A stretch of DNA of 64,000 nucleotides from the NCBI GenBank assembly GCA_973895155.1, contig OZ316899.1, forward strand, positions 8,001,241-8,065,240. The letters are read 5' to 3'. This document shows, piece by piece, positions 1 to 64,000 of this stretch (its first letter is position 1; every line of letters begins with the position of its first letter). The notes beneath the pieces are model-generated. The model was not told where the DNA came from, searched no databases, and was given only the letters and a program-made list of their open reading frames with translations. Made by a program: the position numbers and the translations under genes. The stretch comes from Marsupella aquatica. Its lineage: Eukaryota > Plantae > Marchantiophyta.

Positions 1-1746
1 CTACTTGTCTAGACACTGTACCAACATGGAGGAAGACGTGTGGTTGATTGCCTACAGACTAATGGTTTAGGCCCTAGTCTAAACACCCTTCAACGAGATC
101 AAAGGGGTATGGTGGGGTTTCGTGTTGGTATACGAGTGGAGCAATTCAAGTTTGTAGCCGAAGTGTACTCCAGATTGAAACGGAGGATGGGTATTGTTGG
201 TCCGGTGCCATGCTATGTGGCAGAGGATGAGACTGTTGTCAAGCGCACAGTCAGGTGATTTCACTGCCTTGATTATCATCAATCATTGAATCTGAGCTTG
301 GTACTTGTTACCATGCCTACACTCTTCAATTGACTGAAGTTGTCATGTGCTATGCAGATGGCAGCCCAAACATGATACAATTTTGGGATTTTGTGGAGAG
401 AAAGAGAACCATAAATGTGTGGTGGGCTTGACCGTGAAGGTTGGAGAGGCCAAGGAGGGCTTCAACAACATAACTGGAGCCTTTCAAACATATGTTGTTG
501 GCCACCAAGCAAGAGCGCTCGTAGTGAATCCCTTGGTTCGTGGATTTCCTCGTCTCTGTTTAGGAGGAACCATTACATGCAACAAGTTTAAGGCGAACGA
601 TGTAAGAGATCAATGGAGTGACATAGGATCCCTGTGGACCACTCATTGCTTGCAGTCAGTCGGCCCCCTCTTGGGCCATGCCAGTGATGGGGATTCTTGT
701 AGGAGGAAGCTCATGCTGGAAGATTACACTAATAAAAGAATACAAGGGCCCAGACAGAACCTTTGTTGGGAATGATGGCTATTGAGTCACTCGTTTAGCA
801 CTGAGGGGCCCTATGTGCATGCTCATGGATTACATGATCAAGATTATATCCACAATGGGAAGAAGCTCATAAACACACTGGATACATTGGCTAGAACATT
901 GAAATTAGGGGCGCATGTGGCAAGTTGGAGTCATTTGGGGACTGTGTAGAAGCTTGGTACCCATGATGAACACGGCATTAACCTTGCGGACATTGGGCAT
1001 AATGATAGACAAAAATCAATTGGGCTAGTGCGCAGAGACTATGTAGTAGGAAAGTAGTGGATTCATTGAGGAAGCTTTGACAACGGAAGGATGTGAAAGT
1101 GGATATGTCACTCGGGACAGAGATTTATATAACCGTATGTGCAAACTATTTGGATGTGTTCATCAACACATCCCTTACTTTGCGCCAACGGATTGCCCTC
1201 TGTGGAAACGTTGGTTTCTTTTTCAGACTTTGGAGACTGTGGTGCTTCTATGGGAACCATACTGTAGGTGGTAATACACAACCAATTAGTTTTACAGCAA
1301 GTTGCATCCCTATGCAGAGTTTCCTTGACATTCAGATATCAATGCATTTTGTGGTCCTTCTGATAGTCCAGTTTAGAGATAATTTCCGACATCTGCCTAT
1401 ACCCTTGCAGATGACAAGCTCTGACTATTGTGAACAGTTTTTCTCTAAAGTAGGTGGGATGAAAGGGAATGAGCAAAACTATGACTTTTCAGAACTTGTT
1501 GATTGTGCAACCTCGTTGAACCGGTTGGCAGCCATGGATTTGAGCCGCGGGATTGTAGGTGCAGGCAAAAGTCATAAGAAGCACAGGTCCATTTGGATGT
1601 CTCTCATTCCAGGCCCCAAAGCCGTTGCTGATCAAGCAGACTATTCAGGCATAGAAACAAATGAGGAAGTTGTGGCAGCTTTGAAAGAGGGGTTGTTGTT
1701 GGCACAAAATGCTGCCATCCAACTTGAAATGAACCCAATCACATCT
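1..1746 (+). pseudogene. P-element/THAP9-like DDE transposase, 5' part (degenerate; starts before the window; GT-AG intron 255-357)
   Basis: Motifs in P-superfamily order: CYVAEDETVV (first D), GHASDGDS (second D), GLHDQDYIHNGKKL (DxxH, ~827-870) and TSSDYCEQFFSKVGG (E). The intron joins KRTVR to WQPK in frame. Internal stops and frameshifts are present. Confidence 0.65.
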
Positions 1747-2009
1747 TGTGATGCCTAGCCAGGAATCATTAGGCCACTTTAAATAGTAAAATCAGGAGTG
1801 TACCCTAGGAAACACCTTAGTATAGTAACAAAACAGGGAAATATAAACAATTAAGGGTGACTATGGAACACGAGCCGAGGCCGAAAGTAAGGACGTCGGG
1901 GGAGGGAACACAATTAGGGTTAGGGCGCGCTAAGTACCGGCGGCTATGGGTAACCAACGGGAAGGAAGACCAGCCAAGGGGGGGGGGGGGTAAGGACCGA
2001 GCGCAAGGA

Positions 2010-5000
2010 ATGGCGGCTCATTTGCAAGCACGAGCCAAGCGGACAACTACGGGAGGCCAACTACTGTCCGCTGCTCAGGCAAGCATTCGGGGTGGAAGCA
2101 GATACCGACAATCAACTCAAGAAGGGTATGAGCAACGTCAATCAAGCTGCTCATTTTTGGGGATGCTTGTTAGAACGGGCAACTAAGTACATTGGGACCT
2201 ACGAGGACGAAGAATCAGAGAGAGCGGCTCGAGAACGGCAGGAGCTTGCTCGGCTGTGGGAACTGTAGAAGTCTGCCTTCTTAGGAGGAGAACTCATTAC
2301 GACTGAATTCTTGTGGACGCCTACTGCCGACGAACTCGATGATCTTCTGTTTTGTGAGAACAGAATAGTTGGCATTCGGGAGGCCATCAACCGCTGCAAC
2401 GATATACATTGGGAGTTGAAGGGTAGCACGGAGGGGTGGACGAAGGCAACCGTGCTAGGAGAAACATCCACGGCAACCGCTATGAAGAGGAAAGGGAACA
2501 ACAACAAAGAAGCCACCCCGGCAAAAAGAACGAGGTCGGTGGCACCCAGGAAACCACCAGCACAGGGAAGCAGGAGGCAGGCGGAAGCCGAAGAGGTCGA
2601 CCCCATCAATGCCGTTCCAACAAGAGATGACACCTGGAAAGGCTGGGCGGTGACCCTCCCCGAGGAGGTGCAATTACACTTTGCACGGGAAGAGGATGCA
2701 TGCTTTACGGCTATGTAGACTCAAAAATACCAGGGCTTCATGGCCGGATTCGGCTTGGAAGCCTTTGTAAAGTTACCATGGCTGAAGCCAGAGGTGCCGG
2801 ATTCAGACTTACTAGAATTCGTGGGATCATGGGAGCCCGAGACCAATTCCACAAGGGTGTATGGGAAGGATTTCTATCTCACTCCCCGGGTGATTGCCAA
2901 AGTGTTTGGCTTGCCGATGGGCAATAAGATTAAAGTAGATACTAGGAAGACCTTGCCAGACAAGGAGTTCCGGTCATTTCCAGGGCCATCAACAAAGAAT
3001 GGCTTCTTCCAAAACACCTGCACAAACCCGCACATAGGAGAAATGATCAATTTCTTGCGTGTGACCATGCATTGTAACTTGCCGAGGGCAGAGATCGGCA
3101 AGGCACAGGTCTATCAGGCGGAGAGGCCAGACCCAAGCCGAGACTACAACACGTACCTCCTCACCCAACTAAAGAAGATCTTGAAGGAGGAACAACTGGT
3201 GATCGGCATGGGAAGCGTCTCCTGACTTGGTTATCATATGCCGCTGTTGTGCCGATATGCCCGAAGTCAGATATTTGCCCCGGTACTGCCCCTGCAAGCA
3301 AGAGCACCAAAGGAGGTTCTGGAACCGAGGCCGGCAATAGAGAAACCGACCCAGCGCGACAGTCCTACAATCGAGTAGGTGTTTAGGCCGAGGAAGGAGG
3401 ACTTGCCGATGCAGCAACCAGGCATGCAGAATCTGCTGAAATTGCTGGAGAAGGAAAGGAGAACGGTAACGGCAACGGGACCGGTACAGAATACTGCTCC
3501 CAAAGTCGGCCTTAGCCAACTTACCAGGGAAAACCCCTTTACCGGGGTCAAGGAGAGAAGGAGGCCGGAACACGAGCCGGGAGTCCGAATGTATGTAGGA
3601 GCTTCAAGTCCCGAAGCCGAGGAAAAGCAGCCCAAAGCTCCTGGTTGCGACAGGGAGAAGATGAGATCAACGTGGAAGCCGGAGGAACCAGGACCCGTGA
3701 TCTGTGAGGCCGTGTTCACGGCAAGACCAGGACAGCAGCGGGGGGGGAGCTGGTAGTCCAAGCCGAGGAGGAGGCGGTAGAAGGCTACGACAATGATGAC
3801 TCCGGCTACGGGTTGGATCATCGTGTTCCAGGAATAAGGACCTGTGGCAGGTTCATCCCCACGCTTCCAAGAGTAGTTCGAGGGGACCCGACCCAGCAGA
3901 GCAGGCCCGAGTCTCCCCCACCAGATGTTGCTCCCCCAAGCTTTGATGGCATAAAACAGACGGCACAGGAGTTTCAGGAATGACTTAGGGAGGAAGAAGA
4001 GGCAGCCGGAGCTAGGGAGAAGGATTTACCAGGAGGAGAATGGCCAGAGGACATCAGACGGCTTGCAGAAAAACGAAGCAGCCCGCTAGCCACGATAGAA
4101 GAATTTTGCAAGGCGGCTTGGGAACAAAGGCCGCGGTGGATGATGCCGATGACTTCTACTCACTCCGCCCATGCTAAAGAACGAGCCATGGAGTACGGGG
4201 AGATGTATGGGAAACTTGCGCTCGACATCTTTGGGGAGGAGTTGGAGCAGGGACCCTTTTTCCAGAGGGAAATGTTGGAGAAGCGCCGATTAGAAGAAGC
4301 GGTGGCTTTGGAGAGAAGCAAGAAGGACGAGGTCATCCGTCGGCTTAGGGCAAGGGAAGCCGAGGTAGAAGACCTGAAGGCGGCCAAGAAAGCCCAAGAT
4401 GAGTTGCGGATTAAGCGGCATGAGCTCAACATCATGCAGGGGCAATTGGATACCGCGCTGTCTGATAATCAGATTATCAAGGATAAATTGACTCGGACCC
4501 AAGGTGAGCTGGCCGATTCGATCAAGGGGAAGGAGAAGTAGAAGCGAGAGCTGAGAGACGCAAAGGAGGCCCAGATAGCAGCTAACAATTGGGCCATGGC
4601 GGAAACTCAGAGAAGGGAAAGGGCGATGAAGGGGGAACTCTAGGATATCCACGGAGCCCTTGAGCAGAAGGAGGCCGAGTTAGGGAAACCCTATCAGGCA
4701 ATTATCGTGCTGGGGCAAGAGCTCGCATCCATGACGGCCAGCTTCAAGGCCGACCCTGTGAGAAAGACGACCAGCTTGATCAGACTTATGCCAAGATGAA
4801 TAAAATGGAGTCTGAAGTCGTTACGGAGCTCGACAAGGAGCTGAGAGAAACCCAGGAGGAGAGGGCTACCTTAAAGAAGGAATTGGAGGAAGCCCAGAAG
4901 GAGCGGGAGGAGGCGCGCAAGGACCTGGATGAATTGCAGGAGGAGTTGGAGGAAAGCACGCGGAAGATGGAGAACTTACAGCGGCGAGCCGACAACCAAA

Positions 5001-5563
5001 CGGAGCGGCTGAAGAAACAGGCTGCAGTATTTAAATGCTTGGCTTCCTCAGGTCCAACTCCAATTGGGGCAACCAAGTTGCCAGGAGTAGTACTGGCCGA
5101 AGGACAAGCCGAGACACTCGCACCGGTGCTGGAGGTAAGTGGCAAGGGGAAGGGGCCAGCTGCCGAACCAAAGAAGAAGAAGAAGAAGAAGAAGAAGAAG
5201 AAGAAGCAGAAACCTTATGGGTCAGGGAGTAATACGGCTCCTCAAGCCGTCGTGACCAAGGAGGTAAACCCAACACCAACCTCAGGCAGGGTTACTGCAG
5301 AGGATCCAACTGCCCTAGAAGGCGGGGATGGCAAAGCCAAGGCCAGGATACTCGGTGATGAAGCCAGGGTATCGGATCCACCACTAGAGCATGCCGGGGA
5401 GGTCGTGGCCGATGCTGAGGCCGAAGCTGAGGGTGGACCCAGTCAGGCCAATGGAGAGTTGACTCGGTCCGGAGCAGGTAATCTGTTAGAGGACGGACCT
5501 ACGGTAGTGGCTGCGGAGGAAGTGTTGGGGGCGTCCATCGAGGACCAGACACCGCTGCCATGA
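2010..5563 (+). pseudogene. Decayed long ORF inside the 4.7-kb element (plant-transposon accessory-type domain plus long coiled coil)
   Basis: Collinear ORF pieces 2311-2718, 2740-3225 (LLEFVGSW..VYGKDFYLTPRVIAKVFGLP), 3379-3756, 4140-4541 and 4796-5563 (E/K-rich coiled coil). Homologous pieces occur at 36823-37221 and 52164-55080. No gag, RT or integrase motifs. Confidence 0.55.
5171..5206 (+). repeat. (AAG)12 microsatellite
   Basis: Read directly. It encodes poly-K in ORF 4796-5563; the paralogous position (~54583) has only three units. Confidence 0.95.
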
Positions 5564-6460
5564 CGGTGGTGGAGGATCGCTCCTTTTAAGGAAGGCGTAC
5601 GTGGAGGGAGGAGGCGTGAGTGGGCAGGGCGGGCTCAGATCTCCAAGTTTAGAATTAGGATCAAGACCAAGGGGCGGCCTTGACACTTAGCTTAGTGGGA
5701 TTGCGGATCCACTAGTAAGAGCAACAGTTGTGCTCCTGCCTCGCTGTACATAGGTAGATTACAGTTAGGTAGATTAGGCTTACGCTGCAAGGAATTAGGC
5801 GGATCCACTACCAGGATAAGTACCTGGGCAACGGGGAGTTCAAGGCCTTCTTCCTTAGCAAGTTTTTAGTGCACCAGCAGGGCTGGAATCAAGTAGTTAA
5901 AGAAGCTCTCGGTTAGTTATACTGTGACCCTTGTGTATATTCATGTTTCCTCATACCTAAGAGATGAATAGAGTTGGCCTCACGGTTTAGTTCGCAGATC
6001 TTGTATATGAGAAGTACTGTTTGTATGGCAAGTGCATGGTATAACTCAATCAGAAGGAGTCATTTTGCTATTTGTGTGTCGCATTAACCTGTTTGAAGAT
6101 TGCCCACATCAACCAAGAAGGGAGTAAGCAAGGTAGTAAGAGTTGGATGTGTCGAGCTGAGAGAGGTCTTAGCGGCTTACCCAAGCCAGTTGGGGATCAT
6201 TCCGGCGGCGGAATCCAAACATACCTAAAGGAAAACCAAGAGAGGAGGACAAGGGAAGGCCAAGAATAGGCCGGCTACGTATCTCATGACCCGATGAAGG
6301 ATCTTTCCAATATATGTGAGTAAAATGTTAATAGTAATAGTAGTAGAAGGAAGTTAGCAGCGTCCCATGCCGTGAAATCGGCCTCGCCAAGAGCGAAACC
6401 TGCGGGAATCGGCTTGTGCAGAGGGTTTCTTGGGTTTAGGGAGCCATGGGACGCACCACA

Positions 6461-7280
6461 CATCTTGTAGGGACAAAGTGTGGTGGGATTCACAATGGAT
6501 CATGGAACAAAAAGGATCAAAGTTTGGTGGATGGTGTGATGTTCGAGTGGAGGATCTCGATCCTGCAGACGATGTACTAGGTCCCCCAATCCCGGTGTCA
6601 GTAGGACCTGCAGTTGGTCCACAGGTCCCGAGTTCACTCCCCCCTGCTGTAGAACCTACTGCTGAAATTCCTCTTGGAAGTCCTATGGAAACGGAGTTGT
6701 TGGTAGATGAGGGAGATGATGGGGTTCCAGATGTTCAGATAGCTTCTGCTGGATGTGTAGCAGTTATGTCTGAGATTTATGCTGACCTGGTGTATGGTGA
6801 GCCTATTGTTGATGTGAAGTTTCCAGGGTCGACAAATATACAAGAGCACATTGGTTAGTCAGCTTGTTGGAAATCTCCATCTTAGCAAGGACCGCTTGAC
6901 TCGCGTGAAGCAGAGTATTTATTTCAACAATTTAGTGGATAAGCCAATGGATTGAGGTGTACCCACTATGTTCATGACTGTTGGTAGTGACTGTGGTGTA
7001 TTATTTGAAGATAATACACCACATGTGAGGGAAACTTGTTATTCTGGAGGAAGTGCTCGATGCTTGAAAGGGAAAGGACTTCAAAAGAAAGGGAGTACCC
7101 CGGACTTGAGAGCCCTCCGCAATCCAAAGAGGCCACGAGGTGTAGCAGTGAATGTGGCCACAGTACATGCGGGAGTACCTGATAGCCCTAAATATGTGTG
7201 GTCGATAGGACGAGTACAATGCATTCAGAGGAGGTATAATGGGAAAGTTGGTAGAACAAGAGAAGCTGTGGATTTGATAG
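6461..7280 (+). pseudogene. P-element-like transposase, 3' continuation after the insertion
   Basis: The frame continues across the TSD (TSCRDKVWWDSQW...). After a frameshift it reads YKSTLVSQLVGNLHLSKDRLTRVK, then ORF 6968-7363. The end point is approximate. Confidence 0.55.
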
Positions 7281-10200
7281 GCATGGTGCTGATAAATGCT
7301 TACAAAATAACGAAACATACGTGCAAATGTCTGATGGGTATTAAATATCAAATCCGCAACTAATATTATAACACCGTTCTAAGTAACAAGGTCCTTGTTT
7401 ATCTTTGCAACAGATTAGAAGAGGTGAAGGGTGAATGTGTCCCAAAGTTAATCAATTGAAGGGCCCATGGTAATACCTAATGACACGTATCACTTGTTCA
7501 TTGGACCATGTGTCATCCCACCTTAGGAATTAGGGGTTACAGGTTTTGGGGGGAAGGGTGCTCGAAGTGTGTGTTCCCCCAGGGTTCCCCCCCTCCTATT
7601 TTGGAAGAGCCTAAACACCCCTAAACCCTAAGGTGGGATGTTGGCAAGGTTGCCAAGATCAAAGCGTAGGGGTGATCTGCACCTGAACCGCTCAGGTTTG
7701 AATCTCTGCACAAGCCTAAGGAGCAAACACCATCCATTGACCAGACCGTCCCCACCCACTAGAACACCTGAGTACAATTCATGCCTGGATAGCCAGACGC
7801 TAAGTTGCATTTTGGAAGGTGGGTCTCACTTGGATATCAATTGTTATGGGTGTTTTTAGATGTACTGGTCCCTTGTAGTTTTGGATTGCACTGATTGAAT
7901 GGAGTGCAACAATGTTGGTTGTGTGAATGTTAATTTGCATGACAAAACCAGATGTTGGCTGGCTTTAATGTTGTTATTACTAATTAAGGTCTGTACTGAG
8001 CACAAATGCAGTGGGTCACAAAAGCTTTCACCTTACATATTGGCAGTCTGTCCTTGGTCACCTAAGAAACACACTACCAGTCGGATTTGAACTATGTCGA
8101 GGGCAACCTTTCCATTGGAAAGGGGTCTTCTTTTGACTCCTTTCTACAACTGACAGAAACTAGATATTTACCAATTGTAAGCAAACTCAAACATGTATTC
8201 GGAATCGTTTGCTCTTGTGGCGCAGTTACAGGTTAGTTTGTTGGTAGTAGGTTTACCTGCACTTAAGGAAACATTGCTTGGCTTTGAGGCTTTGCAATTT
8301 TGCAGTTATGAGGTACTCTTCCATTGTGTACTCTTCCAAGTATCTCAAATGACGGAAGCCTTACAATCCAGTTGGTCCTGTTCGATCCTTCCTTCAAATT
8401 ACGATCCCTGTGTCTCGGTCTCATCCATCTCGGATCATTGTTTAGTGTGTCCTCATTTCTTCAAATAACGATCCTTGTGTGTGTCCTCATTTCTTCAAAT
8501 AACGATCCCTGTGTCTCATCCATCTCAGATCATTGTTTACTGTCTTGTTGTCATCCATCCCAAGTCATTGACTGGAAGACTCCACCTACACTGCAGACCA
8601 AACGCAATATCGCTTGTAACCAGTCCCACGAGACATTCCAAATTTCCGTTTCCCCACAGTAAATAGTGTTTCTTCCTTGCTTCTCCATGACCTTTTGCGC
8701 TTGCCTGTACCTTGGCAGTTGTGCTCAGTACAGACAGTAAAAAAAACCAGAAATGGTGTAACTTTTGGTATGTTGCTAAACATTTTGTGCGGCCGAAATC
8801 ACAGAACTTTAAAATCATGTCTGTGTCGAAGAAAACCACAGAACGTTGAAATCATGTTTGCGTCGAAGAAAACAATTCTACTCTCGGATAATCATTAACT
8901 TCTAAAGGAAAGCAGTTTAATGTAAAGGATTGCACGTTTTACTTTGGATCGACGAGCCAGATTCAGGAGACCTTCCCTGGTGCAGATTTGTCGTCATTGA
9001 TGTGTATCTTGCCGCGTCTGTGGCACGACGATCAAAAACGTAGTTGCTCTGTAAGGGAGACACATTTTGACAGGTTCCACATAGCTCTGAAGCAAAATGT
9101 ACCGAAGTGGAAACATTACCTTTCAGGTCATTAGAAATCTACTCATTAAGACTTTACAAAAATGTGTCATGACACTTAGGTCAAACTACAAGAAATGGAG
9201 AAGACTCACCTTGCCTTAACTTGATTCGCTGCCCACTTTCATCGAGGGGATGGATCCCTTACCTGAGAATGGGAGATCAATCCATTTGCATTACTCAAAG
9301 TAAAGTCCTCCATAAGATTTTCACGAATTCCAGTTCTATCGCTACTGAGGATTGCACTGATGATGTGTAAATTCAAGTCAGCTCGTTGTCGGAACCTGCA
9401 TCACTTTCTACTGAACATCTTGTCCGAAAGTCACTGCTTCTTGCGCTTATTCATCAAATCTGTTCCAGTCCAATTGGCTCTGCAGCAGCCACCAAATTCC
9501 GAAAAAAAGTTTGCAGGCTTCGGACATCTCTGTTTATGCGCTCTAACCTAGCTCTTGTGAAGAGAGACCTGTACAAGTCAAGTGCATCAATGAATTTTTG
9601 CATCATGCCAAACCCGATATTTCCCACTGGATTACTTCGACTGATATTACGTGCAAAGCAACATACGATTGATTGTTCCATCTGTAATTGAGCCATACCA
9701 AAGTGAGCAAAAAGTATCAATTTGCGCAGGAGATGAAATAGAGGCTGTTAACGACACGAATAAACTATTGAAGGAACAGCCCACACCACTACACTCCAAT
9801 CTTTGAAATCAGGACATCCAAAAACTCACGTCTTTTACCCCTTCTCACATTTTCGAGTAATTAAGGAACAACATAGGATCGCCAATGGATCAGTTCACTG
9901 GTTTGCCAACGTTCTAACTCAATTAATGACCTCCCAACAATCAAAAACCCATGCAAATAATTGAAACCAGACCACAACAAATAAATTTGAATACTGATAA
10001 TAGAAGTAATCGTTCACACCACTACGGTGTTTCATAAAGCATGGACTATGTACATTGGATTAGACTCAACTTCCTGGATGGGAGACATCGCGTAATAATG
10101 TGGCTTCAAGATTGCCCCCTGATCCAAGACTGTCCTGTAAACCGAGACAACTGACGTCCCGGGCACAATTATGACCACACCTTTGTCAAAGAGATTAAAC

Positions 10201-10319
10201 GCCTAAAACTCACGCATTGTCCGTTCATGTATGTCATGGCTGTGGGCTATATACTCCATCAAGAGTAACAGTTAATAGATCCTGTAGCCTACGCAGGACC
10301 AAAAACAACGAATCATACA

Positions 10320-12586
10320 TTATACGTAGTATTGCCCCATCAGATGCTTGTCAGATCCAGGCCGGGGACCAAGAACCTGATGTCGTTGCTCTCTGAAATG
10401 ACGGAGGAGGGCGGAAGCCTGCACAAGAACATGTATCCGGCGTCAGACGACAAAAATACTTCTAGCTGTTACACAACATCGGTAAGTAAAACGATCACAA
10501 GACGAAGAACAAATCGAAATTTGTTCTTCTCGGTTAATTGCTTCATGGACTGAGGACGGCAAAATACCGCTTTCGTCTCGACGCATGGAAGGATAACTTA
10601 ACCGCTTTTGGAAGAGTAAGCCAGGGGCCCCATTATGGAGCATAGCTTTCAAACAAATGTTACCTTCTCTTTCGCGCGTGCCGTGCCAGACTGAGACAGG
10701 GCAACTAGGGGAGGAATTGCTCCCTCTTGTAACACGAGGGCTCGATGTTTGTGGCTATTCATACATAATTGTAATAAGGCAGCTGCGGCATTCTCTTTGC
10801 CTCTTTGTGACCCAGCCTCAACAACCTCCACCAAAGCTGGTATTCCTCCTTCCTCCCCAACTGCAACCCTCCCTTCTGGTATAGTTGCAAGATTCGCTAG
10901 CACTGCCACTGCCTTGTCAACCATTCCAGCAGCAGGGTCGGCCATCAGCTCAACAAGAGGTTTAATAGCCCCAGCGCGAACAATACGGGCCTTGTTTTCG
11001 TGAAAGATTGACAAATTAAATAATGCTGTTGCTGCGTCCTTTTTCCCCCTCGGAGTTCCATTTATTAGCAGATGTACCAGAGGCGGTATTGCACCTGATG
11101 CCCCGATGGTTACTTTATTATCGTCCATCACAGATAAACTAAAGAGAGTGGCAGCGGCGTTTTCCATAGCCTGTACACTCCCTACATTGAGGACATTTAC
11201 AAGAGGGTCTATAGCACCAGCTGCAGCAATCTCGGACTTGTTATTATCATTGATTGATAAGTTCAGCAGCGCAGTCACAGCATTCTCTTGAGTTTTAAGA
11301 TCCGCAGACTTCAGTAATGCAACTAATGGTTTGATAGCACCTGAGTTGGCGATTAGGATACGATTCTCCATGTTGTACTTGGCGAGAAGCCTTAATTCTG
11401 CGGCCGCTTGCCTCTGGATATCGACAGCATCTGACTCGAGATCCAGGACCAACCCAGCAATTATCATCTGAGCATTGCCATGGTTCTCAAGAGTGTCTTG
11501 AATCGGGCTTAGGACGATTGTCGGCAAAGTTACTTCTCTCTCGTCTCCAAGCCGTCTCCACGAAGCACCTGCTGTCCTGTCTTGTGGACGAGACGGCGGT
11601 CCTGTTTCCTCTGTGAACCCAACAGTGGAAGCAATAGCAATAGACAGTCTCTCCATTTCACCGGGCACATCACTCTGGTATGGAGAAGAATCAAGAGGAG
11701 TGTGAATAATGTCACCTGCAGCACCGTCCTGTACTACGGAAGATCCCTGAGCATCATCCAAGCTTGAAGCTGCGCTTACACCCGAACTTGCACGATCGTC
11801 GTTGCTGAGAGAAGACGGTTCGTGGACAGAGTCAGCCAGGTATTTTTCTTTCTCTTTCAACAGTGAGATTCGCCGAAGATTTAATGCTCCTTCTACTTGA
11901 TACGTGATAGGATATCGACAGTCTGGCTGAGTTCCTCCTTGATCTTCTCCACCGTTTACACATACAATCCCATCGAGTTGTCCTTCATCGTTTGAAGTGT
12001 GCAACAAGGTGCGTCTTGATCTTGCCGGGGGACGACTCCCAACTCCGGACATGCTCCGTTCTTGATGACGTGGCTTGACTAAAACCAAAGGCTCCTGCAC
12101 CTGCCTGGCAGCAGAATCTATCCTGCGCTCTTCAAGATCAGTCTTCAAACTCGGTACGGGAGACGGTCTAAAGATGGTACTCAACCTATCAATCTTTGAC
12201 GGTTCCGGGAGAGGGACATTGTTAGCTTCACACCAACTGGCAATCAACGCTTTTACTGTGTAGTTCGGGATAAGATTGGTGTGCGTGAGAATTTGCCTTG
12301 TCTTGGGACAAGTCGTATTTCCTTGATCTAGCCATTGCTGAATATAAACTCGTTCATATGTTTGCCCCGACGCTACTATTACAGGATCAGACATCAGCTC
12401 CAAAGAAAGAGGGCATCGAAAGTCCGGTGGAATCTGTGAACCTAAAGGTCTCTGCTCCCCGGCCAATTCTACCATTGCTCCTGAGGAGAAAATTCCCTGA
12501 CCTACGTGTTCTTCGTCAAGATGCTCGTTGCCATCTGTTCTGCCATCATCCCTCTGACCATCTGCATCGTACTTCTCGGCCTCCAT
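10320..12586 (-). CDS. Plant U-box/ARM-repeat E3 ubiquitin ligase (PUB2/3/4-like); exons 12586-10664 and 10418-10320; 673 aa
   Basis: U-box (IPPDFRCPLSLELMSDPVIVASGQTYER..LIPNYTVKALIASW) and ARM repeats (QENAVTALLNLS, GKKDAATALFNLS, GKENAAAALLQL). Phase-0 GT-AG intron 10419-10663 adds ASALLRHFREQRH...YYV*. An in-frame TAG lies directly before the ATG. Probable 5'UTR intron acceptor at 12606-12607. Confidence 0.93.
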
Positions 12587-13567
12587 CTATCCCTTTGAAG
12601 AGAACCTGCAGCGATTCGGCACGCTAACATAACATCTTTCTTTCCCGTCCCTTAAAACTTGTCTTTCAACGATAATTCAATTCCCAGTGATATACGATAA
12701 TCTGCGGTATGTGAGGCAAATCTTTCGCTTGCGCACTCGTTCCTGTGCACACTTCTAACCTGTGACATTTCGAATGGCTTCTCAGTTCTTTTGTCAAGCA
12801 AGAATCACCCAAATGACAATCAACACGTTGCGGGAACATTGACTGTTGTCTATAAGGACAGGAGAGGAATGTAGGCTCGAGACTGAGGGTACTGGAAAGA
12901 GAAAAACGTCCGCGCATTTCTATGAGGAGGAACGACGCCCATGGTAAAAATAACACAACAACATGAAAGGAAAACAAAAAAGAAATCGAACTTAAATCTC
13001 GGAAATTGCAGGAAATCAAACAAACAACGGAGACCAAAGGTAGTGAACATGACGAGTAAAAGAGGAGACCGCACATGCTCGAGAACGAAACATCGCTACC
13101 AGCAAGCAAAAATCCTATTTTAAATCCAGCGTTCCTCCCCAAGGACTCTCCCGACCAGTTTTGTATGCCGACGACGATCTGCACCCTTGTTAAAGTTTGC
13201 TCTCGTTCAAAGAGGGACAGGCAAAACCGACAAATCCTTGCGCAGGAGCGCGATTCAAAAGCTTCAAATTGATTATGGACAATTTATAATGTGCATTGCC
13301 GACGACCAATTTCTTCCGATAAAAATTAGCTAATTCCTTACTACGTTGTCGGCCCACCTACTTTCGTTAGAAGGTTGCTACTTGTACAGCAAGATTCACA
13401 AACATCATTATTGCGTCGCCAGCCCAGAGCAGAATACGGTTTTTACATATAAGATAAAGGAGGTATGGGGTGAATAGGGTGAAGAATACACTTTTCATGC
13501 CTTATTCAGATTTTGTGTATTTCGATGTATCTTAACAACGTGAATTATTTGTATTAAATTTGATTTT

Positions 13568-13726
13568 TAATATGGATTAATCATAGACATTCAATACACC
13601 AGCAAGCTCACTTCCTTCATTGCATTGTGGGAGTGGAAATCTCTCCCTATGTAGTACATGGTATGGCGGTTATGTAACCTCCTATGTTCTAGGGTAAGTA
13701 GGGTTAGGGTTTTTTCCCTTATAACA
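13568..13726 (-). repeat. 3' LTR of the copia element
   Basis: Direct repeat of 19606-19764. Begins TGTTATAA on the minus strand after the purine tract AAGGGGGAG and ends in TA. Confidence 0.95.
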
Positions 13727-14575
13727 CTCCCCCTTGGTTGAATGAAAAATATTTCAAACAACCATAAAAGTATGGGGAAAAACTAACCCTTGTAATGATA
13801 TGTCTATTATTTGGCCAAAGTGTAGTATGGTCTCATTAAAACCATGCTTCAATCATGGGAAGAGTGCCACTACTATTACATGGTCTAAGGCCAAAAATGA
13901 AATATATCAAAGAATTATAACGATAAGTAGTTTGTATCTGTAAAAGTAAATCTAAGTTCTATTGACTATTGAGTGTAAGGCTAAGTGTAAAAAAAAGTTT
14001 ACAGAATAGGTATGCATTCGATAGTCTCCTTCGTGAGCTGAAGCTTGAACTTCGAGGTAATCGATGGGAACGGGAAATCGGAGATTGCTCTGTGATCAGA
14101 TGTTGCTGCGCGGCAGTGCTGAGGTAGAATGTGGATGGCTATTGAGTCAAGAAGTTGAGTCGAGAAGTGGCGATTGAGTCGTTGTTGGGGTCGACTGCTG
14201 CTACTTCCGTTGTTCGCGGTTGTGCGCCCAGGGTCCTGGAGTTTGGCGTCGTCCTGCGCTTGGTTTGTTCGGTGCAATAACTCGGTCATAATCAATAAAG
14301 CTCGGACAGTAAGAAGATGTTGCGCTTATGTGTGATTAAGTGCGAAAATGAGTTGGTTGCTAGTTGACGTCTATCTCTCTCGATTCTTGATTTGTAGATA
14401 TATCCTGAGCTCGGCTCTGTTATTCAGCTTGCGGATGAGCATAAGTCGAATGTCGAGTGACAGAATGGTAGTAGAGTATATCGCTGGTTATCTATAGATA
14501 TTCGAAACTGTAGCCTGTGTGTAAGAAATGTTGAGATATTCATGAATGCGCTGCATCAATAATGTCAGTTCCGAT

Positions 14576-17500
14576 TTATCTATCGATGCCCTGCAGCAGT
14601 GAGGTCATGCTTCTCATGCCTATACCATATGTATGTTCTCTGTGGAGAGATGATGGTAGTGGTTTCGTAAATAAATCTGCTCGATTTTCCTTGCTAGGAA
14701 TCCACTGTACATTGACCTGTCCGCCGTGCTGCTCATGTGTATAAAAGAATTTAGGTGCTATATGTTTAATACGATCGCCTTTGATAAAACCCTGCACTAT
14801 CTGATCGACACAGGGTCGATTATCTTCATAGATAATCGTAGGTTTATCCAAACGAGAGTTCCCTGTGTGTGTATGAATATGATCCATCAAGTTTCTTAAC
14901 CAAATGCATTCCCTAGTGGCTTCGTAGAGGGCAATGATTTCCGCGTGGTTGGACGAAGTAGCTGTCAATGTTTGTTTGCAGCTTCTCCAGGAGATAGCAG
15001 TACCTCCTTGAAGAAAAACATATCCCGTCTGGGATTTTGCATCGTCAGGGTCTGAAAGGTATCCTACGTCTGCATATCCCACCAATAGATTTTCTGACTG
15101 CTTGGGAAAGAATAGTCCCAGGTCTGTGGTTCCTCGCAGGTAACGGAATACTCGCTTTACGCCATTCCAGTGACGAATAGTGGGTTTGGCACTATGGCGT
15201 GCAAGAAGATTGACTGCAAAAGAGATATCAGGACGGGACTGTGTAGCCAGGTACATGAGAGCCCCGATTGCTGAGAGGTAAGGCTTTTCTGGGCCAAGAA
15301 TGGCTTCTGGTGCAGTCCATTTCCTGAATGTATCCTTTGCAGGATCTGAGGATCTCAAATCCATAGGAGTGCTAACAGGGTAAGCAGTCTCCATGTTAAA
15401 CTATTTTAATACTTTCTCAGTATAGGTAGATTGAGTAATGAGTATGCCATGATGCAAGTGATTAAACTGTAAGCCCAAGCAATAGGTGGGTTTACCTATG
15501 TCCCGCATCTCGAATATCTTCTTCAGGATGTCTATTGTATCAGCTGTAATTTTTGCTGTGCCAAAAATATTGATGTCGTCAACATAAATTGCTATAATGA
15601 CGAATTCATTTCCGTCCTGTTTGAGAAATAGGCAAGGGGCAATATCGTCAGTAATAAAATTCAGTGCAATCATTTCAGCTTTGAAGTGTTTATACCAGGT
15701 CCGCCCACTCTGTTTTAAACCATATAGAGAGCGAAGTACTTGAACTGCAAGTTCTCTTTTAACTTTCTTTGTTTGTGTAACAGGGGTAACCTGTGAGGAA
15801 GACATTCGTTTCCTCTGAGCGGATGTGTGTAGCACATCTTGTGTGGTTGGGACTAAAGGTCCAGTCTCAGTCGTCACTGAAGTCAAATTGCCTGTAGGAC
15901 AAGTTTGCTGTACTCCAGGTTGTAGACCTGGGCTTAGTTTACCGGTTTTCTCCCCCTCAATGTGAAACGTCAATCGCTTGATGAGTTCGGGGGGTGCCTT
16001 CATATAAATTTTGGTATCAAGGATACCATATAGATAGGCAGTAATCACATCTAAAATATGCATTACTAGTTTGTGGATAAGAGCATATGCAATAAGATAT
16101 CTATATGTGATGGAATCCATGACAGGAGAGTATGTTTGATCAAAGTCCCGGCCGGGGATCTGGGTATAGCCCTTCGCGACTAGGCGCGCTTTATGTCTGA
16201 TAACTTCTCCTTTCGCATTTCGTTTTCTAACAAAAATAAATCTGTATCCTGTAAGATGAAGTCCGGCAGGTGCAGGAATGATGGGCCCAAAAACTTTTCG
16301 TCTGATTAGGGAGTCCAATTCTGAATTGATAGCTAGCTCCCATTGTGGCCAATCCGGGCGAGTTCGGGCCTCAGCAATGGTTAGGGGATCAGGAGTTGTA
16401 TTGATAATGTCCTCGGAAATCTGGAATGCAAAGATATCATCAATTCGGATTGTATCACGCTGCATTATCTTCCCGGTATGTACGTAATTAATTGTGATCT
16501 CCTCATTATCGGCTGGTCCTTGTGAAGATGGTTCTATGGTTGGTGTAATGGTGGGAGATGGACGAGCTACACTCGTGCGGGACTGTCTTGGATGAGAGTC
16601 CTTGGATCCCAGTGGGCGTCCTCTTTTGGCCTTGGGTGCAGCGCGAGTGGCTGGTGTAGGCTGCCAAGAAATTTGAGCTGGTATGTTGGCTGCTTCGATG
16701 TGTGAGCGAGTGACAGTGGCTGCATCGTTGAATGCATCAGGAAGTTTCATAAGCATCTGTTGTAAGTGGAGAACACGTTGTACTTCCAGATCTGTTTCTT
16801 TAGTTTGGTGGTCCTCTGTAAGCAGGCGAGGAGACAACCATTGTAAGTCTTTCACTGGTACATCGCCATTTCTCTTGGGATCTTCTGTAAGGGTTGGAAA
16901 ATCGTCTTCAAAGAAATGGCAGTCTTGGAACCGTGCTTTAAAAACATCTGCTGTGGAAGGTTCCAAATATCTTATAATAGAGCGTGAGTCAAAGCCCACA
17001 TAGATACCGCGCTGTCTTTGAGGTCCCATTTTAGTTCTCTTGGGACCTAAAATTGGGACAAGTACCAGGCAGCCAAAAATTCGTAGATGTGTGATGTCTG
17101 GTGGTAATCCATATGCTAGAAAATGTGGGGTCTGTGTATTAAATGAGGACGGTCTCAGTCGAATAAGGGCAGCTGCATGCAGGACCGCATGGCCCCAAGC
17201 TGATGCTGGTAAATTGGACTGCATCAGGAGAGGTCTGGCCACCATCTGTATTCGTTTGATTATGGATTCTGCAAGACCATTCTGAAAGTGAACATGTGGA
17301 ACCGGATATTCTGTATTGATACCTGCAGTTTCACAGAAGGTATCGAAAGTTTGGAGGTAAATTCCCCCGCGTTATCAACTCTAATGGTTTTGATGGGATT
17401 CTCTGGGAATTGGTATTTTAATTTCAATATGTGCGATAATATTCGTGGGAAGACCAAGTTACGGGTAGAGAGCAGGGAGACCTGTGACCACTTAGTAGAG

Positions 17501-19256
17501 GCATCAATGATAACTAGGAAATATCGGAATGGGCCAGAAGGAGGGTCAATGGGGCCACAGACATCAGCATGTATTCTCTCCAAAAATTGTGGTATCTGAT
17601 GTATTGTCTTGGATGGTGAGGGACGGGTAACCATTTTTCCTTGTGAGCATGCGAGGCAGGGTTTGCTGGTAGCAGATGGGTGAACGCCTTTAGGTATGCC
17701 CACGGTAGCCTTAAGTATATTGTGGTACATACTTGTACCAGGATGTCCAAGGCGATTATGCCATATTTGTGTTAAAGTCAGTGAAGTACTTGTAGCATGA
17801 TATGAATAGATTCGGGTGATGTAGAGTCCTGGGGGATATATGGGGAGTATCTCTCGCACTAATCTCCCTGATGTGGTATTTTCCAGGATATGTAGGACCT
17901 CACGGTTGCCACATGTCTCTGTATGAATGTGGAATTTATTGGCGCGTATATCACTGAAACTTATCAGGTTTCGAGTAGCCCACGGAGCATAAATGGCGGA
18001 GTCTATGTGGAGAATTGTACCCTTGGGGAATCTGACTTGTGCTGGACCATAACCTTCCTCTATATGATTAGGTCCAGTTATGGTTGTCATGGATCTGTGG
18101 GATGGAGTGATACGTAGGAAATAATCTTTATGGCGTAGGATGGAATGAGATGTGCTGCTATCGACAATACAGTTGTGATGATCGTCGAGCATAGAGGGAT
18201 TAGCTCCTAATTGGGCAGTATGTACTTCTGGTGCATATCCCTCAATATCATCTGTAGTTTCCATATAGTTTCCATGGGCTTCATTACTAGGTAATTCCAT
18301 GCTTTGTTTATAAAGTTGGACCAGGTGGGCAGGAGATCGGCAATTTTTCTGTAGGTGACCCTTTGTGCCGCACCTGAAACATTCAGTCAGATTTTCGTTC
18401 TCTCTGGTCCAACTATTAGGTCCTCGGCCACGGCCTCCGCTACGGCCTCTGCCTCTGTATCCATTACCTCGTCCACGTTGTCCTCTTCCTCGATAAAAAT
18501 GTCCAGAAGATTGATATTCCAAATTATGGAATTGTCCATAGCCTCTGCCCCTTTGTTGGTTTCTGCCTCTGATAAATGGTCGTTGTCCTCTCCCCCTGAA
18601 TGTGCCACGTCCTCTGCCTCGGATCTTATCATTTTGTCTGTTGAAATTGATTTCAGGTTTGGGTGGTGGAGCGGCTGTACCTGGTGGGCGAGATTTTGCA
18701 TTTTCCAGTAGGAGTATTTGGTGCTTCTCAGCAAGAAGCATATGAGCAATTAGCTCGGAATATTTTGTAAAACCCATGTTTCGGTATTGGGATGCAAGGA
18801 TGAGATTTCCGGCACTGAACGTTGATAGGGTTCTTTCAATCTGCTCGGCGTCATTAACTGTGGGTGGCCACAGATTGCGAGTTGAGAGGTGATGCGAAAA
18901 AGTTCTCCGTTGTAGTTTGATATAGAAGTGTGGTCCTGTACACGCAAATTTATCCAGTCGTGGCGTGCGGCCGGCAGAGAGACTAGGCTCATGTGATCGA
19001 ACCGTGATTTGAGATCTTCCCAAAGAATTCGGGGGTTGTATTGATTGAGATATTGACTCTTGAGTGGCTCTGCAAGGTGGTGGCGTATGAAGATTAATGC
19101 TCTCGCCTTTTGCTGTAATGTTAGGCCTGCATCGGTTAAAATAGTGTCCTGTAGGTCTTTTGAGTAAAGATATGCTTCGACATCAAGTGACCAGGATAAA
19201 TAATTGGCACCATCAATAGTTAGAGCCTTAAATTGAAGCTTCTCTATCGAATTCAT
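14576..19256 (-). pseudogene. Copia gag-pol polyprotein (two frameshifts and one in-frame stop)
   Basis: Gag (NYLSWSLDVE), zinc knuckle CFRCGTKGHLQKNC, protease IVDSSTSHS, integrase WHNRLGHPG/HADVCGP/IRVDNAGEF, RT KARLVAKGY/SLYGLKQSGR/YVDD, RNase H KHIAPKF/ADLFTK. Frameshifts near 18860 and 17340; TAG at 15401-15403. Confidence 0.93.
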
Positions 19257-19590
19257 GGTGATGGAAGTTATGATGATAGGATCTCAAATCGAGTTATATC
19301 AAGCGATTTGTGAGTTATGCTCTGCCTGAATTCTTTAAATCAGTTGTGGCATTGAGGTCTAAGAAATTCAAATGGAAAGAAAACGGTGAAGAAGAAACTT
19401 CCTCGTATTGATCAAAGAGCAAATTTCAATGTGGGTATTCGGTGTTCAGATGTCAGCGCTCCTGATCCTTCAAAGTGTCGTTTGAGAAAAAAAAATTGAT
19501 CCTTGGTTCAATCAATAATTCGAAATGTGCATATCGGTTCACTGAATCGATTGCTTAAGGAAAAATCAAGAATTGTGCTCCAAGGATAGA

Positions 19591-19605
19591 GTCGTGCTGA
19601 TAACG
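19591..19605 (-). promoter_or_regulatory. Primer-binding site, half-tRNA type (tRNA-Ile-like)
   Basis: CGTTATCAGCACGAC directly follows the 5' LTR. It is complementary to the anticodon arm of plant tRNA-Ile (GTCGTGCTAATAACG, recalled) with one A>G difference. Confidence 0.7.
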
Positions 19606-19764
19606 TAATATGGATTAATCATAGACATTCAATACACCAGCAAGCTCACTTCCTTCATTGCATTGTGGGAGTGGAAATCTCTCCCTATGTAGTACATGGT
19701 ATGGCGGTTATGTAACCTCCTATGTTCTAGGGTAAGTAGGGTTAGGGTTTTTTCCCTTATAATA
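19606..19764 (-). repeat. 5' LTR of the copia element
   Basis: Matches 13568-13726 except for the second base on the minus strand (TA instead of TG). Confidence 0.95.
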
Positions 19765-20804
19765 ATTTTAAATTAACTTTGGACTCATTTGAATTTTAGT
19801 GAATTTTGAGTATTTAGAATATAATTTGGCTCCCCTCATTTTCAATCAGTCATTAGTGAATTCTCTTTTTCTCATGAGAAATTTGAACAATGTGCATATT
19901 TGGTATACTAAGTTCCCCTAGTGATTTATTTTACAAAATTTATGTTCCTAATTGAATTGATTGTCACTACCTAGAAGCAAGTGAAAATATGTACACAACT
20001 CTTTAATACTTTTGTGCTTTCTTGGTCACAATGTACTTTTATTTACATGTGTACTCATGGTTTTGTGTGTTTTGTCATTCACTCTTAATTAAAAGATATT
20101 AATTTTTTGGCATACACTTTACATGTACCTATTTATTTTATCATAAAATAAATTAAATGAATTGCATATCACTACAAGACAACAAAAGAGTCATGTTCCA
20201 AGATGAAAATGCTATATATCGAGTAAAAATGAATTGGATTGATTTTGTGGGTTTCGACTGCAATTTTATTGACAAGTAGAGCAGAATGGGATTGTTTTTG
20301 GGGGGACTCGAATGCACTATTTATTGTCCAGTAAAATGCAACTATTGTACCATAGTTGGAACACTACCTCAATGGCTAGGAATCATATTCTTCTGGTCCT
20401 GATTTCAAATAATATAGAGGGAGTGACAACAAAATCTTGAATCACCATTTGCAAGAACTGAAGGACGCTGGGCTCCTCACCTAAAAATAAAGTCTGGATG
20501 TACCTAGGGGGAATACTGTAATTCACAGATGGTTTTCTAAGGTTTGACAGGCACTGGACCATGGCAGTTAAGAGCAGCAAAACATTTGTTTTTCCCTTGC
20601 CTGCAGTTTTGTTGTCAAGTAAAACTGAGTTGAATTGTGTATTTGGTCTCTAATGCACTATTGATTGTCCTGCAGTAAAATGCAACTATTGTACCGTGGT
20701 TGGAAACACTACCACAATCCCCAAGCTTTGCTAGGAATCATATTTTGCCCATGCTGGTTGTATATTATAAATGACACTAACCCCATGCCTGTGCATTGCA
20801 CAAA

Positions 20805-21140
20805 ATATGTCAAGGTAGAGAAAGATCTTGAAGTGAAAAAAGATGTCGAGGTGAGGAAAAGAAGTCGGGGTGAATAAAGATGTTAAGGCAAGGAAAAGAT
20901 GTCGAGAAGAGAAAAAGATTTTGTGATGACATAAAGATGTCAAGGTGAGAAAAAGATGGTGAGATGAGATAAAAGAAGTCGAGGTGAGAAAAGGTGTCAA
21001 GGAGAGAAAAAGATGTCTTGATGAGATAAAGATGTCAAGGTGAGAAAAAGATGTCAAGATGAGAAAAGATGGCAAGGTGAGAAAAAGATGACAAGATGAG
21101 AAAAAGATAAAACATTGAGGTGAGAAAAAAAATTGAGGAG
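20805..21140 (+). repeat. Degenerate ~19-bp purine-rich minisatellite (consensus GAGAAAAAGATGTCAAGGT)
   Basis: More than 15 imperfect tandem copies. It accounts for the spurious ORF 20731-21168. Confidence 0.85.
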
Positions 21141-24100
21141 ACAAAAATAATTGTGTTGAGGAGTGCAAAAGAAGTGGAGGGGAGAAAAGATGGAGAGATA
21201 TGCTTAGTAGAACCCCTTCTGGAAAAAAGTTTGCTTAATCAACCCCCTCAATACTTTTCCCCAATCTGGATCGTTGATGGACCTTACAATCTCAGATTTG
21301 GATCATTGATAGACCTCAGGAGGTCGATCAAGTAACAAGTTTCATTTTGGGGGTCGACCAAGCAAATACCTTGAAGAGATGTGGAGGTGATTAAAGATGT
21401 CCAGGCAAGAAAATGATGTTGAGATTAGGAAAAGATGTCAAAAATATATTGTGATAAGGGAGATAGGTGAGGACAACATAAACATGCACATTTATTCAAC
21501 CCTAGGTGGAGGGTGGCCACCCCCCTCCTCCTCATTGCCTCCTCTCCCCCTTTCTCTTGGGCTGCATCTCCCCTTCTTCCCCTCTTCCACCCTCCCCCTT
21601 CCCCCCCTAAAAACAAACCCCAATGAAAGGCAAGGGTGTCCCTTTTTTCCTCCTTTTCTCCTCTTATTGCCTTATTATTATTATCTTTATTCTCACCTTC
21701 CTTTGCTCCACTTTGTCTCAATCCCTATCTTGTACTTATGGGAGGGTATGATACAGACTCTTCATCCCTTCGCCCATGGTTGTATCATTACGTCCCCTCG
21801 CTATTTTGACCTTTATGTCTCCTAGTCCCTAGATCCCCTCATAATGGTGTCCCAAGTGCCCAGTTCCAATGGCAACACATGGCATTCACATAAAGGGTAT
21901 GCCATCATGCCCATTCTTAGAGATATTTGTGCATACCAAAATATTTTGTCTTGCTTGGGTTAGAGATATTGATTTGACAAATGAAAGGCTAGGATAAAAG
22001 GACCTATAAATCCAAGGGTCATGGAATCTTCCCTCCAAAAATGATTTTGTAAATGGACCACATCCACTTTTGGTGGGATAGGGTATTATATAGTAGTAGG
22101 ATGATGATAACACAAGTTTTAATCATCATTTTCTAGTTGGCTGCAATAAAATGTAGGATGCTGGGCTCCTGACCAATTACAGAGTTTGTCCCAGATTTTT
22201 GCAATCCTCACAGTTCCCAATAAGCAGGATAGGGCACTACTGTAGCTAGCGACCCAAAGGCCACTATATTAGAGGCATGTACTTACCCAGAGTCATGAAA
22301 CAAAATGTTGAAAAATTATAATCTCAATTAAAAATACTCTATTGGAGGAGAAACTTCATTATGCCTATTTCCGGTTGTAACCGTAGCTGTATTTGTGTTC
22401 CTAGGGTCAAGTTCCAGAGGTCTCACACGAGACAACAAGTGCTTATCCTAACCTTTGGATCTTGCTTTGTTTGATATAGTTGTGTATTTATTTTTAACTT
22501 TGAATGCACATTTTATTGTGGGGAAAAACCCAAAGAGTTGGAAACATTTGTATATATATATCGGTCTCAAATGCATTTTTATTGTCCAGTGTGACCCAAA
22601 TAGATGGAAACATTTATTTATTTTGTCTGGAATGTATTATTTTCTTTCCCAGTAGAGCTCAGACATCAAAGCCTAGATGGACTTGGACATTGTCTCTCAC
22701 AACTCCCACATATAGGAGGATTAAGGTAGCTAGGGTTTCCAGAGGGGTGACCATATACCTTGTAAAGCACATATGGGAAGCCTTATTTGCACCATCAGGA
22801 CAGGTGTACATTTATTGGGGGACTACATCTCCAACATCAATTTAATTCACTTACAATGAGGCTGAGGTATGATTAGAGAGTGTGAAAGCTCAGAATTTGA
22901 TGGACCTCAATTTGGTAGTTATGGGTTACAGAAACAAAAAGTTAAGGACAGGGTTATTGACTATCAATTCATAGTCTCACTACTACATATTTGCCAATTT
23001 TGCGAAGGCGTTTTACAAGAGGAAGAAAGCTTTGCAATATTAATCTCATCGCTAAACTTGCGATACGACACGCATCGCACTTAGCGAATCTATCCACATC
23101 GCAACACATAATTGCGAAACTCATACAATCGCAACATTTTACGACACTTCACGTATCGCAAAACATTTCCGAAGTAATTATCATTGAACAATTTAGCGAT
23201 CTTTACCGCTTCGCAAATTCATTGCGATGCGCCGGACAAATAAACAGTTGCGAATATTTTAGCATCTCAAAATGTTTTGCGAGTCTTATTGTCTCGCAAA
23301 TGAGCGATGTTTACGGAATGGCTAACTTGCGATAGTAATAGGCTCGTAAATCCTGTGCCTGTCTAGGGTCTCATTTTGTGAATGTTTTGGTTTTGCAACC
23401 TTGAGAGCATGGTATCTTCGGAAGTTTGCGATGAGTTCATGATGGCAATTAGCGAGCATTTCAATATCGCAAATTTAGCGATGAGTTTGCGGGGGTAGGG
23501 GTTTCGCAAGATGTTTCACAAAATATTATGAGCGCTTCAAAGAGGTGGAAAAGGAATGGGATTGGGGAGGGAGGGTAAAGGAGGGAGGATACATGTAATT
23601 TTTAGGGAGGGACAATGAAAAGGAGGAGAGGGACAAGGAACGGAGGGATCCAAGGGGGAGGATACAGGTTTAGGGGGCACAAGGAAATGAGGGAGGAGGA
23701 AGGGTATGTAGATATAGTTTTAGGGAGGGTTTGGATTTAGGGAGTGAAAATAAAAAGGAGGGAGTTTAGGGTTTAGAGAGGGACAAGGAAAGGAGGGAGG
23801 GTATTGGTTTAGAGAGGGACAAGGAAATGAGGGAGGTTTAAGGGTATAGGTTTAGGAGGGAGGAGAGAAGCTAGGTTGTATAGGTAAGAGTGGGGGATAG
23901 GGGTGGAAAGTAAGGAAAGTATAGGGTTGAAATAGAAAGGGGTTGGGACAAGGAGAGGAAGGAGGAAGGAGGGTTTAATAAGAGGGACAGACAATGAAAG
24001 AAAGGAGGAGGGAGGTGGGTACAAGTAATAAGGAGAACGGCTAGGGGGGGATTAGGAAAGCATGGAGGATAGAGGACTACAAGCAACATGAGTTTTCTTT

Positions 24101-24306
24101 GCATAAAGTCTACCAAAAGGTGTGGTGAGTGTGGGGTAGGGATGGGAGATATAGAAAACAACATTTGAAAATGATATACTTACAAAACATAAGTTTATTG
24201 ATAATTGAGAAGCACATATTTCTCCATTCTATCGAGAAGAGAAATCTTCATATCATCAAATCTAACTATATATCCGTGTAGCTATATATCCACAAACACA
24301 GAGCCC

Positions 24307-27300
24307 TCAAACTTGGTCCTCATCATCTTCAGGTTGGGACACAACCAGAATATCAGGCTTTTTCCCAACGATTGAACGAGACCGTGGCACATATGTGATG
24401 ACAAGTGACCATTCCTCTGGGTTTGGGGGGTATGGAATATAGAAACATTGTTCCACATGACTTGGAAAAGTGAACGGTTCTGATGTTTGCCAATGAGATG
24501 GCTGGAAACTAGTGGCAGACGTCTTCAGTCGTGTAAATCCACACTCATCTTGAACCACAGTAGGATTGTTACTTGCAAGGTTCACTTTGAACCACTTGCA
24601 CTTGAAGACATACTCTTCAAACTTTGATTGTGCATCATAAGATATCACTAGAATCTCTTCTACCTTTCCATAATATGGCACAACATCTTGAATAATATTT
24701 GTGTCATGGCAACTGTTGCGGGAATCTTGAGAGAATTGTCCTTGAACTCCACAATCAAAGGTACGACCCCTCTTCTCATCAAGGGAAGAAATCCTAAAAT
24801 CCATCAAACCATAAGGATATGTTACACAAAAATAGACACAAACATATTCCAATTAATGGAACACACCAAGAATCTGCCTCTTCAATATACGTGCTTGTAT
24901 TACAAATGAATTAAATTAAACCAAGTGATTCAAATCAAAGGTTACTAAGGTAGATGGAGATCACCTGAAATGTCTTCCTTGTGTCCACATTGTTGTCCTT
25001 GTTGTAACCACTCTCAAGGGACCATGAACAATGGTACGAACATCATCCGTGATAGCCCAAAAATGTAATACACTCTCTCCCCTGACCACCATGTCATCCA
25101 CCTCAACTAACTTCTCCTTCATATAGTCAAGGTACTTTGGAAAAATCCTTGGTCTTGTGCTGTTACTTTTGGCATCCTCATAGAAATCCCTCCATTCTTC
25201 CATGATAGTGCTGTTACTCAACATGAATGTGGTCAGTTGTTTCACCTCCACTGGTGTCAACATGCTAGTTTTCCTAGCACCTATTAAATGATCCTCTTCA
25301 TCTTCCCTCTCCTCTACCCAAGTACGGGGAGAGGTACAATCAATTGTGGCCAATATGTTACTACAATAGAACATACTCTCAGCTGCTAAGTATCTTGTAG
25401 CCATGCTTCCCTCAACCCATGCGCGGTTACGTACATAACCTTTTAACACTGCCATGTATCGTTCTAGCCAATACATCCACCGACAATGCACAGGACCTGC
25501 AATGGCCACCTCATGAACAAGATGAACAAGTAAATGCACTTGACAGTCAAAAAAGGAAGGAGGAAGGGCCTTCTCCAACTTGCATACCACCTCTGCTGCC
25601 AAAACCTCCATCCTAGGGATCTCGTCAGTATATATCTCCTTAGAGCATACCCATCTCAATAGTTTTCCCAATGACCAAAGGGCATCTTGCACTTCTTCAC
25701 TTGCCAAACCTATTATGGCCACAGGCAATATGTGCTGCAATAACCTATGGTAGTCATGTGTCTTGAGATACCTTGGCCACTTATGATTGTCCTCCATCCC
25801 AAAGGCCTTTCGGAGATTGGCACCATAACCAGTAGGAAACCGCATGTCTCCTATGCGATTCCAAAACTCCCTTCTCTGGCCAACAGGAAGCACCCATGGA
25901 GCTGAAGGTCGATGCTCGATCCCTGTGATAGGATCACTTATGACCCACACGTTTGGATGCATCTCAAGATCCTCACAAGCCTCCCTGAAGTTAGTGTCTT
26001 TCTCTCCATAGAAAGCCTTTATCAAAGCCTTTCCCACATTTCCCTCAATGTGCATGGGGTCTAATAGATGGCGAATCTTCAACTCACCCCAATAGGGCAA
26101 AGTGGTTAATATACTCTACCTTGTCAAGCCACTACCCTCAAATTGCATGGGATCCTCTGGGTCTGCCACTGTTGCAGCCATGTCTTTCTAGTGTGTAAAA
26201 GTTGTTGGCTCAGGTACATCACGCTCATCACCAAAGGGCATATCAATAGAGGAAAATAGTAGTGGGTCACGCCTCATCTGATGTCCCATTGGAAGAAACT
26301 TTGTATGCCCAAGATAAACAATCTTGCGAAGATGTGATGAATACTTGGCTACATCACCAAGGCTTGGGCCACAAGTGGAGCAAGCCTTGTAGCCTTGGGT
26401 TTGCAACCCACTCACAAAGCCAAATCCTGGTCATATAAACACACATTATGTTAGGATTAGCACATGGAAATGAGGGGATACCATGCATTAGAATATGATG
26501 CATTTAAACAACAAAGTTCTTACCTGGGTAGTCATGCATGGTCCACATACAAACCCCTTTCAGTTTGAAAACCTGTGGAGTACCCCCTGTAGTCTTTCAA
26601 CCATCATATGCCCATAATTTCTGGAGTTCCTGAACCAGTAATGTCAAATAGGTGTCCATGTTCTTCACCTTCTTTGGCCCTGGGATAATCAAAGATAGCA
26701 ACAAAAAACCCTTTTTCATGGACAACCATGGTGGAAGGTTGTAATTCATGAGAACCACAGGCCAGACCGATGTAGGTCTCCCCTTCCCTCCAAGTGAATG
26801 AGGGCTAACTCCATCTGATGCCAACCCCAATCGCACATGCCGAGGGTCACGCTCAAAATCTGGCCATGTTGATTCCACATGTTTATGAGCAGGAGAGTCA
26901 ACTGGTAATTGCATGACACCGGGCTCCGAACGATGTTTCTTGTGCCATACCATCAACTCGGCCAAGTCAGAACATCTATACATGTGCAACAAGCGAGGAA
27001 TTATGGGGAACCAATGAACTGCTTTCCTTGGTACCTTCTGGGTTAGCATGTTTGGCTCATACCGTGGCTCATGACACACTGTGCATTCTGTGATATGGGT
27101 TGTATCCCCGTGAAATAACATGCAATCATTCACACAGGCATGAATAATATGGTAATCCATGCCAATGGATGAGAGAACCTTCTTTGCATCCTTCCAAGTC
27201 CCTGGCAACACATTCTCTGAGGGTAACATCAAGTCATGACAATATTCAAATATGTCTGATAACATAGAATTGCTTGCCTTGTGTTTGGCTTGAATGTTCA

Positions 27301-27688
27301 AGAGCCCCAATATGGCAGAAAGACGGCTCAACTGAGCACCCTCAAAAATAGGTGTTTGAGCATGTTCCTCTGCCTCTTTCCATTGTTGTTGTCCCTCTGG
27401 AGTATGTTGTGGCCGTGGGTCATTTGAAGGGCCAGCCTCATGACCAATGTGAGGCACATCATCCTCAACATCGGCACCAAACCAATCAACCATGAAGTCA
27501 TCCATGGCTCTATCTTGATCATGCATAACCTGGTCATCAGTCCGAGGTGCGGCTTGCTCATCAGCACCACCTACATCATTACTTGATGAGGAATCACCCT
27601 CTGATGGTTGTCCCTCTTTTGGCATACCCATCTCCCGATATGTTGCTCTCAACCTTCGTGGTAACATTTGTTGAGATGGTTGCGCATT
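24307..27688 (-). pseudogene. CACTA TnpD/Tnp2-type transposase; exons 27688-26524, 26426-24965 and 24793-24307; probable first exon 29070-28846
   Basis: IHACVNDCMLF, RHVRLGLASDGVSP, YNLPPWL, IIPGPK, MHDYPG, LDPMHIEGN, LKTHDYH, HLLVHL, WMYWLERYM, YYGKVEEI, FKCKWF. GT-AG introns keep the frame. In-frame stops at 26597, 26188 and 26116. Confidence 0.92.
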
Positions 27689-27903
27689 CTATGCACATTA
27701 CAACCAAAAAACCTCCTCATGTATATTTGACCAAGTACAACAAATTAAAATAGACTTAACACCATTCATTCAAGACATTAAGAATTAAAGTAAATGCATG
27801 GGCTAAAACCTTATTACTCCAAAATGAGCCCAAAGGCCATATATATATATAATAGTAAATGGGAAGTCCAAAACAGGTGCAAGAGGATAAAGGACATGAT
27901 TTC

Positions 27904-28734
27904 CTAATCCCACTCATAGTGTGTGAATAACTCATCTCCTGCTCTAATGGTCCTAGTAGCAAGAACTAAGCAATGGTCCTTATGATATGTCGTGCCATAT
28001 GGTGCCGGCATTGGACCATCAGTAAAAACTCACTCACAATTGGCCCTACGCTTGGGCCGAGTCCCCACAGTACTATTTATGAAACCAGCAATATTCCCAT
28101 TACGTATGGGATCACCGTCTATCACCCGCTGCTCACTATACCTTCTAGTGCTACCATCAAAAGTATCCATCTCTAGAGCATATGTTTTCCACTCAGGATG
28201 TTGTGCAAGGATCATGTTTCAATGTCTTCTCTTGTAGATGGGTCCACCGTATGGGAACAAAGTAGGACCATCTCTACCACGAACACTTGACCCACCCTCC
28301 TCATCCATGATGATATCCTCACAAGCAAATACTCCATATCCATGTCTCTCTCCAAGTGTGGAAGTTTTCACAATCCAACGTCTACCCCAAACCACAATCT
28401 CCTCAACAAAATCTGTAAAATAAGGCAAGCCAAGAGTGATAGGTTCCCAATCCTTGATGATAGAGGCACACTTGCCAGTGAATGAACAAACACCCCACCT
28501 ATCCTGAACTAGTGTTCTGGATGGGTCATTGGGTGCTCGTGGCCTCCTGTTGGACTGGGGCCTGGACCGGGGTCTTCGTGTCTCAGTGGGCACATGAGGG
28601 TGTTCCCCTTCTGTCCCATGACTGGTACTGATTCCCAAACCCAAGGCTTGTGAAAGTGCATTGCCTATAGCATCTAAAACTCCTTGTGATGGGACATAGG
28701 GTGGTGGTGTCACCAATCTACGCATACTGGATCC
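27904..28734 (-). pseudogene. SET-domain (lysine methyltransferase-like) exon inside the CACTA element, with two in-frame TGA stops
   Basis: One frame reads WIVKTSTLGERHGYGVFACEDI..LFPYGGPIY..YALEM..IDGDPIRNGNIAGFINS..ANCE*VF..CLVLATRTIRAGDELFTHYEWD*. These match SET motifs GxGxFA, YxG, RFINH-like and RxIxxGEELxxxY. Phase-0 AG acceptor at 28735-28736. Confidence 0.8.
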
Positions 28735-28845
28735 CTATTCCATGCAAACACCCACAAACAACCAAATGTGTAAACCATATGTGTAAACATTGATTCACCT
28801 CTAAAGATAACAGTAAAGAACGACAATAAATTGAAACAAACTTAC

Positions 28846-29070
28846 CATGTGGGATGAAGAAGCCCCGGGAGTAAGACCTCTATGATGTCCATATCTCTCG
28901 ATATGTTGAGCACACACATAAGATTTTTGAGAAATTTGGCCCACACATCTAGTGCAGTCACAAAGTCTTCGGGGTGGACCACGAGGACCGGTAACCTCGG
29001 GCTGAGGAGGAGGGGGTATATCGTCATCGGAGGAGTACTCACTACTGGATAGTTCAGAGGAAGAGGACAT
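28846..29070 (-). CDS. First coding exon of the CACTA minus-strand unit (transposase-associated Cys/His domain-like)
   Basis: MSSSSELSS..RRLCDCTRC..VCAQHIERYG..SSHM followed by a phase-0 GTAAGT donor (GT at 28845-28844). CxCxxC..H..G resembles the CACTA transposase-associated domain. Confidence 0.65.
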
Positions 29071-29177
29071 ATCCACTGTCACATTACATTGCATGTAGGG
29101 CATGATTAGGAAAAATTAGGCCATATATAAAGCAATTTTCAAAAAAATGAACTAAAAAAACAATTAGGTTGGTTTAA

Positions 29178-30240
29178 ACATGGGGTTTTATTACCCTTTT
29201 ATATTTGTTAGCATGAAACCCAAATTAAGGTGAGTGTCATGCAAGAAGAAACCACATTATAACCTTTGGGAAAATTGTAATACCCTATGTCCTAAGTGAG
29301 GTTAGATTATTACCTGAATGAGACCCGGGCTCAACAGTGCCTATAGGTCATGTGGCTTTTGGAACATTTGCCAAATCTAGAAGTAGGAGGAAAATAATGG
29401 AAACAAAATGTAAGTTTGGATGGTAATTAGCAGCCGTCAAGTTGTGGAATCTTAGACATTTACCCATATATATCATGGCACAACAAAGAAGGGCAAGCAT
29501 AAAAATCTGTACTAACAACATTGACTGTATACATGATGTTATACCTTTTAGATGCTCGGGTTCCCACAATGCATATGCATTAGACAAAAGTTGAGGTAGT
29601 AGTGCTGGCCCTGCGTTGTATCATGATTACATGGGGTTTCCCCTCAATTGTTAGCATAAAACCCTAAACCCTTATCCCCCCTCGAGTGAAAGGTGAGTGT
29701 CATGCAATAAAAACCCACCCTAGATCCCTAGGAAAACTCTAAAGGCCTAAGCCCAGAATGAAGTTGGACAATTACCTGAATGAGATCAGCACCCAATAGT
29801 GCCTGTAGGTCGTGTGGCTCAATGAACATGAGCTGAATCTAGAAGCACGAGGAAAATACTGGAAACAAAAAGTAAGTTTGGATAGCCATTAGCTTCTCTC
29901 AAGTTGTAGACCCCCAAACATGTGCATATAGATATTCTTGCACAACAAAGAAGGGCAAGGTTTATGAACAATCTCTTTATCAAACCCTGCTAACATACAT
30001 GTTTAAATATACCTTTTAGATGTCCGGGTTCCCACAATGCATATGCATTAGACAAAAGTTGAGGAAGCAGTGATGGTCCTGCACTGGATCATGATTACAT
30101 GGGCTTTCCCTCAATTGTTAGCATAAAACCCAAAACCTCATCCCGCTTCAAGTGAAAGGTGAGTGTCATGCAATAAAAACCCACCATAGACCCTTGGGAA
30201 CTCTAAAAGCGTAAGCCAATGAAGTTAGCAAAAACCTAAA
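29178..30240. repeat. Tandem duplication of a ~450-470-bp unit (about 2.3 copies) between the divergent CACTA genes
   Basis: Units start ACATGGG at 29178, 29629 and 30097 and share AAGGTGAGTGTCATGCAA and CCCACAATGCATATGCATTAGACAAAAGTTGAGG. Confidence 0.9.
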
Positions 30241-30939
30241 TGGTCAATTCCCTTCAACCATCCTATGCTTCTCTCTACCATAATTATATGCCACCCCTCT
30301 TGGTTACCCTCCTAAGATACCATAAAAGTAACCCAAGATACTATAAAACTGAAACCTCTCTTTCAAACCCTCCTAAGTTGGCCTAAACCCCAAACCCAAA
30401 ACATAAAACCCCTCCTAGCTCTTACCCTCCAATACATATAACCCCAACCTTCATAAATAAAACCCCCTGCAAACCCAAAACATAAAACCCCTCGTATCTA
30501 AGCCAATCTAAGCCCAACCTTCACAAAAGAAACCCTCCCCTAACCAGGCCAAACCCCCTCCTCTTACCCTCCAATATAACTCCTTCAATTCTCTAACCCC
30601 CCGATCCTTATCTGATCACATCCCACTAAAATGCAACATAATCCTCTACTTCTACCCCATTTAATGTTCATAAGCCCCCTTAGTATCCCTAACAACACAT
30701 CAAATACGCATGCGAGACGGGGGTTATGGCAAAACCAAATAGCAAAGGCATTTGCGAATCCTGAAGCTTCGCAAAGATATCATTTGCGAAGCTTTTTGCG
30801 AAGGCAGATGCATCGCAAACTGCGATGCAAAACGAATCGCAAAGCCTAAAATTTTGAATCCTTATGGATTGCCGAGCGCGGACAAGGCGGATTCAGTTCA
30901 TTCAGGCCTGAGGAGAGCAACAAGGGCAAGGGCGGAGCG

Positions 30940-33044
30940 ATGGCGAGCGGAGAGGGGACTGGTGGTGATGGAGGAGCTTCTGGCAGCAGCGGAGGCAACC
31001 GAGGGGGGGGGAATCGATTGAAGGCGATTGTGGATGAGCATTTTTTGGTTGCACAGTTGAGTCAAATTGATTTCAGCAGTCCAGCAGGGCTGGCATCATT
31101 GAGTGCCCTTCTGGGCCAAGCCTTGCAAGCAGGTCTCACTGCAGGGCAAGCAGCAGTAGAGGAGGATGCAAGGAAGGCAGCAGAGCAGGCGGCTGCTGAG
31201 AGGAAGCGAAAGAGGGACGAGAGAGCTCAGGTTGGAGTGCTCTCGCCTCAAGCATTGGAAAAGAAGAGGAGGAAAGATGAGAGAGACCTGATCAGGAAAC
31301 AGAGGGAGGAGCAAAGAAAGAAGGAGGCAGCAAGGAGGAAGCTGCCTCTTATTACTTTAGAGGATGAGGGGATTCCCACCGAGCTTGCTTACAATGGGGC
31401 CAAGAGCACAATCAGGCACATTGTATCCACAAGTTTTGCAAGAGGAGTCGAGTGGGGCACTCGCTCAAAGGCAGAGCAAAAGCGAGTCATCAATCAGGTG
31501 AAAGATGCATTTCGAAATGGAGGAGAGATGGATTCACAGTGGCTTGCTGACAAAATTTCAAACTCCATGTCACAAGCTAGATACCATGATAGAATGAAGA
31601 TCAGGTCTCACCTTAGAGATTTGGAGGAGTATAGGAATTTGCAGAGGCCGCTGCAATTCTCAGAAGATATCTGGCAGGCCTTCTACCAGACAGAGGTGAA
31701 GTTGAAAGCAGCCAGGCTCCTCAATGATTTCACAGAGAAGCTGGCAAAGGTTCGAAGGGCAAAGGAGGCCGAGAAGTCTGACCGGGACCTGAAGGTGATG
31801 GAGCAGAAGGTAGCCCAGCTCCAACAGGTTGTAGCGGAAGTAGGCGATCCACCCAACAAGTTCCTGAAGGCAGTTGAGCGAGTCCGAGACAAGCCCAACA
31901 TCACCCACAGGCTGGGTCAAGGTGGCCTCCCCGGCCTCAAAGCAGCATTCGTGAGTGCACCTCCCTCTCCTCCCTTGACTTCTTGCTACTCCAATTCCTA
32001 TTCCAACACACCTGCAATGAGCCAACTCTTTCTTGCATTTCCACCAAGTAGTTACAATTAGACTTGTTGTGTCAGATTAGGTCACGTACAGTTGCTTCCC
32101 TCTCGGGTTTTTGCCATGACAGAGTTTGCGATGCATTTGCGATGCGCGTAGCTTCGCAAATCCTTTGCAAACCTTATTATGCCCTTTTTTTGCTTACATT
32201 TGCAAAGGCGTTGCGAAGACGTTCGTATCGCAACAAGCTTCGCAAACGTAATTGTCCTTATGATTGCGAAGCTGACACCTTCGCAAAATTTCAAAAATTT
32301 GAATTTTTAAATTTTCCGGTCGTTTAAGTGTTCTTTGAGGGTCTTCCCCATATATGCCACCCTCCATAAACCCAAAACCTTGATGCACCACCCCACCAGC
32401 CCCAACAAACCCCCTAATTTTTAGAAGCCATGTGAATCGGGTTATGGGTTGGTGTTAACCCAATTGTGCTGGTTTTGTTTTGGCTTAGTACAAGAGGTAC
32501 AAGAGGAAGATTACGGCGGCTGAGATGGAGGTGGGCCAGAAACATGGGAAGGAGCATCTCTTTCAGCAAGTTGATGAATTACTGGTAAGCATTTTTAGGT
32601 TATTACATTCATTGCAATTTTGAATGAATATCTCTTTTGTTCACACTTGTAAAGAATATGAGACTAACAGACACCTTGGTTTGCTAATGGAAGCAGGGAG
32701 GGGAGGATGGTGACTCCCATACCGAGGGTGGCACCAATAGTAGTGATGAGGATGTGGAGGGGACAGGGGAGGGGAGCACAACTCTTGCTACTCAAGCCAG
32801 GCCAACTAGCACTGGAGACCAGTCATTTGTATCAGCACGTTCCAGTGGTGTTGGGGGTGGTAGCGCGGCAAGCCAGGGCGGTGGAGGTGGGGATGAGGAT
32901 GAGGATGAGGAGGAGGAGGAGGGTGACCCCGAGGGTGACCAAGAGGAGGAGGAAGTCCAGGTTGCACCCCCCCCAAGAGCACGCAAGGGCAGGGAGAAGG
33001 CCAAGGGGAAGAAGGCAAGGAGGGGCACGAACACTCCTTTCTAG
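30940..33044 (+). CDS. CACTA TnpA/Ptta-like accessory protein; exons 30940-31950, 32489-32584 and 32697-33044; 484 aa, frame intact
   Basis: Phase-0 GT-AG introns join one open frame: coiled coil, VEWGTRSKAEQKRVINQVKDAF, RPLQFSEDIWQAF, HRLGQGG, then an acidic tail and a basic C-terminus. The pattern resembles the Transposase_24/TnpA family. Confidence 0.7.
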
Positions 33045-33920
33045 CTCTATGTAGACAGGTTGTAGCTAGAGCACTTACATTGAGTTCACATGTATAGCGA
33101 TCAGCATGCATGGCCGTGGCGCTTTACCTAAGGGTTTTTACCCTTCCATTTTGTAACTTTTGTACTTTTTCAGTAATGCCATTTTAATTGCGGCAGACTG
33201 GGTCAACATCACTTTCCTCCCTCCTTCAAAACCCATGAATGGTCTCCCTCACCCACACCCTAACCCAAATACACAAAAACCCATAAAAAAATACATTTTG
33301 CAAAGCTTTTGAGAACCAACCCCATCTCAAAGAGCTACGGCGAACGTATCGCAACAATTCCGAGAACAAAAGCATCGCAAAGCTTGCAATGTTGTCTACA
33401 TCACAACCCTAGCGAAGACTACCTCTCCGCACGTTTGCGAGTTAAATGCCTTTGCAACAAAGTGGTCATCCAATTTTCACAATCTTGCGAGTTAGTTTGC
33501 AGCGCAAGTTATAGAGAAATTCAACATCGGAAATTGCGATGTAAATGTTATCGCAACACGAGCGATCCATTTGTTCTCGCAAAATAATGAAATTGGTCGT
33601 TTCTCAATATTTGCAAGGATAATGCCGTCGCAACGTTGCGGAGATGTTGTGACGTATTTAGAATTGCAAGTTGCGAAGTAGTTGTGAAGGGCCGTTTGCG
33701 AAGGATTTAAGATGGGAAGTAGCAAAGACGTTGCGATGCGAGTAAGTTGGCAAAGTGGGTATTTCAGATTTTGTTTCCTTTGTATGATGCGAAGGGTGGC
33801 GGTTCGCAAAAGAGGTGCATAGTGTTGTAGTGTCTATAACTTTTTCCATAAAGATAGGTCAGAGGGGGGTAATCCATCAGTTATTAGTCACTGATATCAG
33901 TGGCCCCCCTTTTTTTTGCA

Positions 33921-34370
33921 ATCTCGGAGACCTCTTCAAGATGGTGACATTTGTTTGTGGCAATCTCGGAGAGGCTCTCCGAGATCCCGACATTTGTTTT
34001 GGCAATCTTGGAGAGGCTCTCTGAGATCCCGACACCCTTCCAAGAGTATCTTGGAGATACCAGTTGGTTTGCTCACCATCTCAGAGAGCCTCTCCGAGAT
34101 ACCAAGTCACTTTGCAAACCATCTCCAACTTTCCCATTCTATTTCTTAGACCATCTCGGAGAGGCTCTCCGAGATACCAAATCACTTTGCTTCTTGAGCC
34201 TCAAGTTTTTGTTTCGTTTCTCAGACCATCTTAGAGAGCCTCTCCGAGATACCAAGTCTTTTTGTTGACCATCTCGTAGAGCCTCTCCGAGATACCAAGT
34301 CACTTTACGAACCATCTCTGAATTCCCCATTCCATTTCTAAGACCATCTTGGAGAGCCTCTTCGAGATAC
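33921..34370. repeat. Array of palindromic repeats ATCTCGGAGAG-N-CTCTCCGAGAT
   Basis: About 8 full copies plus half-sites, separated by related linkers of ~20-50 bp. Confidence 0.9.
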
Positions 34371-34491
34371 AAATACACAAAATTTGCAAGTAATACACAT
34401 CATATTCAGTTTTCATATATATTATAATGTGTACACAACAACACTTCATCATTGCTACCTTCTCTAAAGCTAACTCCTATTGGCCACCACT

Positions 34492-34745
34492 TTATTTTGT
34501 TATCTGATATGCGCACAGGTCATAAATAATCTTCTTGTGCAAGTTTCCTACCTGGCTACCATCAAAATCTATAGGAGCATCTCGACTTATGCGCTCTGCA
34601 TAGTTAAGGATAAATACCCCACAATTTACACTATCTTCTTGTGATGGAAGGCCTGACACTGAAGTTCGAGGCCAGTGGTATGCACCTGGTGAGGGCATGC
34701 CTCTTTGACTTGCTTCATCGTTGATGTACCTAGCTAGAGTATACA
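34492..34745 (-). pseudogene. Ulp1/C48 SUMO-protease C-terminal fragment, probably transposon-borne
   Basis: LPSQEDSVNCGVFILNYAE (catalytic Q and C) and IDFDGSQVGNLHKKIIYDL*. The upstream part is replaced by unrelated GC-rich sequence from ~34746. Confidence 0.75.
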
Positions 34746-37700
34746 TGAGACCTCGCCACCCAGCGCCCTCACCAATCCCGACACCCACGCCTAACTGCCC
34801 TTGGTGCCCGAACGCCTCCACGAAATACCTCGAGCAAGCACCTTAGTTTCCCTTGCACCACCCGTGGCCCCTCCCATACGAAGCCGCACTTGCTCTCTAA
34901 CTTGACCACTACTTGATGGTCCTCACAATCTGCACCAGCAACCAAGCATCTTGGTAAGTAACCATTCAGGATCTAGAACCCCCAAGTCTAGCATCCTAAC
35001 TCAAGCTCAATAGACATTGGTAAATAGGTCAGTGATAGGTCCTCCCGATGCCATAAGCCAAAACGAGAACCCACGCCCACTATTTGTCCAGAACAACTCT
35101 TTCCTTGGGCGCGGCCCGCGTTCCCCCTTGTACCTATCTATCACCAATTGACCGCCCTGACCTCAGGACATGCTCATGGCCCAAATACCGTAGCTTATCC
35201 TAAAGCTTGTCCCAAGCTTGTCCCAACACGCCGGGACCAGAACGGCCCCGACTCTAGCAACCGCTCCCAGTTCGCCCCATTGGTGGTCTAGGGGCCGAGC
35301 ACCCTTGGAAATCAGCCTCCGCACCTACTTGGCCTTGCCTCCCCAACGCAAGCTCCCTTGGGAGACTGAACGCGGCTTGGCTGCTGTTTGGCAGGATTCG
35401 GCAAGCGGGTGAGCTAACACCCGCAAATCACGAGAACCCATGGCACCCTCAGACCCAACTGAGCTTAGGAGGACGTAGCCCTCCTCAAGAGCTTTCCAAC
35501 GCACCCAAGAAGTCCTCCAACAGACTTCCCGTTGGGAAGATATCGCCATTTCCGTTTGGCGGTTTCCCTTAGTGTTGCGACCGCCACGGCTGACGACTTC
35601 TGCTCGGCCTTAGCCCCCAGGGAGACACCACTCCCCTCATATATACTTCTGGAGACCTGCCACCCCCGGACCAGCTTTGGTCCCTAACCATTTGGCCCCC
35701 AACCCGGATCCCATCGCGCATAATGGACGCGTCATCAACTGGCAACGCCCATAACTTTCTTGATAGGCATCCGCAAGTGGAGTGCCTTAGCCCGTCGTGA
35801 CTGGGCCGACCTAGTACTCATACCTAGGCCCTCAGGTCTGATCGCCGCTCGGGGCCCCCGACCGGCCCAACCCCGATCGGGCCACAACTTGCGCCCCAAA
35901 TGTCCGTTGCCAAAGACATCAACTCCATTGGCCTTGGGCCCAAGAGGAGCTCACTCCCAAGCCCTCAGAACTCAAAGTCCATCCGAAGGTCCGGACGGCC
36001 ATCCTTGAGCTGACCCATTTCCCCTTGACCCGACCAACCATAGGCTAGTCCAAGTCCTTAGTGTGTGCCCCCAGCTTGGCTCCTTGCCTCGCTAGTGCCA
36101 CGTCTCATTGCCCACAAGTCTCCCCATGCTAAGTCCTCCCCGGATGGCCTATCTGGGTCTGGACCATAAGGGAGCTCGGCGTCGGAGTCAGCGATGCCGA
36201 AGCTAAGTGTTAAGGTAGTCGAGTTCCGCAACTCTAGGCAATTTACAGGGGTAAATATGGGTGATACACACTAAATTACATAGTCCATGGAGAAAAATCA
36301 GAAAAACTTTAAAACAATTAGGTGTAAACCATGGAACCCGAGTCGAGGCTGAAAGTAAGGGCATAATGGAAATGAGAAGATACAATTAGGGTTAGGGCAT
36401 ACTAAGCAGTTGGCAATGGGCAATCAATCGGCAGCCAAGTGAAGGCAAGACAAAGGGGGGATAAGGATTGTTCACCGGGATTGGCGGCTCATTCAAAAAC
36501 ACTGACAGAGGAACAAGACCAGTAGACTATCAACAACTTAGACGAGCACTTTAGGCAAAAGCAGACACCAAGCATCGATACAAAGCGGGGATGAGCAACA
36601 TCAACCAAGCTGCATATTTTTGGGGATGCCTGTTCAAACGGGCAACTGAGTTTATTGGAACATACAAGGATGAGGAGTTGGAGAGAGCAACCCGAGAAGA
36701 TAGGAGCTAGGTTGTGGGATCCTCAAGAGGTCTGCTTTCATCGGAGGAGATCTCATCAAGGATGAGTTCTTATGGACGCCTTTTGCCGATCAGCTCGACA
36801 AACTACTGTTCCGTAAGACATAATGGTTGGCATTCGTGAGGCCATCAACCATTGCAACGACAAACATTGGGACCTGAAGGGTAGCACGGCGGCATGGACA
36901 AAAGCAACGGTGTTGGGAGATTTGTCAGGCACAGCCACCATGAAGAGAAAGGTACCCATCAACAAAGAAGCCACCCCGGAAAAAAGAACTAGGTTGGTGG
37001 CACCTAGAAAGCTTGCCAAGCAGGAGAGAAAGAGGCAGGAGGAAGCCAAAGAACTAGAGGTCAATCAATCCAGTCAATGCCATCCCACAAAAGATGACAC
37101 ATGGAGGGGCTGGACGACAATTCTACCAAAGGAGGTGCAGTTATATTTTGCACGAGACAAGGATGCATGTTTTATGGCCATGCAGTCCCAAAAGTACCAA
37201 GGATTCATGGCCGGATCTGGCGAGGTATTCTATTGTGCGAGCAAACAGGAGTTTTGCTAGCGAGGACAGCAGGCTAGCAAGGCAAGTTTGTGCGTAACTT
37301 CAGGGTAGTAAGATTGTCGATATATATTGTGAAACAGTTACGGAAAACAAAAATGTAGATACTTAAATATTCACAAATGCAAAAATCGAGATCTTCACTA
37401 CACTGAACTGAATGAAAAGGCATCATCACTATGAACAAAACCAGGTCAAAAAACCTTTCACAATCCATCTTTAATAAAACTTTGGTATGACAAATATCTT
37501 CTGGAATGAGATTGCATTTGAAATTGACCATGAGTCATTGAGAATCCTCTGATTCCAAATCATCTGAGGAATTACTAGGATTGCTACTCGACTCCCTATC
37601 AGTCTCCTCAGCCGAATTGTTAACATACTGTGCTACAGTCCTAGCCTCATCATCTGTGAACTGAGGGCAGTAAAGGGCTTTCCGAACACCCCTCACTGAC

Positions 37701-37975
37701 CGCAGACCTTTCCCCTCCCAAGTCAAAACGACGGGCGCTTCATCAACCTCCTTTGCAGTCTTTTCAGCATAGCATGGAAGCGCAAATCCCTTCTCAGGGG
37801 CCACAAGAAAATGATCCTCAATTTCTTTTCGAAGATGGAATCTCTCCTCTGAAAACCAATCCGAACGCCTATCACTAAAGAAATCACCAGAATCGGATCA
37901 ATACTACATATCCAAAAATTCTACAAACAAAATAAAAACACCAAATAGGGAGTTCTACATCAAAGGCCAAGTGCT

Positions 37976-40900
37976 TTACTCCAGGTCAAATTCATCCTTC
38001 TCGTCTAAAGGTCCTCCCTGATCATCTCCTGGGATGGTGAACTCATCATCCAACCCTTCATCATTGGGATCATTGTTTTTCGGGTCTGCGACCCCTTTCA
38101 ACTTCTGGGCATGTCTATCCAACACACTTGCCAAAGTTTTTTGCGCACACAGATGAAGAATGTCTCGATCTTCAACACCCACAACAAATCTCCCAGCGTA
38201 TTCCCCAGCGGCAAAAGCACTTCCATCTCCAACAGTCCAGTCAATGACAATGTCCTTTGGCAAAGTAAGGATCTCCATTACGGCTTGCATAAACCCAACT
38301 GACAATCTATTGGAACCTGCAAAAGCCGCCTTGGGACTGGGATCAGTTTTTGGGTAGCAAACACTCAACATCGATTTATGGCAGGCATCCTCCGAGGAAG
38401 TCATTGGAACATATCCTGTATGTTTCGAGACTTTTGCCGAGAATTCCACCTTGCAGAAGACATCCATAATGAGAGTAACCACCTGAATTGAAAACGAGAA
38501 TATGTAAGAAATGTGCACTTTTGGTTAGCGAGCTCGCTAGCAAAACTTGCACAAAAACTATTGCGGATATCTTACCTTGATGTCCATATCTGCCTGATAC
38601 AAAGGAGATGAAAGCAAAACCGAATACTGTCGGACATGTTTAAATTTGTTCTTCTTCTCGACGACAGAAAAAATTTGCCTCATATGGTTATAGTCAGAGC
38701 TGTGAAGAACTGCGACATAACCATCGTCGACAAGCATCGGATGCATGACTCCAAAGAAATAATATGGTAATTTCTCACTCCAAACATTCCACTTCGGGAC
38801 CTCCCGGTCTGTGACGCTCGTTCGATGACCCGTGGGAAGGAATATGAAACCCAAGTGAGCACCAATTCCAGCGTAATGTTTTCCGTTGATCATCACGGCG
38901 TTTGGGTGTTCGCTCGATTTGCTCATTCCAGACAACCACTGATCCGCATCGCCCATCCAGGGAGGTCTTACTTTCCTCTGGCTAATTGAGTTTACAGTTT
39001 CCGTGAGATTGCTCTTTGCCAAGAAATGCCTCTCACCGTCCTTCTTAAGACCACACATTCGTGCTACTCCTTGTGCGATGCATGCTTCCTCCTCATCCGA
39101 GTCGGAGAGAATTTGGACATTGCGCTTCCTCTTTAAACGCTTGATTGAACCCAGGTCCACAGCAGATTTTGTTGTGACCTCAACATCAGGAGACTTGGGT
39201 TCTTCTCCATCATCCGCCCCACTCTTCAAACTCCCAGAGGCTGTAGCCTTTCTCTTCTCTAAAAAACATGTTAATGTTAGATAGGTGACTGAGACAAAAT
39301 TACTCCGAATGAGGTATGAAAAAAAGAGGAGAAAAAGACTTACTTTGCTTCCCAGACAAGACTGATCCATCTTTGGACGTGTCCTTCACCGGCACCTTCC
39401 GAGGTCTCCTCGATCTACTCCGGTCGACAATGGCAGCTACACCAAGAACAGCTTTCTCCATTGCCTCACATCCGCCAGCCTCGGCTTCTGCAGGAGCTAA
39501 TTTGGACTCTGTAATGTACAACTCTGGTATCAAGCCTCGATTTATCATATGAAATGCTGCCTTCTCTGCTGTGTCAAATGTCACTGCCCATTTGTCTGAT
39601 TCTAAATACCATGGACAGTGAAGGACTTCCCACTCACTCATCTTCCTTGGAGCCTCCACTCCCTCACATGGGTACATCGAGTACTCTCCATATTTAACGG
39701 AGGTTGGATCCTCTTTCACTCCTGCTATCCAAGGCGAGAAGCAAGCAGGATAGGACCACCAATATGTTTTGTCAACAACTTCTCTATCCACAAAAAAACG
39801 ATATGTATATCTCTTCGCCCTCCTCCAAAAAAGTGAGATGTCAATCTTCTCACCCGACTTTGGTGGCCAAATCTGTCTGAAAAAACGAGATTTCACTCTC
39901 GTTTGGAAATCTTCAAAGTCCTCCTCTATGTCAAGGATCAGCGATGGCTTTGTCTTCTCAGACGAAGTAAGGATCCTTGCATCTGGAACAGTTGGGATCA
40001 TCTCTGAAATAATCTCAGACATGAGCGAAGAACAAATTGACTCAACCTGCTCCCATACAACCCATCGGTGAAGCCAAAGTTTTGTTTCGCTGTCCGAGAA
40101 TTGACCAGGGTGGAAGTACTTCTTGCGAAGCTCAGGTCTGCATTGTGCCTCGAGGAGTACACATCTGAGCTGCGGAGTCAACGACAAGACACCCGTAAAT
40201 AGCCTCGCACGATCGAGACCACATGACACATTACCCCTTCCTTTATCGTCTGTTCGTTGGGCCTCCTTCCTCTCATGTTTGCAATTGTTGTGCATCTCAA
40301 CACACTTCTGGAAAAAGTCACCAAACTCAGGATTTAGGAGAGGTCCAATCTTTGGCACCTTCACATTCCAATCTGCTAGTTGCTCCTTCATCATGTCTTT
40401 CACTGCCATGTCTTGCGCAGCTTTTGAAAGAGGTTCTCCTTGCGCTTCTTTCAACTGGAACTTCTTCTTCAAATCTTCCGTCTGCGCTGCAATATTAGCA
40501 GCAGACAGAATGTACGTGCAGGCATCGAGTGTCATGTTCTTCGAATACCAAGCCGGTTTCCTGATATTTGCCATCTTCTGCTGGAAAAGTTTGTAGTTGT
40601 CTGCATCGATGCTATCTTTGTATACAGAAAGGTCATTACTGAGCACCTTCTGGACTCTCTCTGCTTCAAGGACCCAAGAATTCTCAACGTGACATTGAGT
40701 CAACCTGAACAAAAGAAACAGGTCAGCGAGATCGCTAACAAGAGGAACTGAAAGAATTTTATATACAATTCATAGCTTGAAGGAAAAGAAACAAACCTAT
40801 TCAGCGCATGCATCGCCGACTCAATCTGAACGAATGAGTTCTTGTCACCCTTGAAAATTTGGCAAACAACTCGAGGATGATATTTGACATCATGGGGATT

Positions 40901-41500
40901 CTCGTCCGCAAGCTGCATCCATGAGTACAGACGATGATTTCCATCAAAAACACAGAACATTTTGTCTTTCAAAATTTTGAAAGCTTCGTGAGAATCACAT
41001 TCCCTCTTGAATTCTTCATTATGAAGAATCCACATGTCATCCCACGACTCTTGAATCACATCATCGCACATCTGGACAAGGCCATCTTTGCCGGTCATTT
41101 GTACATAAAATCGAGGCGCATCCTTGATGTATCCCTGCGTCCGGAATTCATTCTTGAGTGTCTCGATCGCAGTCGAGTTTGTTTGCAAGGTCCAAACGAT
41201 CTGCATGTTTCGCATTCTGCAAAGGGGAATCCTTGGAGGAGCGAGGGGGAATCCAAATTCATCATTTCCAAAAGGGAAAAGATGGCGATTGATGACAACA
41301 GAATAGGGTTCTGAAGCTCCAGGTTGAAACGTAGGATTCACAACATCTACTTGGTTCACCATCTTGGGTCTCCTCGGTGTTTTCAATCCCGCCTGGACCG
41401 CCTTCTTGTTCACTGTAGACCTTGTCTCCCTTCAACTTGACTCGACTGACTTGAACGATCCTATTGATGACAAGCTCTCGGGTGAAGACAATGGCTCCAT
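37976..41500 (-). pseudogene. MULE accessory gene: ParB/Srx-like N-terminus plus N6/N4 DNA-methyltransferase-like C-terminus; exons 41500-40797, 40704-39344, 39258-38576 and 38482-37976
   Basis: Three GT-AG introns join ORFs 40700-41413, 39300-40712, 38558-39370 and 37976-38518 in frame. ParB-like: IETLKNEFRTQGY..FCVFDGNHRLYSW. MTase-like: MLVDDGYVAVL..MEILTLPKDIVIDWTVGDGSAFAAGEYAGRFVVGVE. One in-frame TGA at 41432 if the ATG at 41500 is the start. Confidence 0.7.
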
Positions 41501-42176
41501 CAGCGGGTCCGTGAAGTGATAAGGGTATGAACAGGTCAAGGTCGAGGGCGACACGCTTTGCAAACATAAAAAAACTTGAGAATCGATCTTCCAGTCAAAG
41601 ACAGAATTGTACCCTCGTCTGTTGCTTTCACCTAAATGCAGCGCCCGGTCGTGAAAAGAGATACAGATATTCTGTACGACTCTCCTCGCAATCATTTTTC
41701 AGACACCGTCAGGTATACATGTACTTCTGGAAATACGAACCACCAAACTCACGACTGAAAGAAAAGTATCTAATGACAAAGAGACAGGTGTCCGGTACTG
41801 TACCGTACCGTTGACATATAGGTACCCGTTGACCAATTCCGATGGATATAAACGATCATAATGGTCTCTTATGAGAAACTATTTTTGCTAGCGACATCGC
41901 TAGCCAAAAATTGATCACTAAATCCATGAACTCGTGAAGGGTGTTTTGTAAGGTTTTGAACCATTTTACTTGGTTCATTGAGCTAGCGATCTCGCTAGCT
42001 TTATCATTCTGTAAATAGTGTCATATAAGACAAAATAACGGTCAGATAACAGGAATAAGAGGCATTTATTAAATAAATACGTTGAGTCCAACACCTACAC
42101 AAGCACGTTTCCTCATATGTATTTGGAGAAAGAAGGGAGTAAAGTATCTCACATTTGAGGATTGTTGTAGACTGTA

Positions 42177-43492
42177 ATGTCCAAAACTGTCAACATGTCT
42201 TCATTGGGATCGAAGGTTGTGATCGAGAGAAAGACGACGGGTGATGTTGTTGTTCTGGATGTTCCGGAGAATACTATTATCTCTATCAAGGAGTCTTTTC
42301 TCTCATCAAGGTTTGGGCTTTTGAAAGATGATTTCATCTGGAAGTTGTTCGTTCTTTACTCTCGGAATGGATCCAGAAGTCACGAGGTGTCGGATAATGG
42401 TTCAGGAATATTGCCAGAGAGAGCTTGGGACCTGAAGTGTGGTTCAGCTGTAGAGCTAGTCTCATGTAAGGATGACATTGCACATATCAATGTTTCCGAT
42501 CCAGAATCCCCGACTCGCCCGTCACCTGCAGTACCAGAAATTATCGACATCTCCCCTGAGAGTGTGGGTCGGGATCTCTCTTCTGTGTCGACAAAGTCTT
42601 CTGAGAAATCCGTTTTTGAAGCAGTGAGTCAAAACGAGTTTCAATCTCATCCAGTTCTTTATCGAGTTAGTGCATATGATGCCTTCCTCAATATTACTGG
42701 GTCAAGCGAGTTGGCAAATTTCCGCAGGGGAAACGATTGGAAGGAGATTCAAGTACAGACTTTGCCCACTTCATACAATGGAAACTGCATTTTTGAGCTT
42801 CCTCCGGTCGAAGGTCAATTTCGTCGAGGATATGGTCTTCAAGACATGGATAGGGATAATGACGGCTACCCATGGACGAGACTTCTCACAACTTCAGCTA
42901 ATCTCAAACCTCGCAATCACTGGTCTGTGTCAAAAGTCAGATGTGCCGGTGTACTTGAATGTCAAAATCTGGTCTGTAGAAAGTTGAAGCACACCGGTTC
43001 AAAAAATGACTCTTCCTTCCAAGGAAAGGGACAATTTACAGAGTCGTTTCATCTTGGTGAGCTTGTGGAGGAAGGAGGGTTGGTGTGCGGATTCTATGAG
43101 GAGAGGCCTCTCTGCAACCGTGAATGTCCGGCTAAACTTTTGTACGTCTATCCTAAGCCGTCTCTTGAGTCAAATGTTGCGAAACATATGTCTCGATTGG
43201 CTGTTCACATGTGTTTCCATGACCACGTTGTTTGGAAAGGGAAATCTCGATTGGCAAAAAAGCAGGCGGAGGAGATAGTTTCTGGTGTTCATAAAGCAAA
43301 TCCCATGTGTACGCCAGGGCGTGTTCTTAACAAGTCTATAGGAAACCTGGTTTCTCTTTTGCATCCAGAGTCTTCTTCAGAACTATCAAAAGAAGAAGAG
43401 AGAGAGATATGGGAATCGATGAAGGTTGTGTCCACTGTTGAGAAATTCCAGGCCATATTCCGGAGCGTGAAAATGGATAACCCAAAAAAAGG
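42177..43492 (+). pseudogene. MULE transposase, N-terminal part (GCM/WRKY-like zinc-binding region), cut by an LTR insertion
   Basis: Open frame with CAGVLECQNLVC..ECPAKLLYVY..AVHMCFHDH. It ends at the TG of the LTR at 43493. Confidence 0.7.
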
Positions 43493-43808
43493 TGTGACGC
43501 CGATGACATGGTCCTTATTCTATAATCTGAGTAAGTAGGTTGCTGTATGCAAGGAGTAGCTATTGATATTGCATAATAATTAGCAAGATGGCAAGAATAA
43601 GGGCAATCATGGCGTTGAGTAGGGAAATAAAAGCTATGTCACGGGTGGTCGGCGACCATATCTCTTTCAATATGTCACCAAATCTGGATCTATAAAGAGC
43701 ATTGGAAAGATCTGGTCAAGGCGAGTAAAATCGATATAAAACACTCTCAAAACATAGGTGTATTAGGAAAGATATGATCTATTAGTGCGACGGGTTAGTG
43801 TGTAACCC

Positions 43809-44170
43809 GGGATAGCGGATAGCGGATAGCGGATAGCGGATATGGATAGAGGTTAGCGGACACGGATAGTGGATATGGATAGAGGTTAGCGGACAGGATA
43901 ACGGATACGGATAGAGGTTAGCGGACACGGATAGTGGATAGCGAATAGAGGTTAGCGGATACAGATACCGGATAGTGGCTAGTGGCTAGCGGATTTAGAA
44001 TGGGGTTAGACTAAACCCGGGACAACGGATAGCAGACAACGGACACGGACAACCGACACGGACAATGGATAGCGGACAACGGACACGGACAACGAACACG
44101 AACAACGGACACGGACAACTAACAAAGACAACGGACACGGATAGCGGACACGAACACGGATAGCGGCTTA
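43809..44170 (+). repeat. Compound GGATAGC / GGACAC / GGACAAC tandem repeat in the 5' LTR
   Basis: Read directly; 6-7-bp units beginning GGA. Confidence 0.9.
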
Positions 44171-46628
44171 GCCCGAGGCCACGGGTTAACTCTTCTAAGG
44201 TTAGATAGGATAGCTAGGCTAGCCGAACTCGGGTTAGCTATGTAACTCGGGTTAGCGTAGCAATGAGTACCCCCTCTCGGTTGCGGGGGCATAACTTTCT
44301 GTGTATTTGGCCAAATTGGCTATAATTGACCTCGTTGGAAAGAGGAGCTCAAGCCGCTTCCAACGCTGCTATCCACGCAGCAAATGGTTGAATAGAGAAA
44401 TCGGGAGAGGAGGCGCAAGCTCGCAAAAACCATGGAGGAGGGCCAAATCCGAAGTACATAGCCAATTCAAGATAAAAATAAAGTTGCAAGTTAGGGTTTA
44501 GTAGTTAGAGATAGTGGCGGCTCTATTAGGGCTGGGATGGGGCTCCAGCAGTGTAGTATCCATCCATTTGGGCTCAGTATGAGAGTATATAGAGCAGCCC
44601 CCCGGTAGAGGCAGGGGGGGACTTCAGTTGTGTGATCTCACTTAGACTGAGCAGCAGGGAGGAGCTCTGTGCAAGCAAGGCTGGACTTGGACACTGCATG
44701 TTGGGGAGAGCTTGGTTGTGCTATTACTCTGGGAGTAATCAGCCAAGCTTCACAACTGCAACGGTTGCTAGGTTGCGAGCTGGATTGTGGCTCTTTCTAG
44801 TGGGCAGCACAACTGGGTTCTTTTCCCCCGATACAGAGCCTTGGTGATAGGTGATGTATTGGTGATTGTAAACTATGGGGAGGATGTCAATTTGATTTGT
44901 GGTGAGCACATTAGGGAGGCTGAGATACTGATTGAGGGGCAGCAGAAGGAGCATTTACAGTTTGGTCTGGCAAGGCTACGTGATCCATGGGGAGTCTCGG
45001 CCTTTGTCTGGTAGAGAGCACTAAGGGATTTATGGCCAGAGCTGAGCTTGCAAGGCAAGCATGAGGCCGGGCCTCATTGCAGTCTGGGGTAGATCGCTGT
45101 TAGGCCTGGTACCAGCTTTGAAGTCGAGTCAACTATGCATGCGTAACTTGACGTTCTGAATTGGAGGTGTGAGATCTGTATGTGCCCCCAAGAATGAAGT
45201 GCATTGAAGGAGGTTGAGTTCAGGATTGAGTTTGCAAGGCAAGTACGGGATTGGTTTGAGTCCAATCTGTCGTCGCAATCTGGAGTGAGCCCGGCTCAGG
45301 TTCAGGATTGAGCTTGCATGGCAAGCATGGGGCTTGCGGGGCAAGCACGTCACAATCTGGAGGAGACAGCCTTCGGCCCTAGTGTTTGGATCAAGTGTTC
45401 TCAGTGAACTATTGTGCACATCTTTGAATCTAATTGAGTTTTCCTCTCAGGCCTCATTTCTCTCATGGATGTGTGTGTGTGTGAGGCAATCTGAGTGTAT
45501 GATGGGACTAGCAGTGCCACTGAGAGGTGTACAGGGTGCATTGAAGCGGGCTGGGTGAGGACTGTCATAGCTCTGATTGCTGAGAGTGGAATGGCAGAGT
45601 GGTGGGGCAATGGCTTAGAAGTCCCTAAGCCGGGAATCAGTCAGGAGTCACTGGTTTATGGGTACATTCCGGCGGCGGAATAGAAACATACCTATGACAA
45701 TAAGCATACGTATAGACCTATGCGCACCGTAGCGCTAGGCCCTGTGTGTACGGGCCCGATATGAAGACCCCTTCTCACCAGAACTATCATGAGTGCAGAT
45801 CTGATCCCCAACCTTGGTTCCTTGGGATTGAGCTTGGGTGATGTGTGATAGAGTCTTGCTATGATAGTCTGGTGTTAAGGGCATAAATTGGTGTTTACCG
45901 GCCTTCACAACATCCCTTCGTGATCCTCAGGTACAAGGAGATGGTTTTGGCACCCATAGTGACGTTTTTGGTGTTAAGACCCATGTCAATCGCGTGACAT
46001 TTTGGGCGCTAGATGGAGGGGATGGAGCTATGTTGTGATGCTGGTAAGAGTTCTTATCTTGTGAGGAAGGAGTATCCTCTGTTGGTGCTGGATTTCAGAA
46101 GTGCAGGAGTATGTACAGTGAGGGGAGCAAAGCAGTATGTTCATATTTGAAGCTCACTTGTGTACATTGACATGCTGAGGAGGAGGTTTTGGCCTGCCTG
46201 CACGGGGAATCTCAGCTTGGAAGGAGGCAAAAGAGAAGTTAGTATTTTGTTTCCCTCTAGATCCAGGATGTTGTGTGAAGCAGGGACGCTTCACAGTTAA
46301 GTAGGGGGATATGTGACGCCGATGACATGGTCCTTATTCTATAATCTGAGTAAGTAGGTTGCTGTATGCAAGGAGTAGCTATTGATATTGCATAACAATT
46401 AGCAAGATGGCAAGAATAAGGGCAATCATGGCGTTAAGTAGGGAAATAAAAGCTATGTCGCGGGTGGTCGGCGATCATATCTCTTTCAATATGTCACCAA
46501 ATCCGGATCTGTAAAGAGCATTGGAAAGATCTGGTCAAGGCAAGTAAAATCAATATAAAACACTCTCAAAATGGAGGTGTATTAGGAAAGATATGATCTT
46601 ATTAGTGCGACGGGTTAGTGTGTAACCC

Positions 46629-47060
46629 GGGATAGCGGATAGCGGATACGGATAGAGGTTAGCGGACACGGATAGCGGATACGGATAGAGGTTAGCGGAC
46701 ATGGATAGCGGATACGAATAGAGGTTAGCGGACATGGATAGCGGATAGCGGATAGAGGTTAGCGGATACAGATACCGGATAGTGGCTAGTGGCTAGCGGA
46801 TTTAGATTGGGGTTAGACTAAACCCGGGACAACGGATAGCGGACAACGGACGCAGACAACGGACACGGACAATGGATAGCGGACAACGGACATGGACAAT
46901 GGATAGCGGACAACGGACACGGACAACGGACACGGATAGTATACAGCAGGCACAGATAGCGGACACGGATAACGGACACGGACAACGAACACGGACAACG
47001 GACACGGACAACTGACAAAGACAACGGACATGGATAGCGGACACGGATACGGATACCGGC
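46629..47060 (+). repeat. The same compound repeat in the 3' LTR, with a different copy number
   Basis: Read directly. It accounts for spurious Cys/Pro-rich ORFs at 46550-47185. Confidence 0.9.
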
Positions 47061-48144
47061 TTAGCCCGAGGCCACGGGTTAACTCTTCTAAGGTCAGATA
47101 GGATAGCTAGGCTAGCCGAACTTGGGTTAGCTATGTAACTCGGGTTAGCGTAGCAATGAGTACCCCCTCTCGGTTGCGGGGGCATAACTTTCTGTGTATT
47201 TGGCCAAATCGGCTATAATTGACCTCGTTGGAAAGAGGAGCTCAAGCCGCTTCCAACGCTGCTATCCATGCAGAAAATGGTTGAATAGAGAAATCGGGAG
47301 AGGAGGCGCAAGCTTGCAAAAACCATGGAGGAGGGCCAAATCCGAAGTACATAGCCAATTCAAGATAAAAATAAAGTTGCGAGTTAGGGTTCAGTAGTTA
47401 GAGATAGTGGCGGCTCTGTTAGGGCTGGGATGGGGCTCCAGCAGCGTAGTATCCATCCATTTGGGCTCAGTATGAGAGTATATAGAGCAGCCCCCCAGTA
47501 GAGGCAGGGGGGACTTCAGTTGTGTGATCTCACTTAGACTGAGCAGCAGGGAGGAGCTCTGTGCAAGCAAGGCTGGACTTGGACACTGCATGTTGGGGAG
47601 AGCTTGGTTGTGCTATTACTCTGGGAGTAATCAGCCAAGCTTCACAACTGCAACGGTTGCTAGGTTTGCGAGCTGGATTGTGGCTCTTTCTAGTGGGCAG
47701 CACAACTGGGTTCTTTTCCCCCGATACAGAGCCTTGGTGATAGGTGATGTATTGGTGATTGTAAACTGTGGGGAGGATGTCAATTTGATTTGTGGTGAGC
47801 ACATTAGGGAGGCTGAGATACTGATTGAGGGGCAGCAGAAGGAGCATTTACAGTTTGGTCTAGCAAGGCTACGTGATCCATGGGGAGTCCCGGCCTTTGT
47901 CTGGTAGAGAGCACTAAGGGATTTATGGCCAGAGCTGAGCTTGCAAGGCAAGCATGAGGCCGGGCCTCATTGCAGTCTGGGGTAGATCGCCGTTAGGCCT
48001 GGTACCAACTTTGAAGTCGAGTCAACTATGCATGCGTAACTTGACGTTCTGAATTGGAGGTGTGAGATCTGTATGTGCCCCCAAGAATGAAGTGCAGTGA
48101 AGGAGGTTGAGTTCAGGATTGAGTTTGCAAGGCAAGTACGGGAT

Positions 48145-50364
48145 GCGGAGAATAAGCACTGGGTGGCTGACTTTCAGCGCCCATGTGTACGACCATAATT
48201 ACAGGTCCCTTTGTACCATCTTCACTTGTGAGCTCCATTCGGAGGACTCCTTATCTCTTGAAACCGCATGGAGATATATGATTGAAGTTGCCTCTGATCA
48301 TGACGTGCATGACCCACTCATTGGAGGATTTATTCCGATAATGCCGAGGCTGGATGGATCGCCATTCGAAATGTTTTTTTTTTAGGTGTCCGTCACCCAT
48401 AGAAGGAGCACAGTGACGCCTTTCACTTTGCTCAATCTCTTCGTCGTCACACATTGGAGGGTATTCGGGAAGATCACCATCGAGAGCACTATAAACTGTG
48501 GGAAAGGCTGAGAACAGCATCAACATATGTTCAGGCCTACCGTGTTGCTGACGAAATCCATCATTGGTGGAAGGAAGGAAATTGCTATGCTGGGAAATTG
48601 AAGTCTCTCCAAGGATGGTTATCTTGGTGGGTCGTGAGGTGGAGGCAATGGGGGAACTTCATCCGCATTGTAAGTGTCCAATTTCATTTCTCTTTGACGT
48701 CATTGTTTTTGCTAGCGACCTCGCTAGCATATCAGGTCTGACTAGGGACTACTTTTTTGGAGACGCAAACCGCAATGGAGTCAGCCTTGATGCCAAATTG
48801 TACTGGAGCGGAATCAGTCCATGCATCCATGCGATCCTACCAAATGAAGAAACTAGTGGGATTGATTGAAGCATGTGAGGTGGACCAAAAACGTGTTGCG
48901 GGGCAAATTGCTACTTTTACTGCCTACAGTGAAGGTGTTCACAGAGGCCAGGGGCCGACCATTTTTGAATTAGCATATAGGAACGCCGATGCTATGGGAT
49001 CCATGGATGCTTACGAAAAGGCAGCAAATCTTTTGCTTGAGTCTTTAGCTAAGTATGAATTCTATAGAACAGTTCCATTACATGGCGATCTCCGAACAAC
49101 ATCCACGAAGAGGAAAGGGAAAGCTTCAGTTGTAATCCACGAGAATGACTCCCACAAACATGACAAGGTGTCACGCACAATAGCTTCTCCTTCAGGACTA
49201 AAAAGGCATAATCTCTATCCTGAATTTCGCTTCGTCAATGTTTCGGAGACTTCTGCGGACCCAGAAATAGCAAATAATACAACTTCGGCAACCCCTGTCG
49301 GAGGTTGTTCTGCTAGAGTTATCCATATTTCAAATGACGATGGTGGTGATGCAAGTCGTAATGTCAATGATACCGAGAAGATGGGGACTCAACCTTCATG
49401 TGATGTCGGGGATGACCATCGGGATGCCTCCCAAAGGATCCCTTCCATCCGAGAGGTTGATGTTCCTTATGGGACCTGGCATCTCAGGCGGAGCGGTAGA
49501 GGTGCTGGACCTGTTTGCAACGGGTCGGTTGACCGAAGCATTTTTGGAAGAGATGAATGTAGAAATCTCATCAAGGAGACTATATGTAAGTCCGCGCAAG
49601 GGGGAATTGTTGGAGTCGCCATTCACGGGTTGCGATTATCGTCTCCACATCGCCAGTTGTTGTACTTATGTCCTAACAATAAGTGTCACAAGAGCCGAGG
49701 ACGCAGAACTCTAGCTCAATTACCCCCCCCCCCACCCGAGTCGCTCAAGGTTCAGCGTGGGACTTGCCTCTCCCATCCCAAGATAGAGTTTCTGCTGGGA
49801 TTAGGATTCCAGATCAGTGGACTCTCCTATGTGGATGCAAATCAAGTTGGAGAGTTCCCGTCCCCCAATCGGGTCAACCTACGAATTGATGTTAACTCAT
49901 TCCCCGAACGAATCGATCTAACTAATGTGGACCGTCGGTTGAAAACCCAAAATGGTAAGGGTGCACGACAGCGTTTCAGCAATACTCCAGAGTTGCTCAA
50001 GCGCATCGTTTCCGCTACACAAGAATACATGAGAGTTGTCAGAAATGAGAAGGTAACTACCGGAAATGGATGGGGTTGGAGATACTTGATCGCCACTCAC
50101 GAGACTGATTCACAAGTTCCGCACACATATTGGGTGCAAATCTGTTGTTTCCCTTCGTGTTCTTGTGAAGACTTTTATAAGAGGCATACACGAGGGAAAC
50201 CATACATGTCTTGTAAACATCTGTTGTGGGTGTATTTAAACAAGTTTTCACTCAACCTGGAGAAGGACGACCTTGTGAAACAACCGATTCTGACTGTTGG
50301 GGAAGTGAGGAGTTTAATTCAATCCGTTACAGATAGGGGACTAGTCATTTATTGGAGATGCTAA
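48145..50364 (+). pseudogene. MULE transposase, catalytic and C-terminal part with SWIM zinc finger
   Basis: GWLTFSAHVYD..CTIFTCEL; frameshifted DNAEAGWIAIRNVF (second D); DAFHFAQS; WLSWWVVRWRQWG; intron from 48670; CTGAESVHASM (E); SWIM CSCEDF..CKHLLWV. Confidence 0.82.
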
Positions 50365-53300
50365 TTATAGGGTGGTGGGATGGATTACTCGAGTTTGTGG
50401 TTTCACAAATATCAATCTGTTTTCACCGAGTGAATCATAATGTTAGCGAGGTCCATAATGGTAACTTTTATGGTGTTTGAGTTTGTTGTTTATGGCTAGC
50501 GATCTCTCTAGTCTTAGGAAGTCTGCTACATCCTGACAGAAACATCCGACTTCCAGCCGTGTTAACCTATCTACAAGTATGTATAGAGTTCACGGTTTGA
50601 TCATTAAAATGACGCCAGTTTTTTGCTAGCAAGATTGCTAGTCTGATCAACTTAGGATGTGTTCTTGGGCGGGAAGTGTTCCCTGAAGTTGTTGCGGTAA
50701 TACTCTGTCTAATTGATTATCTAAGATGAACACATCGAAGATTGATCTGAAATGTAGAGGCAGTTTTATACTAGCGATATCGCTAGTCGGGGAAGGGTCC
50801 AACTATGACTCCCAAATAAACGTACTATGTACAAAATGACATTCCAGAGCAACACATAGAAAGGAAAGGAACACCCAAACTTTACTTCTCATACATATTG
50901 AAAGTACATGAGGACATGTGATTTGCTTGTAACTACAAAAATTTCAGTAAACCCACAATCTGACTCTCCCCTTAGGGGCTGGCCGCCTTCCATGCATCGG
51001 AGTCAGTGTCTGACTCAGAATTGTAATCCGAAGAGGCGAGGCGTTCCTCAGTCCAATAGTCATAGATCTCCCTCTCAATCCAATACTGCTCCTCTTCTGC
51101 GAGCCTCTTCCTCTTCGATACAACCTCGCGCTGTGTGGTATCCACCTTTGGCTTCGGTGGAGACTTCGCTGCTGGAATTAACTTTGGAGGAGTCGGTGTT
51201 CTCCTCAATGATGATGACGATCCAATAGATTGACCGAGTTCAGTTGGGACACTGCTATCTACGGAGACCTTCACAGTCTCTGCATCGGGTTTCTACGTCG
51301 GAGGAGAGTCATCTTCTAGCGGGCCATCCGTCGCCGGGTTGTAACGACGGATCTCAAGTTGCCATTTCCCCTGAGGAGGATTGCTTGGAACCCCTGACAT
51401 TTCTCTGCACTTACGAAACCCAAACAATGATTAAGAAGAACGACATTCAACAAATGGAAACACTATTCACGATGAAATACGATGAATGTCATGCCTTGTC
51501 GGAGAGTGATTCTCTAAAAATAGCTCAGAACCATAGACCCGCGCTAACCTGATCTGGATCTCGAGTACTTGGAACACTGATAGCAGTTCCGAATGAAAGA
51601 GCTTGAGTTGGACGCGGTGGAAGTGATCGGAAGAATGATTCGGAAGACTGGTGGTTTTTGGGTGAGCGGCTTTGTTTAAGTGGACGGTTCGCCGCCTTGG
51701 ATTCGCCTCTGGTTCGAACGGTAAGTGTCCCGTTCACTTGCAAGTGACTTAATTAGTGTCCAAACGGCCTTAATCCTCTTTTCCTTGACAGTAATGACAC
51801 GTGGATTCTTTTCACGCGGGAATTGCGCAATACTTTTTCATTATTACTCTTCCTCGGCTGGGAATTTTCACATGTGGAAGCCTGTACGTGGAGACCGTAC
51901 CTCGTTTGAGTGGCTCAATGTGATGGCGTCATTAGACTAGCGATTTTGCTGGCCTGAAGAAATGTCATTTTAATTGGTCGGAAATGGATCTAGTGCGTTC
52001 ACGGGACTAGAATCGTCCATGGGTAGCCGTCAATATTTACTGATTGAACTGGGTCTCCATGCTAGCGAGGAATATTCCAGACCTTTTTTGGGCCCCAACA
52101 CAAGGTGAAATCTTGCCCGTGCGAGCAAAAATTCTACTGTTTGCTCGCACGTTACAATTACCCGGATCCGGCTTGGAGACCTTTGTTAGATTACCTTGGC
52201 TGAAGCAAAAAGTGCCGGATTTGGACTTGCTGGAATTTGTGGGATCATGGGATCACAATTTGGATGCAACCAAGGTATACATGAGGGTATTCTATCTCAC
52301 TCCCAAGGTGATTGCCAAGGTATTTGGCTTGCAAATAGGCAATAAGACCAAGGTGGACTCCGGGAAGAACCTGCTAGATAAGGACTTCTGATCGTTCCCT
52401 GGGCCATCCAACAAAGAATGACTTCTTTTGGAACACCTGCACCAACCCGCACATAGGGAAAATTGTTGAATTCCTATGGGCAACCTTGCATTGCAATATG
52501 GCAAGGCCGGAGATTGGCAAGGCACAAGCCTACCTTAAAGAGAGACCAGACCCAAGTAGGGACTACAACAGGTACCTCCTCACCCAATTGACAAAGATCT
52601 TTAAGGAGGAACAAGTAATAGGCTAGGGGAGCATGTCCTGGCTTGGTTATCACATACCGTTGTTATGTCGGTACGCCCAAAGTCAGACCTTCACGCCCGT
52701 ACTTCCCTTATAGGCAAGAGCACTAGAAGGGGGGTTGGAAGAGAGGCTGGCAACAAAGGAACCCAAACTGATTGGCAGCCTTACTATCCAGCAGCGGTTC
52801 ATGCCAAGAAAGCAACCAGCCATGGAGAGCTTGGCACAAATGTTGTAGAAGGAGAAGCTGGCAGTTGCGGTACAGGTGCCGGTGCAAAACACCGTTACAA
52901 AGGTGGGCCCAAGACGACCAACAAGGGAAGATCCCTTTGCCGGGGCCACGGAAAGAAGGAGGCCAGTGCAAGAACAAGGAGTGCGGATGTACGTGGGAGG
53001 CTTGGAATCAGAACCCAAGGAACGGGGTCCGAGATCCCAAGTCTCAGTGAAGAGAGGGAGAAGCAAGTATGGGCGCAAAATCCAAAGCCAACCGTATGCT
53101 CCTTCCAGCAGGAGGACACCTTTACGGACAGTCAAGGGGAAGACAAGGAGGAACCTGAACTCCACGCCGGAAGGGTAGGAGTGGAGGACTACAAGGATGA
53201 GGACTTTGGCTACAACAAGGATTGCCCCGTACCAGGGGTTAGGAGTTTTGGCCAGTTCATTCCCACACTTCCGAGAGTGGTCCATGGGGACCCGGAGCAG

Positions 53301-56264
53301 CAGGTAAGCCCTGAGTCTCCCCCACTAGAGGTCCCTCCTCTGGATTTCAACCGAATGAAGCAAGCCGCACAAGAGCTACAGGAGCGACTCAGGGATCTGG
53401 CTGAAGCAACCCAAAACCAGGAGAAAGACTTACCGGGGGGAGGGTGGCCAAGAGACATCCAGCGGCATACAAAAAGACAAGCCAATCCGATGCCCACTTT
53501 TGACAAGGTTAGAAAGGAGGCATGGGAACAGAGGTTGTGATGGCAAATGCCGGTTTTTCCTGGACGCTCCACGTATGCACATTGCCGAGCCATGGAGTAC
53601 GGGAAGATGTAGGGTGCTTGCCCTAGGCATCTTTGGAGCAGAGTTGGAGATGGGGCTGTTTATCCAAAAGGAGGTATTGGATAAAAGCCGTTTGGAGGAA
53701 GTGGTGGTTTTGGAGAGGATGAAGAAGGAAGAAGTCATCCAGCGGCTTAGAAGGGAGGAAGCCAAAATGGGAGACATAAAGGCAGCCAAGCAGACTCAAG
53801 AGGAGCTGCTGGTTAGAAAGCATGAGCTGGGTATCATACAGGGGCAGCTGAGTAGGGCCAAGGCTGAGAACCAATTAATCAAGAGTAAACTCGCCCAAAC
53901 CCAAGGGCAATTGGCCAAAGTGCTCAAGGAAAAACAAAGCCAAGAGTAGAGGATACATGAGTTGAAGGAGGCCGGGCAGGCCGGGCAGGCCAACATTGCG
54001 ATCTACAATAAGGCCATGGGGGATGCAGCCTAGAGGATGGAGAAGGCATTGAAGGGAGAGTTGGATGATCTTTGCGAGGACTATCAGCAAAAGTGTGTCA
54101 ACTATGACAAAACCTACAAGGCCATTGTTCTGCTGAAGGAGGAGCTTGCAACCCTGTTGGCCAATTTTCAAGCCAACCTACATAGGAAGGACGACATGCT
54201 CAATCAACAATACAAAAAGATGAATAAGATGGAGTATGATGTCGTCCACAAGCTCAAAAAGGAGCTGAAGGAAGCCCAAGAGGAGAAGGCGGCTTTACAA
54301 AAAGAGTTGGAGGACACCCGAGGGGAGTTGGATGAGACTCAAAAGGAGTTGGAGGACACCGTGCCAAAGGTGGAGAACTTGCAACGGTGGGCGGGCAATC
54401 AAATGGAGTGACTAAAGAAAATAGGCAAGGAAAGGAAGTGCCCGGCTCCACCAAGTAGACCCCCGCTGGTGACAACAAGGTAGCCAGGTGTGGTACTGGC
54501 CAAAAGACCAGCCGAGGTACCCTTACCCTTGCCAGAAGTAATGGGCAAAGGGAAGACGACGGCTGCCTTGGAAGGGAAGGACAAGAAGAAGCAAAAAACA
54601 TTTGGCTCAGGAGTCGCCACACTTCCTCAAGACACCATGGCTGAGGTAGAAAGCATGGCACCGGCCTTATGCAAAGTCGTGGCCATGAAGGTGGCAGTAT
54701 TAGAAGTTGGCCAAGAAGACCAGTTGGGAGCGGCCATGACAAGAACTGACTCAAAGTTGTCGGTCATTGATATTCATCAAACACAACCTTGGGAAGAGGA
54801 GACAAGCCTATGAGGAAGAAAATTACAAGGAGGGGGATGCCAACACTAACCAGGCCAATGTCGGGACTACAAGTACCGATGCCACAATAACGGTCCCACC
54901 ACTTTTGCAGGCTGGGACGATAGCTGAAACCAAACCCAAGGCCGAGGCCGGGGTCAGACCAGATAACGCCGAGTATGGGTTGATCTAGTTAGGAGCAGGT
55001 AATCTGTCTTAGGATGCAACATTGGCCAAAGAAGGAGAGTTAGGAGCGTCCATTGGGGACGAGCCACTACTGGCATGATGATGGTGGAGGGTTGTCCCTT
55101 TTAGGGAGGGCGGACATGGGGGAAGGAGGTGTGAGTGGGCAGGGTGGGCAAAGACCTCCAGGTTTAGGATTAGGATCAAAGCCAAGAGGTGGCCTTGACA
55201 CTTCGATTAGTGGGGATTGTGGATTCGCTGGTAAGAGCAACACTTGTGCTCTTGCCCCACTATACATAGGCGGATTACAGTTATGATAGATTTAGGCTTA
55301 TGTTGCAATGAGATGGTAGGTGTGCTACTAAGATAAATACCTGCACAACGGGGAGTTCAGGGGGTTTTTCTTAAGCAAGTTTTTAGTGCACCAGCAAGGC
55401 TGGGATCAATTAGTAAAAGAAGCTCTTGGTTAGTCATATAGTGGATCTTGTGTATATTCATGTTTCCTCATACTCATGAGCTGAATAGAGTTGGCCTTCC
55501 GACTTAGTTTGCAGATCTTGTGTATGAGAAGTACTAATTGTATGGATTGCACCGGTATCACTTAGTCAATAAGAGTCATTTTTCTATTTGTGTGTTGCGT
55601 CAACTTGTGTGAAGATTTCCCACACCAACTTCAAGAGAGAAAGGGAGTAAGAAAAGTTGTAAGAAGCAGTAAGAGTTGGATGTGTCGAGTTGAGAGAGGT
55701 CTTAGCGGCTACCCAAGCCAATTGGGCATCATTCTGGGGGCGGAATCCAAATATACCTGAAGGAAAAGCAGAAGGGGAAGAATAAGAGAGGCAGAGAGTA
55801 GGCTGGCAACATAACTCATGACTTGATGAAAGGATCTATCCAGTATATGTGGGTAAGAAGTTAGCAGCATCCCATGCCGATAAGCCATGGAACCAACCTT
55901 GGCAAGACCAAAACAGGTAGGAATCGGCTTGCTAAGGGGGGTTCTTGGGGTTAAAGGGCCATGGGACACACCACACTTATGAAAAAATTTGAAGTCTTGC
56001 ACAATGCTCCGTGAAACTAGCCAAAGGAATGACTTTGGTTAGCTTATAAGCAAGATTGAGGTTTTCATCAATCTTGATCAACTCAATCTCTTTCTTAGCA
56101 ACACCCTGCTTGAGAAAGTGATACTTGATATCAATATGCTTTACCCTACCATGTGTCACCTGGTTTGCCACACTATCATGTATAGCAATGTTGCTATCAC
56201 AATGAAGATCAACTTGTTCTTGTGGAATCCCCAAATCATGAGCCAATTTCCCCAACCAAATAGT

Positions 56265-57284
56265 TGTAAGAAACCATCAGCTCACGGACTAGACAACATG
56301 GCGGAATGTGAGAGCACTCAATCTCACACTACACCAACAAGACACCACAATGGAGAAACTCTTGAAAGATCCATAGCTTATGAGAAGTACATGGGAAGAA
56401 TGAGGGAGAGAGCGCTCTCCCTTCAACCTATACCCCCCAAGGGGCCAAGAAGTGTGGGCCTAATCTAAGCGGATCTCATCCTAATGTAATCCAGGGTTAA
56501 CTAACCCTAGTAAGGCCAAACTAACTAAGCTGGGAACTCAAGTCAATTCCTCCTTCATTTGGAGGGTGATTGTTGGGGGTCTGTTCACGGGTGAGAGGGC
56601 TCTTAGAATTAAAGCTAGTAACGGTGAATGCAAGTATTGCAGTGGGCTGCTGGAGTTGATGCCACATCTGTTCGTTCAATGGAGGTTTGCTATCAGGTGC
56701 TGGCAGATGTATAGGGATGTGCTTGGGACTCTGTGGGTGCCTTTCGGAGTTGGTCTGCTGCCCCTGTTGGATGATTCCCTGGGGAAGGAAGTTACTCATT
56801 ATGTGAAGCTGTTTATGCTTTACCAAATGTTGTGGATGATCTGGAGGGCCCGTAATGATCATATGTTCCAGGCCGGTGCTGGTAGGAAATTTGATTTTGG
56901 TTTGGTGCTCACTGAGACGGCAGATCACTTGTTTGCTGTGGGCTGCCGTTTTCCGCTTGGCAGCGTCATGCCCGGGTGAGCCGGGCCGGCGAATGGCTTG
57001 CTTTTCATCGTCAGGATTGGTTTCGGGCTGGTCGGCTTCGCTTTGGTGGTGGCGTGGTGTGATGTCTTTTGGCGCGGTAGTGTCATTGTTAGCTGCTCAT
57101 TGGTTTTCTTGGGCTCCCAGGGGCCCTGTTGGGGATGTGGGGCTGCTGGGGTGTGTTGGCCCCGGACTGTTGCCCCTGCTGTGTTGTTAGGTTCTGGCTG
57201 CATTGGCCTTTGTTGTCCCCCCCTATCCGTGGGGTTTCACGGTATTAAAATTTATAAAAAATCCATTCCAAGGAATTCCTAACA
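56265..57284. mobile_element. Solo LTR (~300 bp) containing an L1 fragment
   Basis: TGTAAG..CTAACA with TSD ATAGT at 56260-56264 and 57285-57289. Confidence 0.85.
56551..57261 (+). mobile_element. 5'-truncated L1-type LINE (ORF2 C-terminal zinc finger, 3'UTR, A-rich tail)
   Basis: CKYC..HLF..W and LWMIWRARNDHMF. GT-rich 3'UTR and tail ATTAAAATTTATAAAAAA. Possible TSD TC(A/C)ATTCC. Confidence 0.75.
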
Positions 57285-58264
57285 ATAGTCTCATTTGTTG
57301 CCTCTACTGTTGCTACATACTCAGCTTTAGTAGATGATTGAGATATGCACTTATGCTTTGTGGATCTCTAGCTCTCACATCCTCTTGTCAATGTGAAAGA
57401 ATACCCTGTTGTAGACTTTTGTTGATCCAAAATTTGGAATGGTAATGAAGGAAGTTGGTGAAAATATTATACTTTAAAACTTTTTGAACAATCTAGAAGT
57501 TACTCAAAACACTATATAAGCAACCTCTTAACCCATTTTGACCCTTAAAGAAGACTTGTGAAGGGAAGCAAAGAAGTAAGCATTTTCATGGAATAATTGC
57601 TTTGGACAAAACCCGATTCTCCTCAAGATTTTGTCACCTGCTTGTTAAATCATTTTACACCTCTTTTCCTATTCAATCTTTTCTACTAGATAAATAGAAT
57701 TAGATACCAAGTGACTTTTCTAAGTCACCCATAGGAATTAGATTTAGAAAGGTTTTAGTTTCATCCCACCTTGTAGTTTTCCAATCTTAGATAAGAATAG
57801 GTTTTTTAGGCCCTTTCACATCTCCAAACTCATGAGGGAGCTTTACTTATGGACTCCCAAGGAAAATATTGATGTCACTTCTTCTTGATTCATCTTTGAC
57901 TAATATGGGTCTTTCTCTTATGCCAATTTGGGCTTAGGAGAGAGGATTGAATGAAGAGGATGTGTACCACCATTGTTAAATTTGTCATTTTCATTCACTG
58001 TTGTTAATACAATCTTGGAATGGATGTGGAAAATAGATTTGGTATGGATGCATTAAAGATAAACTTCAAAATCTAGCATGTCGGGAATTTATGAAGTTTC
58101 TTGATGTAAAATTGACCTCCCTTAGAGTATATGGAAGTCATAGACTAAAGAACACCAAATGTCTATTGAGAAGAGGAACAATTTAATGTCAACCATTTAA
58201 AGAAAATCTAAGTAAGAATCATTTCAGTATTTTATGTGTTGAAGATTGTAAAGAAATCGTTTAA

Positions 58265-58396
58265 TGTTATAACATGTATATTAAACCCTAGTCAACTACC
58301 TGAGGTTAGGGAGCAGTTACATAACCTCCCAACAATGTTGCCTATATATACCTTTCCAGGAATAACATAACGAGTCGGTATGTTGGTGAACACTTG
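58265..58396 (+). repeat. Probable fragment of a Bianca-like LTR
   Basis: TGTTATAA..AAACCCTA..GTTACATAACC appears in the same order as in the reverse complement of LTR 13568-13726. Confidence 0.45.
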
Positions 58397-61300
58397 TGTT
58401 ATAGCACATTCTCAGCACGACTCAGTAATGGGGAAACTTTTTTCAACAACTAAGATTGGGAATAATTTCGGAGAGTTTGCCGAAGCAATGCTTCCCAGAA
58501 ACCGATATATTTGTCTCCGTTGAAGAAGTACCCAGATACCTCTGCTGGTCGGTAAAGCTCGCTCTGAGATGGGTAGTCAAAGTTAAGGATGTAGTGGTGT
58601 CGTCCTGCTAGGCGGATGGCTCTCTCGTACTCGCGTTCGATTTCGTATCGGCGCGGGTTGGCGTGTTTCAATGAGTCGGCCAAGTGTCTTCTGGTAGATA
58701 GGAACTGCGTCCAGAATCGAATGACCGAACTGGAGAGGATCGTGTGTGACATTCAGAGGAGATAGTAGTGGCGACTTAGAGCGAACGAGAGAGCTGGGGT
58801 CAAAGCTGGCGCGTGGACTGATGGACTGGTGCACTCCAAAGGGTCAGCTCCCTTTTTATACCTTGAGGGCTTGTCGATCCCCCGACATCTCCTCGTTGCC
58901 TATAGGCTGAACCGTTCACGTTTGTAGTGTACCGGCCACTCCGCCGGTCTGAGTCACCGCGTGTCAGTGGACGCCTCCCGAAGTTTGTTATACGGACCAG
59001 AGGGAGGGGCCCCTCCACGCTCGTAACCCGAGCGTGCGAATGGCGACGCGCCGCCAGCCCGAACATGAATTCCCCTTATTGACTAATGATTTCCTACTCA
59101 TAATGGCTACCTAAATACTGTCGTTATGCTAATCATAGCGGCCTAAGATACCCCTAACGTGCATGCTAGGCACGGTTTAGACCGAATTACTCATTACTCG
59201 CCGTACCGGCGACGTCACATAGCTCCCTGCTTAATTGTGAAGCGTCCTCGCGAACATCACTCTCGGCATCGTCGTCTTGATGGTGGTACTTCTTTACACG
59301 ATCGTAACTAACTCGCGTGGGGAGTAAATCGCCGGCGTACGTCGCAAGCTCCAAAGATCCGTTAGGGTAGATCTGATTGACTAGGAAGGGCCCTAACCAA
59401 CGGCTATGAAGCTTCCCTGGAAACTGCATGTACCTACTATCGTACAGAAGGACTAGATCGCCTGTCACGACATCGACCTTCCGTAGTCTTTTGTCGTGCT
59501 GTTTCTTGGAAGTTGCCTGCTTCATTACGGCGTGTCGAGCTGCTAGTAGCCGTGCCTCTTCCAAGGCTTCAATCTGATAAGCTCGGTCTGACAAACTTTC
59601 AGATTCAGGTAAGCGATCCCGAATGCTGACCCGTGGAGTGTGTACTTCAAACTTGACGGGCACCAACGAATGTTGGCCGAACACGAGAAAGTACGAGCTG
59701 TGACTCGTAGTAGTTTTGTAAGCTAGATTATACGAGTACACCGCTGCGTACAACTTATCATCCCAATCCGTTTTGTGCACAGCTACAATTTTGTTGAGGA
59801 TCTTCCCAATGATACCATTTGCTCTCTCTGTCATCCCGTTGGCTTTAGGATGATACGGGGTAGTCTTGCGGTGCTTGACTAGATAACGCTCCGTAAGTTG
59901 GGCTACAGTGTCATTGAGGAAGTGTGTTCCACGGTCGCTTACCAACTCTAAGGGTGGTCCGAACCGGGTGAAAATCTGTTCATATAAGAACCTGGCGCTG
60001 GTTGCAGCGTCGTCCTTCACCGTAGCCCGTGCTTCGACCCACTTGGTGGAGTAATCAATAGCTAGCAGGATGTACCTGCATCTTCGTCTTCGGGTAATGG
60101 GAGTAAATGGCCCGATATAATCAATACCCCACTTTTCGAACGGTGCTAATGGAAGCACGGACGTGAGAGGGTGATGATGAGCTCGTCTCGGGGCCCCAGC
60201 CCGCTGACACAGGTCACAGCCCTTGATGAAGCATTGTACATCCCGATGCAACGTAGGCCACCAATACCTGGAGTCCAGAATCTTTCGAGCTGTTGTGATA
60301 GCCGCGAAATGGCCTCCAGCTTCTTCTTCATGCAAGGCCCGCATCACGATAAGCATCTCCTTATACTCCAAGCAGCGTCGTAACTTCCCATTAACTCCTT
60401 CCTTATGTAGGTGACCCTGTACCATGACGTAAGGCCCGGCTTTCCGTAAAAACATAGTGGCGGCTTCCTGATTGATGCCGTCAGGGATGCGGCCTGTTAA
60501 GAGGAAGGTGACTATTGAGCCGTACCACGTTGGCGTCCCCGCCCCTATGTGGAACAACTCCTCATCCGGAAAAATATCATCAATTGGCTGATCGACTGGT
60601 ACGCCGTCCAGCCGTGAAAAGAAGTCGGCATTGAGGTGTGCCTTTCCGGGCCGAACCCGAACTTCATAGTTAAATTCCTGGAGAAGTAGCATCCACCGGG
60701 CTATCCGTCCAGTCACGTCCACTTTGTTGACCATGTACTTCAGGCTATCATGATCCGTGTGGAATATGACCTTGTAGCCTAGCAGATAGTGTCGGAACTT
60801 TGTACACGAGTAGATTATTCCCAGAGCTTCTCGATCAGTGGGGGAATAATTCTTTTTGGCTGTGAATAATTGACGGCTAGCGAAGTAGATGGGGTGGTCG
60901 CGTCCGTTCTCATCAAGCTGACTGAGCACGGATCCAATACAGAACCCTGACACATTGACATACACGTGGAACTCCTTATTCCAGTCCGGAGTGACCATGA
61001 TAGGTGCGGTGGTGAGTCTTTTACGGAGTTCTTCGAAAGCAATCCGTCTCCTGGGTGTCTCCTCGATCACCGCGTCCTTTTTCATCATCTCAGTCAAGGG
61101 CAACACTATTTTAGCAAAGTCTTTAATAAACCAACGGGTATACCCTACACAGCCCAAGAAGGATCGTACCGCTTTTTGATCTACGGGAAACACCACCGCC
61201 ATCCAGGCCGTGACCTTCTCTTGGTCCACCTCGATACCCCGTTTGGACACACGATGCCCAAGTAACACTCCCTCCTCTACCCCGAAAAAACATTTAGCGG

Positions 61301-64000
61301 GATGTAGTTTGAGGTTAACCTCTCGGCATCGTTGGAACGTACGTCTTAGGTGTTCGGGGTGCATGGCGACAGTTCCAAAGATGGCGAAGTCGTCGATAAA
61401 TATCTCCATAAATTCCCGTAGGAAATCATGGAAGATATTCATCATGAGTCGCTGAAACATGGCCGGAGTGTTACACAATCCGAACGGCATTCTCCGAAAT
61501 GCAAAAGTCCCCCATTCCGTAGTGAACGTTGTTTTGAGCTGATCCGAGAGGCGAATCCAGATTTGGTTATAACCCGAATACCCGTCAAGGAATGTATAAA
61601 TTTCATTTCGGGCTACCATATCTAGAACCATATCCGTGAATGGTAACGGGTAATGGTCTTTTTGGGTCGCGTCGTTCAGCTTACGATAGTCCTGACAAAT
61701 CCGGATCTTAGGTTTTCCGTTCGTTCCTCCCTTTTTCGGTACAATGACGATGGGAGAGACCCAATCGCTGGCCATTACCGGGTAGATGATATCTGCTGCG
61801 AGGAGACGATCAATTTCCTCCTTCACTAAGATGGAGTACCTTGGGTTCATGTGACGTTGTCGCTGCCGTACTGCATGGGCCCCCAGATTCAAATCGATCG
61901 TGTGTTCTCCTAACTCGGGGGAGACTCCTGTTAAATTGTGATGGCTCCATGCAAACACATCTTCATATTCCTTGAGCAGAGCTTGGATAGATTTTTCCGC
62001 CTCCCCCGTCAGAGCGTGGCCCAGGTTAAACGATTTATCCATCCCAATGGTGTACTTCCGGTAGTGCTCCTTCCTGATGACTTCAACCTGGTTCCGCAAG
62101 CTCGGGTCCAGGCTCGCATCAAGTTCAGCTAACCGAACTCCTCCGTACATGGGTGGAACCGGGATTGGTCTCAGGATTGGAGTTACTTCCTCCAACTACG
62201 GGATGGACAGATCCCAGGAGACTCGTTTCTTATGTCTCGGTCTCGGGTTTTCGGCCTCGGGCGGTTGCTTGGCTGGTTCGTGGTCACGAGGCTCTGCTCT
62301 GGTAGAAGCAGCATTGGCTCCCTACTTAGCTAGAGTCATGTCCTCCGTATCGATGAGTCGTTTTTGCGTTTCCTCATACCGGGCAGTCGAGGTGCTCGGG
62401 GTGGGCTCAATAGCAGCCGTCGGGTAATTCAGGAGATGTGTTTCGCGGGTTGCCTCAACTCCAAAGACATCTTCCTCGGACAGGGACGAGATGGGTTCAA
62501 TCATGTTGAGTTCCTCTTCCTCCGAGGTCTCCGAATCATATTCCTCGGGTCCTTGTGGGGTTTCGCCCTGATAATCGTCCATTGCCCATGATACCCATAC
62601 TGTGGGTGTCCCAAACCGTAGCTCCTTCTTTCCCCAATCCGTGACCACACGGCCACCGTACAGCCACGGCCTACCTAGGAGGACCGGATAAGAGGAGGGC
62701 CAAACCGGCCTCATGACTTGGAAGTTGAGATAGAACTCCACCCCTCCTACCAGAGTGAGTACCCGTGTAAGCGTGCCCAATGGAAGTACCCTTGCCCCAT
62801 TTGCTAATCTGATAGCTCAGGCTGTGGGTTGATACGTGAGGTATCCTAACTTGACTGACGTTTCTTCAGTCATGATGTTGACTCCCGCTCCTCCGTCTAC
62901 AAGAACCATCTTGATGGTACAATTATTAATTTCAATCAAGATATCCGGCGCTCCCACGTCCTTGCATATCATGTTGCAATCCGCGATCCCAACTCGGGGT
63001 AGTCGTCTCCGTCGTCGACCCGTAAGCAACTCCCTCAGTTGCCGTCTGTACTATGGATTGTTTTGCAGCAGTTGTCCTACCGTTGCTGTAACCGGGCAAC
63101 TCTTCACGTCTTCCTTAATATCATAGTCCTCCTTCTTTTCTTCCTTCGGCTGCTGCTTGGCTTCCTCTTGCTTATCTTGCTTCTCTTGCTCCTGTCGCCG
63201 GGCTGTCTCGGCTGCTTTGGTGTCCTTATCGATTGCCTTCTGGTATTCCCGAGCTTCGTAGGCCTCCAACTGTTTCTTTACCAATTCTTTGATGCGGGGG
63301 AAAAATAGCTTCGGGTCATCCCGTCGGTAGTCATCATCCTTCTCCGGGTGTATATCTATTGCTGGTTGCACCGGAGTAGTATCTTGCTTTTTCCTGTGTT
63401 TCTCCTCCTGCTTCTCTTCCTTCCGTTCGGCTCTTGTTGACACACGATAGCACTCAGCCTCGTCAGATGGATTAGGGTGTTCCGCCACGTCCACCAGATT
63501 CACCCACTCGGTGTTGTCATCTTGCCATTCCACCGCAATCATTTGGACGACCGCATCACTCATGGCCGGTGCGCCCTGGGCTGGTCTTGCTGCATTTGTT
63601 CGAGCGGCCATTACCAATGGACAGTTGGCCATGGAATGAGCTTCCGTTTTGCAGACTTGACAAAGTGGCGTGCCACGGCCATCCCCCTGGCATCTTGGTT
63701 CTGTGCATTCCCTCGCGAAATGGCCGGGCTTCTCACAGTTGTAACAAACCGGGGATCACCAAATCCCTGGTTTAGGAGGAATGCTAGGGTTACTGATAAC
63801 TTGAAAGCCTCGGCCATTGTTTGGGTAGGGGTATGCAGTTCTACCTGCTAAGTTACGCGGACCCACCGGTGAAATCTGATACACCGAATCAGGAGGGTCT
63901 TCAAAGAAATACTCCGTGGACTCCGCTTCAGGTCCCGGGTTGTCAACATCATCTAAGCCCACCTGGTGGACTCGGTTCTTCCATCTTGGGCATTCTTGCA
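58397..64000 (-). mobile_element. Ty3/gypsy LTR retrotransposon (non-chromovirus, Athila/Phygy-like), 5' end beyond the window; 3' LTR ~58397-59219
   Basis: Gag CCHC knuckles (~63590-63750), protease LVDGGAGVNIM, then RT-RH-INT. Purine tract AAGCAGGGAG before TGTGACG at 59219. The left LTR end is approximate. Confidence 0.9.
59187..62195 (-). CDS. Gypsy pol (RT, RNase H, integrase), 1002-aa open frame
   Basis: WVSPIVIVPKK, DYRKLN, FLDGYSGYNQI, MPFGLCN, FIDDF, TDHDSL, HHCC zinc finger, WGIDYIGP, SDRGTHF, YHPKANGMTER, WLGPF. Upstream gag-PR has stops and frameshifts, and the first RNase H Asp reads N. Confidence 0.93.
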   Translation of the reverse strand: MEEVTPILRPIPVPPMYGGVRLAELDASLDPSLRNQVEVIRKEHYRKYTIGMDKSFNLGHALTGEAEKSIQALLKEYEDVFAWSHHNLTGVSPELGEHTIDLNLGAHAVRQRQRHMNPRYSILVKEEIDRLLAADIIYPVMASDWVSPIVIVPKKGGTNGKPKIRICQDYRKLNDATQKDHYPLPFTDMVLDMVARNEIYTFLDGYSGYNQIWIRLSDQLKTTFTTEWGTFAFRRMPFGLCNTPAMFQRLMMNIFHDFLREFMEIFIDDFAIFGTVAMHPEHLRRTFQRCREVNLKLHPAKCFFGVEEGVLLGHRVSKRGIEVDQEKVTAWMAVVFPVDQKAVRSFLGCVGYTRWFIKDFAKIVLPLTEMMKKDAVIEETPRRRIAFEELRKRLTTAPIMVTPDWNKEFHVYVNVSGFCIGSVLSQLDENGRDHPIYFASRQLFTAKKNYSPTDREALGIIYSCTKFRHYLLGYKVIFHTDHDSLKYMVNKVDVTGRIARWMLLLQEFNYEVRVRPGKAHLNADFFSRLDGVPVDQPIDDIFPDEELFHIGAGTPTWYGSIVTFLLTGRIPDGINQEAATMFLRKAGPYVMVQGHLHKEGVNGKLRRCLEYKEMLIVMRALHEEEAGGHFAAITTARKILDSRYWWPTLHRDVQCFIKGCDLCQRAGAPRRAHHHPLTSVLPLAPFEKWGIDYIGPFTPITRRRRCRYILLAIDYSTKWVEARATVKDDAATSARFLYEQIFTRFGPPLELVSDRGTHFLNDTVAQLTERYLVKHRKTTPYHPKANGMTERANGIIGKILNKIVAVHKTDWDDKLYAAVYSYNLAYKTTTSHSSYFLVFGQHSLVPVKFEVHTPRVSIRDRLPESESLSDRAYQIEALEEARLLAARHAVMKQATSKKQHDKRLRKVDVVTGDLVLLYDSRYMQFPGKLHSRWLGPFLVNQIYPNGSLELATYAGDLLPTRVSYDRVKKYHHQDDDAESDVREDASQLSRELCDVAGTASNE

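Follow-up and report, generated by a model that had tools for sequence, protein, structure and literature searches.

In maize En/Spm and in the Arabidopsis elements EN/SPM3 and EN/SPM7, the proteins TnpA and TnpD are produced by alternative splicing (PMC2613891, PMC13547354, PMC1636069), and the relevant sections of these papers bear out the premise of an initial annotation of the present DNA that elements of this type make different proteins in this way. The maize tnpD RNA is described as a dicistronic read-through (PMC1636069). Spm regulators are reported to arise by alternative splicing and domain partitioning, and Spm TnpA and the VANC proteins of VANDAL elements are described there as sequence-specific DNA-binding anti-silencing proteins (10.64898/2026.08.24.746577). 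SET domains have also been found on transposons. In red algae, the accessory gene PAG2 of Plavaka, which belongs to the EnSpm/CACTA superfamily, has a SET domain and is proposed to be a transcription modulator (10.1101/2025.02.11.637652), and SET genes are cited on HarbingerS, on oomycete MuDR families, and on Helitrons (PMC12730594, 10.1101/2025.02.11.637652). In the literature covered, no report was found of a tested activity for the transposon-borne SET proteins of oomycetes or red algae. The present study suggests that a CACTA element of land plants brings SET and transposase together in a single transcription unit. Specifically, the window (the whole 64,000-nt stretch of DNA that was analyzed) contains a broken copy of an element whose intact copies probably splice one first coding exon either to a SET exon or to TnpD, giving two proteins with a common Cys/His N-terminus.

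The element is complete and spans 10.9 kb, from 22978 to 33832. Its termini read CACTAC, its TIRs open with CACTA, and it is flanked on both sides by TCT, the 3-bp target-site duplication of CACTA/EnSpm elements (Table 1). Subterminal TCGCA motifs number 15 and 10 in the two terminal 500-bp bins, against 0.41 per bin outside the element. TCGCA clusters of eight motifs each also lie internally, at the start of the second gene (30740–30850) and in its first intron (32120–32290), and are possible self-regulation sites. All 15 long related loci have a CACTACAA terminus beyond the second gene, with varied flanks, and the element therefore belongs to a mobile family. The copy in the window is dead, a point that the initial annotation overlooked, with two premature stops in the SET exon and three in TnpD. 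Between its two divergent genes lies a gap of 1,869 nt, compared with ~690–960 nt in related loci; a 462-bp tandem duplication (78% identical; 29227–30242) sits there and duplicates the predicted leader donor. The second gene occupies the place where a TnpA-like or ORF2 accessory gene would be expected and is ~62–76% conserved in related loci. Its helical product matched no family and no fold, the model being of low confidence (pLDDT 55). Elsewhere in the window, a Copia-type LTR retrotransposon (13568–19762) is probably young, because its terminal repeats are identical over 157 nt; it adjoins a U-box/ARM gene (10649–12586). The intervals 43493–48144 and 59187–63755 hold a direct repeat of 1.8 kb (92%), which contains tandem units of 13 nt, and a Gypsy-type pol ORF 1,002 codons long.

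Table 1. Positions in the window of the element's termini, exons, introns, and splice sites
Feature	Position	Strand	Remarks
Left target-site duplication TCT	22975..22977	.	flank sequence
Left TIR CACTACTACA	22978..22987	+	followed by TCGCA-type subterminal motif cluster, ~23000-23500
TnpD last exon (DUF4216)	24307..24793	-	stop at 24309-24307
TnpD exon with C(2)C, DPMH, and H(3)H motifs, DUF4218	24965..26426	-	premature stops at 26190 and 26118
TnpD body exon (Transposase_21, ASDG motif)	26524..27688	-	premature stop at 26599
Distal acceptor TGCATAG	27689..27695	-	phase 0
AT-rich gap, SET stop to TnpD exon	27689..27903	-	215 nt; no donor-like GT
SET exon	27904..28734	-	276 codons plus stop; SET domain in last 145 codons
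Intron, GTAAGT donor to proximal acceptor GGAATAG	28735..28845	-	111 nt; phase 0
First coding exon	28846..29075	-	ATG at 29070; Ser/acidic/Pro stretch, then CxCxxC-G...Q...H motif
Predicted 5' UTR intron	29076..29313	-	CAG/GTA donor at 29313, ACAG acceptor at 29076
Second element gene, divergent	30940..33044	+	first exon 30940-31950; later exons approximate
Right TIR CACTACAACA	33823..33832	-	preceded by subterminal motifs, ~33300-33800
Right target-site duplication TCT	33833..33835	.	flank sequence

The common exon proposed in the initial annotation, 29070–28846, is borne out as 225 nt, or 75 codons, in phase 0 followed by a GTAAGT donor, and so is its Cys/His motif (C-D-C-T-R-C...H-I-E-R-Y-G). 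It is the first coding exon rather than the first exon as had been claimed, a conserved noncoding leader exon being predicted upstream: in 36 of the 45 loci that have the motif, the ATG is preceded by an acceptor AG at a distance of 5 nt, and in both the window (29313) and the commonest variant among the loci (25 matches) a CAG/GTA leader donor stands equally far from a conserved block. Sixty-three metagenome loci were fetched, and in only 47 did the match to exon 1 reach the last codon; the donor is GT in all 47 and GTAAGT in 42. Relatives of exon 1 with as little as 36–46% identity still end in ASSS-x-x-V, whose terminal V is what read-through of the donor GT gives. Residues C37, C39, C42, G44, Q48, and H56 are invariant across 28 exon 1 sequences, and dN/dS for the exon is 0.08–0.16 (Nei–Gojobori, window versus nine loci).

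The initial annotation had also equated this Cys/His exon with the domain that usually opens TnpD. PF13963 is the N-terminal domain of flowering-plant TnpD. In a Pfam search it was matched by four of the 28 exon 1 relatives, below the cut-off (E 0.025–0.14, at most 15.2 bits against 27.7; profile positions 31–63), and the window's own exon gave no match; five of the 28, close sequences, matched the unrelated family KAAG1 in the same scan. PF13963 co-occurs with Transposase_21 in an Atlas cluster (14% of members). An Atlas search with exon 1 gave matches of at most 0.81 throughout, and no full-length transposase was present among the 44 and 15 matches to exon 1 in searches that favor short proteins; one of the 15, P0087, was set aside as an unrelated repeat protein. 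A complex prediction for exon 1 and the TnpD body scored 0.00 and gave no answer either way. Collectively, the equation of exon 1 with the usual N-terminal domain of TnpD is weakly suggested by sequence.

Named relatives of the element belong to Sphagnum species, Calypogeia fissa, and Riccia sorocarpa. Exon 1 of the window shares 79–81% identity with three models from Calypogeia, 65% with a fourth one, and 67% with Sphagnum, by which the host would probably be a bryophyte and possibly a liverwort. The SET exon belongs to a cluster of 360 members from at least five named Sphagnum species, many copies of which look intact. Queries from the element found no match in the viral and prokaryote sequence collections. 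If the host of the window is a liverwort, a transfer of the element between mosses and liverworts is suggested. Among the metagenome loci is a Sphagnum-like family, two members of which were checked and are 86–89% identical to Sphagnum proteins. In comparisons of the element with these Sphagnum-like loci, synonymous sites are unsaturated (dS ~0.5–1.4) and intron 1 aligns in part.

Downstream of the common donor, AG 28736–28735 joins exon 1 in phase 0 and opens the SET frame, which closes at TAG 27906–27904, as proposed. Of 32 loci, 28 have AG at this proximal acceptor and four have AA. The SET exon does have its own stop at 27904, as the initial annotation stated, whereas its frame is broken in this copy by premature TGA codons at 28221–28219 and 28032–28030. 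In four sequencing runs aligned with the window, essentially all of the depth at 28219 and 28030 is C. The stops are private to this copy, because other copies read TGG at both. The Met that opens the exon is not constant (P0002, P0061, P0105). Judged by substitution rates, the exon is under purifying selection (core dN/dS 0.25–0.30; Nei–Gojobori, window versus eight loci). CACTA elements are known to capture gene fragments, and this copy is broken, so that the exon might be read as a fragment of a host gene carried along as an unused passenger. We consider this extremely improbable: the dN/dS is that of a constrained sequence and the exon is intact in other copies, it sits at the same position in several families, it has the large cluster of relatives just described, and there was no ordinary host SET gene among its 46 matches. 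Difference at fourfold sites is lowest in the SET exon (0.33–0.40), compared with 0.48–0.55 in exon 1, 0.42–0.49 in the TnpD body exon, and 0.49–0.51 in the second gene (window versus L017, L030, L035, L041, L046, L050, and L055); splicing signals within the exon or exchange between families may underlie this.

By Pfam, the window exon, read with X at each TGA, contains a SET domain (PF00856, E 1.3e-5; 25.9 bits against a cut-off of 22.4), and SET is the one domain found in this exon and in the full-length models P0001 and P0002. The fold was modeled with AlphaFold2 on the intact Sphagnum protein P0001 rather than on the window copy (mean pLDDT 65, with the SET core mostly at 70–95 and exon 1 poorly modeled). 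Foldseek returned 172 matches at E ≤ 0.001, SET throughout among the matches listed, with MLL1 at E 5e-6, and the model aligned with SET8 over 123 residues (VIA; Z 9.5, rmsd 3.0). The top VIA ranks are tied among SET8, COMPASS, PRC2, SET7/9, and NSD2, and therefore neither subfamily nor substrate can be read from the fold. In a tree of SET sequences the window falls in no supported clade. Distant SET relatives (P0039–P0046; 36–58% identity) include one from Riccia sorocarpa and several with longer C-terminal tails; a weak search of 1,694 candidates for longer SET relatives found none.

Most of the SET motifs are in place: with fragments counted, GxG of motif I is present in 41 of 46 SET sequences, YxG of motif II in 43, and ELxxxY of motif IV in 36. 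The Asn of motif III is kept, and His is never found there (Ser in 33 of 40 matches). Twenty-six of 36 members stop three residues past the motif IV Tyr, and none of the 46 relatives has a post-SET CxC after motif IV. Because the motif III His and the post-SET tail are missing, activity of the SET protein as a methyltransferase is likely but uncertain. Splicing might thus operate as proposed while the SET protein is something other than an active histone methyltransferase, binding histone tails or a partner, or methylating a nonhistone substrate (the transposase or a silencing factor, for example). The missing residues and the tied fold matches would fit this version, which we regard as distinctly improbable given the retention of motifs I and II, the motif III Asn, and the motif IV Tyr. 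Moreover, by alignment the solved bacterial SET enzyme LegAS4 likewise lacks the motif III His, and LegAS4 acts on histone H3. An H3 peptide is contained in the structure entry 8swi.

The second acceptor of the initial annotation holds equally: AG 27690–27689 joins exon 1 in phase 0 and opens the TnpD frame, which runs for 363 codons without a stop. That the exons downstream encode TnpD is supported by matches to PF02992 (E 2.7e-31), DUF4218, and DUF4216, with CSTC as the C(2)C motif and HLLVH as the H(3)H motif; no solved structure matches the TnpD exon by sequence. Two in-frame AGs are within chance expectation (1/3 each) and become meaningful because they are conserved. The distal acceptor is a phase 0 AG in all nine loci that reach the transposase exon, and homology in these loci begins at or next to the first codon past it. 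Eight of them were anchored on the distal acceptor, L017 being excluded for a 3-nt deletion. In seven of the eight the last seven intron nucleotides, AG included, are identical to those of the window, whereas only 18–20 of the 53 nt upstream of these seven match. The body exon begins N-A-Q-P-S-Q-Q-M, the Met corresponding to an ATG at 27667; over the 21 nt from acceptor to ATG (18 nt in one case) 11–13 positions match the window, second codon positions best of all (4–6 of 7). In sequencing run X5, a loose end shared by eight contigs at 27676 (agreement 0.78) carries, on the minus strand, a T-tract, CCATAG, and the codons N-K-W-P at the same offset. The acceptor is thus common to three lineages, with pre-Met residues N-A-Q-P-S in the window, N-I-R-P-S in the Sphagnum-like loci, and N-K-W-P in X5, and nothing else argues as strongly that splicing from a coding exon farther upstream leads into TnpD. 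The nine loci represent one Sphagnum-like family, so that the lineages that can be counted as independent are only about three. One locus, L050, carries a stop among the seven pre-Met codons, and dN/dS is 0.23–0.32 over TnpD codons 1–25 and, against two loci, 0.11–0.12 over the body (Nei–Gojobori).

There is, however, a second way to read this boundary. The ATG at 27667 is present in the window and in nine of nine loci and is kept as well as the acceptor, so that what the two messages share could be a leader alone: the donor at 29313 would be spliced either to the Cys/His exon, for the SET protein, or directly to the acceptor at 27689, in which case TnpD translation would begin at ATG 27667. 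The Cys/His domain would then be confined to the SET protein. A weaker form of this explanation places a transposase promoter inside the 215-nt gap, where TATA-like runs occur in the window and in the loci. The conserved 5' UTR donor exists, and a shared leader would account equally well for conservation of the distal acceptor. It would also suit the gene models: of 74 proteins that bear exon 1, 31, from Sphagnum species and Calypogeia fissa and all predictions, splice it to SET, 40 run into the intron, three do otherwise, and none joins it directly to TnpD, in a setting where predictors give one model per locus. Nevertheless, the 21 nt before the ATG look like codons, with an N-x-x-P-S pattern in three lineages, the best conservation at second positions, and a sole indel of 3 nt, and a shared leader would leave TnpD without the domain whose likeness to the transposase-associated PF13963 was seen in exon 1. 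We therefore hold sharing of the leader alone to be unlikely.

A donor within the SET exon could in principle join a partial SET domain to the TnpD body, creating a SET–transposase fusion in the manner of SETMAR. Two Sphagnum models, P0021 and P0108, leave the SET exon at a phase 1 GTGAGT, and the same hexamer occurs at 28037 in the window and in three of four loci checked. This hexamer, however, is dictated by the N-C-E-W codons and is missing in L030, its phase 1 does not fit the conserved phase 0 acceptor, and the two models enter TnpD at different acceptors; their SET–TnpD joins are read as artifacts of an internal phase 1 donor. A fusion would also lose motif IV, where conservation continues as far as a stop that is itself conserved, and the weak search for longer SET relatives described above gave it no support. 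Thus, a fusion of this kind appears very improbable. Nor was a relative without the SET exon recognized: L063 (3243–3656), a candidate for one, is an internal deletion derivative in which the middle of exon 1 is joined to the end of the third TnpD exon. Contigs of runs X1–X5 cover the introns, and skips near introns in them, considered as traces of splicing, fit diverged genomic copies instead, as judged from the best 15 of 107 and the best 15 of 16 contig joints.

The introns around the donor and both acceptors diverge, and the phase of the splice sites is kept across families. The shared N-terminus envisaged in the initial annotation therefore finds support in the phase conservation of all three sites and none in the 74 predicted proteins as regards the join of exon 1 to TnpD. 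Of the readings considered, splicing of exon 1 to either SET or TnpD in intact copies is the one we favor as probable. Under this model, one promoter between the divergent genes would yield a pre-mRNA with the noncoding leader and the Cys/His exon. Use of the near acceptor, across the 111-nt intron, would give a SET mRNA and a protein of 351 residues, while use of the far acceptor would excise the SET exon as part of a 1,157-nt intron, leading to a transposase mRNA and a protein of ~1,112 residues, both lengths being predicted as exon sums. The near acceptor would probably be dominant and hold the transposase low, as TnpA does in maize. The gap would serve as SET 3' UTR, as the 3' end of the long intron, or as both. 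A check for poly(A) sites there, called for in the initial annotation, came out negative for a conserved signal, with three hexamer variants in the window and none in four of four loci, so that the SET message may end in the gap or continue through the TnpD exons as a dicistronic RNA, two outcomes that we rate about even.

What the SET protein might do is more speculative and has less support. It would methylate lysines, with histones on copies of the element itself as the most likely substrate, thereby offsetting silencing, a role inferred by analogy with VANC and TnpA, and the common Cys/His domain might help to bring it to those copies. A broader picture, in which the element writes its own histone marks through a minimal SET isoform delivered by the Cys/His domain, the choice of splice site sets the ratio of writer to transposase, and the cassette has moved intact between mosses and liverworts, is offered tentatively, as a possibility on the doubtful side. 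The known plant anti-silencing factors VANC and TnpA are DNA-binding regulators, and marks written by a transposon would be something different. The Sphagnum copies make it testable whether a transposon writes histone marks on itself and whether splice choice couples this to transposase dose. In addition, a short SET domain without the His or the post-SET tail is of structural interest, and hundreds of Sphagnum "SET domain-containing" models appear to be parts of transposons, which affects gene-family counts.

No literature description of a bryophyte CACTA element with a SET exon was found in the sources covered, whose scope stops short of Repbase, subscription journals, and the supplements of two preprints (335 and 962 EnSpm proteins). 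The main text of 10.64898/2026.08.24.746577 makes no mention of SET or bryophytes, and PMC4158355 and PMC11982613 contributed nothing about this element. What appears to be new is the combination of a SET exon nested in a canonical land-plant CACTA transposase gene with a common coding exon. As described in the sources cited above, En/Spm shares with the present element the CACTA termini, the 3-bp duplication, the subterminal repeats, and Transposase_21, as well as a noncoding leader and two proteins, here predicted, from one transcription unit. The nesting differs: maize tnpA carries the transposase ORFs in its intron 1, whereas here it is the transposase gene that carries the accessory SET exon in an intron. 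Unlike En/Spm, the element has a coding exon common to both predicted products and a further, divergently transcribed gene, which stands head to head with the transposase gene, while in the split Arabidopsis families the arrangement is head to tail (PMC13547354). The accessory product also has an enzyme fold here, in contrast to the DNA-binding protein of En/Spm. PAG2 of Plavaka likewise places a SET domain on a member of the superfamily, but is described as a separate gene combining an N6-adenine methylase with SET in elements of 17–19 kb (10.1101/2025.02.11.637652), whereas here Pfam finds SET alone, inside a land-plant transposase gene. HarbingerS, the oomycete MuDR families, and Helitrons likewise bear SET genes on transposons; these belong to other superfamilies and hosts and are cited as accessory genes rather than splice isoforms of a transposase. 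Finally, the predicted SET protein would, by analogy, join VANC and TnpA as a regulator that an element encodes for its own chromatin; those proteins bind DNA, and this one would be an enzyme that writes marks.
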